Program-made: the position numbers and the translations under genes
NCBI RefSeq assembly: GCF_000812185.1
Contig: NZ_CP007026.1
Span: forward strand, 525,222-557,221
Direction of reading: 5' to 3'
DNA length: 32,000 nt
Origin: Candidatus Nitrosopelagicus brevis
Lineage (GTDB): Archaea; Thermoproteota; Nitrososphaeria; Nitrososphaerales; Nitrosopumilaceae
Shown: piece after piece, positions 1 to 32,000 of the stretch
How positions within the stretch are numbered: the first letter of the stretch is position 1
How the letters are laid out: every line of letters starts with the position of its first letter
Notes under the pieces: generated by a model
What the model saw: the letters and a program-made list of their open reading frames with translations, nothing else
What the model was told of the DNA's origin: nothing
The model's database searches: none

Positions 1-525
1 TACGTTTAGTTTACTATCGTCAGTTACTCCTTGTTTGCTTTTTGCAGAATCTAACACATGATCAAATTTTTCATCATTTACTCCAAAGACGACTTTTCCA
101 AATAATTGGATGAATCTTCTATACGAGTCCCATGAGAATCTAGGATTTTTTGTTTGTACCGCAAATCCTTCTACAGTTTTTTCATTTAATCCTAAATTCA
201 AAATTGTATCCATCATTCCTGGCATAGAAATTGCAGCTCCAGAACGAACAGAAACCAATAGTGGATTTTTAGTTGAATTCCATTTCTTTCCAGTCTTTTT
301 TTCCATTTTTAGAATATTTTTCATCACTGCTGGCATGACGTCTTTTGGAAGCTTTCTTCCATTTTCATAATACTTGTTACAAACTTCTGTTGTTATCGTA
401 AATCCTGGTGGCACTGGTAATTTTAGGCGTGTCATTTCGCTCAATCCTGCACCTTTTCCTCCTAACAACATTCTCTTTTTACTATCTGCTTCTTCGAAGG
501 CGTAAACTGGCTTATTTTTTACCAT
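1..525 (-). CDS. ppdK: Pyruvate, phosphate dikinase, N-terminal 175 codons (rest lies beyond window start)
   Basis: Not in the ORF track because it runs off the edge. My reverse-strand translation from ATG 525-523 gives MVKNKPVYAFEEADSKKRMLLGGKGAGLSEMTRLKLPVPPGFTITTEVCNKYY. This matches the conserved PPDK N-terminal signature (LGGKGA.L.EM...LPVPPGFTITTE.C). Starts 15 nt after the tpiA stop. Confidence 0.8.
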   Translation of the reverse strand, partial: MVKNKPVYAFEEADSKKRMLLGGKGAGLSEMTRLKLPVPPGFTITTEVCNKYYENGRKLPKDVMPAVMKNILKMEKKTGKKWNSTKNPLLVSVRSGAAISMPGMMDTILNLGLNEKTVEGFAVQTKNPRFSWDSYRRFIQLFGKVVFGVNDEKFDHVLDSAKSKQGVTDDSKLNV

Positions 526-540
526 GAAAAATTTGTCGAT

Positions 541-1203
541 TTACTGGCTTTTTAAACCCTTACAAAATTCTGAGATAATTTTTTCCCAGTTCTTTGCTTT
601 GACAATTCCACTAGCAACTAGAATTCCTCTTGATCCTAGTTCTTTTGCTTTTGAAACATCTTGACCTGAAACAATTCCTGCACCGCATAACAATTTTGTA
701 GAATTTTTAGCAGAACTAACTGCTTTCACTGCATTTGTAATCAATGCTGGTTTTTCAGTAGAAATTGCTCTTCCTGTTCCAATTAATTCTGGAGGTTCAA
801 TTGCAATGAATGTTGGATTTAATTTTGCATATTTTTTTGCCTCATTGACATTTTTTACACATAGTACTGTCTTTAGTTTTAATTTTTTTAACCGTTTTAC
901 TAAAGAAATAATCTCTTTTTCAGAAATTCGATGCTCACTATGATTAATTATGGAGCCATTAATTTTTGATTTTTTAACAATTTCTGGAACCATGAATCCT
1001 GTTGTACTTCCAACCTTCTTGTCATCTACGTGTTGCGCTAAAACTGTAATCTTAAATTTTGTAATTAATGGAATGAGGTGGTGTGGAGGTGCAATTGCAA
1101 TTGGCACTTTATACTTTTTTGAGATTTTCTCTGAGATTTTTGCAATCTTGATAATCTTATCTCCTGCTATTTCGTCATAATTTTTACAATTTATGATAAA
1201 CAT
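541..1203 (-). CDS. tpiA: Triosephosphate isomerase (archaeal type)
   Basis: Shows IINHSEHR, IAIEPPELIGTG and LCGAGI motifs of archaeal TIM. The ORF track starts at 1236. ATG 1203 (MFIINCKNY) lies 1 nt after the upstream stop and resembles archaeal TIM N-termini, whereas a 1236 start would overlap the upstream gene by 32 nt. Confidence 0.85.
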   Translation of the reverse strand: MFIINCKNYDEIAGDKIIKIAKISEKISKKYKVPIAIAPPHHLIPLITKFKITVLAQHVDDKKVGSTTGFMVPEIVKKSKINGSIINHSEHRISEKEIISLVKRLKKLKLKTVLCVKNVNEAKKYAKLNPTFIAIEPPELIGTGRAISTEKPALITNAVKAVSSAKNSTKLLCGAGIVSGQDVSKAKELGSRGILVASGIVKAKNWEKIISEFCKGLKSQ

Positions 1204-1204
1204 T

Positions 1205-1492
1205 TTATTTCCTAATTGATTCGAAGGCTTTCTCATATTTTAGCTTCATTATGAGAACTGTCATTGTCAAAAACATGGCCGCTACATTAACACCTATTAT
1301 GTAAACATCATCAATTTCAATTCCATAAACAAGCCATAACGCAGCACCCGAAAATATTGCAATAACCAAATATTTTGAAACATCTTCAAGCTTTTTTGTT
1401 TTATAGCCTTGAATTATTTGTGGAACCCATCCTATGAGGATTAAAACTCCTGCTGCTATTGCAACTATTCCTAATGTAAATTCGTCTAACAT
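1205..1492 (-). CDS. PQ-loop / SemiSWEET-like three-helix membrane protein
   Basis: 95 aa with three hydrophobic helices. A PQ motif follows helix 1 (GWVPQIIQGYKTKK). The size matches single-repeat SemiSWEET/PQ-loop proteins. Confidence 0.65.
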   Translation of the reverse strand: MLDEFTLGIVAIAAGVLILIGWVPQIIQGYKTKKLEDVSKYLVIAIFSGAALWLVYGIEIDDVYIIGVNVAAMFLTMTVLIMKLKYEKAFESIRK

Positions 1493-1494
1493 GT

Positions 1495-4056
1495 CTAATT
1501 CCAGAAAAATTGGTCCAATCCTGTTTGTTTTGGTTTACCAAGAATAGTATCAAAATCTAGATCCATTGATGATGTAATCTGTTCCAAAGTACTTTCCATA
1601 AACTCCATGTATTTTCCAGAGTCAATTTCATCCTGTCTTGCCAATTCCACTGGTTTTACACCCGGTTTGTTGAGTATTTTAACATATGATATGATATCTC
1701 CTTTCTTTATCTCTCTAGTTGTTTCCAGTTGTTTTGCAGCTCGAATATGTTGTGGGATTGTTTTGACATATTCTGCAGGCGCTTTACTGAGTGTGACATT
1801 AAATGTTAATTCTTTCAATGGAATACTTTTTTCTTGAACTCGTTTTGCATAATCTGCAATTTTATCACTAACCTTCTTTTTTGCATTACCAAATTGTTCT
1901 TCATTTTCAACCTCTGCAAGAATGTCTAGTAGTTCATAAAATAATGTCTTGATAAACGGTGGCGTATGTGATTTTTTTCCTGTTAAGCCTTTTACGTCGA
2001 CTTTGCCCTTTTTTGTAACCCCGAAATAATTTTTTTTCCTATTACTTAATACCACATATCTGTATTCTTTGTCAATCTCTAATTCTACTCCATGATCTTT
2101 TTTTGCTAGTTTTATGACATCGTCAATTTGTTGTACAGTTGGTTTTTTTACAAAAAGTGAATCTGTGTCTCCATATAGAACCTCTAACTGTATTCCTTTA
2201 CATTTTTCAATTGTATCCATAATGATGTATCTTCCTAATGCAGTGGTTGCCTCTGCCGCTGGAAGAAAATACAATGGGAATATTTCTGCACCCATAACTC
2301 CATAGCTTGCATTGAGTATGACCTTCAAAGCTTGACTTACTACTGTATACAACTGTCTCTCTTCGTCTGTAATGTTTTCTTTTTTTGATAAACTTTTGTA
2401 ATAATTAACTCTCAAATCTCTCAATGAGCCAATAATTAATGACGTTAGCCCATTCTTTTTTGTACATCCCCAATGAGACGTTCCTGGTATTGCATTTTTT
2501 TTACATTCTTCGTGTGGGCATCTAACAGTTTCATATGATAAATTATTCACTTTAATTATGCTCGGATATAGACTTGCAAAATCCATCACTGTTACATCAA
2601 AATGAACTCCTTCAACAGGTTCTATCACAAGGCCACCACGATATTTTTTATCTTTTATCACTGCATCGTTTGCCATCCCAGCTGATTTTCCTTCAATTTC
2701 ATTTCGTCTCGGTATGAGGAAATTATTTTTTCTGTGTTCATAATATAGTAAACTACGAATCCATTGTGAAACTCCCATTCTTGAAATATCATCAATTGGC
2801 ATTCTTGCAATTCTTGTAATTACGACTAGAAGATTCATGAGTAAATCTTCATTAAAACTAGTTAGCTTGAATGTCAGATATGCATCATTTTGACAATATT
2901 TTGCAATTTGATAGTATGTCATATTGTCAATTTCTACCCCGTAATCCATTTTCTGTTCACCTAACACTCCCTTTGAAACACTATTGAGAGAAAAATCAGA
3001 ATATTTTTGAGAGAATACGTAAATTTGAAATGCTTTATTTGAAAATGTTCTGTACAAATCCAAATGAACTCCTTTTGTCAATGTTGCAGAATCTTTCATC
3101 ATGTATAATGGATTCACATCTTCTGAAATTCCTAATCTTTTTGCACGATTATACAAGTATGGTAAATCAAAACCATCTCCGTTGTATGTGATTAATACTG
3201 GATATTTTTTTACCAATCCAAATGCATCTTCAATTAGTTTTTTTTCTTGATCTTTTTCGTAAAATACCACTTGGATGTTTTTATCCAAGTCGTTTACTCC
3301 TTCTTCAATTCCATCTCTTCTTAAGACGAAAACTCTTTTCATTCCATCACTTGCTTCAAATCCTATAGCTGTTACTTTCTTATCTGCAATTTTCACATCT
3401 GGTAATCTCCTCCCATCTGTTTCTACTTCGATATCTAGACTCATTCTTCGAATTTTTGGCACAGGTTGGTTTAGAAGCTCTGCCCAGTTTGATACCTCTT
3501 CTTCAAACTGTTTTGTATCTGTCATTCCTGTATTGCCTAATTTATCAAAAAGCATGCTTTTCATTGCAAGATTTGTTTCATCAGACATCTCAAAGTCATG
3601 TGGAATTATTTTATCATTTTCAATTTTATAGTATTTTCCAATGATTAGTGAATTATCGTAAAGATAGTTTTCATAATATTTGATATCTGATTCCCATGAT
3701 TCTACCACATTTCTGATACTTTGCGTTGTCTGTGTTCCTCCTATCGCTAATGGGTCTGTCACAATAATCTTTGAAACTGGAATTTCTTTGTCTTTTAACG
3801 TATCAATTTTTTTAACTGTTTTAATTTCTATAACGTCATCTCGCTCTGATAAAAAATCTAAATCCTCGGGAGCCATTTTTGAAAAACAGTATGGTCGATG
3901 ACCTGTTTTATCTTCCCATATGTAGATTTTTTCAGACTCTGGATTGTAAAATTTGAGGCTAACTTTCTTAGTTTTTCCGATATATGCTGCAGAAATTAAA
4001 AGTGAATTTGGTATATTTGCTACTTCGTCTTGTTTAAAATCTTCAACTGCTTCCAT
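1495..4056 (-). CDS. polB: DNA polymerase, family B
   Basis: 853 aa. Carries YNGDGFDLPYL (Exo II), DFASLYPSII (motif A), KVILNASYGVMG (motif B) and YGDTDSLF (motif C). Confidence 0.95.
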   Translation of the reverse strand: MEAVEDFKQDEVANIPNSLLISAAYIGKTKKVSLKFYNPESEKIYIWEDKTGHRPYCFSKMAPEDLDFLSERDDVIEIKTVKKIDTLKDKEIPVSKIIVTDPLAIGGTQTTQSIRNVVESWESDIKYYENYLYDNSLIIGKYYKIENDKIIPHDFEMSDETNLAMKSMLFDKLGNTGMTDTKQFEEEVSNWAELLNQPVPKIRRMSLDIEVETDGRRLPDVKIADKKVTAIGFEASDGMKRVFVLRRDGIEEGVNDLDKNIQVVFYEKDQEKKLIEDAFGLVKKYPVLITYNGDGFDLPYLYNRAKRLGISEDVNPLYMMKDSATLTKGVHLDLYRTFSNKAFQIYVFSQKYSDFSLNSVSKGVLGEQKMDYGVEIDNMTYYQIAKYCQNDAYLTFKLTSFNEDLLMNLLVVITRIARMPIDDISRMGVSQWIRSLLYYEHRKNNFLIPRRNEIEGKSAGMANDAVIKDKKYRGGLVIEPVEGVHFDVTVMDFASLYPSIIKVNNLSYETVRCPHEECKKNAIPGTSHWGCTKKNGLTSLIIGSLRDLRVNYYKSLSKKENITDEERQLYTVVSQALKVILNASYGVMGAEIFPLYFLPAAEATTALGRYIIMDTIEKCKGIQLEVLYGDTDSLFVKKPTVQQIDDVIKLAKKDHGVELEIDKEYRYVVLSNRKKNYFGVTKKGKVDVKGLTGKKSHTPPFIKTLFYELLDILAEVENEEQFGNAKKKVSDKIADYAKRVQEKSIPLKELTFNVTLSKAPAEYVKTIPQHIRAAKQLETTREIKKGDIISYVKILNKPGVKPVELARQDEIDSGKYMEFMESTLEQITSSMDLDFDTILGKPKQTGLDQFFWN

Positions 4057-4058
4057 GT

Positions 4059-4577
4059 CTACTCTTTTGGGGTAATCATATTTTTAGCCCATCTCTCAAT
4101 CTTAGTTTTATCAATAATCTCAATTTCAACACCGGCTTCTTTAATTAAATTATAATCAGTTTCTGGGTATTCATCTAAGCACACAAATTTTTTAATTCCT
4201 ATTGTAATTGCCATTTTTGTGCATTCCAAACATGGAACGTATGTTGAATACAAAACTGCACCTTTTACTCCTGCCTCAATACCTAAAATTGCACAATGCA
4301 TTATGGCATTAGCCTCTGCATGATTACACAAACATCTGTCTAAACCAACACCTGATTTTGTTTTTCCATCCATTCTGTCTTTACATCTTTGGCATCCTCC
4401 TTCAAAACAATTCGTAATTCCTGGTGGGGTTCCATTATATCCTGTTGCTAGTTGTCTGTGGTCTCTAACTATGACTGCCCCTACACTTCTTGTCATACAG
4501 TTTGACCTTAATGATGCGAGTTTTGCTTGAAGCATAAAATATTCATCCCAACTCGGTCTCTCAAAATTGTCAGACAT
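4059..4577 (-). CDS. dCMP (deoxycytidylate) deaminase family zinc enzyme
   Basis: 172 aa. CNHAEANAI and PCLECTKM zinc-ligand motifs of the cytidine/dCMP deaminase fold. First gene of a tightly packed minus-strand operon. Confidence 0.85.
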   Translation of the reverse strand: MSDNFERPSWDEYFMLQAKLASLRSNCMTRSVGAVIVRDHRQLATGYNGTPPGITNCFEGGCQRCKDRMDGKTKSGVGLDRCLCNHAEANAIMHCAILGIEAGVKGAVLYSTYVPCLECTKMAITIGIKKFVCLDEYPETDYNLIKEAGVEIEIIDKTKIERWAKNMITPKE

Positions 4578-4598
4578 GAAAATTATTTAATTTGCCAA

Positions 4599-4606
4599 CA
4601 TATAAC
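4599..4606 (-). promoter_or_regulatory. TATA-like box (GTTATATG on minus strand), 29 nt upstream of ATG 4577
   Basis: Same sequence class and spacing as other promoters in this window. Confidence 0.5.
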
Positions 4607-4636
4607 CTCTAAGTGACTTTTAATCAATTGTAAACC

Positions 4637-4644
4637 CTATATGA
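4637..4644 (+). promoter_or_regulatory. TATA-like box CTATATGA, 30 nt upstream of ATG 4667
   Basis: Position and AT-rich TATA-like sequence in the divergent intergenic region. Confidence 0.5.
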
Positions 4645-4666
4645 TATGTAAAACTGATCCCAACTT

Positions 4667-6169
4667 ATGGAGTCAGGTTACTATGAGCACAAACTGATTA
4701 AACCTAATTCTATAGAATTACGTGATTATCAGGTTAATCTTGCAAATGAAGCAAAAAATGAAAACTCTCTAGTTGTTTTACCAACTGGTTTGGGAAAAAC
4801 AACCATTGCTCTACAGATTATGGCACATGTCTTATCTCAAAACAAAGGTGGTGTCTTACTTTTGGCTCCAACTCGTGTACTTGTTAACCAACACTTTGAC
4901 TTCCTTAAAGAAAATCTTCTCTTAGACGATATTGGAATTGTAACTGGTGAGGATTTGATAAACAAGCGTAAAAAATCATGGATGAACAGTGTGGTATGCG
5001 CAACTCCGGAAATCACTCGAAATGATCTAGAGCGAAATATGATTGACATTGATCAGTTTAGTCTTGTAATCTTTGATGAGGCTCATAGGGCTGTAGGTGA
5101 TTATGCATATACTGGAATTGCAAGACATTTCAAAGAAAAATCTCTCATACTGGGAATGACTGCTACTCTTCCTAGTGAAAAGGTCAAAGCTACTGAGATA
5201 ATTGTTTCTTTAGGAATTCAAAATATACTACAAAGAAGTGACGAAAGTTCTGACGTTCAACCATACATTCAAAAAACAAATACTGAATGGATTATGGTTG
5301 ATCTTCCACCTGAAATGAAAGCAATTCAAAAATGTCTTCAGATTGCATTAGATGACCGTTACACAACTTTACGAAAAAATGGAATTCAGATTGGACAGAA
5401 TAAATCTCTGTCAACATTACTTAGAATTCGTCAATATGTACTAACACAAAATCGTATTTCTGCTAAACCCTTATTCACTGCAATTAGAATTACATACGCA
5501 TTAAACATTTTTGAGGCACATGGAATTACCTCTTTTCTAAAATTTTGTGATAGAACTAAAGCAAAAAAAGGTGTAGGGATTAAAGAGCTTTTTGAAAAAG
5601 ATCCTAACTTCATGCGTGCTATTGAACTAGCTAATTTTGCAAAAACTCAGGGAATAGAACATTCAAAACTACCGGAATTACAAAAAATCATTTCCTCAGT
5701 GAACGATAAGGTTTTGATTTTCACAAGTTATAGAGATTCTGTAAATGTCATAAATGATACATTACAAAAAATGGGAATCAACTCTGAAATTTTAATTGGA
5801 AAAGCAGGTGAAACTGGATTAAAACAACAAAAACAAATTGAAACTGTTCAGAGGTTTAGAGATGGATTGACCAAAGTTCTCGTTGCAACACGTGTAGGTG
5901 AAGAAGGATTGGACATCTCTGAGGTTAATTTAGTAATATTTTATGATAATGTGCCAAGTTCTATTCGATTCGTTCAAAGAAAAGGTAGGACCGGAAGAAA
6001 GGCGCAGGGTCGTTTAGTTGTATTAATTGCAAAGGATACAATTGATCAAGTGTATTATCATATTGGTCAAAGAAAAATCAAATCTGCAAAACTGATGGGT
6101 GATAAATTATCCAAAAAACTTGAAAATAATGATTTGTCTTCTACAGAATCTTTGGACAGTTTTCTTTAA
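4667..6169 (+). CDS. Hef/FANCM-type superfamily-2 helicase (helicase-only, no nuclease domain)
   Basis: Carries LPTGLGKT (Walker A), FDEAHRAVGDYAY (DEAH box), GMTATL (motif III) and VQRKGRTGR (motif VI). The insertion domain between the two RecA lobes is typical of Hef/MPH1-like helicases. Confidence 0.8.
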   Translation: MESGYYEHKLIKPNSIELRDYQVNLANEAKNENSLVVLPTGLGKTTIALQIMAHVLSQNKGGVLLLAPTRVLVNQHFDFLKENLLLDDIGIVTGEDLINKRKKSWMNSVVCATPEITRNDLERNMIDIDQFSLVIFDEAHRAVGDYAYTGIARHFKEKSLILGMTATLPSEKVKATEIIVSLGIQNILQRSDESSDVQPYIQKTNTEWIMVDLPPEMKAIQKCLQIALDDRYTTLRKNGIQIGQNKSLSTLLRIRQYVLTQNRISAKPLFTAIRITYALNIFEAHGITSFLKFCDRTKAKKGVGIKELFEKDPNFMRAIELANFAKTQGIEHSKLPELQKIISSVNDKVLIFTSYRDSVNVINDTLQKMGINSEILIGKAGETGLKQQKQIETVQRFRDGLTKVLVATRVGEEGLDISEVNLVIFYDNVPSSIRFVQRKGRTGRKAQGRLVVLIAKDTIDQVYYHIGQRKIKSAKLMGDKLSKKLENNDLSSTESLDSFL

Positions 6170-6513
6170 GGGTCGCTCTTTTTATCATCGTCTGGACTTT
6201 TTTTATCTCCGCCTGGCCCTAGCATTTCTTCTGGTTTCACGTCATTATCCCATGTGCCTCTAATTCCTTTTAGTAGTGCAAGCCCTCCTGCGGCTAAAAT
6301 ACCAATTACTCCTGCAAACATCAAATTCCTATTCTGCAGCTGTTCTTCACAATCAATTTTTACTTCAACATTTTCATCTGTATAGTCATAACATTCTGAA
6401 AATTCTTTTGTTTGAACTGTGATATCTTGATACTGAGATCCAAAAACTGCCATTACAATAAATCCTACTGATAATACGCCTACGCCGATCATAACAAAAC
6501 GTATGTCACTCAT
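6166..6513 (-). CDS. Hypothetical two-TM membrane protein with Cys-containing loop and acidic/basic tail
   Basis: Hydrophobic helices VMIGVGVLSVGFIVMAVF and MFAGVIGILAAGGLALL. The ORF track starts at 6561. ATG 6513 (MSDIRF) has a TATA-like box 30 nt upstream, while the 6561 start has none. Confidence 0.6.
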   Translation of the reverse strand: MSDIRFVMIGVGVLSVGFIVMAVFGSQYQDITVQTKEFSECYDYTDENVEVKIDCEEQLQNRNLMFAGVIGILAAGGLALLKGIRGTWDNDVKPEEMLGPGGDKKSPDDDKKSDP

Positions 6514-6535
6514 TGTAAAATCTAAACATAAACAA

Positions 6536-6543
6536 TATTTTAA
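6536..6543 (-). promoter_or_regulatory. TATA-like box (TTAAAATA on minus strand), 30 nt upstream of ATG 6513
   Basis: Spacing matches the other promoters in the window. Confidence 0.45.
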
Positions 6544-6581
6544 GGAATTTGTAATTTCCACTATAATTTTCTAGAAAAAGC

Positions 6582-6589
6582 GTATATTG
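6582..6589 (+). promoter_or_regulatory. TATA-like box GTATATTG, 30 nt upstream of ATG 6612
   Basis: Position and sequence. Confidence 0.5.
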
Positions 6590-6611
6590 CACTTGACGAG
6601 TATTACTACAA

Positions 6612-9131
6612 ATGACGAAGTGGGCAGATTTTGTAGTCAGTGCAATCAAAAAAGGATCTGGTCTTGCAAACATCTCACATGTACAAATTCATGAAGATTT
6701 GGAACATGGTTTTGGCAGTCCTAAATTAATTGACAAATATCAGTTATCTTCAAAAATACAAAAAGGTCTCACATTTGTTACAGTTCATAAAAAAAATGAA
6801 AATGAGTGGGCAGTTGGAGAACTCATTAGAACTTATGTTAAAGATGGTGAAGCATACATCCGAACCGATGATAACAAAGTTGACGGTGACAATCTTGGTC
6901 ATATGCCAACGGTAGATGAATTAGATTTAGTTTTCAAAGAAATTAAAAAAGAAGAGCCAAAACCAATTCCTACTCCAAAACCAACACCTCCTCCAGAACC
7001 CGAACCTGAACCAGTTGTAGAAACACCTTCTCCAAAAATAAATCCAAATGATGGTGATTTTGAATATGAAGATTCTAAACGAAAATCTTTAGCAGAAGAA
7101 GCTGAAAAATCACGTTCAAACAAATCTATGCCAAAGGGCTGGAGCGAAAAACCTACAGAAAAAGAAATCATTAGTCATGAAATCAAGGAAATGAAGAAAA
7201 AATCCAAACAAAACATATCGCGAGAAAAAGAATTCTCAGATTATGAACAGAAATATCTTGAAAAATTTGAAAAGGGCAAATCAAAAAGTGATAAGTTAAA
7301 AGAAAAATTGAAAAAAACAGAACAAGAAAAACATGATGCTAGAATTTCTAGACGTATAGAACTTGAAAAAGCATCTGGAAAAGATTATGAAAAATTATTA
7401 TCTGAAAAACCAACGCCAGAAAAAGAACCTGAATCTGAGCCTGTTTCTAAGGTTGTAGAAAAAGAGATTGAAAACGAGGAGAAACCCTCAATAGAAAATC
7501 GTATTTCTAGCGTGTTTAAACGGGCAAAATCCAGTGCAAGCACTTCAAGCAAAATTGCAGATGATACTAGAAACTTCATTAGGAAAAAACGGGTTGCTAC
7601 AAAATCTGAACCAGAACCTAACCCAGAACCTAAACCCGAAGGTGGCGGTGGTCCGCATGGACATGATGAAAAATCTAAACCAAAACCTAAACAACCTAAA
7701 GAAAATCCTGATGCTGTAAAAGAAAACGCAAGAAGAGAAAAACTTGCAAAAGAAGCATTGGCAACTCGTTCTAACAAAACTTTACCAAAAGGATTCGGTC
7801 AAGAACCTCCTTCTACAGGTCCTCATGCTCATGATGAAAAACCAGATGAAAAAGAATCAACACCAAAAGATGATTCCAAAGAAGAACAACTTCAAAAAGA
7901 ATTGGCTAATGCAAAGGCTGCACAAGATGAGGCAATAAAGCGTGAACGTGAACAACATGAAAAAGAACTAGAGCAGATAAAGATCCAAATTATGGAAGAT
8001 GCACGAAAACAGGCAGAAAAAGAGGCACAGATAATTCGGGATAAATTACAAAAAGAAATTGATGATGCAAAGGCTGCACAAGAGCAATTACGCAAAGAAG
8101 TCGAAGAAATTAAACTTCTAAAAGAAAATATGGAAAAAATTAAGAACGAACAAAATACTGAAGCCAAAGCTCAAACCGAAGCTGAAGAAAGAAGAGAAAA
8201 ACTTGCAAAAGAAGCATTGGCAACTCGTTCTAACAAAACTTTACCAAAAGGATTCGGTCAAAAATCAACATCTGGCGGTCCTCATGCTCATGATGAAAAC
8301 CCAGATGAAGCAAAAGCTCAGGCTGAAGCAGAAGCAAAAGCTCAGGCTGAAGCAGAAGCAAAAGCTCAGGCTGATGCAGAAGCAAAAGCAAAAGCTCAGG
8401 CTGATGCAGAAGCAAAAGCAAAAGCCGAATCTGCACAACTCCAAAGAGAACTTGAAGAAGCCAAAGCCGAAAAAGAACAGCTAGAACGAGAAGAGGCTGA
8501 AGAAAGAGCAGCAGCTGAGGCAGAAGCAAAAGCTCAGGCTGATGCAGAAGCAAAAGCAAAAGCCGAAGCTGCACAACTCCAAAGAGAACTTGAAGAAGCC
8601 AAAGCCGAAAAAGCAAGATTAGAGAAAGAAGAGGCTGAAGAAAGAGCAGCAGCTGAGGCAGAAGCAAAAGCTCAGGCTGATGCAGAAGCAAAAGCAAAAG
8701 CCGAATCTGCACAACTCCAAAGAGAACTTGAAGAAGCCAAAGCCGAAAAAGCAAGATTAGAGAAAGAAGAGGCTGAAGAAAGAGCAGCAGCTGAGGCAGA
8801 AGCAAAAGCTCAGGCTGATGCAGAAGCAAAAGCAAAAGCCGAATCTGCACAACTCCAAAGAGAACTTGAAGAAGCCAAAGCCGAAAAAGCAAGATTAGAG
8901 AAAGAAGAAGAATCATCTAAAAATGATAACACTGATCTTGCCTCTGAACTCAAGGCTGAATTAGACAATTTACGTAAAGAACTTGAAAATGTTGATGATG
9001 AAGATTCTGACGAAGAAGATGAAAAAACTCCTGAGGATGCAAAAGAAGATTATGCTGCTAAAATGGCTAAGAAAGGTGCAACATTACCAAAAGGATTCAT
9101 CAAAGATGCAAAAGCAAACACTGGTCACTAG
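6612..9131 (+). CDS. 839-aa repeat-rich coiled-coil protein with a conserved ~100-aa N-terminal domain (DUF3892-like by recollection)
   Basis: The N-terminal domain is roughly 60% identical by eye to the whole product of 9186..9497. It is followed by a PT/PE-rich linker (PKPIPTPKPTPPPEPEPEPV), K/E-rich segments, a recurrent SNK[ST][LM]PKG[FW] motif, GPH[AG]HDE motifs and A/E/K-rich tandem repeats. No signal peptide or TM segment. Confidence 0.9.
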   Translation: MTKWADFVVSAIKKGSGLANISHVQIHEDLEHGFGSPKLIDKYQLSSKIQKGLTFVTVHKKNENEWAVGELIRTYVKDGEAYIRTDDNKVDGDNLGHMPTVDELDLVFKEIKKEEPKPIPTPKPTPPPEPEPEPVVETPSPKINPNDGDFEYEDSKRKSLAEEAEKSRSNKSMPKGWSEKPTEKEIISHEIKEMKKKSKQNISREKEFSDYEQKYLEKFEKGKSKSDKLKEKLKKTEQEKHDARISRRIELEKASGKDYEKLLSEKPTPEKEPESEPVSKVVEKEIENEEKPSIENRISSVFKRAKSSASTSSKIADDTRNFIRKKRVATKSEPEPNPEPKPEGGGGPHGHDEKSKPKPKQPKENPDAVKENARREKLAKEALATRSNKTLPKGFGQEPPSTGPHAHDEKPDEKESTPKDDSKEEQLQKELANAKAAQDEAIKREREQHEKELEQIKIQIMEDARKQAEKEAQIIRDKLQKEIDDAKAAQEQLRKEVEEIKLLKENMEKIKNEQNTEAKAQTEAEERREKLAKEALATRSNKTLPKGFGQKSTSGGPHAHDENPDEAKAQAEAEAKAQAEAEAKAQADAEAKAKAQADAEAKAKAESAQLQRELEEAKAEKEQLEREEAEERAAAEAEAKAQADAEAKAKAEAAQLQRELEEAKAEKARLEKEEAEERAAAEAEAKAQADAEAKAKAESAQLQRELEEAKAEKARLEKEEAEERAAAEAEAKAQADAEAKAKAESAQLQRELEEAKAEKARLEKEEESSKNDNTDLASELKAELDNLRKELENVDDEDSDEEDEKTPEDAKEDYAAKMAKKGATLPKGFIKDAKANTGH
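7731..7802 (+). repeat. Intragenic dispersed duplicate, copy 1 (72 nt identical to 8190..8261)
   Basis: agaagagaaaaacttgcaaaagaagcattggcaactcgttctaacaaaactttaccaaaaggattcggtcaa, encoding RREKLAKEALATRSNKTLPKGFGQ. A second identical block, ggtcctcatgctcatgatgaaaa, follows about 17 nt later in both copies. Confidence 0.9.
8190..8261 (+). repeat. Intragenic dispersed duplicate, copy 2
   Basis: Identical 72-nt string to 7731..7802. Confidence 0.9.
8307..8426 (+). repeat. Short tandem repeat, 24-nt unit gaagcaaaagctcaggctga(a/t)gca (EAKAQAEA), with two 30-nt variant units
   Basis: Units start at 8307, 8331, 8355, 8379 and 8409. In frame within the 839-aa CDS. Confidence 0.85.
8490..8903 (+). repeat. 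Three tandem copies of a 138-bp (46-codon) unit
   Basis: Units start at 8490, 8628 and 8766. Copies 2 and 3 are identical. Copy 1 differs at one base (gaagct vs gaatct, A vs S). Encodes EEAEERAAAEAEAKAQADAEAKAKAE(A/S)AQLQRELEEAKAEKARLEK. A partial, more diverged copy precedes it (about 8400-8489). Confidence 0.95.
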
Positions 9132-9156
9132 AAACTAGTTTGAAACCTGTCAAAAA

Positions 9157-9163
9157 TTATATA
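9157..9163 (+). promoter_or_regulatory. TATA box TTATATA, 29 nt upstream of ATG 9186
   Basis: Position and sequence. Confidence 0.55.
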
Positions 9164-9185
9164 CTCATTTCAAATCTCAAGAACT

Positions 9186-9497
9186 ATGAGTAAATGGGCT
9201 GATTTTGTAGTTAGTGGAATAAAGAAGGGTCCAGGTCTTGCTAACATAACTCATGTACAAGTCCATGAAGATTTTGAAGGCCAGTTTGGAAAACCAGAAA
9301 TAATTGATAAGAAAACCCTTGCCTCTCATATCAAAAAAGGGAAAAAATACATCACAATATATAAAAAAAATGAAACTGATTGGGAACCTGGTGAAATAAT
9401 TAACGCTTATGTTCTAAATGGTGAAACCCATATTCGAACTGATAGTAATAAAGTAGATGGTGACCGTTTAGGTACACTACCTGAAATTGAATCTTAA
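9186..9497 (+). CDS. 103-aa stand-alone paralog of the N-terminal domain of the 839-aa protein (DUF3892-like by recollection)
   Basis: MSKWADFVVSGIKKGPGLANITHVQVHED...HIRTDSNKVDGDRLGTLPE aligns end to end with residues 1-103 of 6612..9131. It has its own TATA box. Confidence 0.85.
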   Translation: MSKWADFVVSGIKKGPGLANITHVQVHEDFEGQFGKPEIIDKKTLASHIKKGKKYITIYKKNETDWEPGEIINAYVLNGETHIRTDSNKVDGDRLGTLPEIES

Positions 9498-9501
9498 TAT
9501 T
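9494..9501 (+). promoter_or_regulatory. TATA-like box TTAATATT, 28 nt upstream of GTG 9522 (37 nt upstream of ATG 9531)
   Basis: The spacing favours GTG 9522 as a leaderless start. Confidence 0.4.
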
Positions 9502-9521
9502 TAGATAAGCCATTTTTTTGA

Positions 9522-12026
9522 GTGTATACAATGGGAATATCTGAAATAAATTATGATATACAGTTTGAACCTCTTTTTTCCAACTTCACTTTCAAAGGAA
9601 TGGAAATTTTATCGTTTAAAACAACCCCTTCAAACAAATTTGTATTAAATTGTGCTGAAATAAAAATAAAAAAATGCTACATACTCTCTAAAAATAAAAC
9701 AATTGATGTTAATTTCAAACTCGATGCAAAAAAGGAATCTCTTTCTATTGTTTCTAAAAGTAAAGTTTCGGGAAAAATTAAACTCTGTATTGAATATACT
9801 GGAATTCTAAATGATCGTTTATTGGGATTTTATCGCAGTAAATACACTGATCCTTCTGGTAAAACCAAATACATGGCTACCACTCAATTTGAGGCAGCTG
9901 ATGCACGAAGAGCATTTCCATGTTGGGATGAACCTGCCACAAAAGCTACTTTTGATGTTTCACTTTTAGTAGAGAAAAATTACATGGCAATCTCAAATAT
10001 GCCTGTAAGAAAAAAACAAAACTTTGGCTCAAAAATCATTTATGAATTTGAGCGTACTCCGATAATGTCTACTTATCTTCTATATCTTGGAGTTGGTGAA
10101 TTTGAATATGTAGAAACCAAATTAAGGAATATCCAAATTCGTGTCCTAACAACAAAAGGTAACAAGAATAAAGCAAAACTATCTTTAGAATTAACAAAAA
10201 AATTCCTTGGTGAATATGAAAAATATTTTGGAATAAAATACCCATTACCTAAACTTGACATGCTTGCAATACCTGATTTTGCTGCAGGCGCAATGGAGAA
10301 TTGGGGTGCAATTACCTTCCGTGAAACTATTTTACTGTATGATCCAAAGACATCTTCTACTAAAACCAAGCAATTCATTGCTGAAGTCATATCACATGAA
10401 TTGGCACATCAATGGTTTGGTAATCTAGTTACTATGAAATGGTGGAATGATTTGTGGCTAAATGAGAGTTTTGCTACCTTCATGGCAACAAAAATTGTAG
10501 ATAAATTCTATCCTGAATGGGATTTGTGGGACCAATTCTTAGAGGATGCAATGAATACTGCAATGTCTCTTGATGCATTAAAAACCTCTCATCCTATTGA
10601 TGTTAAAGTAAATCATCCTTCTGAAATAAGGGAAATTTTCGATTCTATTTCTTATGATAAAGGAGGATGTGTTTTACGAATGCTAGAAAATTTTGTAACT
10701 GATAAGAACTTTCAAAAAGGTCTACAAAAATATCTCAAAAAATATGAATACTCAAATGCAGAAGGTCGTGATTTATGGAAATCAATAGGTGAGGTAGCAA
10801 AAAAACCAATTGACAAAATAATGAGCACTTGGATTGATCAAGTTGGTTTTCCTATTGTTTCAGTAACTCGAAAGGGATCACAACTTTCTCTAAAACAATC
10901 TCGTTATCTTTTAGAAGAAACAAAGACCAGTAAAAAAGGAATCTGGAAAATACCTTTGATTGTAGATGAAGGTGATGTATCCACTTCTCATATAATGGAT
11001 AAAAAATCTCAATCAATAAAACTGAAAAATAAAGAACGAAATTTCATAATCAATTCAGGTCGAACCGGATTTTATAGGATGGATTATGATTCTGAAACCT
11101 TGGATAATCTCTCTCTTCTAATTGATGAAAAAATACTAAATTATGTGGATAGATGGAGTATTCAAAATGACTATTATTCACAATGTGTGACTGGAAAGAA
11201 GAAAGTACAGGACTATCTAGATTTCACAAATGCGTATTTTGATGAGGATAACTACATTTCATCTCTAAATTTGGCTCAACATCTCTATTCATTATATTCA
11301 TTAACTCATAAGGAAAAATTTTCAGATGAGATTAAGCAATATTCATTTAATTTCCTTAGAACCATTTTTGATCGTTTAGGCTGGGATGCAAAAAAGAATG
11401 AGCCTCACACCAATGCACTTTTGAGAAGCTTTGCAATTTCTGGATTGGGAAAACTTGGTGATGAAGAAATATTAAAAGAATCAAAAAGAAGATTTGATAA
11501 ATTTTTGAAAAACCAAAATAGCTTATCAGCTGATCTTCAAGAAACAGTTTTTGTTTTAGTTGCATGGAGTGGAAATGAAACTACATACAAAAAATTCACA
11601 TCCTTATACAAAAAGGCAAAATCACAAGAGGAAAAACTTAGATTTTTAGCCGCAATGTGTAATTTCCAACAAAAAAATCTCTTACTAAAAACATTAGAGT
11701 TTACTTTAGGTCCTGATGTTCGTTCACAAAACATCCAAATGCCGATTATGAGAATTGCAGCAAATCTTTATGGTAAAGAATTCTTATGGGTGTGGCTAAA
11801 AAAGAACTGGAAAAAAATTGTCAAAAAGGCCGGAATTGGCAATCCATTATTAAATAGAGTTGTTGCAAGTATTGGTCAGGTTATCGAAGCAAAACAAGAA
11901 AAAGAAATTCGTAAATTCTTCAAAGATAATCCTTTGCGTGGAACTGAAATGACATTGGAACAAACTATGGAGCGAGTACGTGTTTCTTCTAAATTCCTAA
12001 ATTCCATAAAAAAGGAATTTTCATAA
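9522..12026 (+). CDS. M1-family zinc aminopeptidase (tricorn-interacting factor F2/F3-like)
   Basis: GAMENWG exopeptidase motif and HELAHQWFGNLVTMKWWNDLWLNESFA (HExxH-x18-E), followed by a long C-terminal ERAP1-like helical domain. The start is either GTG 9522 or ATG 9531. Confidence 0.93.
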   Translation: MYTMGISEINYDIQFEPLFSNFTFKGMEILSFKTTPSNKFVLNCAEIKIKKCYILSKNKTIDVNFKLDAKKESLSIVSKSKVSGKIKLCIEYTGILNDRLLGFYRSKYTDPSGKTKYMATTQFEAADARRAFPCWDEPATKATFDVSLLVEKNYMAISNMPVRKKQNFGSKIIYEFERTPIMSTYLLYLGVGEFEYVETKLRNIQIRVLTTKGNKNKAKLSLELTKKFLGEYEKYFGIKYPLPKLDMLAIPDFAAGAMENWGAITFRETILLYDPKTSSTKTKQFIAEVISHELAHQWFGNLVTMKWWNDLWLNESFATFMATKIVDKFYPEWDLWDQFLEDAMNTAMSLDALKTSHPIDVKVNHPSEIREIFDSISYDKGGCVLRMLENFVTDKNFQKGLQKYLKKYEYSNAEGRDLWKSIGEVAKKPIDKIMSTWIDQVGFPIVSVTRKGSQLSLKQSRYLLEETKTSKKGIWKIPLIVDEGDVSTSHIMDKKSQSIKLKNKERNFIINSGRTGFYRMDYDSETLDNLSLLIDEKILNYVDRWSIQNDYYSQCVTGKKKVQDYLDFTNAYFDEDNYISSLNLAQHLYSLYSLTHKEKFSDEIKQYSFNFLRTIFDRLGWDAKKNEPHTNALLRSFAISGLGKLGDEEILKESKRRFDKFLKNQNSLSADLQETVFVLVAWSGNETTYKKFTSLYKKAKSQEEKLRFLAAMCNFQQKNLLLKTLEFTLGPDVRSQNIQMPIMRIAANLYGKEFLWVWLKKNWKKIVKKAGIGNPLLNRVVASIGQVIEAKQEKEIRKFFKDNPLRGTEMTLEQTMERVRVSSKFLNSIKKEFS

Positions 12027-12437
12027 TTGATTGCCCCAAGAAATTTTTTAGTGATCCTAATTGCTACTCTTTCTGTTAGTGTTGTAATTCTCTTAAATTC
12101 TAATTATGAAAATGAAGATTTTGATAATTTCACGTTTGACGCTGTATATCTGAAAGACAGTAATTCTGTATTGATCACTTTTGATGATACAAACCAAAAA
12201 TCTTCTTTTGCAATACTGGAAATTTTAGGTATGGAAAAAACATTCCATGAAGAATTTACGATTTCAGATTCTAATTTTTCAAAATTGGTTCCTATTGATA
12301 ATATTCCAAAATATGGCTGGAAGACTACACCTGTAACCCTGGAAATTACTTATGATGAATCTGTGGTTTACATGAAAACCGAAATTCATGAAGAAGATCA
12401 AATTTCACCTACTGTGATTTTTGGGAAAAATGACTAA
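12027..12437 (+). CDS. Hypothetical N-terminally anchored/secreted protein
   Basis: TTG start immediately after the aminopeptidase stop. N-terminal hydrophobic segment FLVILIATLSVSVVILL. No recognisable motif. Confidence 0.55.
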   Translation: MIAPRNFLVILIATLSVSVVILLNSNYENEDFDNFTFDAVYLKDSNSVLITFDDTNQKSSFAILEILGMEKTFHEEFTISDSNFSKLVPIDNIPKYGWKTTPVTLEITYDESVVYMKTEIHEEDQISPTVIFGKND

Positions 12438-12468
12438 TTTTGGCACCAGTTTATGAAATTAGCATTAG

Positions 12469-12476
12469 TTTTATAC
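12469..12476 (+). promoter_or_regulatory. TATA box TTTTATAC, 28 nt upstream of ATG 12497
   Basis: The same octamer occurs at 25558 and on the minus strand at 25461-25454. Confidence 0.55.
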
Positions 12477-12496
12477 TCCGTTAAGGGCATAAGATT

Positions 12497-13438
12497 ATGA
12501 AAAAATTAGGAATTGGATTACTTGCACTTTCAATATCTCTTGCAATGACTGGTATCGGATTTGATAATGCATTTGCTGAAGAAATTAAGATTGAAAATGG
12601 TCGCGGTTCATCCCAGCCGGGATGCGAGGTAACAAACCTATGTTTTGTACCTGCAATTGCAACTGCAAACGTTGGTGATAAAATAATATTTTTGAATGGA
12701 GATGATGCTCCACATACTTCAACTAGCGGTAATCCTACAAGTGGACCTGATGGTATCTGGGATAGTGGATTACAGCAACCTGGAGTAGATTTTGTATTTA
12801 TGGCAACTACCCCTGGAACTTTTGATTATTTCTGTATGGTCCATCCGTGGATGGCTGGACAACTGGTAATCTTAGCTGCTGATTCAGAAACCTCTAATGA
12901 CATAATTTCTAACTATGGAACCTCAGTTGATCAAACTGAATCAATGATTTATGGTGATACCACACCTGAAATATCTAAAAAAGATCCAGGAGCTGTGAAT
13001 GAAGTATTTGCAAACATCGTTACAAGTGATGCTTCAAAAGGCTCTCCTCTAACAATTGAAGTCGAATTTATGGAATCAGATGGATTTGTTATCAATCATG
13101 TAAATTATGACATAACTGTATCTCAAAATGGTGAAATAATACTTGCTGACAATGGTGCACACCGTCACTTGTTCAAATATCCTGTACACACTACTGATGA
13201 ATTAGAATTTGATCCTAAAGAACATCCTGTTGACATTGATGTAACATTTCAAGGAATTGGTCACTTTGTTGGTTCATTAACTGAAGAATCAATACTAGGA
13301 GTTTACGGTCCTATTGGAACGACATCTACTTTTCAAGTAGTTCCTGAGTTTGGTGTAATTGTATCACTAGTACTAGTAATTTCAATTACTGCAGTTATTG
13401 GATTCTCTGCTAAAACAAGATTAATACAAAAATTCTAG
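12497..13438 (+). CDS. Secreted blue-copper (cupredoxin/plastocyanin-like) protein with an extra domain and a PEFG-CTERM anchor
   Basis: Signal peptide MKKLGIGLLALSISLAMTG. Type-1 Cu ligand pattern: PHTSTSG ... YFCMVHPWMAGQLVI (H...C-x2-H-x2-M). The C-terminus VPEFGVIVSLVLVISITAVIGFSAKTR matches the PEFG-CTERM sorting signal as I recall it. Confidence 0.85.
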   Translation: MKKLGIGLLALSISLAMTGIGFDNAFAEEIKIENGRGSSQPGCEVTNLCFVPAIATANVGDKIIFLNGDDAPHTSTSGNPTSGPDGIWDSGLQQPGVDFVFMATTPGTFDYFCMVHPWMAGQLVILAADSETSNDIISNYGTSVDQTESMIYGDTTPEISKKDPGAVNEVFANIVTSDASKGSPLTIEVEFMESDGFVINHVNYDITVSQNGEIILADNGAHRHLFKYPVHTTDELEFDPKEHPVDIDVTFQGIGHFVGSLTEESILGVYGPIGTTSTFQVVPEFGVIVSLVLVISITAVIGFSAKTRLIQKF

Positions 13439-13860
13439 AATTCTTCTCTCAAATTCTTTAACGATTGAGCATAAAAATTGGATAAAAATTCCACAAATTC
13501 ATCAAACTCACCTTTTGTTGTTTTTGCTGCAAAGTATGACTCCCATGTGACCTTGACTGACTTTGTTTTATTTTTCTCAATAGATATTGTAGCATGATAT
13601 GCTTCTAACGGTAATCCCGAAACTGCAATATATGAAAAATATTCTTTTGGTTTCCAACCTACAACATGTTCTTCAACCTTTGAGCCATCTTCAAATGAGA
13701 TTAAACGTTTAGCCCCAACTCCTGTCTTTTTATCTCCTAAGAATTTTGTTGATTTTTGACCTTGTAACCAATCCAGTTTTGCAATTTTACTAATTTTTGT
13801 CCATGCTTTTTCCAAATCCGTTTGAATAATTACCGATTTTTTAACTGAACCTGAATTCAT
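13435..13860 (-). CDS. SRPBCC (START/Bet v1-like, polyketide-cyclase-type) family protein
   Basis: About 140 aa with the typical pattern: (I)QTDLEKAWTKISK near the N-terminus, alternating beta segments, and a long C-terminal helix. I prefer ATG 13860 (MNSGS) over 13872 because the shared TATA element at 13884-13892 would be too close to 13872. Confidence 0.6.
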   Translation of the reverse strand: MNSGSVKKSVIIQTDLEKAWTKISKIAKLDWLQGQKSTKFLGDKKTGVGAKRLISFEDGSKVEEHVVGWKPKEYFSYIAVSGLPLEAYHATISIEKNKTKSVKVTWESYFAAKTTKGEFDEFVEFLSNFYAQSLKNLREEF

Positions 13861-13883
13861 ATTGTCACACAATACTTCTCAAA

Positions 13884-13892
13884 TTTATATAA
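13884..13892. promoter_or_regulatory. Palindromic TATA element TTTATATAA, possibly serving both divergent genes
   Basis: Lies 31 nt upstream of ATG 13915 (+) and about 32 nt upstream of ATG 13860 (-). Confidence 0.5.
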
Positions 13893-13914
13893 TTCAATTA
13901 TTGATCTTCTGATT

Positions 13915-15213
13915 ATGGTTTTTGGTTGGGGCAAAAAAAAGAAAGTAGAGTATGAAGAACCAGCAGAACCTGTAAACTCTTCTCCTCAAAATATCAATTT
14001 AGATGAAATTCCAAAAATTTTGAATGATATTGTTATCCTTAGAAAAGGCACTTTGGCATCTGAAATAAAATCTCATAGAAATAGAATTGATCCTCAAAGA
14101 GAAGTCATACTAAAAATTGCAAATGAATTATCTGAAGACGAATTAGATCCTGACAAACTTGATCCTCATTTTCAGATAATGGTTAATCGTGGAAAAAAAG
14201 AGGTTATTTCAGCAATAAAAAAAGAATTTGGAACTCCTTTTCCTGATATTAATAACGCCGATGATGTCATGCGATTCAAAAAAGCATCTACCGCTGGAAT
14301 AAACAAAGTGGGCGATATGCTTGGAAAACATTCTAAAGTCATTCACCATTTTGCACCGAAATATTCTAAAAAACTCACAAACGATCTAAAAGAACTTTCT
14401 GATGATCTAAAAGAGGTGGATGAACTAATTGATATTTTCAATATCACTGAAAATTCTGTTCAAACCATTAACGAATTATTATCTTCTAGAGAAAAAACAT
14501 TAGAAAAATTATCTAAACGTGAGTTACGTGTTAACGAATTAAAATCATCTCTTGCTGAGAAGAATGACAATATTACAAAATTTGAAAATGAAATAAAAGA
14601 TATCGAAAACTCTCCTAATTACAAGGAATATACCGATGTAAAATCTCAATTATCTGAATGTGATTCTGAAGAAGTAAAAATTCGTCATCATGTCAATGAT
14701 GAGTTTACCAAAATTTCGAGACCTCTTGGAAAATTCGTTCATATCTCCTCTCATGATAAAGAATTAAAGGATCTAACTGCAACATTAGCATCTTCTCCTT
14801 ATGATGTGTTGGACACTGCAAACATTCCTGGAATTAAAAATATACTTGATTCTATAACTACTGGTATTGATTCTGGTTCTGTTTCTGTAAAAGATATCTC
14901 AAAATCAAAAGATAGTATAGTTGAAATTAAAAATATAATTCCTACACTAATCTCCACAAAAGAAAAATTTGAAACAAAAAAACATGAATTTACCTCAAAG
15001 CTTGAAAACTTTGATTCCAAATCTCTTCAAACTGCTGAAAAGAACTTAAAACATGAGGAATCTGATGTCTCTGACATTTCATCAAAATTGAAGGTATTTG
15101 AAGAGGAAACTCTTGAACTCACTCATGCTTTACCTACAATTTTACATGAAATTGAAACAAATCTCAAAGATGTTACCGCCACATCATATACAATTTCATT
15201 AGATGATCAATGA
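13915..15213 (+). CDS. 432-aa coiled-coil protein of unknown function
   Basis: Long heptad-like K/E/L/I/N-rich segments (e.g. REKTLEKLSKRELRVNELKSSLAEKNDNITKFENEIKDIEN). No enzymatic motif seen. Its stop overlaps the start of the JAMM gene (ATGA at 15210-15213). Confidence 0.8.
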   Translation: MVFGWGKKKKVEYEEPAEPVNSSPQNINLDEIPKILNDIVILRKGTLASEIKSHRNRIDPQREVILKIANELSEDELDPDKLDPHFQIMVNRGKKEVISAIKKEFGTPFPDINNADDVMRFKKASTAGINKVGDMLGKHSKVIHHFAPKYSKKLTNDLKELSDDLKEVDELIDIFNITENSVQTINELLSSREKTLEKLSKRELRVNELKSSLAEKNDNITKFENEIKDIENSPNYKEYTDVKSQLSECDSEEVKIRHHVNDEFTKISRPLGKFVHISSHDKELKDLTATLASSPYDVLDTANIPGIKNILDSITTGIDSGSVSVKDISKSKDSIVEIKNIIPTLISTKEKFETKKHEFTSKLENFDSKSLQTAEKNLKHEESDVSDISSKLKVFEEETLELTHALPTILHEIETNLKDVTATSYTISLDDQ

Positions 15214-15608
15214 TCTTTAAAACAAAAAAACTGGAACGCAGTCTTGTTTTTCTTAATGACACCCGTGATGGAATTGTTTCATACTGTAAAATTAACCATC
15301 CTGACGAAATGATCTTAATTCTAAAGGGTCATTCAAAAAAAGGCAAAATGTTTGTTGAAGGCTTAGTGGTTCCACCTTTTCAGGAAGCTGCCCCTACATT
15401 TGCAGGATTTCCTGCAAATCAACTTCCGTTTGATTCTGATTATATTGGAATGGTTCACTCTCATCCCGCGGGAACTGCAGAACCATCATCTGAGGATTTA
15501 CATAATTTTTTTGGATTAGTTTCCGTAATTGTAAAAGCCCCTTATGAAGATGAAGACATTTTTGCATGGGATAGCTCTGGAAATCCAATTCCAATACTTG
15601 ATGAATAA
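15210..15608 (+). CDS. Stand-alone JAMM/MPN+ metalloprotease (Mov34/JAB domain)
   Basis: 132 aa. Upstream Glu (HPDEMILIL) plus HSHPAGTAEPSSEDL, which is the H-x-H-x7-S-x2-D JAMM zinc motif. Confidence 0.85.
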   Translation: MIFKTKKLERSLVFLNDTRDGIVSYCKINHPDEMILILKGHSKKGKMFVEGLVVPPFQEAAPTFAGFPANQLPFDSDYIGMVHSHPAGTAEPSSEDLHNFFGLVSVIVKAPYEDEDIFAWDSSGNPIPILDE

Positions 15609-15632
15609 TTAATTGCTAATTACTCAATAAGC

Positions 15633-15640
15633 CTTATATT
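15633..15640 (+). promoter_or_regulatory. TATA-like box CTTATATT, about 31 nt upstream of ATG 15665
   Basis: Position and sequence. Confidence 0.5.
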
Positions 15641-15664
15641 TGAAATTGGGATAAATTTCTTATC

Positions 15665-15997
15665 ATGATTAACTACAAATCATATTTGATTTTCTTATTT
15701 GCTTCTCTTGCTGTAAGTATTGGATTACAAATGATTCTACCATTCCCATATGGACTGGGTGCAGCACTAGCTCTATTCATCGCATTTCCATTGTTATTAC
15801 GTAGACGAATGATGAGTCGAATGCGTGGTGGTTTTGGCGGAGGCGGTTCTGGTTCTTCTGGTGGTTTTGGCGGAGGTTTATTTGGTCAAAATAGCGATAA
15901 ACCTGGAATAAAGTATGAATGCCTAGTATGTCACAAAGTTTACAATGCTAGAGAATGTCCACGTTGTGGCTCCACTATGAAACGTGCAATATTTTAG
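15665..15997 (+). CDS. Membrane protein with Gly-rich linker and C-terminal zinc ribbon
   Basis: Two N-terminal hydrophobic helices, then GGFGGGGSGSSGGFGGGLFG, then CLVCHKVYNARECPRCG (CxxC-x8-CxxC). Confidence 0.7.
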   Translation: MINYKSYLIFLFASLAVSIGLQMILPFPYGLGAALALFIAFPLLLRRRMMSRMRGGFGGGGSGSSGGFGGGLFGQNSDKPGIKYECLVCHKVYNARECPRCGSTMKRAIF

Positions 15998-16006
15998 GAT
16001 TTTAAA

Positions 16007-16342
16007 ATGTCTCAAACCGAACTTGCCTTAGATGTTATTAGAAAAAAAGTTTTTTTCCATAACTCTGTCGACGTCTGGATTTCTGCTTGTGAGGAAAAAA
16101 ATATTGAATGGAATAATACCGAAAGTTACAAAAAATTTATTTCGTATTTGTTAAAGAATAATCTACAACTCAAAGCATTCAACTTGTGTGCTCATGAAGC
16201 TGGTGCAGTTGAAGAAGAAAAAACAAAATTTACTGAATTATTAGCTGAAGAGAAAAATTCAAATCCAAACGCTGCAACTTATACGATTAAATTAAATGAT
16301 TCATCAATTGCTCTAATTCGAAAGTTTAGTCTTACTGAATAA
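16007..16342 (+). CDS. Hypothetical protein (111 aa)
   Basis: ORF lies 9 nt after the previous stop, with protein-like composition. No motif recognised. Confidence 0.55.
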   Translation: MSQTELALDVIRKKVFFHNSVDVWISACEEKNIEWNNTESYKKFISYLLKNNLQLKAFNLCAHEAGAVEEEKTKFTELLAEEKNSNPNAATYTIKLNDSSIALIRKFSLTE

Positions 16343-16343
16343 T

Positions 16344-17705
16344 CTAACGTTTCAATTTTGGATTAACAATTGCATCTAATGCATTTCCAATAAACACAAA
16401 CGCTAATCCTGTAATTGCTATTAAAATTCCTGGAGGAACAATCCACCACCAAAATCCTTGTGCTGCTGCTCCGTAAGTATTTGCATCATGTAAAATCTGT
16501 CCCCATGTTGGAAATGAAGGGTCTCCTAATCCGAGAAAACTTAATCCTGCTTCTGTAGTGATTGCTGCTGGCACTGAGATAGCAATACTTGCAAATGCGT
16601 ATGGTAGTAATTGAGGTAGAATATGCCTAAAAATTATTTTTGAATCTTTTTGACCCATTATTTTTGCCGCTTCGATATATTGTCTAGTTTTGATCTGTAG
16701 TGACATACTTCGTGAAACTTTTGCAATACCAACCCAGCTAAAAATCATAAGAAAACCTATCATCAAAAATATACTATTACTAATGGTGACTGCTAGAATT
16801 ATTAAAAATGGCAATGCAGGTAGTGCATAAATGACATCATTGAATCGCATCATCACCTCGTCTGTTTTCTTACCTCGGTATCCAGAATAAACCCCATAAA
16901 CTAATCCTACTACAACTGAGCCAATTGACACTGAAATTCCAATGAATAATGCTAAAGGTGTGCCCCAAAGTAACCCAATTGCTAAATCTCTACGAAGTTC
17001 ATCTGTACCCATCAGTCCATAAGCTTTACCTCCTAGGATCAATTTTGAATCTAACACCTCGATTGGTTCTTTTGTCCCATACGTATCAATAACAAAAATG
17101 TAATTTCCTTTTTGTATTTCATTTTTATTTAATTCTGAAAATATTATTTCTGTTGTACCTGATAAAAAGTCAAATTGAAAATCATTTTTGTACATGTTAA
17201 GATTTTTTTTAATCATGCTGTCTGTTGAAAAATATCTCTGATTGTGAATTGTATCTGAATTTGAATACGGTAATGACGTAGATAATAATTCTAAGATAAT
17301 TCCATCTGGACGAATGACTTTGATTTGAACTAAGTGTGAATCTGAATATTTCGTCTTCATTTCTATGATGAAATCACTTGGAAAATCATCATAGTCAAAG
17401 AATACTCCAAATTGTTGCGAAGTAAGAAAAATTCCGTTATCTTGTGATTGAAAAATCTCCGGCTCTAAGATTTTATGTTCTGGAATCTTATCTGTGGATA
17501 AAAAATTCACCCAGCTTGGCACTGATGTTTTTGGGTATAAAATCCATTTTTCAGGATTGTTCCATTCTTGAAATGTTGATGCTGGAATCACTGAGATGGT
17601 TATTATTGAAACTAAAATTAATCCTGATAGAATAAAAATTCCTGTTAAGCCCAATTTGCTTTTTAGAAATTCCGCTTTAATTTCTTGTGTCGAAACGCTA
17701 CTCAA
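16344..17705 (-). CDS. ABC peptide/nickel-type transporter permease (DppC/OppC-like) with a long N-terminal extracytoplasmic insert
   Basis: C-terminal half has the binding-protein-dependent permease pattern (AAKIMGQKDSKIIFRHILPQLLP ... NALDAIVNPKLK). 4-nt overlap with the upstream permease gene. Confidence 0.85.
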   Translation of the reverse strand: MSSVSTQEIKAEFLKSKLGLTGIFILSGLILVSIITISVIPASTFQEWNNPEKWILYPKTSVPSWVNFLSTDKIPEHKILEPEIFQSQDNGIFLTSQQFGVFFDYDDFPSDFIIEMKTKYSDSHLVQIKVIRPDGIILELLSTSLPYSNSDTIHNQRYFSTDSMIKKNLNMYKNDFQFDFLSGTTEIIFSELNKNEIQKGNYIFVIDTYGTKEPIEVLDSKLILGGKAYGLMGTDELRRDLAIGLLWGTPLALFIGISVSIGSVVVGLVYGVYSGYRGKKTDEVMMRFNDVIYALPALPFLIILAVTISNSIFLMIGFLMIFSWVGIAKVSRSMSLQIKTRQYIEAAKIMGQKDSKIIFRHILPQLLPYAFASIAISVPAAITTEAGLSFLGLGDPSFPTWGQILHDANTYGAAAQGFWWWIVPPGILIAITGLAFVFIGNALDAIVNPKLKR

Positions 17706-18757
17706 CTTGATGTCCTCACCCGTGGATCAAAATATCCATACAATAAATCTGCGATAAATATGCTAACCAAAAATAATACCGTCAAAATGTATGTTGAACC
17801 AATGATTACAGGCAAATCCATCACACTGATGGCCTCAAAATACAACCTTCCCATTCCTGGCCAATCAAACACAGCTTCTGTAATTATCGCACCTCCTAAC
17901 GAACCTGATAAACTAAGTGCAAGTATGGTTACAATTGGTGGTGCAGCATTTCTCAATGCATGACTGTAAACTATTTTTTTTCTACTAATCCCGATGGTTT
18001 TTTTTGCAGATATGAAATCTTCTTGCATAATCCCTACCATGAAATTTCTAACAAGGTATGCCCATGCTCCAAATCCAATTAAAACAATTGTTATCACTGG
18101 TAATGCCATGTGATACAATAATGCCAGAATATACCCTGGGTCATCTGGCTCTATACTTGGTGTAGCTCTTGCAGGAAAAATCTGGTAGACAAATGCAAAT
18201 ACAAATATCATCAACATACCAATCCACCAAACTGGAAAACTACTACTAATTACTGCAAATGTAGAAGTAATTCTGTCAGTTTTAGAACCAATTTTGTTAC
18301 TTGACGCCGCACCCAAAACAATTCCTATAATTGATATGATTATTGTGGCTGTAGTAAACAACAAAATTGTTTTTGGCATTTTTTCAAAAATAATTTCGCC
18401 TACATTTGATGATCCTGAATCACTTGTTAGGAATGTTGCATTACCAAAATCTAAAATCAAAATTTTATACATTGTATACCCAAGTCTTTGTGGAGAATAC
18501 CATGGCGTATCAAGACCTAATGTTTCAATCCGTTCATCAATTTTTTGTTGGACAAACTTTTCAAATTCTTCAGGATTGTTGAATCCTTGTGCTATGGTTG
18601 TATTTTCTGTAATCTCAGCTCTTACCTGATAGATGACTCCCTGTTTTAGAATTGTGTCCATATTTGAGCCAACAAGAGAAATTGTAAGCAATAGTGTTAT
18701 CATTAAAACTCCAAACATAGTAAGTCCTCTTGTGACCAAATACCGTTTCAAGCCCAT
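17702..18757 (-). CDS. ABC peptide/nickel-type transporter permease (DppB/OppB-like)
   Basis: N-terminus LKRYLVTRGLTMFGVLMITLL, then the permease core (ISAKKTIGISRKKIVYSHALRNAAPPIVT) and C-terminal YGYFDPRVR. The ORF track starts at 18808. ATG 18757 (MGLKRY) has ATTATAAA exactly 29 nt upstream, so it is preferred. Confidence 0.85.
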   Translation of the reverse strand: MGLKRYLVTRGLTMFGVLMITLLLTISLVGSNMDTILKQGVIYQVRAEITENTTIAQGFNNPEEFEKFVQQKIDERIETLGLDTPWYSPQRLGYTMYKILILDFGNATFLTSDSGSSNVGEIIFEKMPKTILLFTTATIIISIIGIVLGAASSNKIGSKTDRITSTFAVISSSFPVWWIGMLMIFVFAFVYQIFPARATPSIEPDDPGYILALLYHMALPVITIVLIGFGAWAYLVRNFMVGIMQEDFISAKKTIGISRKKIVYSHALRNAAPPIVTILALSLSGSLGGAIITEAVFDWPGMGRLYFEAISVMDLPVIIGSTYILTVLFLVSIFIADLLYGYFDPRVRTSS

Positions 18758-18778
18758 ACACGAATTATCATTATTTAC

Positions 18779-18786
18779 TTTATAAT
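18779..18786 (-). promoter_or_regulatory. TATA box (ATTATAAA on minus strand), 29 nt upstream of ATG 18757
   Basis: Position and sequence. It lies inside the longer alternative ORF. Confidence 0.5.
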
Positions 18787-18820
18787 AGATCTGAGATTTT
18801 TGGTACATTTGCCAAATAAC

Positions 18821-18828
18821 TTAAAAAC
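18821..18828 (+). promoter_or_regulatory. TATA-like box TTAAAAAC, 28 nt upstream of ATG 18849
   Basis: Position. The match is weaker than for the other boxes. Confidence 0.35.
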
Positions 18829-18848
18829 CCAATTCTGTCGTCTAACAC

Positions 18849-20165
18849 ATGCAAGAATTTGCAAATCCTCCTTCACTAAGAAATGCAATATTTGACCTAC
18901 TTTCTTCTGTCGAACTTGCAACTGATGAAAATGTAAAATTATTAGATTACACAATACAGTTATTCAAAAGCAATGGATTGTTCAGTGATTATTATGGATA
19001 CCATAATGTTGATCATGAACTTGAAGTCACTTACGTCACTTTGGTTGCTGGAAAACATTCTCTTGAAGAAAATTATATCTCTAAAACTGATTTGAATTAT
19101 CTTTTTGCATCTGCACTTTTGCATGATTTTGATCCTGATAAATCGATAGACAAACCTCATGAAAAAAATGTCATACAGTTTATCTCCAAAGATGCAACCA
19201 TACAAAAACTCCTTGCTGATGCAAACCTGGATCAAAATCTAATCTGTGCAATAATATCTAGAACCGTCTATCCTTGGGCTGGAGATATAATCACTAACAC
19301 AGAAAAATTAATCCAAAATTACTTTTCAAACTCTGAAATAAAAGATGATAATGAAACACAAAAACACTTTAGAGAACTTGGACATTTTCTATCCATTTCT
19401 GACCGAATTGGTGGTTATTCTCTAGGTGATTTCCAAAAGGCAATGGAGATGGCAAAGATGAATGCACATTCATCAAGTTGGCATCCTGCCTTTATTGTCA
19501 GGCGTTCGGTTGTCTTTTTTGAAGATATGCTAAATAATGAACCTGATATGTGTCAACGAGTTTTAAACGGACTTCCAAAACATATGAGGAAAAATTTCTT
19601 AGATAACATCGTTGGATTTATGAAACTTCGTCAAGAAGAAATTCAAATTTACAATCAATTTGTTTATGATGGTCTGCCATTAGTTCCATGCATACAGAAA
19701 AGTACACTTTCTGACGATGTTTTGGATGAACTTTTATCAATTTATCGGGAATTACCAAAACCACTGCAATTTACCCGTGATGATTTCATTGAATCAATAC
19801 GTGATCCTGAAACAATTCTTAACATGCTTCGTATTGGAGATTCTAACGGACAAATTATTGGATTTGCAAAAGGTGGTCCATTAGAAAAATATAATTTTGA
19901 TCTAGAGTTTGAAGATCGAAATCGCGGGAAAAATAATACCGTCTTTCTTGAGCCTGTCGCAATAAAAAACGGCTATTGGGGTTTTCATGGAGGCAGAGAG
20001 TTAAGACAGTTATTCATGATGCAGGTGCAATCAAAAGGTTACAAATTCATGACTAGTTTTGCAATGCGTGATGTGATTGATGAAAGAAAAGAAAATGACA
20101 AAAATGTTGTTTTTGTGAAAAAGTTTAATCCTGAACGATGGGATTATTTCAGAGTAACTCTATAG
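18849..20165 (+). CDS. HD-domain phosphohydrolase-like N-terminal region fused to a GNAT-like C-terminal domain
   Basis: YHNVDHELEV ... ASALLHDFDPDK gives the H...HD...D metal motif. The C-terminal ~150 aa show a GNAT-like strand/helix pattern: IIGFAKGG ... VFLEPVAIKNGYWGFHGGRELRQLFMMQVQSKGYKFM. Confidence 0.6.
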   Translation: MQEFANPPSLRNAIFDLLSSVELATDENVKLLDYTIQLFKSNGLFSDYYGYHNVDHELEVTYVTLVAGKHSLEENYISKTDLNYLFASALLHDFDPDKSIDKPHEKNVIQFISKDATIQKLLADANLDQNLICAIISRTVYPWAGDIITNTEKLIQNYFSNSEIKDDNETQKHFRELGHFLSISDRIGGYSLGDFQKAMEMAKMNAHSSSWHPAFIVRRSVVFFEDMLNNEPDMCQRVLNGLPKHMRKNFLDNIVGFMKLRQEEIQIYNQFVYDGLPLVPCIQKSTLSDDVLDELLSIYRELPKPLQFTRDDFIESIRDPETILNMLRIGDSNGQIIGFAKGGPLEKYNFDLEFEDRNRGKNNTVFLEPVAIKNGYWGFHGGRELRQLFMMQVQSKGYKFMTSFAMRDVIDERKENDKNVVFVKKFNPERWDYFRVTL

Positions 20166-20172
20166 ATGTCTA

Positions 20173-20400
20173 GTGAACGAACTAGAGACATTAATTCAAA
20201 ATGGTGTTAAAAATCTTGAAGATGGTAATTTTGAAGATGCTTTGAGCTTTTTTGAACAAGCATTACTTCTAAAACCTGACGATCCTGATTTATGGAATAA
20301 CAAGGGTATTGCATTAAGGAGTCTAGGTAGATACGATGAGGCATCTTACTGTTATAACAAATCTCTTGAATTGGACCCTAGGGATCGTGCTTCTTCTTAA
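20173..20400 (+). CDS. Small TPR-repeat protein (75 aa)
   Basis: GTG start 7 nt after the previous stop. Two TPR-like units (GNFEDALSFFEQALLLKPDDPDLWNNKGIALRSLGRYDEASYCYNKSLELDP). Confidence 0.65.
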   Translation: MNELETLIQNGVKNLEDGNFEDALSFFEQALLLKPDDPDLWNNKGIALRSLGRYDEASYCYNKSLELDPRDRASS

Positions 20401-20630
20401 ATCTGATTTTGTTTTTTCTTACCATAAATTATCATGATAAATCCAATTCCAATTACAACTAGAGATAATTTTTCTGCAGTTATGTCTGATGATATAAAAT
20501 ATCTTGCAACAAATTCCGGTCCCCAGATTACTAAATTTTGTAATGGTATTATTGCCCCGCTAATAAAAAACAATATGCCAAATGCCCCAAAAACATTTTT
20601 TGGAAAAAAAGAAGAAGATTTTTCAGTCAT
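20397..20630 (-). CDS. 77-aa two-TM membrane protein
   Basis: Helices VFGAFGILFFISGAIIPL and LSLVVIGIGFIMIIY with a KKKQ tail. Starts 6 nt after the stop of the 199-aa gene, so it is probably co-transcribed. Preferred over the overlapping plus-strand ORF 20434..20640, which has no structure. Confidence 0.55.
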   Translation of the reverse strand: MTEKSSSFFPKNVFGAFGILFFISGAIIPLQNLVIWGPEFVARYFISSDITAEKLSLVVIGIGFIMIIYGKKKQNQI

Positions 20631-20636
20631 TCTACA

Positions 20637-21236
20637 CTAATATCCGCCTTTTACAAACTCATATTCTTTTTTGTTAAAGTCGAATTGCGTTACGAGTACT
20701 TCGCCCATTGCATCAACTGCTGCCTGAACCACATCTGGTTGAGTTGAGAAGAATCCTCTGAATTTTCCAATTCCAAACTCTTCTGCTATTAAACCGATTG
20801 GTCCATCTGGACCACGTGTTACAACTGCCCATACTGAAGCAAGCGGTGTTCCAACACAGCTGATAACCACACAACTATCTGGCATCTCTTGAGCCAAGTG
20901 TGGATTATTGAAGTTTCCAATTACCCACGTTCTTGGGAGTTTCTTCATCAATTTCAGATATCTGTCCTTGACAAACTCGTACCTTTTGTCAGTCTCAAAT
21001 GACGCTAGTAATGGGGATGTGTGTTTTGATGCATAGTTCTCAATCATTATGCTTAGTGCAAAAAGATCTGAACGGTCTGCTTTGAAGTTTAGATATCCAC
21101 CGTCTTGAAAGTCCTGAAAGTTCCAGTTCACAAAAATTTCGTCGCCCTGTTCGGCAATTTCTTTTTTCTCTGGGAACTTTTCAAAGACTGTATCAATCAA
21201 ACTGTCGTTCGTTAAACCCATGTTTAACGTTAACAT
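20637..21236 (-). CDS. Unknown-function protein, possibly a DICT-like sensory domain
   Basis: 199 aa, or 194 aa if ATG 21221 is used; that start has TTAAATAT 28 nt upstream. The C-terminal pattern SVWAVVTRGPDGPIGLIAEEFGIGKFRGFFSTQPDVVQAAVDAM resembles my recollection of DICT (PF10069) C-termini. Sits immediately downstream of the B12-binding regulator gene. Confidence 0.75.
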   Translation of the reverse strand: MLTLNMGLTNDSLIDTVFEKFPEKKEIAEQGDEIFVNWNFQDFQDGGYLNFKADRSDLFALSIMIENYASKHTSPLLASFETDKRYEFVKDRYLKLMKKLPRTWVIGNFNNPHLAQEMPDSCVVISCVGTPLASVWAVVTRGPDGPIGLIAEEFGIGKFRGFFSTQPDVVQAAVDAMGEVLVTQFDFNKKEYEFVKGGY

Positions 21237-21251
21237 ATAGAATATTTAAGC

Positions 21252-21280
21252 TAGTGGAAACTAGGTATTATAGTGGTAAT
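21252..21280. promoter_or_regulatory. Two TAGTGG motifs (TAGTGGAAA at 21252, TAGTGGTAAT at 21271), 19 bp apart, upstream of the 199-aa gene
   Basis: Same motif family as the clusters at 22148-22243 and 25464-25554. Confidence 0.45.
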
Positions 21281-22131
21281 TATTTCTTTTTTATAATTCG
21301 AGGAATTTGTTCCAGGGCATGAGCATCAGTGATGAGTTTTCCATCAAATTTAAAATTCGTTTTCTCCGTAAATGCCAGACCTCCTATGAAAATTGGAAGT
21401 TTCTTATATGCTTCATGAATTTTTTTAACCATTCTTTGACCAGATCTGATATTGTCCTCTAACGTTATTGATACAATTAGAGCATCTGGTTTTGCAGTTT
21501 TTATAAATTCAATTAGTGATTCTGCAGGGGTTGATGGTGATAGATTAAATGTTGTAAATCCCTTTGAGACTAAAAATGAATCTAGTACGTTACAACCTAA
21601 ATTGTGATCCTCTCCAACTGGAGTGGTTAGTACAATTTTTCCTTTATCCTTCTTTGATTTTCTATTTTCATCTGCAATTACCTTAACAAGACTATGAGCA
21701 ATGTTGCTGGCAACGTGTTCTGTTGCAATTGATAGCTTACCTTCTGACCACAAATATCCAATTTCGGCCATAACTGGTGTCATAATTCTTTCATAGAACT
21801 GGTCTAGTGTATTGCTTGAGACAAATGCTGTGTAAATCTCCATTGTATCTTTTAGACTTCCTTCTGTAAGTGATGAAAATAATTTGGTTCTTAATTGCTC
21901 AATTAATTTTTCACGTTTTTCTCTGTCCTTTGGTGTATTTTGTAGTAAAAATGAGTTAATTTTTGCATCCTCTCTAAATTCTGCAGGGATATCATCTCTG
22001 GTCACAGATGTAGATTCACCTAGATATTTGATGGTTTCCTGTCTGGATGTCTTTCTTTCTTTATCCCACGTACTTTTTACTAAATATAGATAATCGACTC
22101 CTTTTACCTTCTTTTTTCGAAGATATACCAT
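21280..22131 (-). CDS. CarH-like adenosylcobalamin-binding (photoreceptor-type) regulator with a non-MerR N-terminal domain
   Basis: W128-x9-E138-H139 (YLWSEGKLSIATEHVAS). E174-D-H176-N-L-G179 (ExHxxG). G179-x41-S221-I-T223. T223-x26-G250-G251. The N-terminal 45 aa are basic and beta-rich (VYLRKKKVKGVDYLYLVKSTWDKERKTSRQETIKYLGE), with no HTH recognised. Confidence 0.8.
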   Translation of the reverse strand: MVYLRKKKVKGVDYLYLVKSTWDKERKTSRQETIKYLGESTSVTRDDIPAEFREDAKINSFLLQNTPKDREKREKLIEQLRTKLFSSLTEGSLKDTMEIYTAFVSSNTLDQFYERIMTPVMAEIGYLWSEGKLSIATEHVASNIAHSLVKVIADENRKSKKDKGKIVLTTPVGEDHNLGCNVLDSFLVSKGFTTFNLSPSTPAESLIEFIKTAKPDALIVSITLEDNIRSGQRMVKKIHEAYKKLPIFIGGLAFTEKTNFKFDGKLITDAHALEQIPRIIKKK

Positions 22132-22147
22132 TAGCCGTATTACTGAA

Positions 22148-22243
22148 TAGTGCCTAATAAGTATATCTAGTGCTAACTAGTACATTTCGTGCCTAAAAAC
22201 ACAAAAAATTCTGAATATTATGGATTTTAAAGATTACCACTAT
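22148..22243. promoter_or_regulatory. Cluster of four TAGTG[C/G](C)TAA motifs in the divergent intergenic region
   Basis: TAGTGCCTAA at 22148-22157, TAGTGCTAA at 22168-22176 and TCGTGCCTAA at 22187-22196 are direct repeats spaced 20 and 19 bp. ATAGTGGTAA lies on the minus strand at 22243-22234. The first two flank the AT-rich TATA candidate at 22155-22168. Confidence 0.5.
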
Positions 22244-22282
22244 GACGAAACTTAAAAGACACACTGTTACCGTTTGTACTAG

Positions 22283-22555
22283 TTGGCTCGCGAAAAAAGA
22301 ACAAGAATTCAATTGTATTTTGATATAATTTCAGCAATAATCCAAGAAGAAGATATCTCGCCAACACGAATTCAGTTCAAATGTAATACCTCCTATGATA
22401 AATTAATGAAATATCTGGAAGAAATGCAAAAACGTGAAATCATAGCAAGAAATGGCTCAATCGGTGTTACCGATAAAGGAAAAAAATTTCATACGGATTA
22501 TTCAAAAATTAACGATCTAATATCTGAAATTAGTAAAACGATTACGGAAGAGTAA
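22283..22555 (+). CDS. Small winged-helix DNA-binding protein (HTH_45-like)
   Basis: 90 aa. RIQLYFDIISAI...SPTRIQFKCNTSYDKLMKYLEEMQKREIIARNG...VTDKGKKF matches the small archaeal wHTH pattern. TTG 22283 is the first codon after an in-frame TAG, and the first in-frame ATG (codon 42) would remove the N-terminal RIQLYFDIISAI segment and truncate the domain. Confidence 0.65.
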   Translation: MAREKRTRIQLYFDIISAIIQEEDISPTRIQFKCNTSYDKLMKYLEEMQKREIIARNGSIGVTDKGKKFHTDYSKINDLISEISKTITEE

Positions 22556-23090
22556 ATAATTCAGTACCTTTCTCTTTTGTCTGAAATATTATAGCTTTGT
22601 GAGATTCTAGTAATTGATTCAAAAATCTATCTCTTAGTTCTTCGTTAATCTGTTTGACCTCAAACGAACAAACAAAGTTACCATTAATTTTTTCAAAACC
22701 ATCATCAACACATTGTTCAATTTCTGCCATTCTATCTGTCTTTTCTTCAGAATCAAAATCAAAGTAGTGTGTTGAAACAACTCTAATTTTAGCTTCTTCA
22801 GGTAATCCTTCCACTTTGTCTAAAATCATATCTGAATAATCTTCAAATTTTTCAGGAATCTCTACTATGTGTAAAAGCTCATTACTCTCTCCATCTTCAA
22901 TTCCAAATTGCTTCATTTCATCTAGGATTTTTTGACGATTTTGTGTTGTATAGAAGCAGTGTTGACCCTTGTCTAGTCCTTTTTTAATAAATCCATATTC
23001 TGTTTGCTTTTTTTCTTCATTTCCATCGTGAAAAAGCACTACATGTGTGCGCTCTAAACTTTCAAGAAAGTCCTCAGATTGCGAGCTCAT
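22542..23090 (-). CDS. MEDS-like (KaiC/RecA-derived sensory) domain protein
   Basis: 182 aa. THVVLFHDGNEEKKQTEYGFIKKGLDKGQHCFYTT resembles the MEDS N-terminal signature (H.v.fY...ee......fi..Gl..ge.c.y). Its 3' end overlaps the wHTH gene convergently by 14 nt. Confidence 0.6.
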   Translation of the reverse strand: MSSQSEDFLESLERTHVVLFHDGNEEKKQTEYGFIKKGLDKGQHCFYTTQNRQKILDEMKQFGIEDGESNELLHIVEIPEKFEDYSDMILDKVEGLPEEAKIRVVSTHYFDFDSEEKTDRMAEIEQCVDDGFEKINGNFVCSFEVKQINEELRDRFLNQLLESHKAIIFQTKEKGTELFTLP

Positions 23091-23111
23091 CTTAATTGAT
23101 GGTTTTTAGAG

Positions 23112-23119
23112 TATATAGA
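23112..23119 (-). promoter_or_regulatory. TATA box (CTATATAC on minus strand), 29 nt upstream of ATG 23090
   Basis: Position and sequence. Confidence 0.5.
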
Positions 23120-23124
23120 GAACC

Positions 23125-23138
23125 CTCACCTAGGTGAG
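23125..23138. promoter_or_regulatory. Perfect 14-bp palindrome CTCACCTAGGTGAG next to the MEDS-gene TATA box
   Basis: Self-complementary as read. Located at the BRE-proximal side of the TATA box. AGGTGAGT recurs at 25475-25482. Confidence 0.45.
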
Positions 23139-23196
23139 TTTCTTGGTTCCTACTGGTTATATGCAAAATTTGCTTTTCTTAGTTTAGGTAACAAAT

Positions 23197-23358
23197 ATGT
23201 TAAAAGATCCAAAAGTCGATTGTGTTTTCTGCAACAAATCGGTGTTCGACCACTCAAATTTTGAAAGCAGAGAATGCCTCTCAAAACATCTCCAGGTCCA
23301 AAAAATCCTTCAAAGCGCCATGGGTGAAACTGAATCTGGCCAAAACTTCTTTTCTTAA
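23197..23358 (+). CDS. Candidate 53-aa zinc-finger-like micro-protein
   Basis: Below the ORF-track cut-off. My translation is MLKDPKVDCVFCNKSVFDHSNFESRECLSKHLQVQKILQSAMGETESGQNFFS (C9-x2-C12-x14-C27-x3-H31). GTTATATG lies about 40 nt upstream and T-runs follow the stop. Confidence 0.4.
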   Translation: MLKDPKVDCVFCNKSVFDHSNFESRECLSKHLQVQKILQSAMGETESGQNFFS

Positions 23359-23393
23359 TTTTTCTATTTTTTTAAAAATAAAAATTTGATTAT
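23359..23393. terminator. T-rich convergent terminator region
   Basis: tttttctattttttt on the plus strand and two T5 runs on the minus strand, between two convergent stops. Archaeal termination typically uses oligo-T. Confidence 0.4.
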
Positions 23394-24863
23394 TTATGAG
23401 TAATCTGTATTGTAAACTGGTCTAGCACCGCTTGGTACTTCTGCACCAGCAGATTCCTTGACTGATTCTCCTCTTGCCTGGTAAACTCTGACTTTGTGAA
23501 ATACATTGTGGGATGAAAATATTGCCAATCCGGCAATTCCAGCTCCTATGAAATTCCTTAATGTCACATCGATACTTGGTTCTGCACCTATTACTGACAT
23601 TTGGAATACAACGTAAAAATTGTCAAATAACCAAAATGCCAAAGTTACCCATGATAGCAATCCTCCAATAAGATAGCCTAGCCTTGCTTTTTGTCTTACA
23701 AATAAAATTGCAAAAATAATTGCAACATACCAAATGAATGATCCAAATAACCATGATATTTCCCATACATCTGTTCTATCATCCATCCAGTAGTATGTGG
23801 AACCAATTATTGCCATGGCACAAAGTGAAATCAAAAGTAATTTTTGATTAACCTTGTAAGATGTTTTTTCTTCAGGTGTTTTTTCAATTGGTTTGAAAGC
23901 TACTTGTTCTTCTCTTGCCTCTTTGATTGCTTCAGTCATATGTTTGAGATTTACTGGAACAAATTCTTCTACTGATTTGTCTTTTACGTATGAGTCGTGA
24001 ACTAAACTGTCTACTAGTGGCCTTGCAAGTGATGCCTTTACCGGAGTTACCAAATCAATCCAGTATGATGATAATCTTGGCGTTAAAAATGGAATTTGTA
24101 TGATATTCAAATTTCTATTAATTATTGATGAATACAGTCTCATCATTTGTTCGTATGTCATTTTATCAGGTCCACCAATCTCAAATATTTTTCCGGCAGT
24201 TGATGGATTTTTCATAGCACCCACTAGATAATCTACAACATTTTCGACTGCAATTGGCTGCGTTGTAGATTTTACCCATCTTGGGCAAACCATTAGTGGT
24301 AATCTTTCAACAAGATATCGGAGCATTGCGTATGAACCACCCTCTGCACCCACAATTACTGATGCTCTCAATTCTGTAACTGGAATGGTTCCTGATGCTA
24401 AAATTTTGCCAACTTCGTGCCTACTTCTCATGTGTTTTGATAATTCTAAACTTTCGTTTACCAATCCTCCAAGATAGATTATTCTTTTTACTCCTGCGTT
24501 TTCAGCAGCTTTTAGAAAATTTTGTGCTTGAACTTTTTCTCTATCTGCAAATTGTTCCCATTCTTTTTTGGAACCTTCCATAGAGTGTAGAAGGTAAAAT
24601 GCAGTTTCTACTCCCTTGAATGCATTAGATAATGTGTCCAACTCTAACGCATCTGCTGCTACAAATTTTACATTATCTGAATTTTGATGTAGTGTTCTTG
24701 ACATCGCGGTAACTTTGTACCCTGTTTTGGATAATCTCTCTGTTAGTTTTTTTCCAATGAATCCTGTGGCGCCTGTAACTAGAATTGAATAATCATTGAT
24801 TTTGGCACTTTCTTTTAATGCTGCCATTTTCTCTAAATTACTTGAACTTGCTTTCTGACTCAT
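23394..24863 (-). CDS. NmrA/atypical-SDR-like NAD(P)-binding domain fused to a C-terminal four-TM membrane domain
   Basis: ILVTGATGFIGKKL (Rossmann GxxGxxG) within a ~300-aa epimerase/NmrA-like region. Then four hydrophobic helices follow (LLLISLCAMAIIGSTYYW, WLFGSFIWYVAIIFAILFV, LIGGLLSWVTLAFWLF, FIGAGIAGLAIFSS). Confidence 0.85.
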   Translation of the reverse strand: MSQKASSSNLEKMAALKESAKINDYSILVTGATGFIGKKLTERLSKTGYKVTAMSRTLHQNSDNVKFVAADALELDTLSNAFKGVETAFYLLHSMEGSKKEWEQFADREKVQAQNFLKAAENAGVKRIIYLGGLVNESLELSKHMRSRHEVGKILASGTIPVTELRASVIVGAEGGSYAMLRYLVERLPLMVCPRWVKSTTQPIAVENVVDYLVGAMKNPSTAGKIFEIGGPDKMTYEQMMRLYSSIINRNLNIIQIPFLTPRLSSYWIDLVTPVKASLARPLVDSLVHDSYVKDKSVEEFVPVNLKHMTEAIKEAREEQVAFKPIEKTPEEKTSYKVNQKLLLISLCAMAIIGSTYYWMDDRTDVWEISWLFGSFIWYVAIIFAILFVRQKARLGYLIGGLLSWVTLAFWLFDNFYVVFQMSVIGAEPSIDVTLRNFIGAGIAGLAIFSSHNVFHKVRVYQARGESVKESAGAEVPSGARPVYNTDYS

Positions 24864-24865
24864 TT

Positions 24866-25237
24866 TTACTCCTTGTCTAGTTTACGAAGTTCTTTAAGAT
24901 CTACAATCTCAATATCTTTGCTCAGAGTTACCAGAGATGATAATTTTGGTTTGGCATTTTTACCCATTTTAAGAACTAGTTTATTTTTATGTAATATCTC
25001 AAGTGTCACATTCTCTTTTTTTAGAACTTTTCCTATATGTTTGGCCTCAGTTAATTGTTTCAATAGGCTCATTTTTCCAGGAATTTTTGTAGGAAGGTGC
25101 TTGATGTTTAATCTTCTAATATCTCCTTTTGAGGAAAATTCTATAGCGGTACCATCTCCATCACTGATGGTTAAGTCTCCGCTACGGAGGTAAAGTAAAA
25201 AATTGGCAGGAAGGTCGCTTTTCATTTTCGTATCCAT
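24866..25237 (-). CDS. Hypothetical protein (123 aa)
   Basis: K/E/L-rich, protein-like composition. 2-nt gap to the downstream gene. The overlapping plus-strand ORF 24873..25193 is S/L/F/R-rich, as expected for an antisense frame. Confidence 0.65.
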   Translation of the reverse strand: MDTKMKSDLPANFLLYLRSGDLTISDGDGTAIEFSSKGDIRRLNIKHLPTKIPGKMSLLKQLTEAKHIGKVLKKENVTLEILHKNKLVLKMGKNAKPKLSSLVTLSKDIEIVDLKELRKLDKE

Positions 25238-25243
25238 TCCTGA

Positions 25244-25432
25244 TTAGGTTTTTGTTGTGATAGTCAAGCCACCTGTTAGTACAACTGTTCCTGTTGAAAC
25301 TTTCTTGCCATTGCGGTCAACCATTCCACTAAGTTCTAATTTGTCGAACTTGTATGAAATGGCTGCATGCTTTGCAGTTAGTTTATCAAAAACTTCTGCC
25401 AGGAGACTTGCCCATTCTTGTTCTTCTGTCAT
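25244..25432 (-). CDS. Hypothetical small protein (62 aa)
   Basis: ATG 25432 (MTEEQEWASLL) has TTTTATAC exactly 29 nt upstream. The longer 25474 start would place the TATA box and a TAGTG motif inside the CDS. Confidence 0.55.
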   Translation of the reverse strand: MTEEQEWASLLAEVFDKLTAKHAAISYKFDKLELSGMVDRNGKKVSTGTVVLTGGLTITTKT

Positions 25433-25453
25433 ACAAATCCTAATTACGTCATA

Positions 25454-25461
25454 GTATAAAA
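25454..25461 (-). promoter_or_regulatory. TATA box (TTTTATAC on minus strand), 29 nt upstream of ATG 25432
   Basis: Identical octamer to the opposing promoter at 25558-25565. Confidence 0.55.
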
Positions 25462-25463
25462 CG

Positions 25464-25554
25464 CTAGTGACCAAAGGTGAGTCTAGTGCCTAAATGTTAT
25501 CACCATATTACAAATAGTGGTAAATATTGGCACTAGAAGCACCCTAGTGCATAA
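25464..25554. promoter_or_regulatory. Cluster of five TAGTG-family motifs between two divergent TTTTATAC promoters
   Basis: CTAGTGACCAA at 25464-25474. CTAGTGCCTAA at 25483-25493. ATAGTGGTAAA at 25514-25524. TTGGCACTAG at 25527-25536 (reverse orientation). CTAGTGCATAA at 25544-25554. TCTAGTGCC (25482-25490) and GGCACTAGA (25529-25537) form a perfect 9-bp inverted repeat with a 38-bp spacer. Confidence 0.5.
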
Positions 25555-25557
25555 CTG

Positions 25558-25565
25558 TTTTATAC
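25558..25565 (+). promoter_or_regulatory. TATA box TTTTATAC, 29 nt upstream of ATG 25587
   Basis: Position and sequence. Confidence 0.55.
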
Positions 25566-25586
25566 TATAAATGGAAAATCTGTTTA

Positions 25587-26168
25587 ATGAGCACTACACA
25601 ATCACTTCCAAGTAAGATCGCATTGATGAAAGGTGGAATCGGGGCAGGCCTAATGGGTGGCTTCGCATTATTTTCATCATTCTTTGCAATCGATCAAATG
25701 TTAGATATTCCGGCAGGAACATTCTACAAAACCATCGGTGTTACAATGGGCGTGGATGAAACTTCAGCAATTGCAGTGGGCTTTATAGCTCACATGGGAG
25801 TTGCAGCATTGATTGGGGCCATGTACTTTTTGGCTTCAAACATTTGGAGATTCTTTAGATTGGTAACAGTTCCAAAAGCAATAATCACTGGTGTTTGGAC
25901 TGGGCTAATTGTTTTCACATTAGCATTTTTACCGATTCACATGTTCGTAATGACTCCAATGATGGAGGTAGAATTAATTATTACCGACGTATCAAAATTT
26001 GACTTGGAACAACAAAAGGCATTAGCAACCCTGTTGTATGAAAGCGACAAAATTTACATCAATGCTTTGATTCTCCACATAATCTATGGAGCAATCGCAG
26101 GATTCGTTGGAGGTTGCATAATGCATGAAGACTACAAAGGAGTGAAAAGGATTGGCGGATTCTGGTAA
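25587..26168 (+). CDS. Hypothetical multi-pass membrane protein (193 aa)
   Basis: Four to five hydrophobic helices (GIGAGLMGGFALFSSFFAI, AIAVGFIAHMGVAALIGAMYFL, IITGVWTGLIVFTLAFLPIHMFV, ILHIIYGAIAGFVGGCIM). Confidence 0.75.
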   Translation: MSTTQSLPSKIALMKGGIGAGLMGGFALFSSFFAIDQMLDIPAGTFYKTIGVTMGVDETSAIAVGFIAHMGVAALIGAMYFLASNIWRFFRLVTVPKAIITGVWTGLIVFTLAFLPIHMFVMTPMMEVELIITDVSKFDLEQQKALATLLYESDKIYINALILHIIYGAIAGFVGGCIMHEDYKGVKRIGGFW

Positions 26169-26199
26169 CAACAACGAAAGAGGTCTAAAACTTGAAGGT

Positions 26200-26523
26200 A
26201 TGTACAATACCTTCATGGGTCAAGTTTCACAACTATTCCCAAAGACCGACTCAAATCTATTACTCAATGTGATGGCTTTGGAAAGAAAGTTCCCAGATAT
26301 GAGACCACACGTTCACCTGGAGATAATCTTCAACAAAGGCACAGATGTCGAATTGCCAAAATATGAGATTACTGAAAAGTACCATGTTCAGGCTGCAGTT
26401 CACAGATGGGACAAGAATATTCTCGTTGTCACCGGAATGATGAACGTCGACACTATTGCTGAAATCGCAGATCACAAAACTGTGGAAAAAATATCTGGTA
26501 CAGCAAACGCTGCCTTTTATTAA
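26200..26523 (+). CDS. Hypothetical protein (107 aa from ATG 26200)
   Basis: The ORF-track version starts at TTG 26152, overlapping the upstream gene. The first ATG (26200, MYNTFMGQ) is preceded by purine-rich gaaagaggt...gaaggt. No motif recognised. Confidence 0.6.
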   Translation: MYNTFMGQVSQLFPKTDSNLLLNVMALERKFPDMRPHVHLEIIFNKGTDVELPKYEITEKYHVQAAVHRWDKNILVVTGMMNVDTIAEIADHKTVEKISGTANAAFY

Positions 26524-26560
26524 TCCCTTTTTTCTATTTATTTTCAAAATTCAAGTACCG

Positions 26561-26568
26561 TTATATTT
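26561..26568 (+). promoter_or_regulatory. TATA box TTATATTT, 29 nt upstream of ATG 26590
   Basis: Position and sequence. A T6 run at 26529-26534 after the previous stop may be its terminator. Confidence 0.5.
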
Positions 26569-26589
26569 GATCATTTTTGCCAAAATCCC

Positions 26590-26967
26590 ATGGTTGCAAA
26601 AAATGAGTTTGATCCTCTAATTAAGAAAATTGGTAAACTAAACAAAAAAATCCGTTTTATTGCAATCATCCACAAAAATGGAAAAATACTAAAATCTGAA
26701 ATGAGAGATGAAGTTCCATCTTTACTTAAAACAAAAAATGAAGAAAAGTTCTGCCAAGATGTAACTGCCCGTAGAAAGATGCGAGAAGAGTTTGACAAAT
26801 CTTTAGGTAAGGTCCGATTTGTAAATGTCGAGCGTGAGAATATCTCTCAAATTGTAATGTATGCAAAAACAAAGTCTTTGTTTATCACTGTTGAGCCTGA
26901 AATATCCATTACTGATAAAACCAAGATCATCTCTCAAATCAAAAAACTCACTGTTAATTTAAAATGA
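26590..26967 (+). CDS. Hypothetical 125-aa protein (Roadblock/LC7-like pattern, low confidence)
   Basis: Alternating alpha/beta pattern (IRFIAIIHKNGKILKSEM ... ISQIVMYAKTKSLFITVEP). 4-nt ATGA overlap with the downstream PIN-like gene. Confidence 0.6.
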   Translation: MVAKNEFDPLIKKIGKLNKKIRFIAIIHKNGKILKSEMRDEVPSLLKTKNEEKFCQDVTARRKMREEFDKSLGKVRFVNVERENISQIVMYAKTKSLFITVEPEISITDKTKIISQIKKLTVNLK

Positions 26968-27236
26968 AAATTTTAGTTGATGAGATGGATGATGGAATGG
27001 ATGAACGTCTAATCCAGCTAGGATATGATGCATACAGCGTTAAAAAACTCCGAACTGAAGGCAAAAAACTCCATACTGATTATTCAGTCATCAATTATGC
27101 GAAGGAAAATGATATGATTCTCATAACTCGTGATACTGAAAGTGGTCAGGCGTGCGAGGAAAATGGTTTACCTTGTATTTTATTAGACAATAATGAAATC
27201 TTCAAAATTGTAACTGAGAAACTAAAAAATTTCTAA
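26964..27236 (+). CDS. Small PIN-like (DUF5615 / Mut7-C-type) putative nuclease
   Basis: MKILVDEMDDGMDERLIQLGYDAYSV...DYSVINYAKENDMILITRDTE matches the pattern (F/I)LVDE.L......L..LGyD......D.eil..A..e.RillTrD. Confidence 0.6.
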   Translation: MKILVDEMDDGMDERLIQLGYDAYSVKKLRTEGKKLHTDYSVINYAKENDMILITRDTESGQACEENGLPCILLDNNEIFKIVTEKLKNF

Positions 27237-27255
27237 TTAGTTTCTATTGAAATAT

Positions 27256-28068
27256 CTAGATTGATGTGTTTTGAGATTTTAATATTCTTCTAGAAATAAT
27301 AAATGGCGTTAAAACCAATATTGGCACCGTGATTGCAATGAATAATGTCTGCAATTCTGTTATTGCAATTGTAAATACAACCGCACTTGTTGCTCCAATG
27401 AATAGTGACAAAAATGACCCAACGCAGGTTGGGCATGCTATGAATAATCCTGTTGCCGCCCCTATACTTCCAAGCCCTCCTGTCTTTTTTGTAATTGAAA
27501 TTGCATTTACTGCTAAAGCTGTATTTGTTGCAACAAGGTATGAGACAATTATTTGTAATAGAAGATTTATCGGAACTACATTAATTCCAACATGTTCTGT
27601 CAAGTATGCCACAAATTTTGGCATATATCCTGGCGGTCCACAACATGGTGTTACATGTGCTGATGGTACATCTGCACCATAATGATATGAAAATATCACT
27701 TCAGGTTGATATACCAAAATTCCTGATGTCATTGAAAAAAATATTCCATAAACTATGAATGTGATCACAAATGTTTTTTTGGCTTTACTTCCAAGTGTAT
27801 TGCTACAAATCATGGATAATGCAGTTGTATTTCCTGTTGCTGCAACTCTTTTTTGAAATTTACGTAGTCCTACTCCGATCATTCCTATTGAAATTGCAAA
27901 TAATATGTAAAATGCAGTTCCTAATCTTTGAATAGATTGAACCGCATCAGGAGTTATTTCCTGATATTCAAATCTAGCATAGATCAAAAATAAAATTCCA
28001 ATTGAGACAAATCCTAAAATGATTAGTTTCTTGTCATTTTGACCACCTTTGGTAGTCTCTGTTTTCAT
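27256..28068 (-). CDS. Multi-pass membrane protein with vicinal-Cys and CxxC motifs
   Basis: About six hydrophobic helices. HVTPCCGPPGYMP lies in a loop and LFIACPTCVGSFLSLF lies within a helix. Confidence 0.75.
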   Translation of the reverse strand: MKTETTKGGQNDKKLIILGFVSIGILFLIYARFEYQEITPDAVQSIQRLGTAFYILFAISIGMIGVGLRKFQKRVAATGNTTALSMICSNTLGSKAKKTFVITFIVYGIFFSMTSGILVYQPEVIFSYHYGADVPSAHVTPCCGPPGYMPKFVAYLTEHVGINVVPINLLLQIIVSYLVATNTALAVNAISITKKTGGLGSIGAATGLFIACPTCVGSFLSLFIGATSAVVFTIAITELQTLFIAITVPILVLTPFIISRRILKSQNTSI

Positions 28069-28089
28069 GTGAGATCTTTTACGTAGTTC

Positions 28090-28097
28090 ATTATATT
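28090..28097 (-). promoter_or_regulatory. TATA box (AATATAAT on minus strand), 29 nt upstream of ATG 28068
   Basis: Position and sequence. Confidence 0.5.
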
Positions 28098-28128
28098 TTT
28101 AACATATGTTCTGTAACTAAATTCCATA

Positions 28129-28560
28129 ATGGAAATTAATGAAGTTCAAGATCCAGATTATGAAGTAGTCACAATCAGTAATTTGGGATTTGTAGATCCA
28201 TATGGAAATGAAGGTCTAGTAATTTTACACTCTGATGATAAAAGAGAATTTCATATGCGTGCATTCTCTGGCGAAGTCTCTCGACATATTGCAAGCTTTT
28301 TGGATGATGATCATGACACGGTTCCAACAATTTACAAAATGCTTGAGGATATCTGTGAAGCAAATGAGTTATTGTTGGTAAAAGTCAAAATTTATGAAAG
28401 CGGTGATGCATTAAGGGCAAATCTTTACCTTACCGGAAAAAAAGACCTAGTTTTAAGAAATTACCGTGCATCCGATGCCGTAGCACTTGCAGTATATTAT
28501 AAAATTCCAATTCTAGTCCGAAGCAATATGCTCAAAAGTCCTATAGAAGAGACTACGTAA
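28129..28560 (+). CDS. BFN-domain (DUF151, bifunctional-nuclease-like) protein
   Basis: 143 aa. YRASDAVALAVYYKIPILV resembles the conserved RPSDAIALAlr...PI.V segment. An upstream LVILHSDDKREFHMRAFSGE segment also fits the family. Confidence 0.6.
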   Translation: MEINEVQDPDYEVVTISNLGFVDPYGNEGLVILHSDDKREFHMRAFSGEVSRHIASFLDDDHDTVPTIYKMLEDICEANELLLVKVKIYESGDALRANLYLTGKKDLVLRNYRASDAVALAVYYKIPILVRSNMLKSPIEETT

Positions 28561-29644
28561 CAATATCTTTGATCTTATCTTCTTCTACGGCTCGTTTAAT
28601 TTCCATGGCTATGCGTCGTCCAATACCAAATGTTGTACCGTATTGATATTTCGTATATGGGCTGGTTGTAGCAACAATTGGATTTCCTGGAACCCTGAGT
28701 GATACATCATACACAATCATCTCCAAATCTTTTGTGATTACACTTTGAAGTGAAAATGGACCAATAATGCCTGGCGCATATTCTTTTTTTACTGCTCTAA
28801 CAAATTTATCGCCCATTTTGAAAACTTTTTCCAACAATGACTCTCTGATGCTAGCTGGTGTATGTCCTACTTCGATATTTTGTAATGGAATGTCCATTTC
28901 CAATTGTTGTTTTGCAGGAAGTGCATTGTAATCATGTATGTTGGTTTGCAGTCTCCTTTCTATTCCTATGAAGTCTACTTGATCAGAAATTGGTGTATGG
29001 AAGAAGTTAAAATTTAGATACGTTCCAATTGCCAATTCCTCTATACTTGCTTTTTCTAAATCCTTTCTAGCAATAATCCCTTTTTTGATCTTTTCTTCAG
29101 ATTTTTCTTTGTAATCTGCATATGATGTAACTGTGAAAAATGCACGTTCTAATTTTCTGTTTTTTTCCATCACTTTGACAATTGCAGGTTTGTTAATTGA
29201 TTTTGGATTTTCAAAAATCTTTGGGTATTTTACACCTGCTTTTTTTAGCAGATAATACTGATTTCTCTTATTTTCTCTTTCCTCGGCCTGGAATAATTTC
29301 CTATTTCCAAATATTGGCACTTTCAGCTTATTTTCTAATATGTCGTAGCCAAGATATGCTGTAAGTGAACGGTGTGGAACAATTATTGTATTATTCTCTC
29401 TCATTAATTTTTGATTTGCTGGGCTTGCCATATCCTTGAATTTTTTTACAATCTTTATTTCATCTGCAATTCGATTAAATCTCTGGTAAGGTACTTCCCT
29501 TCCTTTCTGACAATAAACAACTGTTTCAAAGTCTTCATCTTTTGCACCATCCATAATTTCTAATGCTGAATGACTTCCCAAAACTCCAATTTTTGGATCT
29601 GTATACTCTGATGCAATCTTTTGCATCTCAGATCTTTTAATCAT
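28553..29644 (-). CDS. purP: 5-formaminoimidazole-4-carboxamide ribonucleotide (FAICAR) synthetase, ATP-grasp type
   Basis: 363 aa. IGVLGSHSALEIMDGAKDEDFETVVYCQKGRE at the N-terminus and the overall archaeal PurP layout. Confidence 0.85.
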   Translation of the reverse strand: MIKRSEMQKIASEYTDPKIGVLGSHSALEIMDGAKDEDFETVVYCQKGREVPYQRFNRIADEIKIVKKFKDMASPANQKLMRENNTIIVPHRSLTAYLGYDILENKLKVPIFGNRKLFQAEERENKRNQYYLLKKAGVKYPKIFENPKSINKPAIVKVMEKNRKLERAFFTVTSYADYKEKSEEKIKKGIIARKDLEKASIEELAIGTYLNFNFFHTPISDQVDFIGIERRLQTNIHDYNALPAKQQLEMDIPLQNIEVGHTPASIRESLLEKVFKMGDKFVRAVKKEYAPGIIGPFSLQSVITKDLEMIVYDVSLRVPGNPIVATTSPYTKYQYGTTFGIGRRIAMEIKRAVEEDKIKDIVT

Positions 29645-29665
29645 ATGATATCGTTTTGTCTTGTA

Positions 29666-29673
29666 AAATTAAA
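29666..29673 (-). promoter_or_regulatory. TATA-like box (TTTAATTT on minus strand), 29 nt upstream of ATG 29644
   Basis: Position and sequence. Confidence 0.4.
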
Positions 29674-29730
29674 TGCTTCTTTGGAACAGTTTTCTACTGG
29701 TAATTTTCTAGTTATGTTATGCAGGTTGAA

Positions 29731-29838
29731 ATGGTTCTTGTTGGTATGATTCTTTTTGGTGGAATGATAGCAGCTGCTGTCAAAATCTGGTTGAATAAAA
29801 GAAAGGAATCTGAGCAGTTGGATGAAACTCAAGCGTGA
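29731..29838 (+). CDS. Candidate 35-aa single-TM micro-protein
   Basis: Below the ORF-track cut-off. MVLVGMILFGGMIAAAVKIWLNKRKESEQLDETQA has a hydrophobic helix followed by a charged tail. TAATTTTC lies 30 nt upstream. Confidence 0.35.
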   Translation: MVLVGMILFGGMIAAAVKIWLNKRKESEQLDETQA

Positions 29839-29852
29839 TTTTTCATATTCAG

Positions 29853-29860
29853 TTATATTT
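29853..29860 (+). promoter_or_regulatory. TATA box TTATATTT, 32 nt upstream of ATG 29885
   Basis: Position and sequence. Confidence 0.5.
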
Positions 29861-29884
29861 TGTGGAATTTGATTTAACACGTAC

Positions 29885-30442
29885 ATGAAACTTGTAATTG
29901 GAATCACTGGAAGTACTGGTGTAATCTATGGTATTCGCTTACTAGAGGTTCTAAAAGAAAAAGGAATTGAGACAAATCTCGTAATGTCTGAATGGGCAAA
30001 AAAATGTATTCCAATGGAGACAAAACATGATGTTGCATATGTTGAATCTCTTGCTACTGAAGTAACTGATGAAAACAACATGGCTGCAAACGTCTCAAGT
30101 GGAAGTCACAAAACTGATGGAATGATTGTAATTCCTTGTACAATGAAAACACTTTCAAGTATTGCAAATGGTTATGATGAAACTTTGGTTGCTCGTGCTG
30201 CAGGTGTTACCATAAAAGAAGTTAGAAAATTAATCTTGGTTGCAAGAGAAACACCTCTATCTGCCATTCATCTTGAAAACATGCTAAAACTTGCCCGACT
30301 AGATGTTGTGATAATGCCTCCTGTAACTGAGTTTTATACAAATCCAACATCAATTGACGCTATGGTTGATCATATTGTAGGCAAATGTCTTGACCAATTT
30401 GATATTGAACATGATTTGTTTACTAGATGGGGAAGCAAATAG
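29885..30442 (+). CDS. ubiX: Flavin prenyltransferase UbiX
   Basis: Matches E. coli UbiX along its length as I recall it: KLVIGITGSTGVIYGIRLL, SSGSHKTDGMIVIPCTMKTLSSIA, ARETPLS..HLENM, VIMPPV.EFY. Confidence 0.92.
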   Translation: MKLVIGITGSTGVIYGIRLLEVLKEKGIETNLVMSEWAKKCIPMETKHDVAYVESLATEVTDENNMAANVSSGSHKTDGMIVIPCTMKTLSSIANGYDETLVARAAGVTIKEVRKLILVARETPLSAIHLENMLKLARLDVVIMPPVTEFYTNPTSIDAMVDHIVGKCLDQFDIEHDLFTRWGSK

Positions 30443-30479
30443 CCCAAAATATTTTACACTAGTTTTAATCTGAAAATTT

Positions 30480-30899
30480 ATGTTAAAGATATCTTTTGAA
30501 AGAAAAATTAATGCTGATATTGAAAAATCTTTTGATATAATTACAAATTTTGAAAATTTTCAAAAACTATTCCCCGAGTTTTATCCTTCCATTTTGATAA
30601 AGTCTGTTAGAGATGAGAGTTCTCTTGTTGCAGAGCATCTAAAACTTCATGATTCTGAATTTATCATTATGTCCAAACATTTCTTTTCACGTCCTCATAC
30701 ACATGAGATGCGCGTTGTGGGTGGAGATATCAAAGGAAGCAGCATCAATGAAATTTTTAGTTCTGAAGATGGAAAAACTACTCTCAAAGTTATTGCGGAA
30801 TTAGATGTAAAATCATCTCGTTTTTCAAAAAATAATTCATACAAAGATTCTTTGAATAAATTATATGATAAAATGATCTCAGAAATTGAGAAATCTTAA
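30480..30899 (+). CDS. SRPBCC (polyketide cyclase/START-like) family protein
   Basis: 139 aa. INADIEKSFDIITNFENFQKLFPEF near the N-terminus, a beta-rich middle and a C-terminal helix. AATATTTT lies 32 nt upstream. Confidence 0.6.
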   Translation: MLKISFERKINADIEKSFDIITNFENFQKLFPEFYPSILIKSVRDESSLVAEHLKLHDSEFIIMSKHFFSRPHTHEMRVVGGDIKGSSINEIFSSEDGKTTLKVIAELDVKSSRFSKNNSYKDSLNKLYDKMISEIEKS

Positions 30900-31093
30900 T
30901 CTTTACTTTCTTTGAACTCTTTTAGTTCTTTATCTGCTTCAATTTCTCCTTTCTTGTATTCGCCTTTAGCTTTACCAAATGTTTTTGCTAGTTCTGGTAT
31001 TTTCTTTGCTCCAAATAGCAATACACCTGCGGCCACGATTACAATAATCCATTCGCTTCCTCCTGGAATGAAATTGAATAAGCTCTCAATCAT
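30896..31093 (-). CDS. tatA: Twin-arginine translocase subunit TatA/E
   Basis: 65 aa. GGSEWIIVIVAAGVLLFGAKKIPELAKTFGKAKGEYKKG is the TM helix, hinge Gly and amphipathic helix signature. Confidence 0.85.
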   Translation of the reverse strand: MIESLFNFIPGGSEWIIVIVAAGVLLFGAKKIPELAKTFGKAKGEYKKGEIEADKELKEFKESKD

Positions 31094-31118
31094 GATTCAT
31101 CTAGTGATAAATTCTCAT

Positions 31119-31910
31119 TTAAGTCTTGATGGTCTGCTTTTCTTGTCTTTCTGCAACTACCATGCCTGCAAAATATAATGCAATCATTGGTAATGATACA
31201 AACCACATTGTAACTCCGCTACCATCGGGCGTAATTACTGCACCAAATACAATTATGGCAATAATTGCATATCGCAAATTCCTTCTCCAAAATTTGGCAT
31301 CTACTAAACCTGAAAGACTGACCGCATACATTATGAGCGGCAACTGGAATGAAATACCAAATGCTAACAAGAACTGTAAAACAAATGTAACAAAATCCAT
31401 AATGTTCAAAAATGTTACCAAACCTGCAGATTCTCCATACCTGTAAAGAAAATCTAAAATAAATGGAATTACAGCTGCATATGAAAATGCACATCCTGTA
31501 ATGAACAAACCTATTGCTGGAAGTGTTATTGAGCGCCCAACATGAATCTCTCTTTCTCTCAATGCAGGTTTCAAAAATGATATGAATTCTCTAACAATGA
31601 TTGGTATGCTTAGAACAATTCCGATTAGTGCTGCAATGTATACTTGGGAGAAAAATGCTTGTCCTGGTGCGGTTTGAATTAACTGAACTCCATCTGGAAC
31701 TAGTTCTCCTTTCATTACATTTGTAAACTGGGCTGCAATGTTGTTTAGCGGTTCTGGGTATGGATAATACAATGTTACTCCCATGACATCAAATGGTGTT
31801 GCATGAAATGTTAGAATGAATACTGTAATAACTAGAATAGAAATTATTGAACGAATTACTCTTTTTCTCAGTTCCTCAATGTGTGTATTTATCTCATTAA
31901 TCTCTGACAT
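31119..31910 (-). CDS. tatC: Twin-arginine translocase subunit TatC
   Basis: 263 aa with six predicted TM helices. The N-terminus (HIEELRKRVIRSIISILV) and overall pattern are typical of TatC. Sits adjacent to tatA. Confidence 0.88.
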   Translation of the reverse strand: MSEINEINTHIEELRKRVIRSIISILVITVFILTFHATPFDVMGVTLYYPYPEPLNNIAAQFTNVMKGELVPDGVQLIQTAPGQAFFSQVYIAALIGIVLSIPIIVREFISFLKPALREREIHVGRSITLPAIGLFITGCAFSYAAVIPFILDFLYRYGESAGLVTFLNIMDFVTFVLQFLLAFGISFQLPLIMYAVSLSGLVDAKFWRRNLRYAIIAIIVFGAVITPDGSGVTMWFVSLPMIALYFAGMVVAERQEKQTIKT

Positions 31911-32000
31911 CTAAATTCCATAATGGCATGTCTTCAACAAAAATGTTTCAAATTTCCTAGGTAGGAATTGGGAGAAGTTTTGCTTCTGGATATCCCCATT
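31911..32000 (-). CDS. Possible 3' end of an unidentified gene entering from beyond the window end
   Basis: Open minus-strand frame from 32000 to TAG at 31913-31911 (...NGDIQKQNFSQFLPRKFETFLLKTCHYGI*), abutting the tatC ATG. Too short to identify. Confidence 0.3.
   Translation of the reverse strand, partial: NGDIQKQNFSQFLPRKFETFLLKTCHYGI

Follow-up and report, generated by a model that had tools for sequence, protein, structure and literature searches.

A Candidate CarH-Like Cobalamin-Dependent Regulator and Its Putative Direct-Repeat Operators in Ammonia-Oxidising Archaea

The Regulator Gene and Its Domains

The window, i.e., the whole 32-kb stretch of Candidatus Nitrosopelagicus brevis DNA that was analysed, carries on its minus strand (21280..22131) a gene for a 283-aa protein in which a basic beta domain is followed by a linker helix and a CarH-type B12-binding four-helix bundle with a Rossmann domain. 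The same protein is found in assembly GCA_012928565.1 (contig SHMM01000001.1), and public pipelines name members of this family 'methanogenic corrinoid protein MtbC1' or 'cobalamin-dependent protein'. All other open reading frames listed in an earlier note on this DNA are likewise present in the window.

The B12-binding module occupies codons 78-258 (21358..21900, minus strand), contains GYLW(128), E138-H139 and E174-D-H176-N-L-G, and matches the Pfam families B12-binding_2 (E = 3.5e-9) and B12-binding (E = 7e-11), while the best NCBIfam match of the protein is CarH (2e-17). In a Foldseek comparison with the PDB, the best 50 matches of this module are all light-sensing B12 domains, led by CtMerR (8jbs), a photocobilin (8j2w) and TtCarH (5c8d) at E ~1e-12 and TM ~0.75. 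The CarH signature is read as G125-x-x-W128, E138-H139 and E174-x-H176-x-x-G, of which W128, E138-H139 and H176 align to W131, E141/H142 and H177 of TtCarH; GxxW, EH and ExH are invariant across 28 family members (22-59% identity to the window protein), as is the W-x9-EH spacing, which is that of CarH, and methionine synthase aligned to the same region has neither the W nor the EH. These are three elements of a four-element signature that includes GxxxP and has been experimentally validated (PMC11796333). The fourth element reads SPSTP in the 283-aa protein, SxxxP being common to many family members, and Ser129 stands where TtCarH has His132, its ligand in the light state. Taken together, the Pfam, NCBIfam, Foldseek and residue-level evidence supports the earlier assignment of a CarH-signature B12 protein.

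The N-terminal domain, encoded by codons 1-40 (22012..22131, minus strand), is a three-stranded antiparallel beta domain with 11 K/R in 38 residues; its strands span residues 2-9, 12-23 and 28-39 in an AF2 model with pLDDT of ~85-90. No other part of the family is as well conserved: mean pairwise identity is 54% as against 28-37% for the B12 module. The domain occupies the place of the MerR helix-turn-helix that serves CarH as DNA-binding domain. No match to it was returned from Pfam, the PDB or BFVD, and Foldseek linked it to no DNA-binding fold described so far, its best E-values being 0.45 (PDB) and 0.09 (BFVD); in other archaea, the same domain is joined to HNH nuclease and AbiEii modules. 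On account of its position and strongly basic character, it is presumed to be the DNA-binding domain and may contact DNA directly.

Repeated Motif and Putative Operators

The intergenic DNA around this gene contains a motif, TTAG(G)CACTA, in same-strand repeats about 19 bp apart that lie next to or flank TATA boxes. TAGTGSNTAA occurs four times in the window against 0.25 expected, and the strict form TTA[GCT]?[GC]CACTA occurs nine times in the 32 kb, with 7/9 copies in three intergenic regions totalling ~306 bp and the other two as single copies within coding regions at 16821 and 24294. A weight matrix trained on distant loci alone, with the window left out, yields 22 matches at a score of at least 9 (10.2 +/- 3.1 expected), and ten of them fall in the same three regions if a match overlapping the start codon at 25587 is included. 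Distances between same-strand sites, taken from unique contexts in 80+ loci, form a sharp peak at 19 bp (43 cases, next to 10 cases at 18 bp and 12 at 20 bp, as against ~2 per bin elsewhere), and the sites stand directly beside or on either side of TATA-like elements 15-30 nt upstream of start codons. The clustering in three promoter regions, the phasing of ~19-20 bp and the placement beside TATA boxes noted earlier are all borne out, and a survey of motif density elsewhere leaves no credible site, upon reading, in the other ten intergenic regions of the window. The motif is supported as a genuine, conserved cis-element. As to an alternative kind of B12 switch, an Rfam search of the window found no riboswitch and no other family.

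At the regulator's own promoter, the putative operator (22148..22197, minus strand) flanks a TATA-like element; in gene orientation, TTTAGGCACG (22189-22197) and TTAGCACTA (22168-22176) are followed by the TATA-like GATATACTTA (22158-22167) and then by TTAGGCACTA (22148-22157). A single site, TTACCACTA (22234..22242, plus strand), lies directly upstream of the TATA-like CTTAAAAGA (22250-22258) that precedes a 90-aa HTH_45/Sso10a-like winged-helix (wHTH) gene (22283..22555, plus strand; HTH_45 match 1e-12, as the earlier reading of a small wHTH anticipated). The TAGTG core of this site stands at the same position in loci L007 and L011; L010 and L013-L021 yielded no relative of the gene, which occurs elsewhere as two alleles or orientations. 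With this one site only, the wHTH gene is a possible minor target and not the universal partner of the motif.

Downstream of the regulator gene, a second putative operator (21252..21279, minus strand) consists of TTACCACTA (21271-21279), 10 nt, TTTCCACTA (21252-21260) and the TATA-like TTAAATATTC; in seven orthologous loci its sites are invariant and its spacer divergent. It precedes a gene for a 199-aa divergent DICT-like protein (20637..21236, minus strand), which probably starts at Met6 (21221) to give 194 aa, matching the public record. The DICT assignment holds in part: the window copy matches weakly (E = 0.24), but no Pfam family other than DICT recurs, and DICT is found in 8/15 relatives with most of the model covered and a best E of 8.7e-4, all these scores lying under the Pfam cut-off. 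A gene for a 77-aa protein with two hydrophobic segments (20397..20630, minus strand) follows 6 nt downstream, probably in the same operon, and still adjoins the regulator in L013, a locus that has no DICT-like gene.

The largest putative operator cluster (25465..25554) lies in a divergent promoter and comprises four minus-strand sites (25465-25474, 25484-25493, 25515-25524 and 25545-25554) and one plus-strand site (25525-25536) between flanking TATA boxes TTTTATACTAT at 25451-25461 (minus) and 25558-25572 (plus); in L002, L004, L007, L011 and L012, the spacers vary but none of the five sites is lost. The leftward operon, on the minus strand, begins with a 76-aa ORF (25244..25474; likely start, the ATG at 25432), a gene preceded by an operator pair in 11 loci, and continues with a 123-aa protein (24866..25237) and a 489-aa protein (23394..24863), whose NmrA-like NAD(P)-binding domain and C-terminal domain of four hydrophobic segments agree with the fusion described earlier. 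A free-standing copy of this 4-TM domain adjoins the regulator in L013-L016 and L018. The rightward operon, on the plus strand, begins with a 193-aa multi-pass membrane protein (25587..26168), whose type carries a strong upstream motif in 22/33 loci, and probably includes a 123-aa gene (26152..26523) that overlaps the end of the membrane-protein gene. The two divergent operons, earlier listed as of unknown function, are motif-bearing, and their families are the regulator's most frequent neighbours (the 193-aa membrane protein in 33/87 loci and the NmrA/TM fusion in 30/87).

The motif is absent from region 23091-23393, where the promoters of the MEDS and zinc-finger genes are located, and neither gene is among the predicted targets; the 182-aa protein is indeed MEDS-like (3e-8, passing the Pfam cut-off), and its promoter has a conserved palindrome of its own in place of the motif. 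An extra, weaker putative operator (12438..12477, plus strand) is made up of TTTTGGCACCAG, 7 nt, AATTAGCATTAG and the TATA TTTTATACT, 20 nt upstream of a start codon; its sites span 12438-12468, outside the region 20397-26523 originally noted, and the pair is kept in eight Nitrosopelagicus loci and more degenerate in L014 and L015. The gene behind it encodes a 313-aa secreted, membrane-anchored cupredoxin-like protein (12497..13438, plus strand; PF00127 E = 0.0017 for the L002 orthologue) and is a candidate regulon member.

Conservation Across Ammonia-Oxidising Archaea

In 15/15 Nitrosopelagicus loci read, the regulator gene is preceded by a motif pair with one site on each side of the TATA box; these loci include proteins only 60-65% identical, other contexts and nearly solitary genes. 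Among homologues from soil and sediment metagenomes, the pair is present in 19/46 upstream regions as compared with 0.5% of background windows. The motif pair goes with the regulator gene in every genomic context compared, and these contexts range from Nitrosopelagicus of the open ocean to Nitrososphaeraceae-like contigs from soil; contigs of soil and estuarine sediment commonly carry the family. The proposed link between regulator and motif is much strengthened by this pairing across lineages, binding itself being inferred. Motif pairs also precede neighbour genes in many lineages, but the neighbour genes differ between them, and none were found before the housekeeping genes that flank regulator loci. 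The set of six genes listed earlier is not kept together as a unit: the make-up of the island varies from locus to locus, and the regulator is nearly solitary in L014-L016. Neighbours in 87 loci that speak for a CarH-like explanation include phytoene-desaturase-like amine oxidases (18/87), UvdE-like and Fpg/Nei-like repair genes (four loci) and a DUF523+DUF1722 (YbgA-like) protein. A TFB paralogue adjoins the regulator in 11 loci, and a wHTH gene does so in some soil loci as well as in the window. Speaking against a light response, the targets in the window are not of the classical light-gene kind, with no photolyase and no carotenoid pathway among them.

Proposed Mechanism and Alternative Readings

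On the most likely interpretation, a CarH-like dark repressor controls its own gene together with a regulon that extends across the ammonia oxidisers. The 283-aa protein would be an archaeal one-component transcription factor operating like bacterial CarH, with a C-terminal module that binds adenosylcobalamin (AdoCbl), a cofactor that ammonia-oxidising archaea are reported to produce. In the dark, the bound cofactor would keep the protein oligomeric, and each N-terminal basic beta domain would contact one TTAG(G)CACTA site within direct repeats ~19 bp apart, either across the BRE/TATA region or in the stretch from the TATA box to the start site; because of these positions, occupancy would block TBP/TFB or RNA polymerase, and the protein would repress both its own gene and the operons next to it. 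In the light, the Co-C bond would break, the oligomer dissociate and the promoters open. The predicted targets are the regulator, the DICT-like/2-TM operon, the 76aa-123aa-NmrA/4TM operon and the 193aa-123aa membrane operon, together with, probably, the wHTH gene and the cupredoxin-like gene at 12497. That the 283-aa protein is an autoregulating binder of the motif is probable; whether light acting on AdoCbl is the signal is evenly balanced; and the one-component AdoCbl dark-repressor explanation as a whole, in which repression, oligomer control and light are all inferred, is slightly favoured. The protein and its motif are the first concrete candidate that we found for a light-controlled gene switch in ammonia-oxidising archaea.

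The same regulator and operator could instead respond to how much cobalamin is present or in which chemical form (AdoCbl versus hydroxo-, nitro- or nitrosyl-cobalamin), as a sensor of B12 status or of oxidative/nitrosative stress. We consider this unlikely, although several observations are in keeping with it: soil and sediment contigs carry many family members, the His132 equivalent is absent and GxxxP is altered, and the targets are of redox type (NmrA-like, flavin oxidases, NADH-dehydrogenase-like, cupredoxin-like and PNPOx-like). Moreover, relatives of the DICT-like gene bear KM3 fosmid names, which we take to denote deep-sea DNA from ~3000 m, where sunlight would not be a possible cue. 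On the other hand, the W-x9-EH cap, an adenosyl-accommodating mark of the photoreceptor class, is invariant; no genes for cobalamin synthesis, transport or B12-dependent enzymes are found among the targets and neighbours; and AdoCbl in such modules is photolabile in the examples tested (PMC11796333).

A role as activator, in which the protein, dark or illuminated, recruits TFB/TBP from just upstream of the TATA box, also fits the many promoters with both sites upstream of that box, among them most of the non-autoregulatory ones, where the sites are immediately upstream. Archaeal activators do bind in this position. The proximal site, however, abuts the TATA box at the BRE position and leaves TFB no room, the regulator's own promoter has one site between the TATA box and the start codon, and the sites of the divergent promoter fill the entire gap between two TATA boxes; this geometry is typical of repressors and makes activation improbable.

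It is more doubtful still that another protein binds the motif, whether a TFB paralogue that prefers a BRE of its own, a regulator encoded elsewhere or the wHTH next to it, with the B12 protein as a co-regulated partner only (an AerR-like antirepressor or a corrinoid carrier). The unrecognised fold of the beta domain, the adjacency of wHTH and TFB-paralogue genes and the proximal site at the BRE position would agree with such a binder. Against it, the motif persists in L010 and L013-L021, where no relative of the wHTH was found, the B12 gene is the sole constant neighbour of the motif, and the BRE cannot account for a second copy 19 bp away or a copy downstream of the TATA box; in addition, the basic N-terminal domain is conserved most, over the same evolutionary span as the operator, and no methyltransferase partners lie nearby. 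Lastly, an origin of the motif clusters by chance, or as something that promoters in AT-rich intergenic DNA have in general, for which the 93 loose-pattern matches in the window and the two single coding copies might speak, can be dismissed as extremely improbable, since the enrichment, the ten empty intergenic regions, the sharp spacing peak and site-specific conservation across genera already contradict it.

Comparison with Known Systems

The closest known systems are the AdoCbl-dependent photoreceptor repressors CarH/LitR of Thermus thermophilus, Myxococcus xanthus and Bacillus megaterium, which are the best sequence and fold match. They are likewise one-component proteins with an N-terminal DNA-binding domain (presumed in the 283-aa protein) before the four-helix bundle and Rossmann B12 module, conserve W-x9-EH and ExHxxG, and act at same-strand direct-repeat operators that overlap the core promoter, with autoregulation (here predicted). 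In contrast to CarH, the 283-aa protein has the three-stranded beta domain in place of the MerR helix-turn-helix and Ser in place of His132, its promoter is archaeal TATA/BRE and not sigma-70, its sites are 10 bp long and 19 bp apart whereas CarH operators are contiguous 11-bp repeats, and no clear carotenoid/photolyase operon is seen among the window targets.

CtMerR and the photocobilins (PDB 8jbs, 8j2w) are the top structural matches, differing in that the GxxxP of their signature is SxxxP in the window protein. They exemplify the reuse of the CarH-type module with other partner domains (MerR, biliverdin-binding or GGDEF), and the bis-His light state of TtCarH is dispensable (PMC11796333); archaea are absent from the main text of that paper. 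The DICT sensory domain (PF10069) also differs here, the 199-aa protein standing alone without a GGDEF or kinase output domain.

AerR/PpaA, to which the 283-aa protein shows a weak match (7te2), similarly link cobalamin and light to transcription through a B12-binding_2 plus B12-binding module. They are not known to have a DNA-binding domain and work via CrtJ/PpsR, whereas in the 283-aa protein a further, conserved domain is present at the N-terminus and an operator accompanies the gene. The corrinoid proteins (MtbC, MtaC, MtgC) and methionine synthase share the same two Pfam domains at similar E-values, but W-x9-EH is missing from the cap helix of methionine synthase, the one protein of this group whose alignment was read; the regulator differs further in its additional N-terminal domain and operator and in having no methyltransferase genes nearby. 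Finally, archaeal repressors that cover the start site or the BRE/TATA region, such as MDR1, Phr, LrpA and TrmB, resemble the present system in the position of their sites relative to the TATA box and start codon; these are helix-turn-helix/winged-helix proteins with usually palindromic sites, whereas the window combines direct-repeat sites with a beta domain.

The CarH-Type Module and the Basic Beta Domain

The ammonia-oxidising archaea may, at slightly less than an even chance, possess a B12-photoreceptor transcription factor family of their own, in which a CarH light module is joined to a new beta DNA-binding domain that reads 19-bp-spaced TTAGCACTA repeats at TATA-box promoters and controls a conserved, lineage-variable membrane and redox gene set. 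Every functional statement made here on the regulator and the motif rests on sequence and comparison, and it is the comparative evidence that decides the case.

By both sequence and fold matches, the C-terminal two-thirds of the 283-aa regulator (21280–22131, minus strand) is a CarH-type cobalamin module. The B12 module that the earlier note had assigned to this protein was matched in Pfam as PF02607 (B12-binding_2, the four-helix bundle; 3.5e-9) and PF02310 (the Rossmann B12-binding domain; 7e-11), and the top NCBIfam model is CarH (2e-17). With the AF2 model (pLDDT 79) as the Foldseek query, the best 50 PDB matches are all light-sensing B12 domains (E ~1e-12, target TM ~0.75), including CtMerR 8jbs, photocobilin 8j2w and TtCarH 5c8d. 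Alignment with TtCarH pairs W128 with W131, E138-H139 with E141-H142 and H176 with H177; methionine synthase has neither the Trp nor the EH pair. The W-x9-EH element over the upper (adenosyl) face is present as W128, E138 and H139, the lower axial His of (D/E)xHxxG is found in E174-D-H176-N-L-G179, and none of the residues G125, W128, E138, H139, E174 and H176 varies among 28 family members of only 22–59% identity to the window protein. Three of the four elements of an experimentally validated light-response signature (GxxW, EH, GxxH and GxxxP; PMC11796333) are present; the GxxxP element is not found in the window protein, which has S198-P-S-T-P202, with P202 invariant in the family and the first position of the element occupied by S, A or G. 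An equivalent of TtCarH H132, the residue of the bis-His light state, was not found in the alignment, where Ser129 stands here and S, A, E and others in relatives. A His at this position is not known to be universal in the CarH-type proteins characterised so far.

No MerR-type winged helix-turn-helix was matched in the 283-aa protein by Pfam or NCBIfam. Residues 2–39 are predicted by AF2 to form a three-stranded antiparallel sheet (pLDDT 85–90), which is very basic (11 K/R in 38 residues); no other part of the protein is as well conserved, the mean pairwise identity being 54% here against 28–37% for the B12 module. Significant matches to this domain are absent from Pfam and, by fold search, from PDB and BFVD; the sole lenient-Pfam match, MrcB_N (E 0.015), was not accepted, and homologues sought by word index from the first 80 aa were fragments of the same family only. 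An exhaustive search placed the domain in 122 clusters (50% identity), most of them sharing the ~280–310 aa architecture of the regulator and one including a protein named as from a Nitrososphaeraceae MAG. HNH nuclease or AbiEii nucleotidyltransferase modules replace the B12 module in some of these proteins, which is consistent with a nucleic-acid-binding role for the N-terminal domain. The beta domain also occurs in the N-terminal-domain proteins P0255, P0257, P0265, P0236, P0243, P0266, P0269 and P0272, and its fusion types comprise HNH endonuclease, AbiEii nucleotidyltransferase (in a Diapherotrites MAG) and an unknown C-terminal domain (proteins of ~172–185 aa overall); such varied fusions mark it as a mobile archaeal module.

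Motif Copies at TATA-Box Promoters

In gene orientation the motif reads TTAG(G)CACTA, and its reported clustering at the TATA boxes of three promoter regions is borne out by direct repeats that abut or flank those boxes. Two copies surround a TATA-like element in the regulator's own promoter (22148–22197), with a third 21 bp further upstream; two copies, 19 bp apart, abut TTAAATATT in the promoter of the DICT-like gene (21252–21279); and five copies lie between two identical TATA boxes in the 112-bp divergent region of the 76-aa and 193-aa genes (25465–25554). The wHTH gene has a single copy (22234–22242), upstream of its TATA-like element. An extra, weaker pair (12438–12477), TTTTGGCACCAG then AATTAGCATTAG, abuts TTTTATACT 20 nt before the start of a 313-aa gene (12438–13438 region) that encodes a secreted cupredoxin-like protein and lies 9 kb beyond the span reported earlier; this pair is kept in other Nitrosopelagicus loci and makes the gene a further candidate target.

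The strict pattern has nine copies in 32 kb, seven of them within ~306 bp of intergenic DNA, and a weight matrix derived solely from distant loci recovers the same window regions. Ten other intergenic regions proved to contain no credible copy. The earlier note had placed the MEDS and zinc-finger genes in the candidate regulon; this did not hold, since no copy lies in 23091–23393, and they are therefore not predicted targets. Loose-pattern matches in intergenic 15609–15664 and 28069–28128 proved on reading to have no GCAC core and were rejected, and the strict copies at 16821 and 24294, each single and inside a coding region, were taken as chance.

A separate element, the perfect 14-bp palindrome CTCACCTAGGTGAG, is situated at 23125–23138, just 5' of the MEDS gene's TATA-like element, and is kept as CTCACC(TA/AT)GGTGAG in eight other loci (including the Nitrosopelagicus loci L002 at 8953, L007 at 3060 and L012 at 8959); a half-site, GGTGAGT(C), conserved as well, lies between two B12-type sites of the divergent promoter (25476–25483). 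The palindrome is a putative operator for a second regulator, a dimeric one, possibly the adjacent wHTH protein. The wHTH gene (22283–22555; L001–L012) occurs as two alleles: one, ~90% identical, has the window's arrangement and diverges from the regulator, and a second, ~70% identical, lies upstream and points the same way.

Conservation across Loci

Relatives of the 283-aa protein with 94–98% identity come from Nitrosopelagicus single-cell and metagenome genomes, and an identical protein is encoded on contig SHMM01000001.1 of GCA_012928565.1. The window belongs to the chromosome of a Ca. Nitrosopelagicus, a marine ammonia oxidiser. Among the 21 Nitrosopelagicus loci recovered, the whole of the 20397–26523 stretch is a variable island between the DUF6659/DUF5615 genes (26590–27236) and the TPR/438-aa genes (18849–20400); its gene content differs among close genomes, and the position of the regulator is constant in the closer ones (L002–L016). 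Some genomes hold the full gene set of the window, L010 is without the zinc-finger, wHTH, 193-aa and MEDS genes, L013 retains the regulator and the 2-TM gene (in the window at 20397–20630, minus strand) alone, and L014–L016 have only the regulator and a small 4-TM gene; in L017–L021 the regulator is 60–65% identical and stands in different genomic contexts. Of the co-occurrence in relatives that the earlier note wished to see checked, the part concerning the motif stood, with gTTAGCACTAg, a TATA box and then TTAGGCA(C/T)TA in the regulator promoter of all 15 loci read, whereas the gene set proved variable. In orthologous promoters the sites are kept and the spacers drift.

The paired motif and TATA box also stand ahead of other neighbour genes in L017–L021: a Zn-ribbon gene with a flavin amine-oxidase (phytoene-desaturase-like) gene behind it, a gene for a secreted protein with one for a 2OG-Fe(II) oxygenase behind it, and a gene for another secreted protein. 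By BLAST, the window's 313-aa protein and the SRPBCC protein next to it are not homologues of the secreted and SRPBCC proteins that are linked to the motif in L017.

A metagenome scan, made with a 9-member subset alignment (the 28-member alignment being too diverse), found at least 372 relatives; 80 loci were kept, mainly from soil and estuarine sediment. These loci carry no taxonomy, and the label "soil Nitrososphaeraceae-like" reflects one named cluster member and the sample types in contig names. The same motif words recur upstream of the metagenome relatives, for example TTAGCACCAG-N9-TTTACCACTAA-TTCAATATAA, and 19 of 46 upstream regions contain a motif pair, compared with 0.5% of 120-bp background windows, where a good many of the pairs are evidently further operators. 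Counted over unique contexts, the distance between same-strand copies has a peak at 19 bp (n = 43), with 18 bp (n = 10) and 20 bp (n = 12) on either side and a background of ~2 per bin.

Candidate Targets and Neighbouring Genes

The genes found 3' of motif pairs are those of the regulator (53 loci), the DICT-like protein (13), the 76-aa protein (11) and the cupredoxin-like protein (8). A census of 87 dereplicated loci, based on mechanically called ORFs, gives the 193-aa-type membrane protein (33/87) and NmrA/TM fusions (30/87) as the commonest neighbours; the two divergent operons singled out in the window are thus represented by the very families that most often accompany the regulator. Further neighbours are amine oxidases (18), SRPBCC proteins (17 + 9), PNPOx-like proteins (14) and TFB paralogues (11), with UvdE-like and Fpg/Nei-like repair genes near the regulator in 4 of the 87 loci. 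Strong motifs occur upstream of the neighbour families and were not found upstream of housekeeping flanks. Light-protection genes (carotenoid synthesis, photolyase) are absent from the window; beyond it, the loci hold phytoene-desaturase-like amine oxidases (18/87), UvdE-like and Fpg/Nei-like proteins and a DUF523+DUF1722 protein.

A small protein with a Zn ribbon (..C-x-W-C..C-P-C-C-K..LRTK..) recurs as a partner, encoded directly upstream of the regulator in the metagenome loci L069, L079 and L097 and before the amine oxidase in L017–L019; its gene either shares a transcript with the regulator or opens an operon that bears the motif. In 11 metagenome loci, a gene for a TFB (TFIIB-like) paralogue is found no more than 5 kb from the regulator (for example at 5407–6309 in L070 and 8994–9896 in L077).

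In the window, all previously listed ORFs are present between housekeeping flanks (triosephosphate isomerase, family-B DNA polymerase, M1 aminopeptidase, ABC permeases, PurP and TatC), and their domain calls were mostly upheld. The MEDS-like call for the 182-aa protein is confirmed by PF14417 (34.1 bits against a gathering score of 29.8, over 160/161 model positions), and the 90-aa wHTH by HTH_45 PF14947 (48.1 bits, gathering score 25.5), the Sso10a family of NCBIfam reaching 41.5 bits against a cut-off of 60; the 489-aa protein is indeed NmrA-like with four hydrophobic segments. The 199-aa protein itself matches DICT PF10069 weakly (E 0.24; 11.8 bits, gathering score 23.8). DICT was matched in 8 of 15 of its relatives (best E 8.7e-4) and is the one family that recurs among them; 0 of 64 homologues carry a precomputed match. 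Relatives of this protein bear names from KM3 fosmids, deep-sea material from ~3000 m.

Scanning the window for Rfam families and for tRNAs gave no match, and the former result implies that no cobalamin riboswitch is present there. The DICT-like gene (20637–21236) probably starts at Met6 (21221), the public record having 194 aa, and the 76-aa gene (25244–25474) probably at the ATG at 25432, the mechanical ORF start being probably too far upstream in both cases; each start would then fall ~20–30 nt past its own TATA box. TATA boxes, start sites and leaderless transcription were all assigned by reading the sequence. An 839-aa ORF (6612–9131) has no Pfam match and contains long charged repeats of the EAKAQADAEAKAKAE type; this ORF accounts for the strong purine skew and raised G+C at 7–9 kb.

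Proposed Mechanism and Alternative Readings

The 283-aa protein is probably the autoregulating binder of the motif, because the B12 gene is the motif's sole constant companion, the basic N-terminal domain is the best-conserved part of the protein, and the operator is equally long conserved. It would repress by promoter occlusion, as suggested by the geometry of a site at the BRE position, a site between TATA box and start codon, and sites filling the divergent promoter. That the cofactor is AdoCbl and the trigger light, as in CarH, where photolysis of the bound AdoCbl alters oligomeric state and DNA binding, appears about evenly balanced. The invariant adenosyl-cap residues speak for it; confidence is limited by the missing His132, by window targets outside the classical light genes, by the frequency of the family in soil and sediment, and by the KM3 names that relatives of one target carry. 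In the main rival, regulator and operator are kept and the signal is cobalamin state or stress, not light. Activation in place of repression is a lesser rival, which would have to accommodate copies lying where the geometry suggests occlusion. A different DNA-binding factor at the motif, likewise a lesser rival, would have to match the constancy with which the B12 gene accompanies it. The wHTH protein was rejected in this role, no wHTH relative having been found in L010 and L013–L021 though the motif is retained, and a bare BRE for a TFB paralogue would leave unexplained the second copy 19 bp off and the copies downstream of the TATA box.

Significance

Ammonia-oxidising archaea account for much of ocean and soil nitrification. 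Light is reported to inhibit them (Merbt et al. 2012, cited in PMC11334935), they have been implicated as major cobalamin producers (PMC4303638), and a full-text literature search turned up no light sensor and no light-responsive regulator described for them. At this locus the protein and the operator are defined and the predicted target operons are few, so that the light question becomes directly testable in cultured strains. If the proposed reading is true, it would be the first light-sensing gene-regulation pathway described for Thaumarchaeota, could underlie the coping of nitrifiers with photoinhibition or their recovery from it, and would make the beta domain a new DNA-binding fold. It would also carry B12-based photoreception over to archaeal TATA/TFB promoters, add a new small DNA-binding domain, and place the g193-like (193-aa-type) membrane protein, NmrA-4TM fusion and DICT-like protein families in a physiological context. 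CarH already serves optogenetics, and the module could be of similar use.

Relation to Known Systems

Public names for the family are "methanogenic corrinoid protein MtbC1" and "cobalamin-dependent protein"; the former is not supported by NCBIfam scores and the latter is uninformative. Against the methyltransferase corrinoid proteins (MtbC/MtaC) the regulator scores 33–56 bits, below cut-offs of 215–420, and no methyltransferase genes are found among its neighbours, so that this identity was rejected. The name given automatically to two JGI entries is "MerR family ... light-induced transcriptional regulator", and the CarH-type similarity had thus already surfaced in automatic annotation. A full-text literature search found no published description of a CarH- or LitR-type regulator in Thaumarchaeota, and the signature-mining study (PMC11796333) leaves archaea unmentioned in its main text.

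With CarH and LitR the 283-aa protein shares the four-helix bundle and Rossmann B12 module, W-x9-EH and the lower axial His, together with an operator style of same-strand tandem repeats at its own and adjacent promoters (22148–22197, 21252–21279 and 25465–25554). The modal spacing is 19 bp here, whereas the CarH operator consists of 11-bp repeats. The regulator would work like CarH/LitR and is not a strict member of that group, because the defining MerR domain is absent and the promoter machinery is archaeal. The sensor module is already known; what is new is the putative DNA-binding domain, the operator architecture and the domain of life.

Follow-up and report, generated by a model that had tools for sequence, protein, structure and literature searches.

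A predicted CarH-type B12-binding protein with a transposase-related N-terminal domain as a candidate light-responsive regulator of ammonia-oxidizing archaea

Introduction

The closest described systems are the B12 photoreceptors of the CarH/LitR class I, exemplified by the CarH proteins of Thermus thermophilus (TtCarH; PDB 5C8A/5C8D/5C8E), Myxococcus and Bacillus megaterium. The class has a published motif, D/ExHx2G/P-x41-SxT/V-x22-27-GG plus Wx9EH; its homologues differ in their oligomeric transitions, and CarA proteins that lost Wx9EH became B12-independent (PMC9304148). The published output domains of light-type cobalamin-binding domains (CBDs) are HTH, DGC, BBD, GAF, MEDS, DICT, ANTAR and PDE, so that both DICT and MEDS are known fusion partners (PMC11796333).

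Ammonia-oxidizing archaea (AOA) belong to the ocean's most abundant cells and are major cobalamin producers. Thaumarchaeota synthesize cobalamin, and light inhibits their oxidation of ammonia, an effect that shapes where nitrification happens. In the literature searched we found no described light sensor or light regulon of AOA, nothing relevant on CarH, LitR or B12-binding photoreceptors in Thaumarchaeota or Nitrosopumilus, and no paper describing the regulator presented here. This is consistent with the statement of a first-pass annotation, made from the sequence alone, that the sensor class is uncharacterized in this archaeal lineage. Here we analyze a window of 32,000 nucleotides from Candidatus Nitrosopelagicus brevis that encodes this predicted B12-binding regulator.

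Results

The coordinates of the regulator gene, its domains and the surrounding features are collected in Table 1. The 283-residue product carries W128-x9-E138-H139 and E174xH176xxG179-x41-S221xT223-x26-G250G251 (W128 codon 21750-21748; H139, the end of E138-H139, at 21717-21715; H176 codon 21606-21604). This motif set, with its spacings x9, x41 and x26, fits the published CarH-class motif (PMC9304148). The first-pass annotation had claimed CarH-type motifs with this order, spacing and codon placement, and the claim held: the open reading frame and the spacings were verified, and W128, E138, H139, E174, H176, G179, S221, T223, G250 and G251 are all where it had placed them.

Both halves of the sensor module score above the Pfam thresholds (B12-binding_2, 37.2 bits, cutoff 23; B12-binding, 42.4 bits, cutoff 32.1), and the AlphaFold model of the protein has a pLDDT of 79. 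Every motif residue is invariant across 17 orthologs with 63–92% identity. In a 38-sequence alignment in which identity falls to 21%, W128, E138, H139, H176, P202, G250 and G251 are invariant, and the sensor motif residues are retained in 36 of 40 deep representatives of a family for which we found 1535 homologs. The domain composition and the conservation of the motifs are shown by these results; that H176 is the lower axial histidine of the Rossmann domain is inferred by analogy with CarH, as B12 binding has not been shown.

The conserved linker preceding the module has D47, P49, R53, I58 and N59 invariant in the 17 orthologs, and P49 also in the 38-sequence alignment. Its DIPxEYR motif is specific to CBD-fused members, being absent from the DPANN and HNH members that share the N-terminal domain. 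An earlier description of a helical linker of about 50 residues held only in part, since residues 41-66 form the linker and residues 67-90 are helix 1 of the CarH-type four-helix bundle, to which they are assigned because the TtCarH alignment begins at residue 78.

Alignment with TtCarH pairs W128, E138 and H139 with the cap residues W131, E141 and H142 without gaps, confirming their proposed equivalence, and pairs H176 with H177. A PDB search with the helical-bundle half alone returned only B12 photoreceptors (TtCarH 2e-4, CtMerR 8e-3, photocobilins 0.017), with no MetH or corrinoid protein among the matches. The best 50 Foldseek matches of the predicted structure were photoreceptor chains throughout, and the predicted model reaches a TM-score of ~0.8 to the TtCarH CBD, normalized to that CBD. 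CarH is also the best NCBIfam model, at 63 bits vs 56 for MtgC, both far under their own cutoffs; the match to the CarH equivalog NF052513 (63.4 bits, cutoff 400) spans the CBD only. No closer match to enzymatic B12 domains emerged, photoreceptors being nearest in both the bundle-only PDB search and Foldseek. The structural likeness to photoreceptor CBDs is shown, and the cap alignment and the photoreceptor-only matches support the earlier reading of a CarH-type photoreceptor module, for which there are no biochemical data.

Several TtCarH residues are replaced. In the pairwise alignment H132, which provides the bis-His ligation of the light state, is Ser in the regulator, and the R176-D201 dimer salt bridge corresponds to D175/S200 and is not conserved. 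G192 is kept as G191 and P203 as P202, with G160 opposite S159 within a badly aligned loop. Three SignatureFinder elements of light-responsive CBDs, GxxW, EH and GxxH, are matched exactly (G125xxW128, E138H139, G173xxH176). The fourth, GxxxP, appears as S198xxxP202, a conservative G-to-S change; position 198 is S, A or G across the family and P202 is invariant. Because H132 and R176-D201 are not conserved and GxxxP deviates, the oligomer and the light-state chemistry may differ from those of TtCarH.

At the N-terminus, searches of Pfam and NCBIfam gave no match to MerR or any other HTH family. In the AlphaFold model this region forms three long antiparallel strands (residues 2-9, 12-23 and 28-39; pLDDT about 90–93), and residues 1-40 contain 11 K+R vs 5 D+E, with a pI of 9.85. 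On this evidence the earlier claim that a basic, beta-rich segment stands in place of a MerR domain held. Comparison by hhalign relates the domain to the N-terminus of IS1634 transposases with a probability of 97.4% over 40 columns, the common pattern being hhhR.k..G..YhYLVeS.....k..Q.tIK.LG, and this homology we regard as shown. DDE_Tnp_1 is present in the Mesorhizobium transposase compared and absent from the regulator. A profile search with the N-terminal domain returned 263 clusters, and the same domain is elsewhere fused to HNH endonucleases and to AbiEii nucleotidyltransferase. We found no significant solved or viral structural neighbor for the fold, nor, in the literature searched, any paper showing that the N-terminus of IS1634 transposases binds DNA. 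A Pfam hint of MrcB_N, below cutoff (E-value 0.012) and without other support, was dropped. The domain is not among the published fusion partners of light-type CBDs (PMC11796333), which supports the first-pass suggestion of a new output architecture. The non-MerR domain is real and conserved; that it binds DNA is likely, although this is inferred without binding data.

Upstream of the regulator gene, a direct repeat TTAGCACTAG-N9-TTAGCAYTAG is found in ~75 of 82 loci, where it abuts or flanks the TATA box, and the promoter element of the window is conserved upstream of orthologs. The consensus in 48 distinct promoters is TTaGCACTAG-N9-TTagCATTAgTTAaATA at -54 +/-2. Across 80 loci, the density of GCACTAG is 7.4 per kb within 150 bp upstream of the regulator gene and 0.30 per kb elsewhere. 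Within the window it is observed 5 times vs 1.06 expected, four of the five copies falling within two promoters, and the bipartite CACTA-N13-16-CAYTA is observed 5 times vs 0.40 expected, three of these being promoters of the cluster. Read on the opposite strand, the CACTA core of this repeat gives the TAGTG fragments remarked on in the first-pass annotation.

A position weight matrix (PWM) trained solely on promoters of distant regulator orthologs detected four further promoter sites in the window, upstream of the DICT-like gene, the p76-p123a-SDR operon, the membrane-protein gene and the cupredoxin-like gene; three of the four exceed the maximum of all shuffles. The p199 promoter scores 19.5 bits (shuffle maximum 13.5). 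The top score in the window, 27.9 bits, belongs to the site upstream of the cupredoxin-like gene; in orthologs sharing 72% identity or more this site is conserved at position -57. In promoters of the Nitrosopelagicus type, the TATA box is flanked by the repeats instead of following them, and only 2 of the 28 distinct ones reach 14 bits with the Nitrosopumilus-trained PWM. The conservation of the promoter repeats is shown. Their link to the protein is inferred and rests on the logic of autoregulation; occupancy has not been shown, and another factor could bind them.

The regulator gene is near-universal in Nitrosopumilaceae and also found in Nitrosocaldus, with relatives in 282 GTDB species genomes. 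Some of the lineages that carry the family are of unknown light exposure. The locus scan was based on a 10-sequence alignment, the 38-sequence one being too diverse for this purpose. Linkage to the regulator gene is seen in 50 of 84 loci for the SDR, 30 for p123a and 29 for p76. In Nitrosopumilus the three-gene operon and the regulator gene are divergently oriented, and the SDR-regulator linkage persists across rearrangements. This SDR, NDUFA9-like and 489 aa long, carries a membrane domain at its C-terminus and shares 24% identity with the NDUFA9-family gene found in the carH-ldrP cluster of Thermus; for p76 and p123a we found no recognizable family.

In 44 of 84 loci a gene of the CrtI/HpnE superfamily converges on the regulator gene, and in 21 of the 44 its promoter has sites. 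The p199 gene is linked in 20 of 84 loci, and DICT is the only Pfam family that recurs among its relatives (9 of 16 members match, best E-value 8.7e-4). The Copper-bind match of the cupredoxin-like protein is weak (E-value 0.013), and its C-x2-H-x2-M pattern was read directly off the protein. No Rfam family, and hence no cobalamin riboswitch, was found in the window. DICT and MEDS proteins are both encoded beside the regulator gene there. A fixed operon of winged-helix, MEDS and DICT genes with the sensor was considered and rejected: the winged-helix and MEDS genes are restricted to close Nitrosopelagicus relatives, and the neighborhood is rearranged elsewhere.

Table 1 Features of the regulator locus and of its putative targets in the window.
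Feature	Position	Strand	Remarks
Gene for 283-aa predicted B12-binding regulator	21280..22131	(-)	ATG start; stop codon included
N-terminal domain, residues 1-40	22012..22131	(-)	basic three-stranded beta-sheet, IS1634-transposase-related; presumed DNA-binding
Linker, residues 41-66	21934..22011	(-)	DIPxEYR motif and short helix 56-65; conserved
Four-helix bundle (B12-binding_2), residues 67-157	21661..21933	(-)	G125xxW128 and E138H139, predicted adenosyl cap
Rossmann B12-binding domain, residues 164-283	21283..21642	(-)	G173-E174-x-H176, S198xxxP202, S221xT223, G250G251
Regulator promoter, putative operator	22148..22196	(-)	TTAGGCACGA 22196-22187, TTAGCACTAG 22176-22167, TTAGGCACTA 22157-22148
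Regulator TATA-like element ATATACTT	22166-22159	(-)	regulator ATG at 22131
p199, divergent DICT-domain protein	20637..21236	(-)	downstream of regulator; true start probably ATG at 21221
p199 promoter	21242..21279	(-)	TTACCACTA 21279-21271, TTTCCACTAG 21260-21251, then TATA TTAAATAT 21249-21242
Operon p76 - p123a - SDR	23394..25474	(-)	p76 25244-25432/25474, likely ATG at 25432; p123a 24866-25237; SDR 23394-24863
p76-operon promoter	25454..25493	(-)	TTAGGCACTAG 25493-25483, TTGGTCACTAG 25474-25464, then TATA TTTTATAC 25461-25454
Site facing the 193-aa membrane-protein gene	25508..25536	(+)	PWM 14.1 bits
Extra inverted GCACTAG copy near this site	25544-25550	(-)	
193-aa membrane-protein gene	25587-26168	(+)	divergent
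Cupredoxin-like gene promoter site	12440..12476	(+)	TTGGCACCAG-N9-TTAGCATTAG, then TATA TTTTATAC 12469-12476
Cupredoxin-like gene	12497..13438	(+)	313 aa, secreted, PEFG-type C-terminal anchor; candidate regulon member
MEDS-domain protein	22542..23090	(-)	context only; Pfam MEDS 34.1 bits vs cutoff 29.8; 9/84 loci
90-aa winged-helix (HTH_45 / Sso10a-like) protein	22283..22555	(+)	context only; divergent from regulator; 10/84 loci

Discussion

The reading that we favor, by analogy and with a modest margin (probability about 0.6), is that the protein is a one-component, AdoCbl-dependent, light-released repressor of AOA with a new DNA-binding domain. Its B12 binding, photochemistry, oligomerization and DNA binding are all inferred, and none has been shown experimentally. 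In the dark, the C-terminal CarH-type module would bind AdoCbl, with H176 as the lower axial ligand and W128/E138/H139 capping the adenosyl group. The B12-loaded regulator would then oligomerize, and its N-terminal basic beta-sheet domains would bind the ~TTAGCACTAG direct repeats at their 19–20 bp spacing. Because the repeats lie against the TATA box or on either side of it, we propose that binding would block TBP/TFB or RNA polymerase. Light would cleave the Co-C bond, loosening the oligomer and releasing the promoters. The predicted targets in the window are the regulator gene itself, the DICT-like gene, the p76-p123a-SDR operon, the divergent membrane-protein gene and the cupredoxin-like gene; in other Nitrosopumilaceae they may further include the CrtI/HpnE-superfamily flavoenzyme and a TFB paralog.

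A bolder reading joins these elements into a single claim, namely a lineage-wide AdoCbl light repressor that took its DNA-binding domain from an IS1634-type transposase and whose regulon is switched on in the light. The regulon would comprise the NDUFA9-like membrane SDR, the CrtI/HpnE-like flavoenzyme, DICT and other small proteins, the blue-copper protein and the TFB paralog. On this joint claim we find the case as easily lost as won.

It remains possible that the protein is a DNA-binding regulator that senses cobalamin status or redox, answering to B12 availability or form, or to oxidative stress, and not to light; AerR-type proteins offer a precedent for distinguishing AdoCbl from OHCbl. 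In favor of this alternative, the bis-His histidine of TtCarH is missing and the dimer-interface residues differ, the family is present in AOA of many habitats, including Nitrosocaldus and sediment and lake Nitrosopumilaceae, and AerR is itself a weak PDB match (E-value 0.0038). Against it, the Wx9EH cap is tied to the AdoCbl-specific light function in CarH (PMC9304148) and is here invariant over deep divergence, the nearest structures are all proven photoreceptors, and CtMerR and the photocobilins respond to light although they lack the bis-His histidine. AOA make their own B12, so that its supply is a less obvious signal, and no recognizable B12 biosynthesis or uptake genes are among the candidate targets. 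We consider it unlikely that the protein is a B12 light sensor without DNA binding of its own, acting through a partner (as an antirepressor like AerR/PpaA, or via the DICT, MEDS or winged-helix neighbors), with a different factor binding the TTAGCACTAG repeats and the N-terminal sheet serving protein or RNA contacts. Such a scheme could draw on the absence of any solved DNA-binding fold matching the N-terminal domain, and on the divergent winged-helix gene and adjacent DICT and MEDS proteins of the window. However, the winged-helix and MEDS genes occur in only 9-10 of 84 loci, yet nearly all regulator genes are preceded by the repeats; moreover, the N-terminal domain is strongly basic and is found on HNH nucleases and at the head of IS1634 DDE transposases, which are typical positions for DNA recognition.

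The remaining alternatives deny the protein a regulatory role. Some database names ("methanogenic corrinoid protein MtbC1") would make it a corrinoid methyl-carrier of a methyltransferase system, and the NCBIfam MtgC, pyl_corrinoid and MtbC models do match at about 33–56 bits. These scores are far under the family cutoffs (about 215–420 bits), the bundle half matches no corrinoid protein in the PDB, and we found no methyltransferase genes in the window locus or in 84 related loci. A methyl carrier would also have no use for an N-terminal domain of nucleic-acid type or for a conserved repeat in its promoter. We have rejected this very improbable reading on the scores, the PDB searches and the neighborhoods. 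Likewise, since the N-terminal domain is homologous to the N-termini of IS1634 transposases, the gene could be a leftover of, or a passenger on, an IS1634-like mobile element. The protein, however, lacks a DDE domain, its sequence is strongly conserved, and the gene is present as one copy per locus examined, in a conserved syntenic position across Nitrosopumilaceae; synteny and conservation effectively refute this view and leave it next to no room.

The light-released repressor remains our preferred interpretation, and the family provides a testable candidate sensor, operator and set of target genes for light sensing in AOA. Should the bolder reading hold, no transcriptional photoreceptor system would have been described in Thaumarchaeota before this one, and B12 photoreceptors would gain a new class of DNA-binding output. 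For B12 photobiology the family would add an archaeal branch and a compact non-HTH output module of ~40 aa, inferred to bind DNA and perhaps of use in optogenetic design. As a case of regulator evolution, it would exemplify how a sensor can acquire a DNA-recognition domain from a transposase, again with DNA binding inferred.

Among known systems, the IS1634 transposases have only the N-terminal 40 residues in common with the regulator, which lacks the DDE domain and is encoded by a conserved, syntenic chromosomal gene. The AerR/PpaA antirepressors (PDB 7TE2) are B12-binding transcription regulators with the same two-domain module, but AerR is a weak sequence match at the E-value given above, lacks its own DNA-binding domain and acts via CrtJ/PpsR. 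The photocobilins (SsPCob/AcPCob, PDB 8J2W/8J2X/8J2Y) match the model best in structure (Foldseek E-value 1.8e-12; sequence match 1.4e-12) and share the same Wx9EH CBD, differing in their C-terminal biliverdin-binding globin and/or GGDEF output and in lacking a DNA-binding domain. CtMerR, of SignatureFinder group 2 (PDB 8JBS/8JBT), is among the structural neighbors of the model, also has GxxW, EH and GxxH, and likewise lacks the bis-His histidine, with Arg at the position occupied by Ser in the archaeal regulator; it differs in having a MerR HTH and in retaining GxxxP where the archaeal protein has SxxxP.

Compared with CarH/LitR, the archaeal regulator has a three-stranded IS1634-related beta-sheet at its N-terminus instead of the MerR winged helix, putative operator repeats of ~10 bp with a 19–20 bp period in place of contiguous 11-bp repeats, and an archaeal host with a TATA/BRE promoter. 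It shares with them the two-part cobalamin-binding domain, a four-helix bundle with Wx9EH and a Rossmann domain with ExHxxG-x41-SxT-x26-GG, and is 25% identical to TtCarH over 153 aa with the cap, the axial His, G192 and P203 aligned. It further resembles them in a one-component architecture with an N-terminal module, inferred in the archaeal protein to bind DNA, and in direct-repeat operators, putative here, that overlap the promoters of its own and adjacent genes (PMC8156234). Finally, its linkage to an NDUFA9-family SDR parallels the carH-ldrP-NDUFA9-family cluster of Thermus.

Results

The regulator gene lies in a window of 34% G+C from a Candidatus Nitrosopelagicus genome, and its product is 98% identical to counterparts in AH-558 single-cell genomes. 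The first-pass annotation had assigned to this protein a CarH-type adenosylcobalamin signature running from W128 to G251 and had noted the lack of a MerR DNA-binding domain. All residues and codons were confirmed by script (see table), and the motif set equals the published CarH definition, with Wx9EH in the helical bundle and D/ExHx2G/P-x41-SxT/V-x22-27-GG in the Rossmann domain (PMC9304148). The absence of a MerR domain also held, with no Pfam family matching the first 75 residues.

Coordinates of the regulator gene, its motifs and domains, operator-like sites and neighbouring features
Feature	Position	Strand	Remark
Regulator gene	21280..22131	-	codes 283 aa
W128-x9-E138-H139	codons 21750-21715	-	script check of ORF
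E174-x-H176-x-x-G179	H176 codon 21606-21604	-	script check of ORF
G179-x41-S221-x-T223, then T223-x26-G250-G251	Rossmann domain		script check
B12-binding_2	residues 81-151		Pfam, above gathering score
B12-binding	residues 164-255		Pfam, above gathering score
PWM site	12440-12468	+	27.9 bits, highest of window
PWM site, p199 promoter			19.5 bits
PWM site, regulator promoter			15.0 bits
PWM site	25508-25536	+	14.1 bits
PWM site, p76 promoter			11.6 bits, below shuffle maximum (13.5)
Operator-like site and cupredoxin-like gene	12440-13438	+	313 aa, secreted
438-aa and 75-aa TPR proteins	18849-20400		
Winged-helix and MEDS genes	22283-23090		
Palindrome CTCACCTAGGTGAG	23125-23138	both	perfect; terminator-like score

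Searches with the whole protein left the type of B12 module undecided, because MetH, photocobilins and CarH all score alike in the PDB (1e-13 to 1e-10) and the NCBIfam ranking, with CarH on top (63 bits) and MtgC next (56), falls far under the cutoffs. Searched by itself, the discriminating half of the module, the helical bundle (residues 76-160), matches solely B12 photoreceptors in the PDB: Thermus thermophilus CarH (TtCarH) entries at 2e-4 to 6e-4, CtMerR (8JBS) at 8e-3 and photocobilins at 0.017. The bundle alignment places GYLW128SEGKLSIATE138H139 over TtCarH GEAW131HRGEIGVAEE141H142 without gaps, so that the claimed superposition of Wx9EH on the CarH cap residues W131/E141/H142 held. Pairwise comparison with native TtCarH, encoded on the Thermus plasmid pTT27, further equates G173ExH176 with G174ERH177, G191 with G192 and P202 with P203. 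Of the experimentally validated four-element light signature of Yu et al. (GxxW, EH, GxxH, GxxxP; PMC11796333), the protein matches three exactly and has S198xxxP202 for the fourth.

The AlphaFold model, built from an alignment of 17 orthologs (pLDDT 79), shows as expected helices at 67-157 and a Rossmann fold at 164-282. Its top 50 Foldseek matches in the PDB are B12 photoreceptor chains, every one, with a TM-score of about 0.8 normalised to the cobalamin-binding domain (CBD) of TtCarH. Domain identity and structural class are supported by these computations; cofactor binding and photochemistry are inferred.

Conservation of the family is likewise supported. With a threshold of E <= 1e-3 we found 1535 homologs, of which the top 120 align over 78-100% of the query, and relatives in 282 genomes when one genome per GTDB species was scanned. 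The best 80 genomes are all Nitrosopumilaceae (Nitrosopelagicus, Nitrosopumilus, Nitrosarchaeum, Nitrosotenuis and Nitrosomaritimum), and one cluster is annotated as from Candidatus Nitrosocaldus. GxxW, EH, GExH, SxT and GG are retained in 36 of 40 full-length representatives, taken from 50%-identity clusters bearing the N-terminal domain. Source databases name the protein variously 'cobalamin-dependent protein', 'MtbC1' or 'MerR family light-induced regulator'. Two proteins of the N-terminal-domain set (P0147, P0148) keep that domain and the B12 Rossmann motif and have lost Wx9EH, analogous to B12-independent CarA and class II LitR proteins.

The N-terminal segment had been described as basic and beta-rich, which held: AlphaFold predicts, both in the full protein and for residues 1-72 alone (35-sequence alignment), three long antiparallel strands (2-9, 12-23, 28-39; pLDDT ~93) followed by a conserved DIPxEYR segment and a short helix, and the pI of residues 1-40 is 9.85. 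A profile of this domain, run against 1.84 billion representative proteins, retrieved 263 clusters, the majority being CBD fusions of ~280-300 aa. The domain is likewise the N-terminal part of HNH endonucleases (P0224, P0228), of an AbiEii nucleotidyltransferase encoded in a Diapherotrites MAG (P0220) and of ~170-aa DPANN archaeal proteins. By tblastn, the set member P0248 matches annotated IS1634-family transposase N-termini (3e-4, 51% identity over 41 aa), and hhalign pairs the domain with the N-terminus of a Mesorhizobium IS1634 transposase at 97.4% probability over 40 columns; the DDE domain of that transposase starts at residue 193, and its N-terminus has no Pfam family.

The 'TAGTG' fragments proposed as possible DNA targets are the reverse complement of CACTA, the core of a conserved promoter repeat. 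GCACTAG occurs five times in the window against 1.06 expected, four times inside two intergenic regions, and CACTA-N13-16-CAYTA five times against 0.40, three copies being the promoters of the regulator gene, of the downstream DICT-like gene p199 and of p76, the first gene of the p76-p123a-SDR operon. All three copies of TTAGGCAC are promoter-side, two upstream of the regulator gene and one upstream of p76. The p199 and p76 promoters, taken in the minus-strand direction, consist of repeat, N9, repeat, TATA-like box, ~20-27 nt and ATG; the regulator promoter adds a third repeat between TATA box and ATG.

This element is conserved: TTAGCACTAG-N9-10-TTAG(G)CAYTAG immediately precedes the regulator gene in ~75 of 82 related loci, and GCACTAG density is 7.4 per kb within 150 bp upstream of regulator genes vs 0.30 per kb elsewhere (859 kb of flanks). 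The consensus TTaGCACTAG-N9-TTagCATTAgTTAaATA, derived from 48 distinct non-Nitrosopelagicus promoters, sits at -54 +/-2 from the ATG, and the second repeat therefore abuts the TATA-like box, where a BRE would be expected. A 29-nt PWM trained only on these 48 distant promoters gave the sites in the table; 20 shuffles of the window reached at most 13.5 bits. The cis element and its conservation are thus supported by computation; repeat binding and the sign of regulation are inferred, repression being favoured because the repeats overlap the core promoter.

The likely starts are ATG 21221 for p199, rather than the mechanical ATG 21236, and ATG 25432 for p76, rather than TTG 25474, because they fit homolog lengths and lie 20-25 nt from the TATA box. 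This spacing suggests that the mRNAs are probably leaderless or nearly so.

The strongest site of the window precedes the gene of a secreted cupredoxin-like protein, which has a copper-site pattern (C-x2-H-x2-M) and a C-terminal anchor of the PEFG type. The site is conserved, with its position unchanged, in orthologs sharing >=72% identity (27.7, 24.8 and 11.4 bits, against a maximum of 6.3 in random 130-bp windows) and is absent upstream of paralogs at 41% identity or less.

Among 84 loci around relatives of the regulator gene, a CrtI/HpnE-superfamily FAD amine-oxidase gene (453 aa) is convergent to it in 44, with a site of >=14 bits in its promoter in 21 of these; the window has no homolog. 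The gene lies on the other strand, ~20 bp past the regulator gene (loci L021-L084, e.g. L034:6848-8206). A TFB (TFIIB) paralog has upstream sites in seven loci (L036:9230-10141 and six others), with >=2 GCACTAG copies in the intergenic region it has in common with a divergent 120-aa gene; it may form a second regulatory tier. In L031, L040, L043, L053 and L075 a small zinc-ribbon ORF (65-78 aa) directly precedes the regulator gene instead of the repeat; operator-like sites lie upstream of such ORFs in 8-9 loci, which suggests co-transcription.

Immediate neighbours otherwise vary. Among solved structures, the SDR (489 aa, membrane tail) is closest to complex-I NDUFA9 subunits. It is found close to the regulator gene in 50/84 loci, and its linkage survives rearrangements; p123a (30/84), p76 (29/84) and p199 (20/84) follow. 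In Nitrosopumilus the regulator gene and the p76-p123a-SDR operon run divergently from a common intergenic region that contains copies of the repeat in inverted orientation. The p199 product is a divergent DICT domain (PF10069 match in 9/16 family members, best E-value 8.7e-4), and in the window the regulator gene has a MEDS-domain gene on its upstream side; DICT and MEDS are published fusion partners of light-type CBDs (PMC11796333). Only close Nitrosopelagicus relatives (9-10/84 loci) have the MEDS gene and a winged-helix gene (HTH_45/Sso10a-like) in the interval separating the SDR operon from the regulator gene, with no operator-like site seen upstream of MEDS in the window; the palindrome lies between the SDR and MEDS genes. 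On the downstream side, a 438-aa protein that no family matches confidently (hints of PDEase/HD and GNAT are faint) and the 75-aa TPR protein are conserved syntenic neighbours in Nitrosopelagicus.

Discussion

The best-supported reading, which we put at a probability of about 0.6, is, by analogy, a CarH-like switch. In the dark, the AdoCbl-loaded protein would oligomerise and the oligomer would sit on direct repeats at core promoters; light would strip the adenosyl group and release them. Oligomerisation, too, is inferred.

A sensor of B12 or redox status remains possible. The bis-His light state of TtCarH has H132 as its upper ligand, a residue that is S129 here, and the TtCarH salt bridge R176-D201 becomes D175/S200; the H132 equivalent is, however, also absent in CtMerR (Arg) and photocobilins (Gln/Tyr), both nonetheless light-responsive. 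It is unlikely that the protein senses light and acts via a partner without binding DNA itself. DNA binding by the N-terminal domain is inferred from charge, fusion partners, position in transposases and the promoter repeats, without binding data, and only inferred because fold searches with this domain gave no significant solved or viral neighbour. A corrinoid methyl carrier is very unlikely: the claim of a photoreceptor rather than enzymatic B12 domain held computationally, with bundle matches and top Foldseek matches being photoreceptors only. A mobile-element remnant, for which the transposase likeness might be cited, is all but excluded; every motif residue is invariant in 17 orthologs (63-92% identity).

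The protein probably functions much as CarH does. It falls outside CarH/LitR proper, since a MerR domain is missing and the equivalog score stays far under the cutoff. On pTT27 of Thermus thermophilus HB8 (L086/L087, 83.8-91.9 kb), carH-ldrP is followed by an NDUFA9-family SDR; more SDR genes lie nearby, as do genes for a flavin reductase and a YceI protein. The archaeal SDR and the pTT27 'complex I NDUFA9 subunit family protein' share 24% identity over 293 aa, and an NDUFA9-type SDR beside both carH and the archaeal regulator gene is possibly a meaningful parallel, suggestive and no more.

The literature searched links no CarH-type or B12-binding photoreceptor to Thaumarchaeota or Nitrosopumilus, and the N-terminal output domain is absent from published fusion partners (PMC11796333) and from Pfam; within these searches, the claim of a new output architecture in an uncharacterised archaeal lineage held. 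The high interest of the system is conditional on experiment. Relative to the work we could find, the sensor module is of an already known kind, and what is new is its host lineage, its output domain and its archaeal promoter logic.

Follow-up and report, generated by a model that had tools for sequence, protein, structure and literature searches.

Paired TAGTGC-type repeats at the promoter of a B12-binding protein gene of Candidatus Nitrosopelagicus brevis: candidate operator of a CarH-like regulator of ammonia-oxidizing archaea

Repeats in the spacer between the 283-aa and 90-aa genes

Within the window (the whole 32,000-nucleotide stretch of Candidatus Nitrosopelagicus brevis DNA that was analysed), a spacer of 151 bp (22132-22282) parts a minus-strand gene encoding a 283-aa protein from a plus-strand gene encoding a 90-aa winged-helix (wHTH) protein. 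The spacer carries repeat copies and TATA-like elements, which are listed here together with the two flanking genes (scores are those of the weight matrix described below):

21280..22131, minus strand: gene of the 283-aa regulator candidate, composed of an N-terminal beta domain (residues 1-40), a helical linker, a bundle of four helices, and a B12-binding domain of Rossmann type
22146..22158, plus strand: repeat 1, AATAGTGCCTAAT, with the core TAGTGCCTAA at 22148-22157; 15.3 bits
22158..22166, minus strand: TATA-like element of the 283-aa gene, ATATACTTA, at -35..-27 from the ATG
22166..22178, plus strand: repeat 2, TCTAGTGCTAACT, with the core TAGTGCTAA at 22168-22176; 18.4 bits, the strongest site
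22185..22197, plus strand: repeat 3, TTTCGTGCCTAAA, with TCGTGCCTAA at 22187-22196; 5.0 bits, 19 bp from repeat 2
22232..22244, minus strand: repeat 4 (the inverted copy), CATAGTGGTAATC, with ATAGTGGTAA at 22243-22234; 11.9 bits
22253..22259, plus strand: TATA-like element of the wHTH gene, TTAAAAG, beginning 30 nt before the TTG at 22283
22283..22555, plus strand: 90-aa winged-helix gene (HTH_45, Sso10a-like), with one site upstream

The original prediction described this array as three phased direct repeats plus one inverted copy. The four copies and the start-to-start spacing of those on the plus strand (20 and 19 bp) can be read directly from the sequence. Copies 1 and 2, with the AT-rich stretch 22155-22168 between them, do bracket the proposed TATA candidate, as ATATACTTA lies between both. 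Repeat 1 occupies positions -27..-15 of the 283-aa gene, between the TATA-like element and the start codon, and repeat 2 abuts the BRE-side (upstream) edge of the same element. Among close relatives repeat 2 is invariant, and so is repeat 1 but for one base in loci L007, L010 and L011. The TATA-like element is also conserved in these relatives, and its position is that found at other promoters of the window, where such elements (TTATATA, TTTTATAC and the like) have their first base ~30 nt ahead of the start codons; very short leaders are therefore probable for the transcripts. In close relatives with the gene order of the window, the block AGTTAGCACTAGATAT[A/G]CTTATTAG[G/T]CACTAT is invariant, while its flanks diverge, including the 15 nt up to the ATG.

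The third plus-strand copy is of a different quality. In close relatives only GCCTAAAA is kept and the core TCGTG varies as TCACG, TTGTG or TTGCG, and in loci L001-L006 the copy is absent. Repeat 3 is a weak pseudo-repeat at best, and the arrangement is therefore better described as two strong repeats and one pseudo-repeat. The observation itself is confirmed, with the reservation that copy 3 is weak. The fourth copy lies, as had been proposed, nearer to the wHTH gene; in the orientation of that gene it reads TTACCACTAT and is placed 9 nt upstream of TTAAAAG. L007 and L011 conserve both this copy and the TTAAAAG after it. The 10-mer ATAGTGGTAA occurs three times in the window, each time in intergenic DNA: at 21271 (plus strand), 22243 (minus strand) and 25514 (plus strand).

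An Rfam search of the window gave no match, and RNA folding of the spacer was no better than that of shuffled sequences on either strand (z = -0.74 and -1.27). A 13-nt inverted repeat, GCTAACTAGTACA (22172-22184 / 22275-22287), was rejected as chance because one arm runs over the wHTH start codon and conservation is missing in the other.

Paired sites at other promoters and in other genomes

The degenerate motif TMGTGCYWA, which covers the three plus-strand copies, has 6 matches in the 32-kb window against 1.13 expected, and 6 was reached by one of 100 shuffles; two of the other three matches lie in the divergent spacer at 25.5 kb. For a wider comparison, 71 loci with relatives of the 283-aa protein were compiled (one genome per species, 5-kb flanks). 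When 7-mers were counted without bias in the 150-nt upstream regions of 51 non-redundant orthologues, with controls taken from the same loci, GTGCTAA, TAGTGCT, AGTGCTA and CTAGTGC came out on top; these were present in 34-37 of the 51 upstream regions and in ~4% of 1020 control pieces. Iterative refinement yielded a 13-column weight matrix with the consensus n[C/A]TAGTGC[T/C][A/T]A, into which no spacing was built. Since the matrix was trained on regions upstream of the regulator gene, there is some circularity in its hits at regulator promoters; neither the 19-20 bp spacing nor the promoters of other genes depend on the training set.

The strongest result of this analysis is the fixed spacing. 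In the window and the 71 loci taken together, same-strand pairs are spaced by 19 bp 76 times and by 20 bp 25 times, and no other spacing up to 60 bp is seen more than 7 times, except for a class of 30-31 bp that derives from one spacer type. These 101 pairs at 19-20 bp, found in 657 kb, compare with none in ten randomised sets, and the five pairs of the window with none in 50 first-order Markov randomisations. The motif occurs almost only as same-strand pairs 19-20 bp apart, and it is concentrated in promoter-proximal intergenic DNA, which bears out the intergenic enrichment that the original prediction called for. One pair with a 22-bp spacing (24391/24413) lies inside the coding region of the NmrA-like gene and was treated as chance.

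Footprinting of orthologous spacers, also suggested at the outset, revealed that the motif is kept from 98%-identical Nitrosopelagicus to ~40%-identical soil Nitrososphaeraceae. Upstream of most orthologues, in gene orientation, TTAGCACTAG is followed by 9-10 bases and by TTAG(G)CA[C/T][C/T]AT just before the start. This layout spans Nitrosopelagicus, Nitrosotenuis, other Nitrosopumilales and soil Nitrososphaeraceae, the proteins of which are ~40-45% identical. In one clade (L057-L064) the regulator gene is preceded by a pair of reversed orientation that still abuts a TATA-like element, which argues for a factor site over a directional basal element. About one quarter of the loci have no strong pair upstream of the orthologue, and some of these loci are incomplete. 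A metagenome scan for CACTAG-N13-14-YCACTAG-N-TTWWAWA was dominated, among the matches listed, by an unrelated repeat, TTCACTAGATCTGAAAAAAATTCACTAGATTTAAAA, on contigs of ~40% GC; only L111 and L152 among these matches look archaeal.

The canonical layout across the loci is TTAGCACTAG-N9-TTA[T/G]CACTAG-TTTATATA, ~25 nt before the start, i.e. a distal site, nine bases, a proximal site, 0-2 bases and TTTATATA, and it is found at many unrelated genes. It is present three times in the window: before the cupredoxin gene, the 62-aa gene (25463-25494) and the 199-aa gene. Relative to this layout, the promoter of the regulator gene has its array displaced by one unit, with repeat 3 in the usual distal position. 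The sites outside the 22132-22282 spacer and the genes next to them are:

12438..12469, minus strand: repeat pair 19 bp apart, in gene orientation TTGGCACCAG-N9-TTAGCATTAG and then directly TTTTATAC; 14.4 and 14.6 bits
12497..13438, plus strand: gene of a secreted, cupredoxin-like protein (313 aa, PEFG-CTERM sorting signal), lying 9 kb from the regulator
20637..21236, minus strand: 199-aa gene, weakly DICT-like, directly downstream of the regulator gene and syntenic in 14 loci
21250..21281, plus strand: repeat pair GCTAGTGGAAACT / TATAGTGGTAATT, 19 bp apart, then TTAAATAT; upstream of the 199-aa gene, with the same pair before its orthologues in 13 loci
23394..25432, minus strand: p62-p123-NmrA-like gene string, driven from the promoter at 25.4 kb; the NmrA-like protein has 489 aa and a membrane C-terminus
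25463..25555, both strands: six-site array, with plus-strand starts at 25463, 25482, 25513 and 25543 and minus-strand starts at 25507 and 25537
25587..26168, plus strand: 193-aa membrane-protein gene, on the opposite side of the six-site array

The sites thus mark at least five further promoters of the window, those of the DICT-like gene, the wHTH gene (single site), the p62-p123-NmrA-like string, the membrane-protein gene and the cupredoxin gene. The array in 22132-22282 is a local instance of a regulon-wide operator and is not peculiar to its spacer. Both the wHTH gene and the cupredoxin-like gene are probably members of the regulon. The 25.5-kb spacer is the most elaborate of the arrangements: six sites spread over 92 bp, with an imperfect palindrome of 45 nt, lie between two divergent TTTTATAC elements and include two head-to-head pairs with cores 10 bp apart.

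Within 5 kb of the regulator in the sampled loci, pairs precede the regulator gene itself (47 loci), a gene for a secreted protein of ~250-330 aa (at least 19), the 199-aa gene (13), and genes for a zinc-ribbon protein (7), the NmrA-like membrane protein (6), the 62-aa protein (5), an SRPBCC protein (5) and several small membrane proteins. The most conserved neighbour of the regulator is the NmrA-like gene (42 of 71 loci). A MEDS gene and the weakly DICT-like gene adjoin the regulator; the 199-aa product of the latter reaches 11.8 bits with Pfam DICT PF10069 (cut-off 23.8; E = 0.24), over profile positions 25-126 of 129. No obvious photolyase or other photoprotection gene was seen among the window ORFs or the targets.

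The 283-aa protein and its 90-aa neighbour

The 283-aa protein contains two Pfam domains, B12-binding_2 (PF02607, residues 81-151, 37.2 bits against a cut-off of 23) and B12-binding (PF02310, residues 164-255, 42.4 bits against 32.1). Its homologues number more than 1500, all of them from ammonia-oxidizing archaea, including soil and apparently deep-water lineages, and automated annotations name some of them 'light-induced transcriptional regulator' or 'corrinoid protein'. With Candidatus Nitrosopelagicus genomes the window shares ~98% identity. An alignment of 17 diverse homologues, reaching down to 63% identity, showed that W128-x9-E138-H139 and E174-x-H176-x2-G179-x41-S221-x-T223-x26-G250-G251 are invariant. 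CarH homologues have been defined by the motifs Wx9EH and ExHx2Gx41SxV/Tx22-27GG (PMC8156234), and both are present in the 283-aa protein. The signature residues align one-to-one with those of TtCarH and photocobilin; MetH, with a similar overall score, has neither the W nor the EH.

Further comparisons place the protein close to these photoreceptors and also mark where it departs from them. The AlphaFold model has a mean pLDDT of 79, and its best fold matches in the PDB are photocobilin (8j2w), TtCarH (5c8d/8c31) and CtMerR (8jbs), with E ~1e-11 to 1e-12. The best NCBIfam family is CarH (NF052513), with 63.4 bits over residues 77-230 only, against a cut-off of 400. Of the four SignatureFinder elements of light-responsive domains (PMC11796333), GxxW (GYLW), EH and GxxH (GEDH) are present, while the GxxxP position, which is GPDTP in TtCarH and GASVP in photocobilin, reads SPSTP. 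The His beside the signature Trp in TtCarH is a Ser in the 283-aa protein; photocobilin likewise lacks that His.

The first 80 residues matched no Pfam family. They hold three long antiparallel strands (2-9, 12-23 and 28-39), predicted with a pLDDT of ~90 in both models, and the first 45 residues include 12 Lys/Arg. The residues that are most strongly conserved in the family lie in this N-terminal domain. No match to MerR was found at the N-terminus in Pfam or NCBIfam, and matches to PDB sequences begin at residue 80; because its DNA-binding domain is not MerR-like, the 283-aa protein is not a member of the CarH family. The analogy with CarH drawn in the original prediction therefore applies to the B12 module, with both signature motifs, and does not extend to the DNA-binding domain. 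Foldseek searches of PDB and BFVD with the N-terminal domain gave no significant match, and no structural match to a solved integrase or AP2-type domain was obtained.

A profile of the N-terminal domain retrieved only 269 cluster representatives among 1.84 billion proteins. Apart from the B12 fusions, the domain is found among these at the extreme N-terminus of a DDE_Tnp_1 transposase, an HNH endonuclease and an AbiEii protein. Its closest known counterparts include the N-terminal DNA-binding modules of IS4/IS1634-type DDE transposases; the sheet is three-stranded, antiparallel and rich in Lys/Arg. DNA binding by this domain is therefore reasoned from its charge and its domain context, in a domain that has no Pfam or PDB relative. 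Proteins that bind DNA through a beta-sheet exist, such as integrase arm-binding domains.

The 90-aa protein matches Pfam HTH_45 (PF14947) with 48.1 bits, above the cut-off of 25.5, and NCBIfam Sso10a with 41.5 against 60. Its gene was found within 5 kb in 11 of the 71 loci, all from close Nitrosopelagicus relatives, and most of the 60 loci without it still have the motif, which makes the wHTH protein an unlikely binder. In genomes with a 96-98% identical regulator, the wHTH gene is otherwise oriented and its product only ~71% identical, while the operator is unchanged.

Proposed regulation, alternatives and known systems

The best reading of these data, and on balance a likely one, is a CarH-like repressor that would regulate its own gene and have both a DNA-binding domain and an operator of a new kind. 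The repeats would then be operator half-sites of the 283-aa protein encoded beside them, each ~10-bp site [C/A]TAGTGC[T/C][A/T]A being contacted by one N-terminal three-stranded beta-sheet domain, and an oligomer, joined via its B12-binding domains, would span two same-strand sites 19-20 bp apart. By analogy with CarH, the pairing as direct repeats suggests reading by a head-to-tail dimer. We consider it quite probable that the 283-aa protein binds the paired sites. Its gene is the only putative DNA-binding gene that is consistently near the motif in the 71 loci, with pairs before the orthologue in 47, and autoregulation is therefore the economical reading.

At the regulator promoter, repeat 2 would cover the BRE position and repeat 1 the stretch between the TATA-like element and the transcription start, with repeat 3 as a weak auxiliary site; occupancy of repeats 2 and 1 should exclude TFB/TBP or RNA polymerase and so bring about negative autoregulation. 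Provided that the protein binds, repression by such exclusion is the likely outcome. Such pairs also abut the TATA-like elements of the DICT-like, p62-p123-NmrA-like, membrane-protein and cupredoxin promoters, and the divergent wHTH gene is reached by a single site.

As the B12 module has the photoreceptor signatures of CarH, the likely signal is adenosylcobalamin/light. The protein would assemble in the dark in dependence on adenosylcobalamin and disassemble after photolysis, and light would thus derepress the regulon. We lean slightly towards control of the 283-aa protein by adenosylcobalamin and light, as in CarH. The light reading is favoured by the MEDS and weakly DICT-like genes that adjoin the regulator, since MEDS and DICT domain types are listed among the partners of light-responsive B12 domains (PMC11796333). 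Against it are the Gly-to-Ser change in GxxxP, the absence of a His beside the Trp, the soil and deep-water lineages and the lack of obvious photoprotection targets; given the occurrence of the family in soil and apparently deep-water lineages, B12 sensing rather than light sensing is possible. The most complete form of the proposal, a B12-based photoreceptor transcription factor of ammonia-oxidizing archaea with a beta-sheet head shared with transposases, paired TAGTGC sites and a light-controlled regulon, is put forward tentatively, with confidence just short of even.

The same protein could also act at the same sites as an activator that recruits TBP/TFB to promoters with a poor BRE, activation being switched by B12 or light, which we regard as unlikely. 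In canonical promoters both sites are upstream of the TATA-like element, the region bound by archaeal activators such as Ptr2 and TFB-RF1, and sites abutting the upstream TATA edge could serve activation as well as repression; in addition, the CACTAG hexamer beside the TATA of regulon promoters differs from the flanks of the other TATA-like elements of the window. The proximal site, however, leaves only 0-2 nt before the TATA and so occupies the BRE itself, and the regulator's own promoter has one strong site between TATA and start. Moreover, the orientation is inverted in L057-L064, and every characterised CarH protein is a repressor (PMC9304148).

It is more doubtful still that another factor binds the sites, either the 90-aa HTH_45 protein or an unlinked regulator, with the B12 gene only as a target or as the gene of an AerR-like cofactor-binding partner. 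The 90-aa protein is a bona fide winged-helix protein whose gene is preceded by a site, no relative of the N-terminal domain of the 283-aa protein is proven to bind DNA, and B12-binding partners of separate DNA-binding proteins are known (AerR with CrtJ). These points are outweighed by the distribution of the motif, which accompanies the B12 gene class-wide, whereas the wHTH gene is nearby in the 11 loci noted above and is re-oriented and diverged beside an unchanged operator in 98%-identical genomes. The N-terminal domain, furthermore, is the most conserved part of the 283-aa protein, and the motif is conserved as well; AerR-type proteins have no such extra domain.

A specialised basal element, e.g. 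a variant BRE recognised by one TFB paralogue out of the many in thaumarchaea, is very improbable: the proximal copy does lie exactly at the BRE position, directly upstream of the TATA-like element, in most regulon promoters, but a pair at a fixed 19-20 bp spacing is not expected of a BRE, its direction with respect to the gene may be reversed, some copies stand downstream of the TATA (repeat 1) or face each other as head-to-head pairs, and it is one regulator gene that the motif follows. A chance resemblance within AT-rich intergenic DNA, or functionless remnants of a small mobile repeat, can be set aside, since, short as the sites are, weak as copy 3 is and chance-like as the 13-nt inverted repeat looks, there are 101 pairs against none in randomised sequence, the motif is kept across lineages with proteins only ~40% identical while the flanks diverge, and the spacers between sites differ among promoters, so that no repeated element is being copied.

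For the CarH-like repressor, the closest known systems are CarH and LitR (Thermus thermophilus, Bacillus megaterium and Myxococcus xanthus), in which one polypeptide likewise combines an N-terminal DNA-binding part, a bundle of four helices and a B12 domain of Rossmann type. The 283-aa protein has both defining motifs and its closest solved folds in common with them. CarH operators, too, are arrays of short direct repeats over core promoter elements, and its own promoter is among the targets. One TtCarH head-to-tail dimer spans 22 bp between the two repeats that it contacts, 1 and 3 (PMC9304148), which is close to the 19-20 bp of the archaeal pairs. The differences are as clear: the DNA-binding domain of CarH is a MerR winged helix and that of the 283-aa protein a three-stranded beta-sheet domain; the CarH operator consists of contiguous 11-bp repeats, nnnnTnnACAn (PMC9304148), whereas ~10-bp TAGTGCYWA sites spaced 19-20 bp are found here; and the present host is an archaeon with TATA/BRE promoters, in which the protein has no His beside the Trp and the targets are not carotenoid genes. 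The 283-aa protein thus looks CarH-like in function and not a CarH by membership: both B12 motifs are there, and the MerR domain, a score at the family cut-off and the CarH operator type are not.

Photocobilins and CtMerR (PMC11796333, PMC10979010) are among the best sequence and fold matches (8j2w/8j2x and 8jbs) and share GxxW, EH and GxxH with the 283-aa protein. As with light-responsive B12 proteins, MEDS and DICT-type domains occur in the neighbourhood of its gene. In contrast to these proteins, it has no bilin-binding or enzymatic output domain, and its GxxxP reads SPSTP; judged from the sequence, its output is apparently DNA binding, via a domain that is absent from the survey of PMC11796333. 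AerR / PpaA use a related B12-binding domain (AerR 7te2, E = 3.8e-5) for gene control. AerR, however, has no DNA-binding domain and acts through CrtJ, whereas the 283-aa protein has a fused basic N-terminal domain, and the motif tracks the 283-aa gene and not any neighbouring HTH gene.

Among archaeal repressors, TrmB, Lrs14, MDR1 and NrpR occlude the BRE/TATA or the start site, and autoregulation and small local regulons are typical. The sites described here likewise overlap BRE/TATA or fall between the TATA and the start. Those repressors have helix-turn-helix folds and mostly palindromic sites, and to our knowledge none of them uses a B12 module.

A literature search turned up no publication on the archaeal family, on its N-terminal domain or on its operator, an absence that is not in itself proof of novelty, and no description of a light- or B12-sensing regulator of ammonia-oxidizing archaea was found either. 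What would be new here is a different DNA-reading head, operator architecture and archaeal promoter context on a CarH-like B12 regulator.

Ammonia-oxidizing archaea, the drivers of nitrification in marine and soil habitats, are light-inhibited and rank among the major cobalamin producers (PMC4303638). If the proposal is true, the 283-aa protein would be the first B12-based photoreceptor transcription factor in archaea, and these light-sensitive nitrifiers would have a direct light-controlled regulon comprising the cupredoxin, the NmrA-like membrane protein, the DICT/MEDS sensors and small membrane proteins. The switch would be a testable one, with a defined protein, a ~10-bp site in fixed 19-20 bp pairing and few target promoters, and cultured hosts carry the system, e.g. 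Nitrosotenuis chungbukensis MY2 (locus L030). Optogenetics could also gain from it a green-light module that reads DNA with another kind of head. Compared with the known systems, it would bring B12 photoreception to TATA/BRE promoters of archaea, and the DNA-binding folds of transcription factors would be joined by a new one.

Motif sites away from the regulator promoter

Besides the promoter of the gene for the 283-aa B12-binding regulator, the motif ([C/A]TAGTGC[T/C][A/T]A) was found, among other places, in the following features of the window:

12438-12469, a strong repeat pair (two same-strand sites 19 bp apart) followed directly by TTTTATAC, upstream of the gene at 12497-13438
25451-25568, a 45-nt imperfect palindrome with two divergent promoters

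The product of the gene at 12497-13438, a secreted protein, is cupredoxin-like and bears a PEFG-CTERM signal. As this gene and its repeat pair are located 9 kb from the regulator, the regulon (i.e. the genes with such sites at their promoters) reaches past the immediate neighbours. The palindrome at 25451-25568 carries TTTTATAC and motif sites on each arm, and six motif copies, including two head-to-head pairs (core distance of 10 bp), are packed into 92 bp. This is the densest motif array of the window, exceeding the one at the regulator promoter.

Two minus-strand genes, one tatC-like (31119-31910) and one tatA-like (30896-31093), are separated by a short gap that contains a lone strong site, TCTAGTGATAAAT (31100-31112; 14.3 bits). 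Among the matches listed from the metagenome pattern scan (L072-L191), a repeat unrelated to the motif, TTCACTAGATCTGAAAAAAATTCACTAGATTTAAAA, was dominant, and it was found on contigs of approximately 40% GC from few samples. The region 7001-9000 is of atypical composition for the window (AT skew of 0.40-0.56, GC of up to 0.42) and lies within an 839-aa ORF (6612-9131), whose N-terminus gave a weak DUF3892 match.

Orientation of the winged-helix gene

The 90-aa winged-helix (wHTH) gene (22283-22555) is divergent from the regulator gene in the window and in two loci encoding regulator relatives (L007 and L011). In loci L001-L006, L008 and L012 the two genes point the same way, and the identity of the wHTH gene is only about 71%, against 96-98% for the regulator. 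This suggests a local inversion or an allele replacement beside an unchanged operator. A 13-nt inverted repeat, GCTAACTAGTACA (22172-22184) and TGTACTAGTTGGC (22275-22287), is probably a chance occurrence, since the second arm covers the wHTH start codon and the first is not preserved among relatives.

The regulator's N-terminal domain, paralogues and neighbours

The N-terminal beta-sheet domain of the regulator, for which there is no Pfam model, was also found at the head of a DDE transposase, an HNH endonuclease and an AbiEii nucleotidyltransferase (P0269, P0224 and P0219), and this distribution suggests a mobile, putative DNA-binding module. Soil Nitrososphaeraceae genomes encode two to four paralogues of the regulator each (L044/L045, L049/L050 and L038/L055/L068/L069), most with the motif upstream.

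A putative ORF of 53 aa (23197-23358), Cys-rich at its start (CVFCNK...EC), is located inside the 300-nt gap between the MEDS gene and an NmrA-like gene. The regulator is flanked by a protein of 199 aa (20637-21236), whose DICT match is below threshold, and by one of 182 aa with a MEDS domain (22542-23090); both domain types are among the partners of light-responsive B12 domains in a published survey (PMC11796333).

Follow-up and report, generated by a model that had tools for sequence, protein, structure and literature searches.

The 154-bp spacer between two divergent operons of Candidatus Nitrosopelagicus brevis carries an array of conserved 12-bp sites that has the features of a shared operator, and we propose that a predicted cobalamin-binding regulator encoded nearby probably represses both operons in the dark until light releases them. 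Positions below refer to the window, i.e., the whole stretch of 32,000 nucleotides that was analyzed.

An array of 12-bp sites lies between two putative divergent promoters

The spacer (25433-25586) is bounded by start ATGs at 25432 on the minus strand and 25587 on the plus strand. The leftward operon (23394-25432, minus strand), delineated using Pfam and synteny, begins with g62 (25244-25432) and continues with g123 (24866-25237) and the gene of a 489-residue NmrA/SDR-like Rossmann protein with a C-terminal membrane domain (23394-24863), the gaps between the open reading frames (ORFs) being 6 and 2 nt. The rightward operon (25587-26523, plus strand) comprises the gene of a 193-residue membrane protein, mem193 (25587-26168), and an overlapping 123-aa ORF (26152-26523), for which orthologues were found. 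Searches of Pfam and NCBIfam returned no match for g62, g123, mem193, the 123-aa ORF, the membrane domain of the NmrA-like protein, or g199, a further gene of the window described below.

Each operon is preceded by the TATA-like octamer TTTTATAC, located at 25454-25461 on the minus strand and at 25558-25565 on the plus strand, with its first T 29 nt from the A of the corresponding ATG. Both boxes are A/T-rich and keep a consistent distance from the start codon, as archaeal TATA/BRE promoters do, and we infer their promoter role from sequence alone. Between them, sites with an approximately 12-bp consensus, [C/A]TAGTG[C/G]N[T/A]AA, occur in both orientations in the order F1, F2, (R3), F4, R5, F6, the five intact ones spanning 92 bp (25464-25555). 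Site F1 (CTAGTGACCAAA, 25464-25475, plus strand; weight matrix score of 12.1 bits) has its core 2 nt from the leftward TATA-like box, over the BRE position. Site F2 (CTAGTGCCTAAA, 25483-25494, plus strand; 15.6 bits) corresponds to the left arm of a 9-bp inverted repeat and directly follows a GGTGAGT block on the same strand (25476-25482). Site R3 (25495-25506, minus strand) is decayed, with the core CACCAT at 25501-25506. Site F4 (ATAGTGGTAAAT, 25514-25525, plus strand; 14.5 bits) starts with ATAGTG, and site R5 (CTAGTGCCAATA, 25525-25536, minus strand; 15.8 bits), whose CTAGTG core lies at 25531-25536, corresponds to the right arm of the inverted repeat. Finally, the 3′ end of site F6 (CTAGTGCATAAC, 25544-25555, plus strand; 14.1 bits) is 2 nt from the rightward box, again over the BRE position. 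Besides the core of R5, exact CTAGTG cores are found at 25464, 25483, and 25544 on the plus strand. Core-to-core spacings from F1 to F6 are 19, 18, 13, 17, and 13 bp (overall about 13 to 20 bp). F4 and R5 together make a 23-bp palindrome, and the inner sites form one or two such ~23-bp palindromic modules, 30 bp apart. The start codon, octamer, motif, and repeat coordinates of the initial annotation were all confirmed, as was its remark that the outermost TAGTG motifs sit beside the TATA boxes on the BRE side.

The density of these sites was compared with what chance would produce. CTAGTG occurs 17 times in the window versus 6.2 ± 2.4 expected, a count that none of 100 shuffles reached, and 4 of the 17 copies fall inside the spacer. 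Furthermore, an independent weight matrix trained solely on five sites outside the spacer recovered four of the five sites noted within it (the one at 25464 was under threshold), and Markov simulations yielded at most three matrix matches in any 154 bp (Poisson P of ~2.5e-7 per 154-bp stretch). Given this enrichment and this recovery by an outside-trained matrix, the motif pattern of the spacer goes beyond chance.

Sites are conserved at fixed distances from both start codons

We then compared the orthologous spacers of Ca. Nitrosopelagicus, 37 distinct ones in all, drawn from genomes and metagenomes. In seven nonredundant lineages, the four CTAGTG cores have 92% invariant columns, versus 40% in the rest of the spacer, and across the 37 spacers the sites hold fixed distances from both start codons as the intervening sequence drifts. 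Thirty of the 37 spacers have the F1 core 32 nt from the start codon of g62, and 31 have the F2 core at +51 from the same start. Relative to the mem193 start, the F6 core is at -44/-43 in every spacer, and the R5 core is at -57/-56 in 35, with one more at -58 and no scoring site in L010. F4 reaches the score of a site in roughly half of the spacers and has decayed to ATAATG in the L002 type; R3 is intact, as CACTAG, in spacers of the L002, L008, and L012 types and there makes a 23-bp palindrome together with F2. Gains and losses in the array involve whole modules of ~30 bp, as seen in short spacers of 124 to 125 bp and in a perfect 31-bp tandem duplication in L047, and in the most distant spacers a further site, at -14, is found downstream of the TATA box and ahead of the start codon. 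The spacer alignments show strong purifying selection on these sites at fixed promoter-relative positions and make a cis-element role of the array well supported. These conserved positions and cores lend strong support to the original view of the spacer as a putative shared control region for two divergent operons.

The GGTGAGT block is invariant in six of the seven lineages; the remaining one, L010, has AATGAGT in its place and is without MEDS and HTH45 genes locally. The block shares sequence with a half-site of a separate conserved palindrome at 23125-23138. As a second candidate motif, GGTGAG was not enriched in the window (7 copies versus 6.4 expected); despite this, two GGTGAG locations are conserved regulatory sites.

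Two of the features that had been singled out are real but do not carry the significance first given to them. The twin TTTTATAC octamers are indeed identical here. Among the relatives, an A/T-rich leftward box is kept in position in all 37 spacers, as GTATAAAA, ATATTAAA, or ATATAAAA, and the rightward box is of a TAAATAC/TAAATAT or ATATAT type, the exact octamer being found in only 2 of 37 even though an A/T-rich box is always there. In addition, the first genes of the window typically have a TATA-like hexamer 27 to 34 nt ahead of their start codon, and the octamer itself is only weakly enriched in the window (6 versus 2.3 expected). We consequently rejected the pair, shared by 2 of 37 spacers, as a special signal and regard its members as ordinary TATA boxes. 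Likewise, the 9-bp arms TCTAGTGCC (25482-25490) and GGCACTAGA (25529-25537) match perfectly as reverse complements across a 38-bp gap, but the repeat is present in only 10 of 37 spacers and was rejected as a functional unit, the conserved units being the 12-bp sites and the 23-bp palindromic modules. The perfect repeat is a by-product of two consensus sites that happen to be oriented toward each other.

These arms form the core of a bigger imperfect palindrome, detected by a repeat search, with 45-nt arms (25451-25495 and 25524-25568) that are 73% complementary, and the segment between the TATA boxes folds far better than its shuffles (z = -4.9). Such features, along with the occurrence, in several promoters, of CACTAG 0 to 2 nt upstream of the TATA box, could point to something other than a protein operator, i.e., an RNA or DNA cruciform, a special BRE for an alternative TFB, or a mobile-element remnant with inverted ends. 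We consider this highly improbable. The strong single-strand fold results from the self-complementary CTAG core of the repeated motif copies. An RNA element or riboswitch was rejected on the basis of the lack of an Rfam match at an E value of ≤1 and of negligible covariation: the corresponding term amounts to just -0.52 kcal/mol, the pairing falls on columns of the invariant motif cores, and the two pairs with a double change both come from one sequence. The segment is also upstream of both TATA boxes and would thus not be transcribed from these promoters. As for a BRE, none behaves like sites that occur in both orientations, several per promoter, around the TATA box, and at -14, and no second copy of the unit is found in the window.

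The motif recurs at the promoter of a predicted cobalamin-binding protein

A candidate regulator of 283 residues, with the Pfam domains B12-binding_2 and B12-binding, is encoded 3.3 kb from the spacer (21280-22131, minus strand). Two sites, 20 bp apart (22147-22158 and 22167-22178, plus strand; 14.8 and 15.9 bits), constitute its own putative operator and flank the TATA-like ATATACTTAT of its promoter, one on each side. The corresponding arrangement, GTTAG(G)CACTAG-N10-T(A/T)(G/T)GCAYYA, is present at the regulator promoter in all 21 GTDB loci and in L075 and L076 (23 loci plus the window). The pair is kept among regulators that are 60 to 98% identical, even where all other neighbors differ. 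All 21 GTDB loci belong to Ca. Nitrosopelagicus, as found by a genome scan with two peptide patterns that leaves room for members outside the genus.

Additional sites were found at other promoters of the window. A pair 19 bp apart precedes g199 (21251-21262 and 21270-21281, plus strand; 14.7 and 13.8 bits), abutting the TATA-like TTAAATAT, and is conserved in L001 to L012. The HTH_45 winged-helix gene (22283-22555) has a single site (22232-22243, minus strand; 13.5 bits) 7 nt upstream of the TATA-like CTTAAAAG, which is kept at its own promoter in L007 and L011. Two weaker variant sites with the cores CACCAG and CATTAG, 19 bp apart (12438-12476, minus strand), abut a further TTTTATAC box and precede a PEFG-CTERM, cupredoxin-like gene (12497-13438; NCBIfam); the variant sequences are conserved in nine orthologous loci. 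Another single site (30451-30462, minus strand, reading TTTACACTAG on the plus strand; 10.5 bits) lies 18 nt upstream of an SRPBCC-like gene (30480-30899) and is kept in most orthologues, and an SRPBCC-like paralogue in L017, L018, and L021 carries strong sites. One more motif site is located at 6553-6564. All matches of at least 13 bits in the window fall in promoters of an island of ~5 kb, with the exception of one at 31101, which is in coding sequence. The HTH_45 and MEDS sensor genes sit inside this island. In distant genomes, strong sites are found between regulator-adjacent genes encoding a CMAS-family methyltransferase, an amine-oxidase/CrtI-like flavoprotein, an SRPBCC protein, and a 2OG oxygenase.

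The candidate regulator joins a CarH-type module to a basic beta-sheet domain

The predicted regulator consists of a basic three-stranded beta-sheet N-terminal domain (residues 1 to 40), a helical linker, and a CarH-type sensor that pairs a four-helix bundle with a Rossmann B12 module. In its AF2 model (pLDDT of 79), residues 1 to 39 are confidently modeled as three long beta strands. The protein carries W128-x9-E138-H139, a motif found in 12 of 12 aligned members and in 111 of 111 close homologues, and the cobalamin-binding motif E174-D-H176-N-L-G179, x41, S221-I-T223, x26, G250-G251, which is common to the 12 aligned members in the form E-x-H-x2-G-x41-S-x-T-x26-GG. Both motifs occur in 100 of the 111 close family members if the G position may be either G or S. 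The combination of W-x9-EH and E-x-H-x2-G-x41-S-x-V/T-x22-27-GG defines CarH homologues; W-x9-EH, which is absent from MetH, caps the adenosyl group and is a signature of the light-sensing family (PMC8156234). Consistent with this, the best 50 Foldseek matches of the modeled structure are all B12 photoreceptor modules and include 5c8a, 5c8d, 8c31, and 8jbs (E value of ~1e-11, target TM of ~0.75); the predicted fold resembles that of solved CarH structures. CarH is also the best NCBIfam match, with a score of 63 bits that is below the 400-bit cutoff, and no MerR winged-helix domain was matched in Pfam or NCBIfam. For these two reasons, we consider the regulator to be CarH-like in its predicted working rather than a strict CarH member. 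Its family is without a His beside the Trp (W-S/A).

The N-terminal domain contains 11 K/R in 40 residues, is rare and always N terminal, and elsewhere occurs in fusions with an HNH endonuclease and with an AbiEii nucleotidyltransferase. Such fusions and basicity are as expected of a portable nucleic-acid-binding module. Searches gave no significant structural match (best Foldseek E value of 0.26), no Pfam family, and no known DNA-binding fold for this domain, and the case for its binding DNA is circumstantial.

Taking the promoter sites and the protein together, we consider it likely that the product of 21280-22131 binds the array. Alternatively, a true shared operator could have another binder, be it HTH_45, one of the small Zn-ribbon proteins of the island, or an unlinked factor. 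In that case, the B12 protein would be a mere member of the regulon or an AerR-like, B12/light-dependent coregulator that works via this partner and uses its N-terminal domain for protein contacts. The location of the HTH_45 and MEDS genes and the site in the HTH_45 promoter could be read in this way, as could the lack of a recognizable DNA-binding fold in the N-terminal domain, and B12 coregulators without a DNA-binding domain are known, with AerR (PDB 7te2; see also PMC9144470) providing an example. This is nonetheless unlikely, since the site pair at the regulator promoter persists in 11 of the 21 GTDB loci that have no HTH_45 or MEDS gene within up to 10 kb on each side (L010 and L013 to L021); the flanks of L075 and L076 are too short to judge. 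In L002-type genomes, HTH_45 is inverted and has only degenerate sites, and a winged-helix dimer would more naturally be expected to bind the separate conserved palindrome CTCACC-NN-GGTGAG. The N-terminal domain of the B12 protein is also basic and is joined to an HNH nuclease in other proteins.

A light-released repressor is the favored model

We favor a model in which the segment between the TATA boxes (25464-25555) would be a multisite operator common to two divergent archaeal promoters, its outer sites covering the BRE position of each operon, the leftward one (g62-g123-NmrA-like) and the rightward one (membrane protein). By analogy with CarH, a B12-loaded oligomer may occupy the array in the dark and would keep TFB/TBP away from both promoters, from the regulator's own, and from several more in the vicinity. 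On illumination, the cofactor would be photolyzed and the oligomer would break up, releasing all of these promoters. Repression is the more probable mode of action given a repressor-type geometry, in which sites lie on BRE positions, flank the regulator's TATA box, and include one at -14 in the spacers that are most distant. Archaeal activators, too, can act from sites immediately upstream of a TATA box.

On balance, we lean toward light as the signal. The B12 protein could bind the array but report the supply or form of cobalamin or the redox state, or it could activate by recruiting TFB/TBP. Thaumarchaeota make cobalamin, and riboswitches could be replaced by a protein sensor. There is also a resemblance of the module to corrinoid methyl-transfer proteins, and the motif-bearing genes, most of which are without annotation, included neither a photolyase nor another gene with an unmistakable tie to light. 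The missing His beside the Trp is of relevance as well, as this His gives the bis-His light state in Thermus CarH (PMC8156234). Still, we give this alternative a low probability. The motif was found on no gene for cobalamin biosynthesis, transport, or B12-dependent enzymes, the protein has the adenosyl-capping signature of the light-sensing family, and its best structural matches are all photoreceptors. Moreover, sites over the BRE, around the TATA box, and at -14 suit occlusion better than recruitment. The light-released repressor may also find a parallel in its gene classes: the Pseudomonas LitR light regulon includes a short-chain dehydrogenase, an FAD oxidoreductase, and the CMAS-family protein UfaM (PMC9758184), which the genes near the archaeal regulator appear to mirror.

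Discussion

Light inhibition of marine ammonia oxidizers shapes the location of nitrification in the upper ocean, and to our knowledge no light-sensing or light-response pathway is known for ammonia-oxidizing archaea. Our literature search, in which the term "LitR" mostly matched "litre," returned no description of a thaumarchaeal CarH, LitR, or B12 photoreceptor, and the present proposal would be the first of such a light switch for marine ammonia-oxidizing archaea. In its full form, we advance it tentatively, as a possibility with nearly even prospects: Ca. Nitrosopelagicus may possess a dedicated AdoCbl photoreceptor transcription factor with an undescribed beta-sheet DNA-binding domain that gates TBP/TFB promoters via modular CTAGTG arrays. 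If so, a light-sensing regulator and a light regulon would for the first time be described in Thaumarchaeota, the CarH switch would have been reinvented independently in archaea, and B12-based photoreception would extend to the archaeal transcription machinery. The window would then hold a complete testable circuit comprising the sensor gene, the operator sequence, and the target operons, and the system would add both a new small DNA-binding domain and a compact light-controlled DNA-binding part of possible use in synthetic biology. Even with a signal other than light, the locus would offer an unusually clear case of archaeal divergent-promoter coregulation and of operator-array evolution, in which promoter-relative positions stay fixed while 30-bp modules come and go.

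Several known systems resemble the one proposed here. TrmB-family, MDR1, and Phr-type archaeal repressors, which occlude the BRE/TATA or the start site, use a helix-turn-helix, respond to small-molecule, metal, or heat signals, and usually have one or two palindromic sites. The present array is similar in that sites lie over the BRE, around the TATA box, or between the TATA box and the start codon, and in that the regulator's own promoter has sites, implying autoregulation. It differs in having five or six sites, a modular build, two promoters, and a link to a B12 sensor. In purple bacteria, AerR/PpaA-CrtJ/PpsR likewise uses a B12 module to link gene-cluster control with light or cofactor state, and AerR is among the sequence matches of the regulator (7te2), although far weaker than CarH or photocobilin. 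AerR has no DNA-binding domain and acts via CrtJ, whereas the regulator has an extra conserved basic N-terminal domain and it is the B12 gene itself that the motif accompanies. Photocobilins are the best PDB sequence matches (8j2w and 8j2x; E value of 4e-13) and are among the best structural ones. They illustrate the reuse of the CarH-type module with other partner domains (PMC10979010), but their partner is a globin-like bilin domain and they control enzymes rather than bind DNA.

A further close parallel is with CarH and class I LitR of Thermus thermophilus, Myxococcus xanthus, and Bacillus megaterium, which are AdoCbl-dependent photoreceptor repressors with the same two sensor subdomains as the regulator. 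Unlike CarH, whose DNA-binding domain is a MerR winged helix, the regulator has a three-stranded beta-sheet at its N terminus and no His beside the Trp, and the archaeal circuit is a prediction from sequence. The host is archaeal, with TATA/BRE promoters rather than the sigma-70 promoters of CarH systems, and the 12-bp sites of the CTAGTG type occur in both orientations, whereas CarH recognizes three or four tandem 11-bp nAnnTnnACAn repeats (PMC8156234). The regulator has both CarH-defining motifs, solved CarH structures are among its best structural matches, and the gene classes of the putative regulon resemble those of bacterial light regulons. In both cases, a large multisite operator lies over core promoter elements, measuring ~90 bp here versus ~55 bp in M. 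xanthus, and here a single array is common to two divergent promoters.

RESULTS

Conserved sites in the spacer between two divergent operons

The nearest relatives of the window belong exclusively to Candidatus Nitrosopelagicus, which are marine ammonia-oxidizing Thaumarchaeota; its G+C content is ~33%, and it carries archaeal PurP-type, TatC, and family B DNA polymerase genes. The spacer at 25433-25586 separates start codons at 25432 (minus) and 25587 (plus). The leftward operon comprises g62 (25244-25432), g123 (24866-25237), and a gene for a 489-aa NmrA/SDR-like protein with a C-terminal membrane domain (23394-24863), all on the minus strand, while the rightward one encodes a 193-aa membrane protein (25587-26168, plus) and a 123-aa ORF overlapping its gene (plus). 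The sequence agrees with the layout given in the initial annotation: the TATA-like box TTTTATAC begins 29 nt upstream of both start codons, CTAGTG occurs at 25464, 25483, and 25544 (plus) and at 25531-25536 (minus), ATAGTG is found at 25514, and TCTAGTGCC (25482-25490) and GGCACTAGA (25529-25537) are perfect reverse complements. A repeat search placed these 9-bp arms within a larger imperfect palindrome, the 45-nt arms of which (25451-25495 and 25524-25568) are 73% complementary and include both TATA boxes. Since TATA-like hexamers of first genes in the window typically lie 27-34 nt before the start codon, the two TTTTATAC boxes are ordinarily placed, and this position implies that the predicted leaders of both operons are very short or absent.

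CTAGTG is present 17 times in the window versus 6.2 expected (0/100 shuffles reached 17), with 4 copies in the 154-bp spacer. Ten window sites gave the consensus [C/A]TAGTG[C/G]N[T/A]AA, and a matrix built from five sites outside the spacer finds four inside it (P ~2.5e-7 per 154 bp). Judged from its sequence, the motif is a conserved element of the protein-binding type. Orthologous spacers were then gathered in two ways, both independent of the spacer sequence: 21 genomic loci were anchored on the candidate regulator, a 283-aa B12-module protein, and 53 metagenomic loci on the 193-aa membrane protein. Across 7 non-redundant lineages, 92% of columns are invariant in the four CTAGTG cores versus 40% elsewhere in the spacer. 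The check proposed earlier, conservation of motif positions, was thus run, and across 37 distinct divergent spacers the core offsets are constant, at +32 and +51 relative to the start of g62 and at -57 and -44/-43 relative to that of the membrane-protein gene, with the middle sites R69 and F82 variably present. These results support a control region shared by both operons, as had been suggested, and the array is very probably a common operator for the two promoters. Two features stressed in the initial annotation fared less well, as the twin TTTTATAC octamers occur together in only 2/37 spacers and the perfect 9-bp inverted repeat in 10/37. Relatives usually have TAAATAC, TAAATAT, or ATATAT on the plus side, and on the minus side they have GTATAAAA, ATATTAAA, or ATATAAAA; by this comparison, both features are lineage-specific accidents.

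The array evolves by gain and loss of whole modules. One ~30-bp unit is missing from 124-125-bp spacers, contigs L036, L041, L043, L048, and L049 have spacers without one operator module, and L047 (metagenome contig Ga0315326_10000902) carries a perfect 31-bp tandem duplication of the operator module (two copies of TAGTGGTAAGTTTTACCACTAGACATACTA) upstream of the membrane-protein gene. In locus L012, 6/6 sites are intact and form two 23-bp palindromes, 30 bp apart, with a single site on each flank; the window has only a decayed copy of the reverse site, CACCAT, at 25501-25506. A structured RNA or DNA element, to which the far better folding of the inter-TATA segment than of its shuffles (z = -4.9) could have pointed, was rejected, given that the segment lies upstream of both TATA boxes and has no Rfam match, that the covariation term of the consensus fold is only -0.52 kcal/mol, and that the invariant motif cores make up its stems, with the sole double changes coming from one sequence, L010. 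We conclude that the segment folds well simply because it holds inverted copies of a motif whose CTAG core is self-complementary, and we retain the shared operator.

Related sites in other promoters

Window matches of at least 13 bits all fall, except one (31101, coding), in promoters of a ~5-kb island, and the motif marks a putative local regulon. Besides the five of the spacer array (25433-25586), the g199 promoter has a pair 19 bp apart (21251-21281) that adjoins its TATA-like box, the regulator promoter has a pair 20 bp apart (22147-22178) on either side of its TATA-like ATATACTTAT, and the HTH_45 gene has a single upstream site (22232-22243). Weaker variant sites of like layout adjoin another TTTTATAC upstream of a PEFG-CTERM cupredoxin-like gene (12438-12468), and a further weaker variant precedes an SRPBCC-like gene (30451-30462); both are kept in orthologues. 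The start of g199 was called at 21236 (minus), but conservation begins at an ATG 15 nt downstream (ATGGGTTTAACAAACGA), 28 nt from the TATA-like TTAAATAT, and the true start is probably 21221. An isolated 12.9-bit match, ATAGTGGAAATT (6553-6564, minus), occupies the spacer between 6166-6561 (minus) and 6612-9131 (plus). The latter is an 839-aa ORF with only a weak, sub-threshold Pfam DUF3892 match (21.6 bits versus a cutoff of 22.3); within it, window positions 8001-9000 have an unusual composition (G+C 0.42, AT skew +0.56) and probably encode a low-complexity or repetitive protein region.

The element GTTAG(G)CACTAG-N10-T(A/T)(G/T)GCAYYA, with a TATA-like sequence between its two sites, lies ~16 nt upstream of the regulator start in 21/21 genomic loci, whose regulators are 60-98% identical. 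This pair persists even in loci that lack the remaining island or have wholly different neighbours, and two further lineages show the same arrangement. Distant genomes carry strong sites between the genes adjoining the regulator; these genes specify a CMAS-family methyltransferase, an amine-oxidase/CrtI-like flavoprotein, an SRPBCC protein, a secreted protein, and a 2OG-Fe(II) oxygenase. The light regulon of Pseudomonas LitR includes a short-chain dehydrogenase, an FAD oxidoreductase, and the CMAS-family UfaM beside a photolyase (PMC9758184), a parallel in gene classes that is suggestive only.

The block from the HTH_45 gene to the 123-aa ORF (22283-26523) behaves as a variable island. L013-L016 lack it wholly and have beside the regulator just a homologue of the NmrA-like protein's membrane domain, whereas it is partly deleted in L010, the one genome that lost the MEDS (sensor) and HTH_45 genes; in L002-type genomes, the HTH_45 gene is inverted. 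The membrane domain (~aa 305-460; 23394-23960, minus) matched no Pfam family. In distant genomes, it is a stand-alone ~150-aa gene beside the regulator (55% identity; L018 9433-9888), an adjacency that suggests a functional tie to the regulator. A second operator-like motif, distinct from the CTAGTG type, is the perfect palindrome CTCACC-TA-GGTGAG (23125-23138), conserved in 9/9 orthologous loci. It is flanked by two TATA-like boxes, one belonging to the MEDS gene (22542-23090, minus) and the other to a small Zn-finger ORF (23197-23358, plus). Its half-site GGTGAGT (25476-25482) adjoins site F2 of the array and is invariant save in L010; the HTH_45 protein may be the binder of this motif. The Zn-finger ORF (53 aa, CxxC...C..H pattern) looks like a real gene, and in metagenome contigs L042, L051, L052, L056, L059, L065, and L072 a homologue of it immediately precedes the gene for the 193-aa membrane protein, replacing the divergent g62 promoter.

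A B12-module protein as candidate regulator

The regulator (21280-22131, minus) contains Pfam B12-binding_2 and B12-binding domains. It carries the motifs W128-x9-E138-H139 and E174-x-H176-x2-G179-x41-S221-x-T223-x26-G250-G251, both exact in 12/12 aligned members; among 111 close homologues, the first is present in 111 and both in 100. These two motifs jointly define CarH homologues, MetH being without W-x9-EH (PMC8156234). The top NCBIfam model is CarH, at a score far under the cutoff, and the best PDB sequence matches are photocobilins, CarH/LitR, and corrinoid proteins. For the AlphaFold model (pLDDT 79), the best 50 Foldseek matches are B12 photoreceptor modules only, and some JGI records automatically label family members "light-induced transcriptional regulator".

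Residues 1-39, confidently modelled as three long antiparallel strands, form an N-domain with 11 K/R in 40 residues and a consensus of roughly M.F.R.KK.KG..Y.YLV.S.W.K..K..RQK..KYLG. This N-domain is new: it matched no Pfam family, and a structure search with the model found no significant match. It is rare (124 clusters among 1.84 billion representatives), always N-terminal, and mostly partnered with a B12 module, a combination also retained in the high-G+C homologues P0231 and P0238. Other fusions (P0219, P0228, P0198, P0204, P0226, P0235, and P0244) involve an HNH endonuclease, an AbiEii toxin-type nucleotidyltransferase, or an unannotated C-terminal region of ~130 aa. Such behaviour fits a portable nucleic-acid-binding domain, the role that we infer for it.

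DISCUSSION

We predict that the array is likely bound by this B12 protein. A repressor is the mode of action we favour, with somewhat less confidence, because sites occupy BRE positions and flank a TATA box on either side, and an additional site at -14 is seen in the most distant spacers; for the signal, our prediction leans modestly towards light. In the dark, the array would be occupied by an oligomer of the AdoCbl-loaded regulator, with F1 covering the leftward promoter's BRE, F6 covering the rightward one's, and the inner palindromic modules providing cooperative anchoring, such that TFB/TBP would be kept off both promoters. The regulator would also repress itself via the sites flanking its own TATA box. 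Light would cause cofactor photolysis and oligomer disassembly, and all of the promoters named here would fire.

What makes the array interesting is its attachment to a probable archaeal version of the B12 light switch, equipped with a new putative DNA-binding domain, in hosts whose sensitivity to light matters to the marine nitrogen cycle. Our literature search found no B12-type photoreceptor or regulator described for Thaumarchaeota. As far as sequence and model indicate, the regulator would work like CarH, yet strictly it stands outside the CarH family. The archaeal protein has no MerR domain, and the CarH operator consists of tandem 11-bp repeats (PMC8156234) to which the archaeal array is unrelated. 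In geometry, the array is similar to those of archaeal promoter-occluding repressors.
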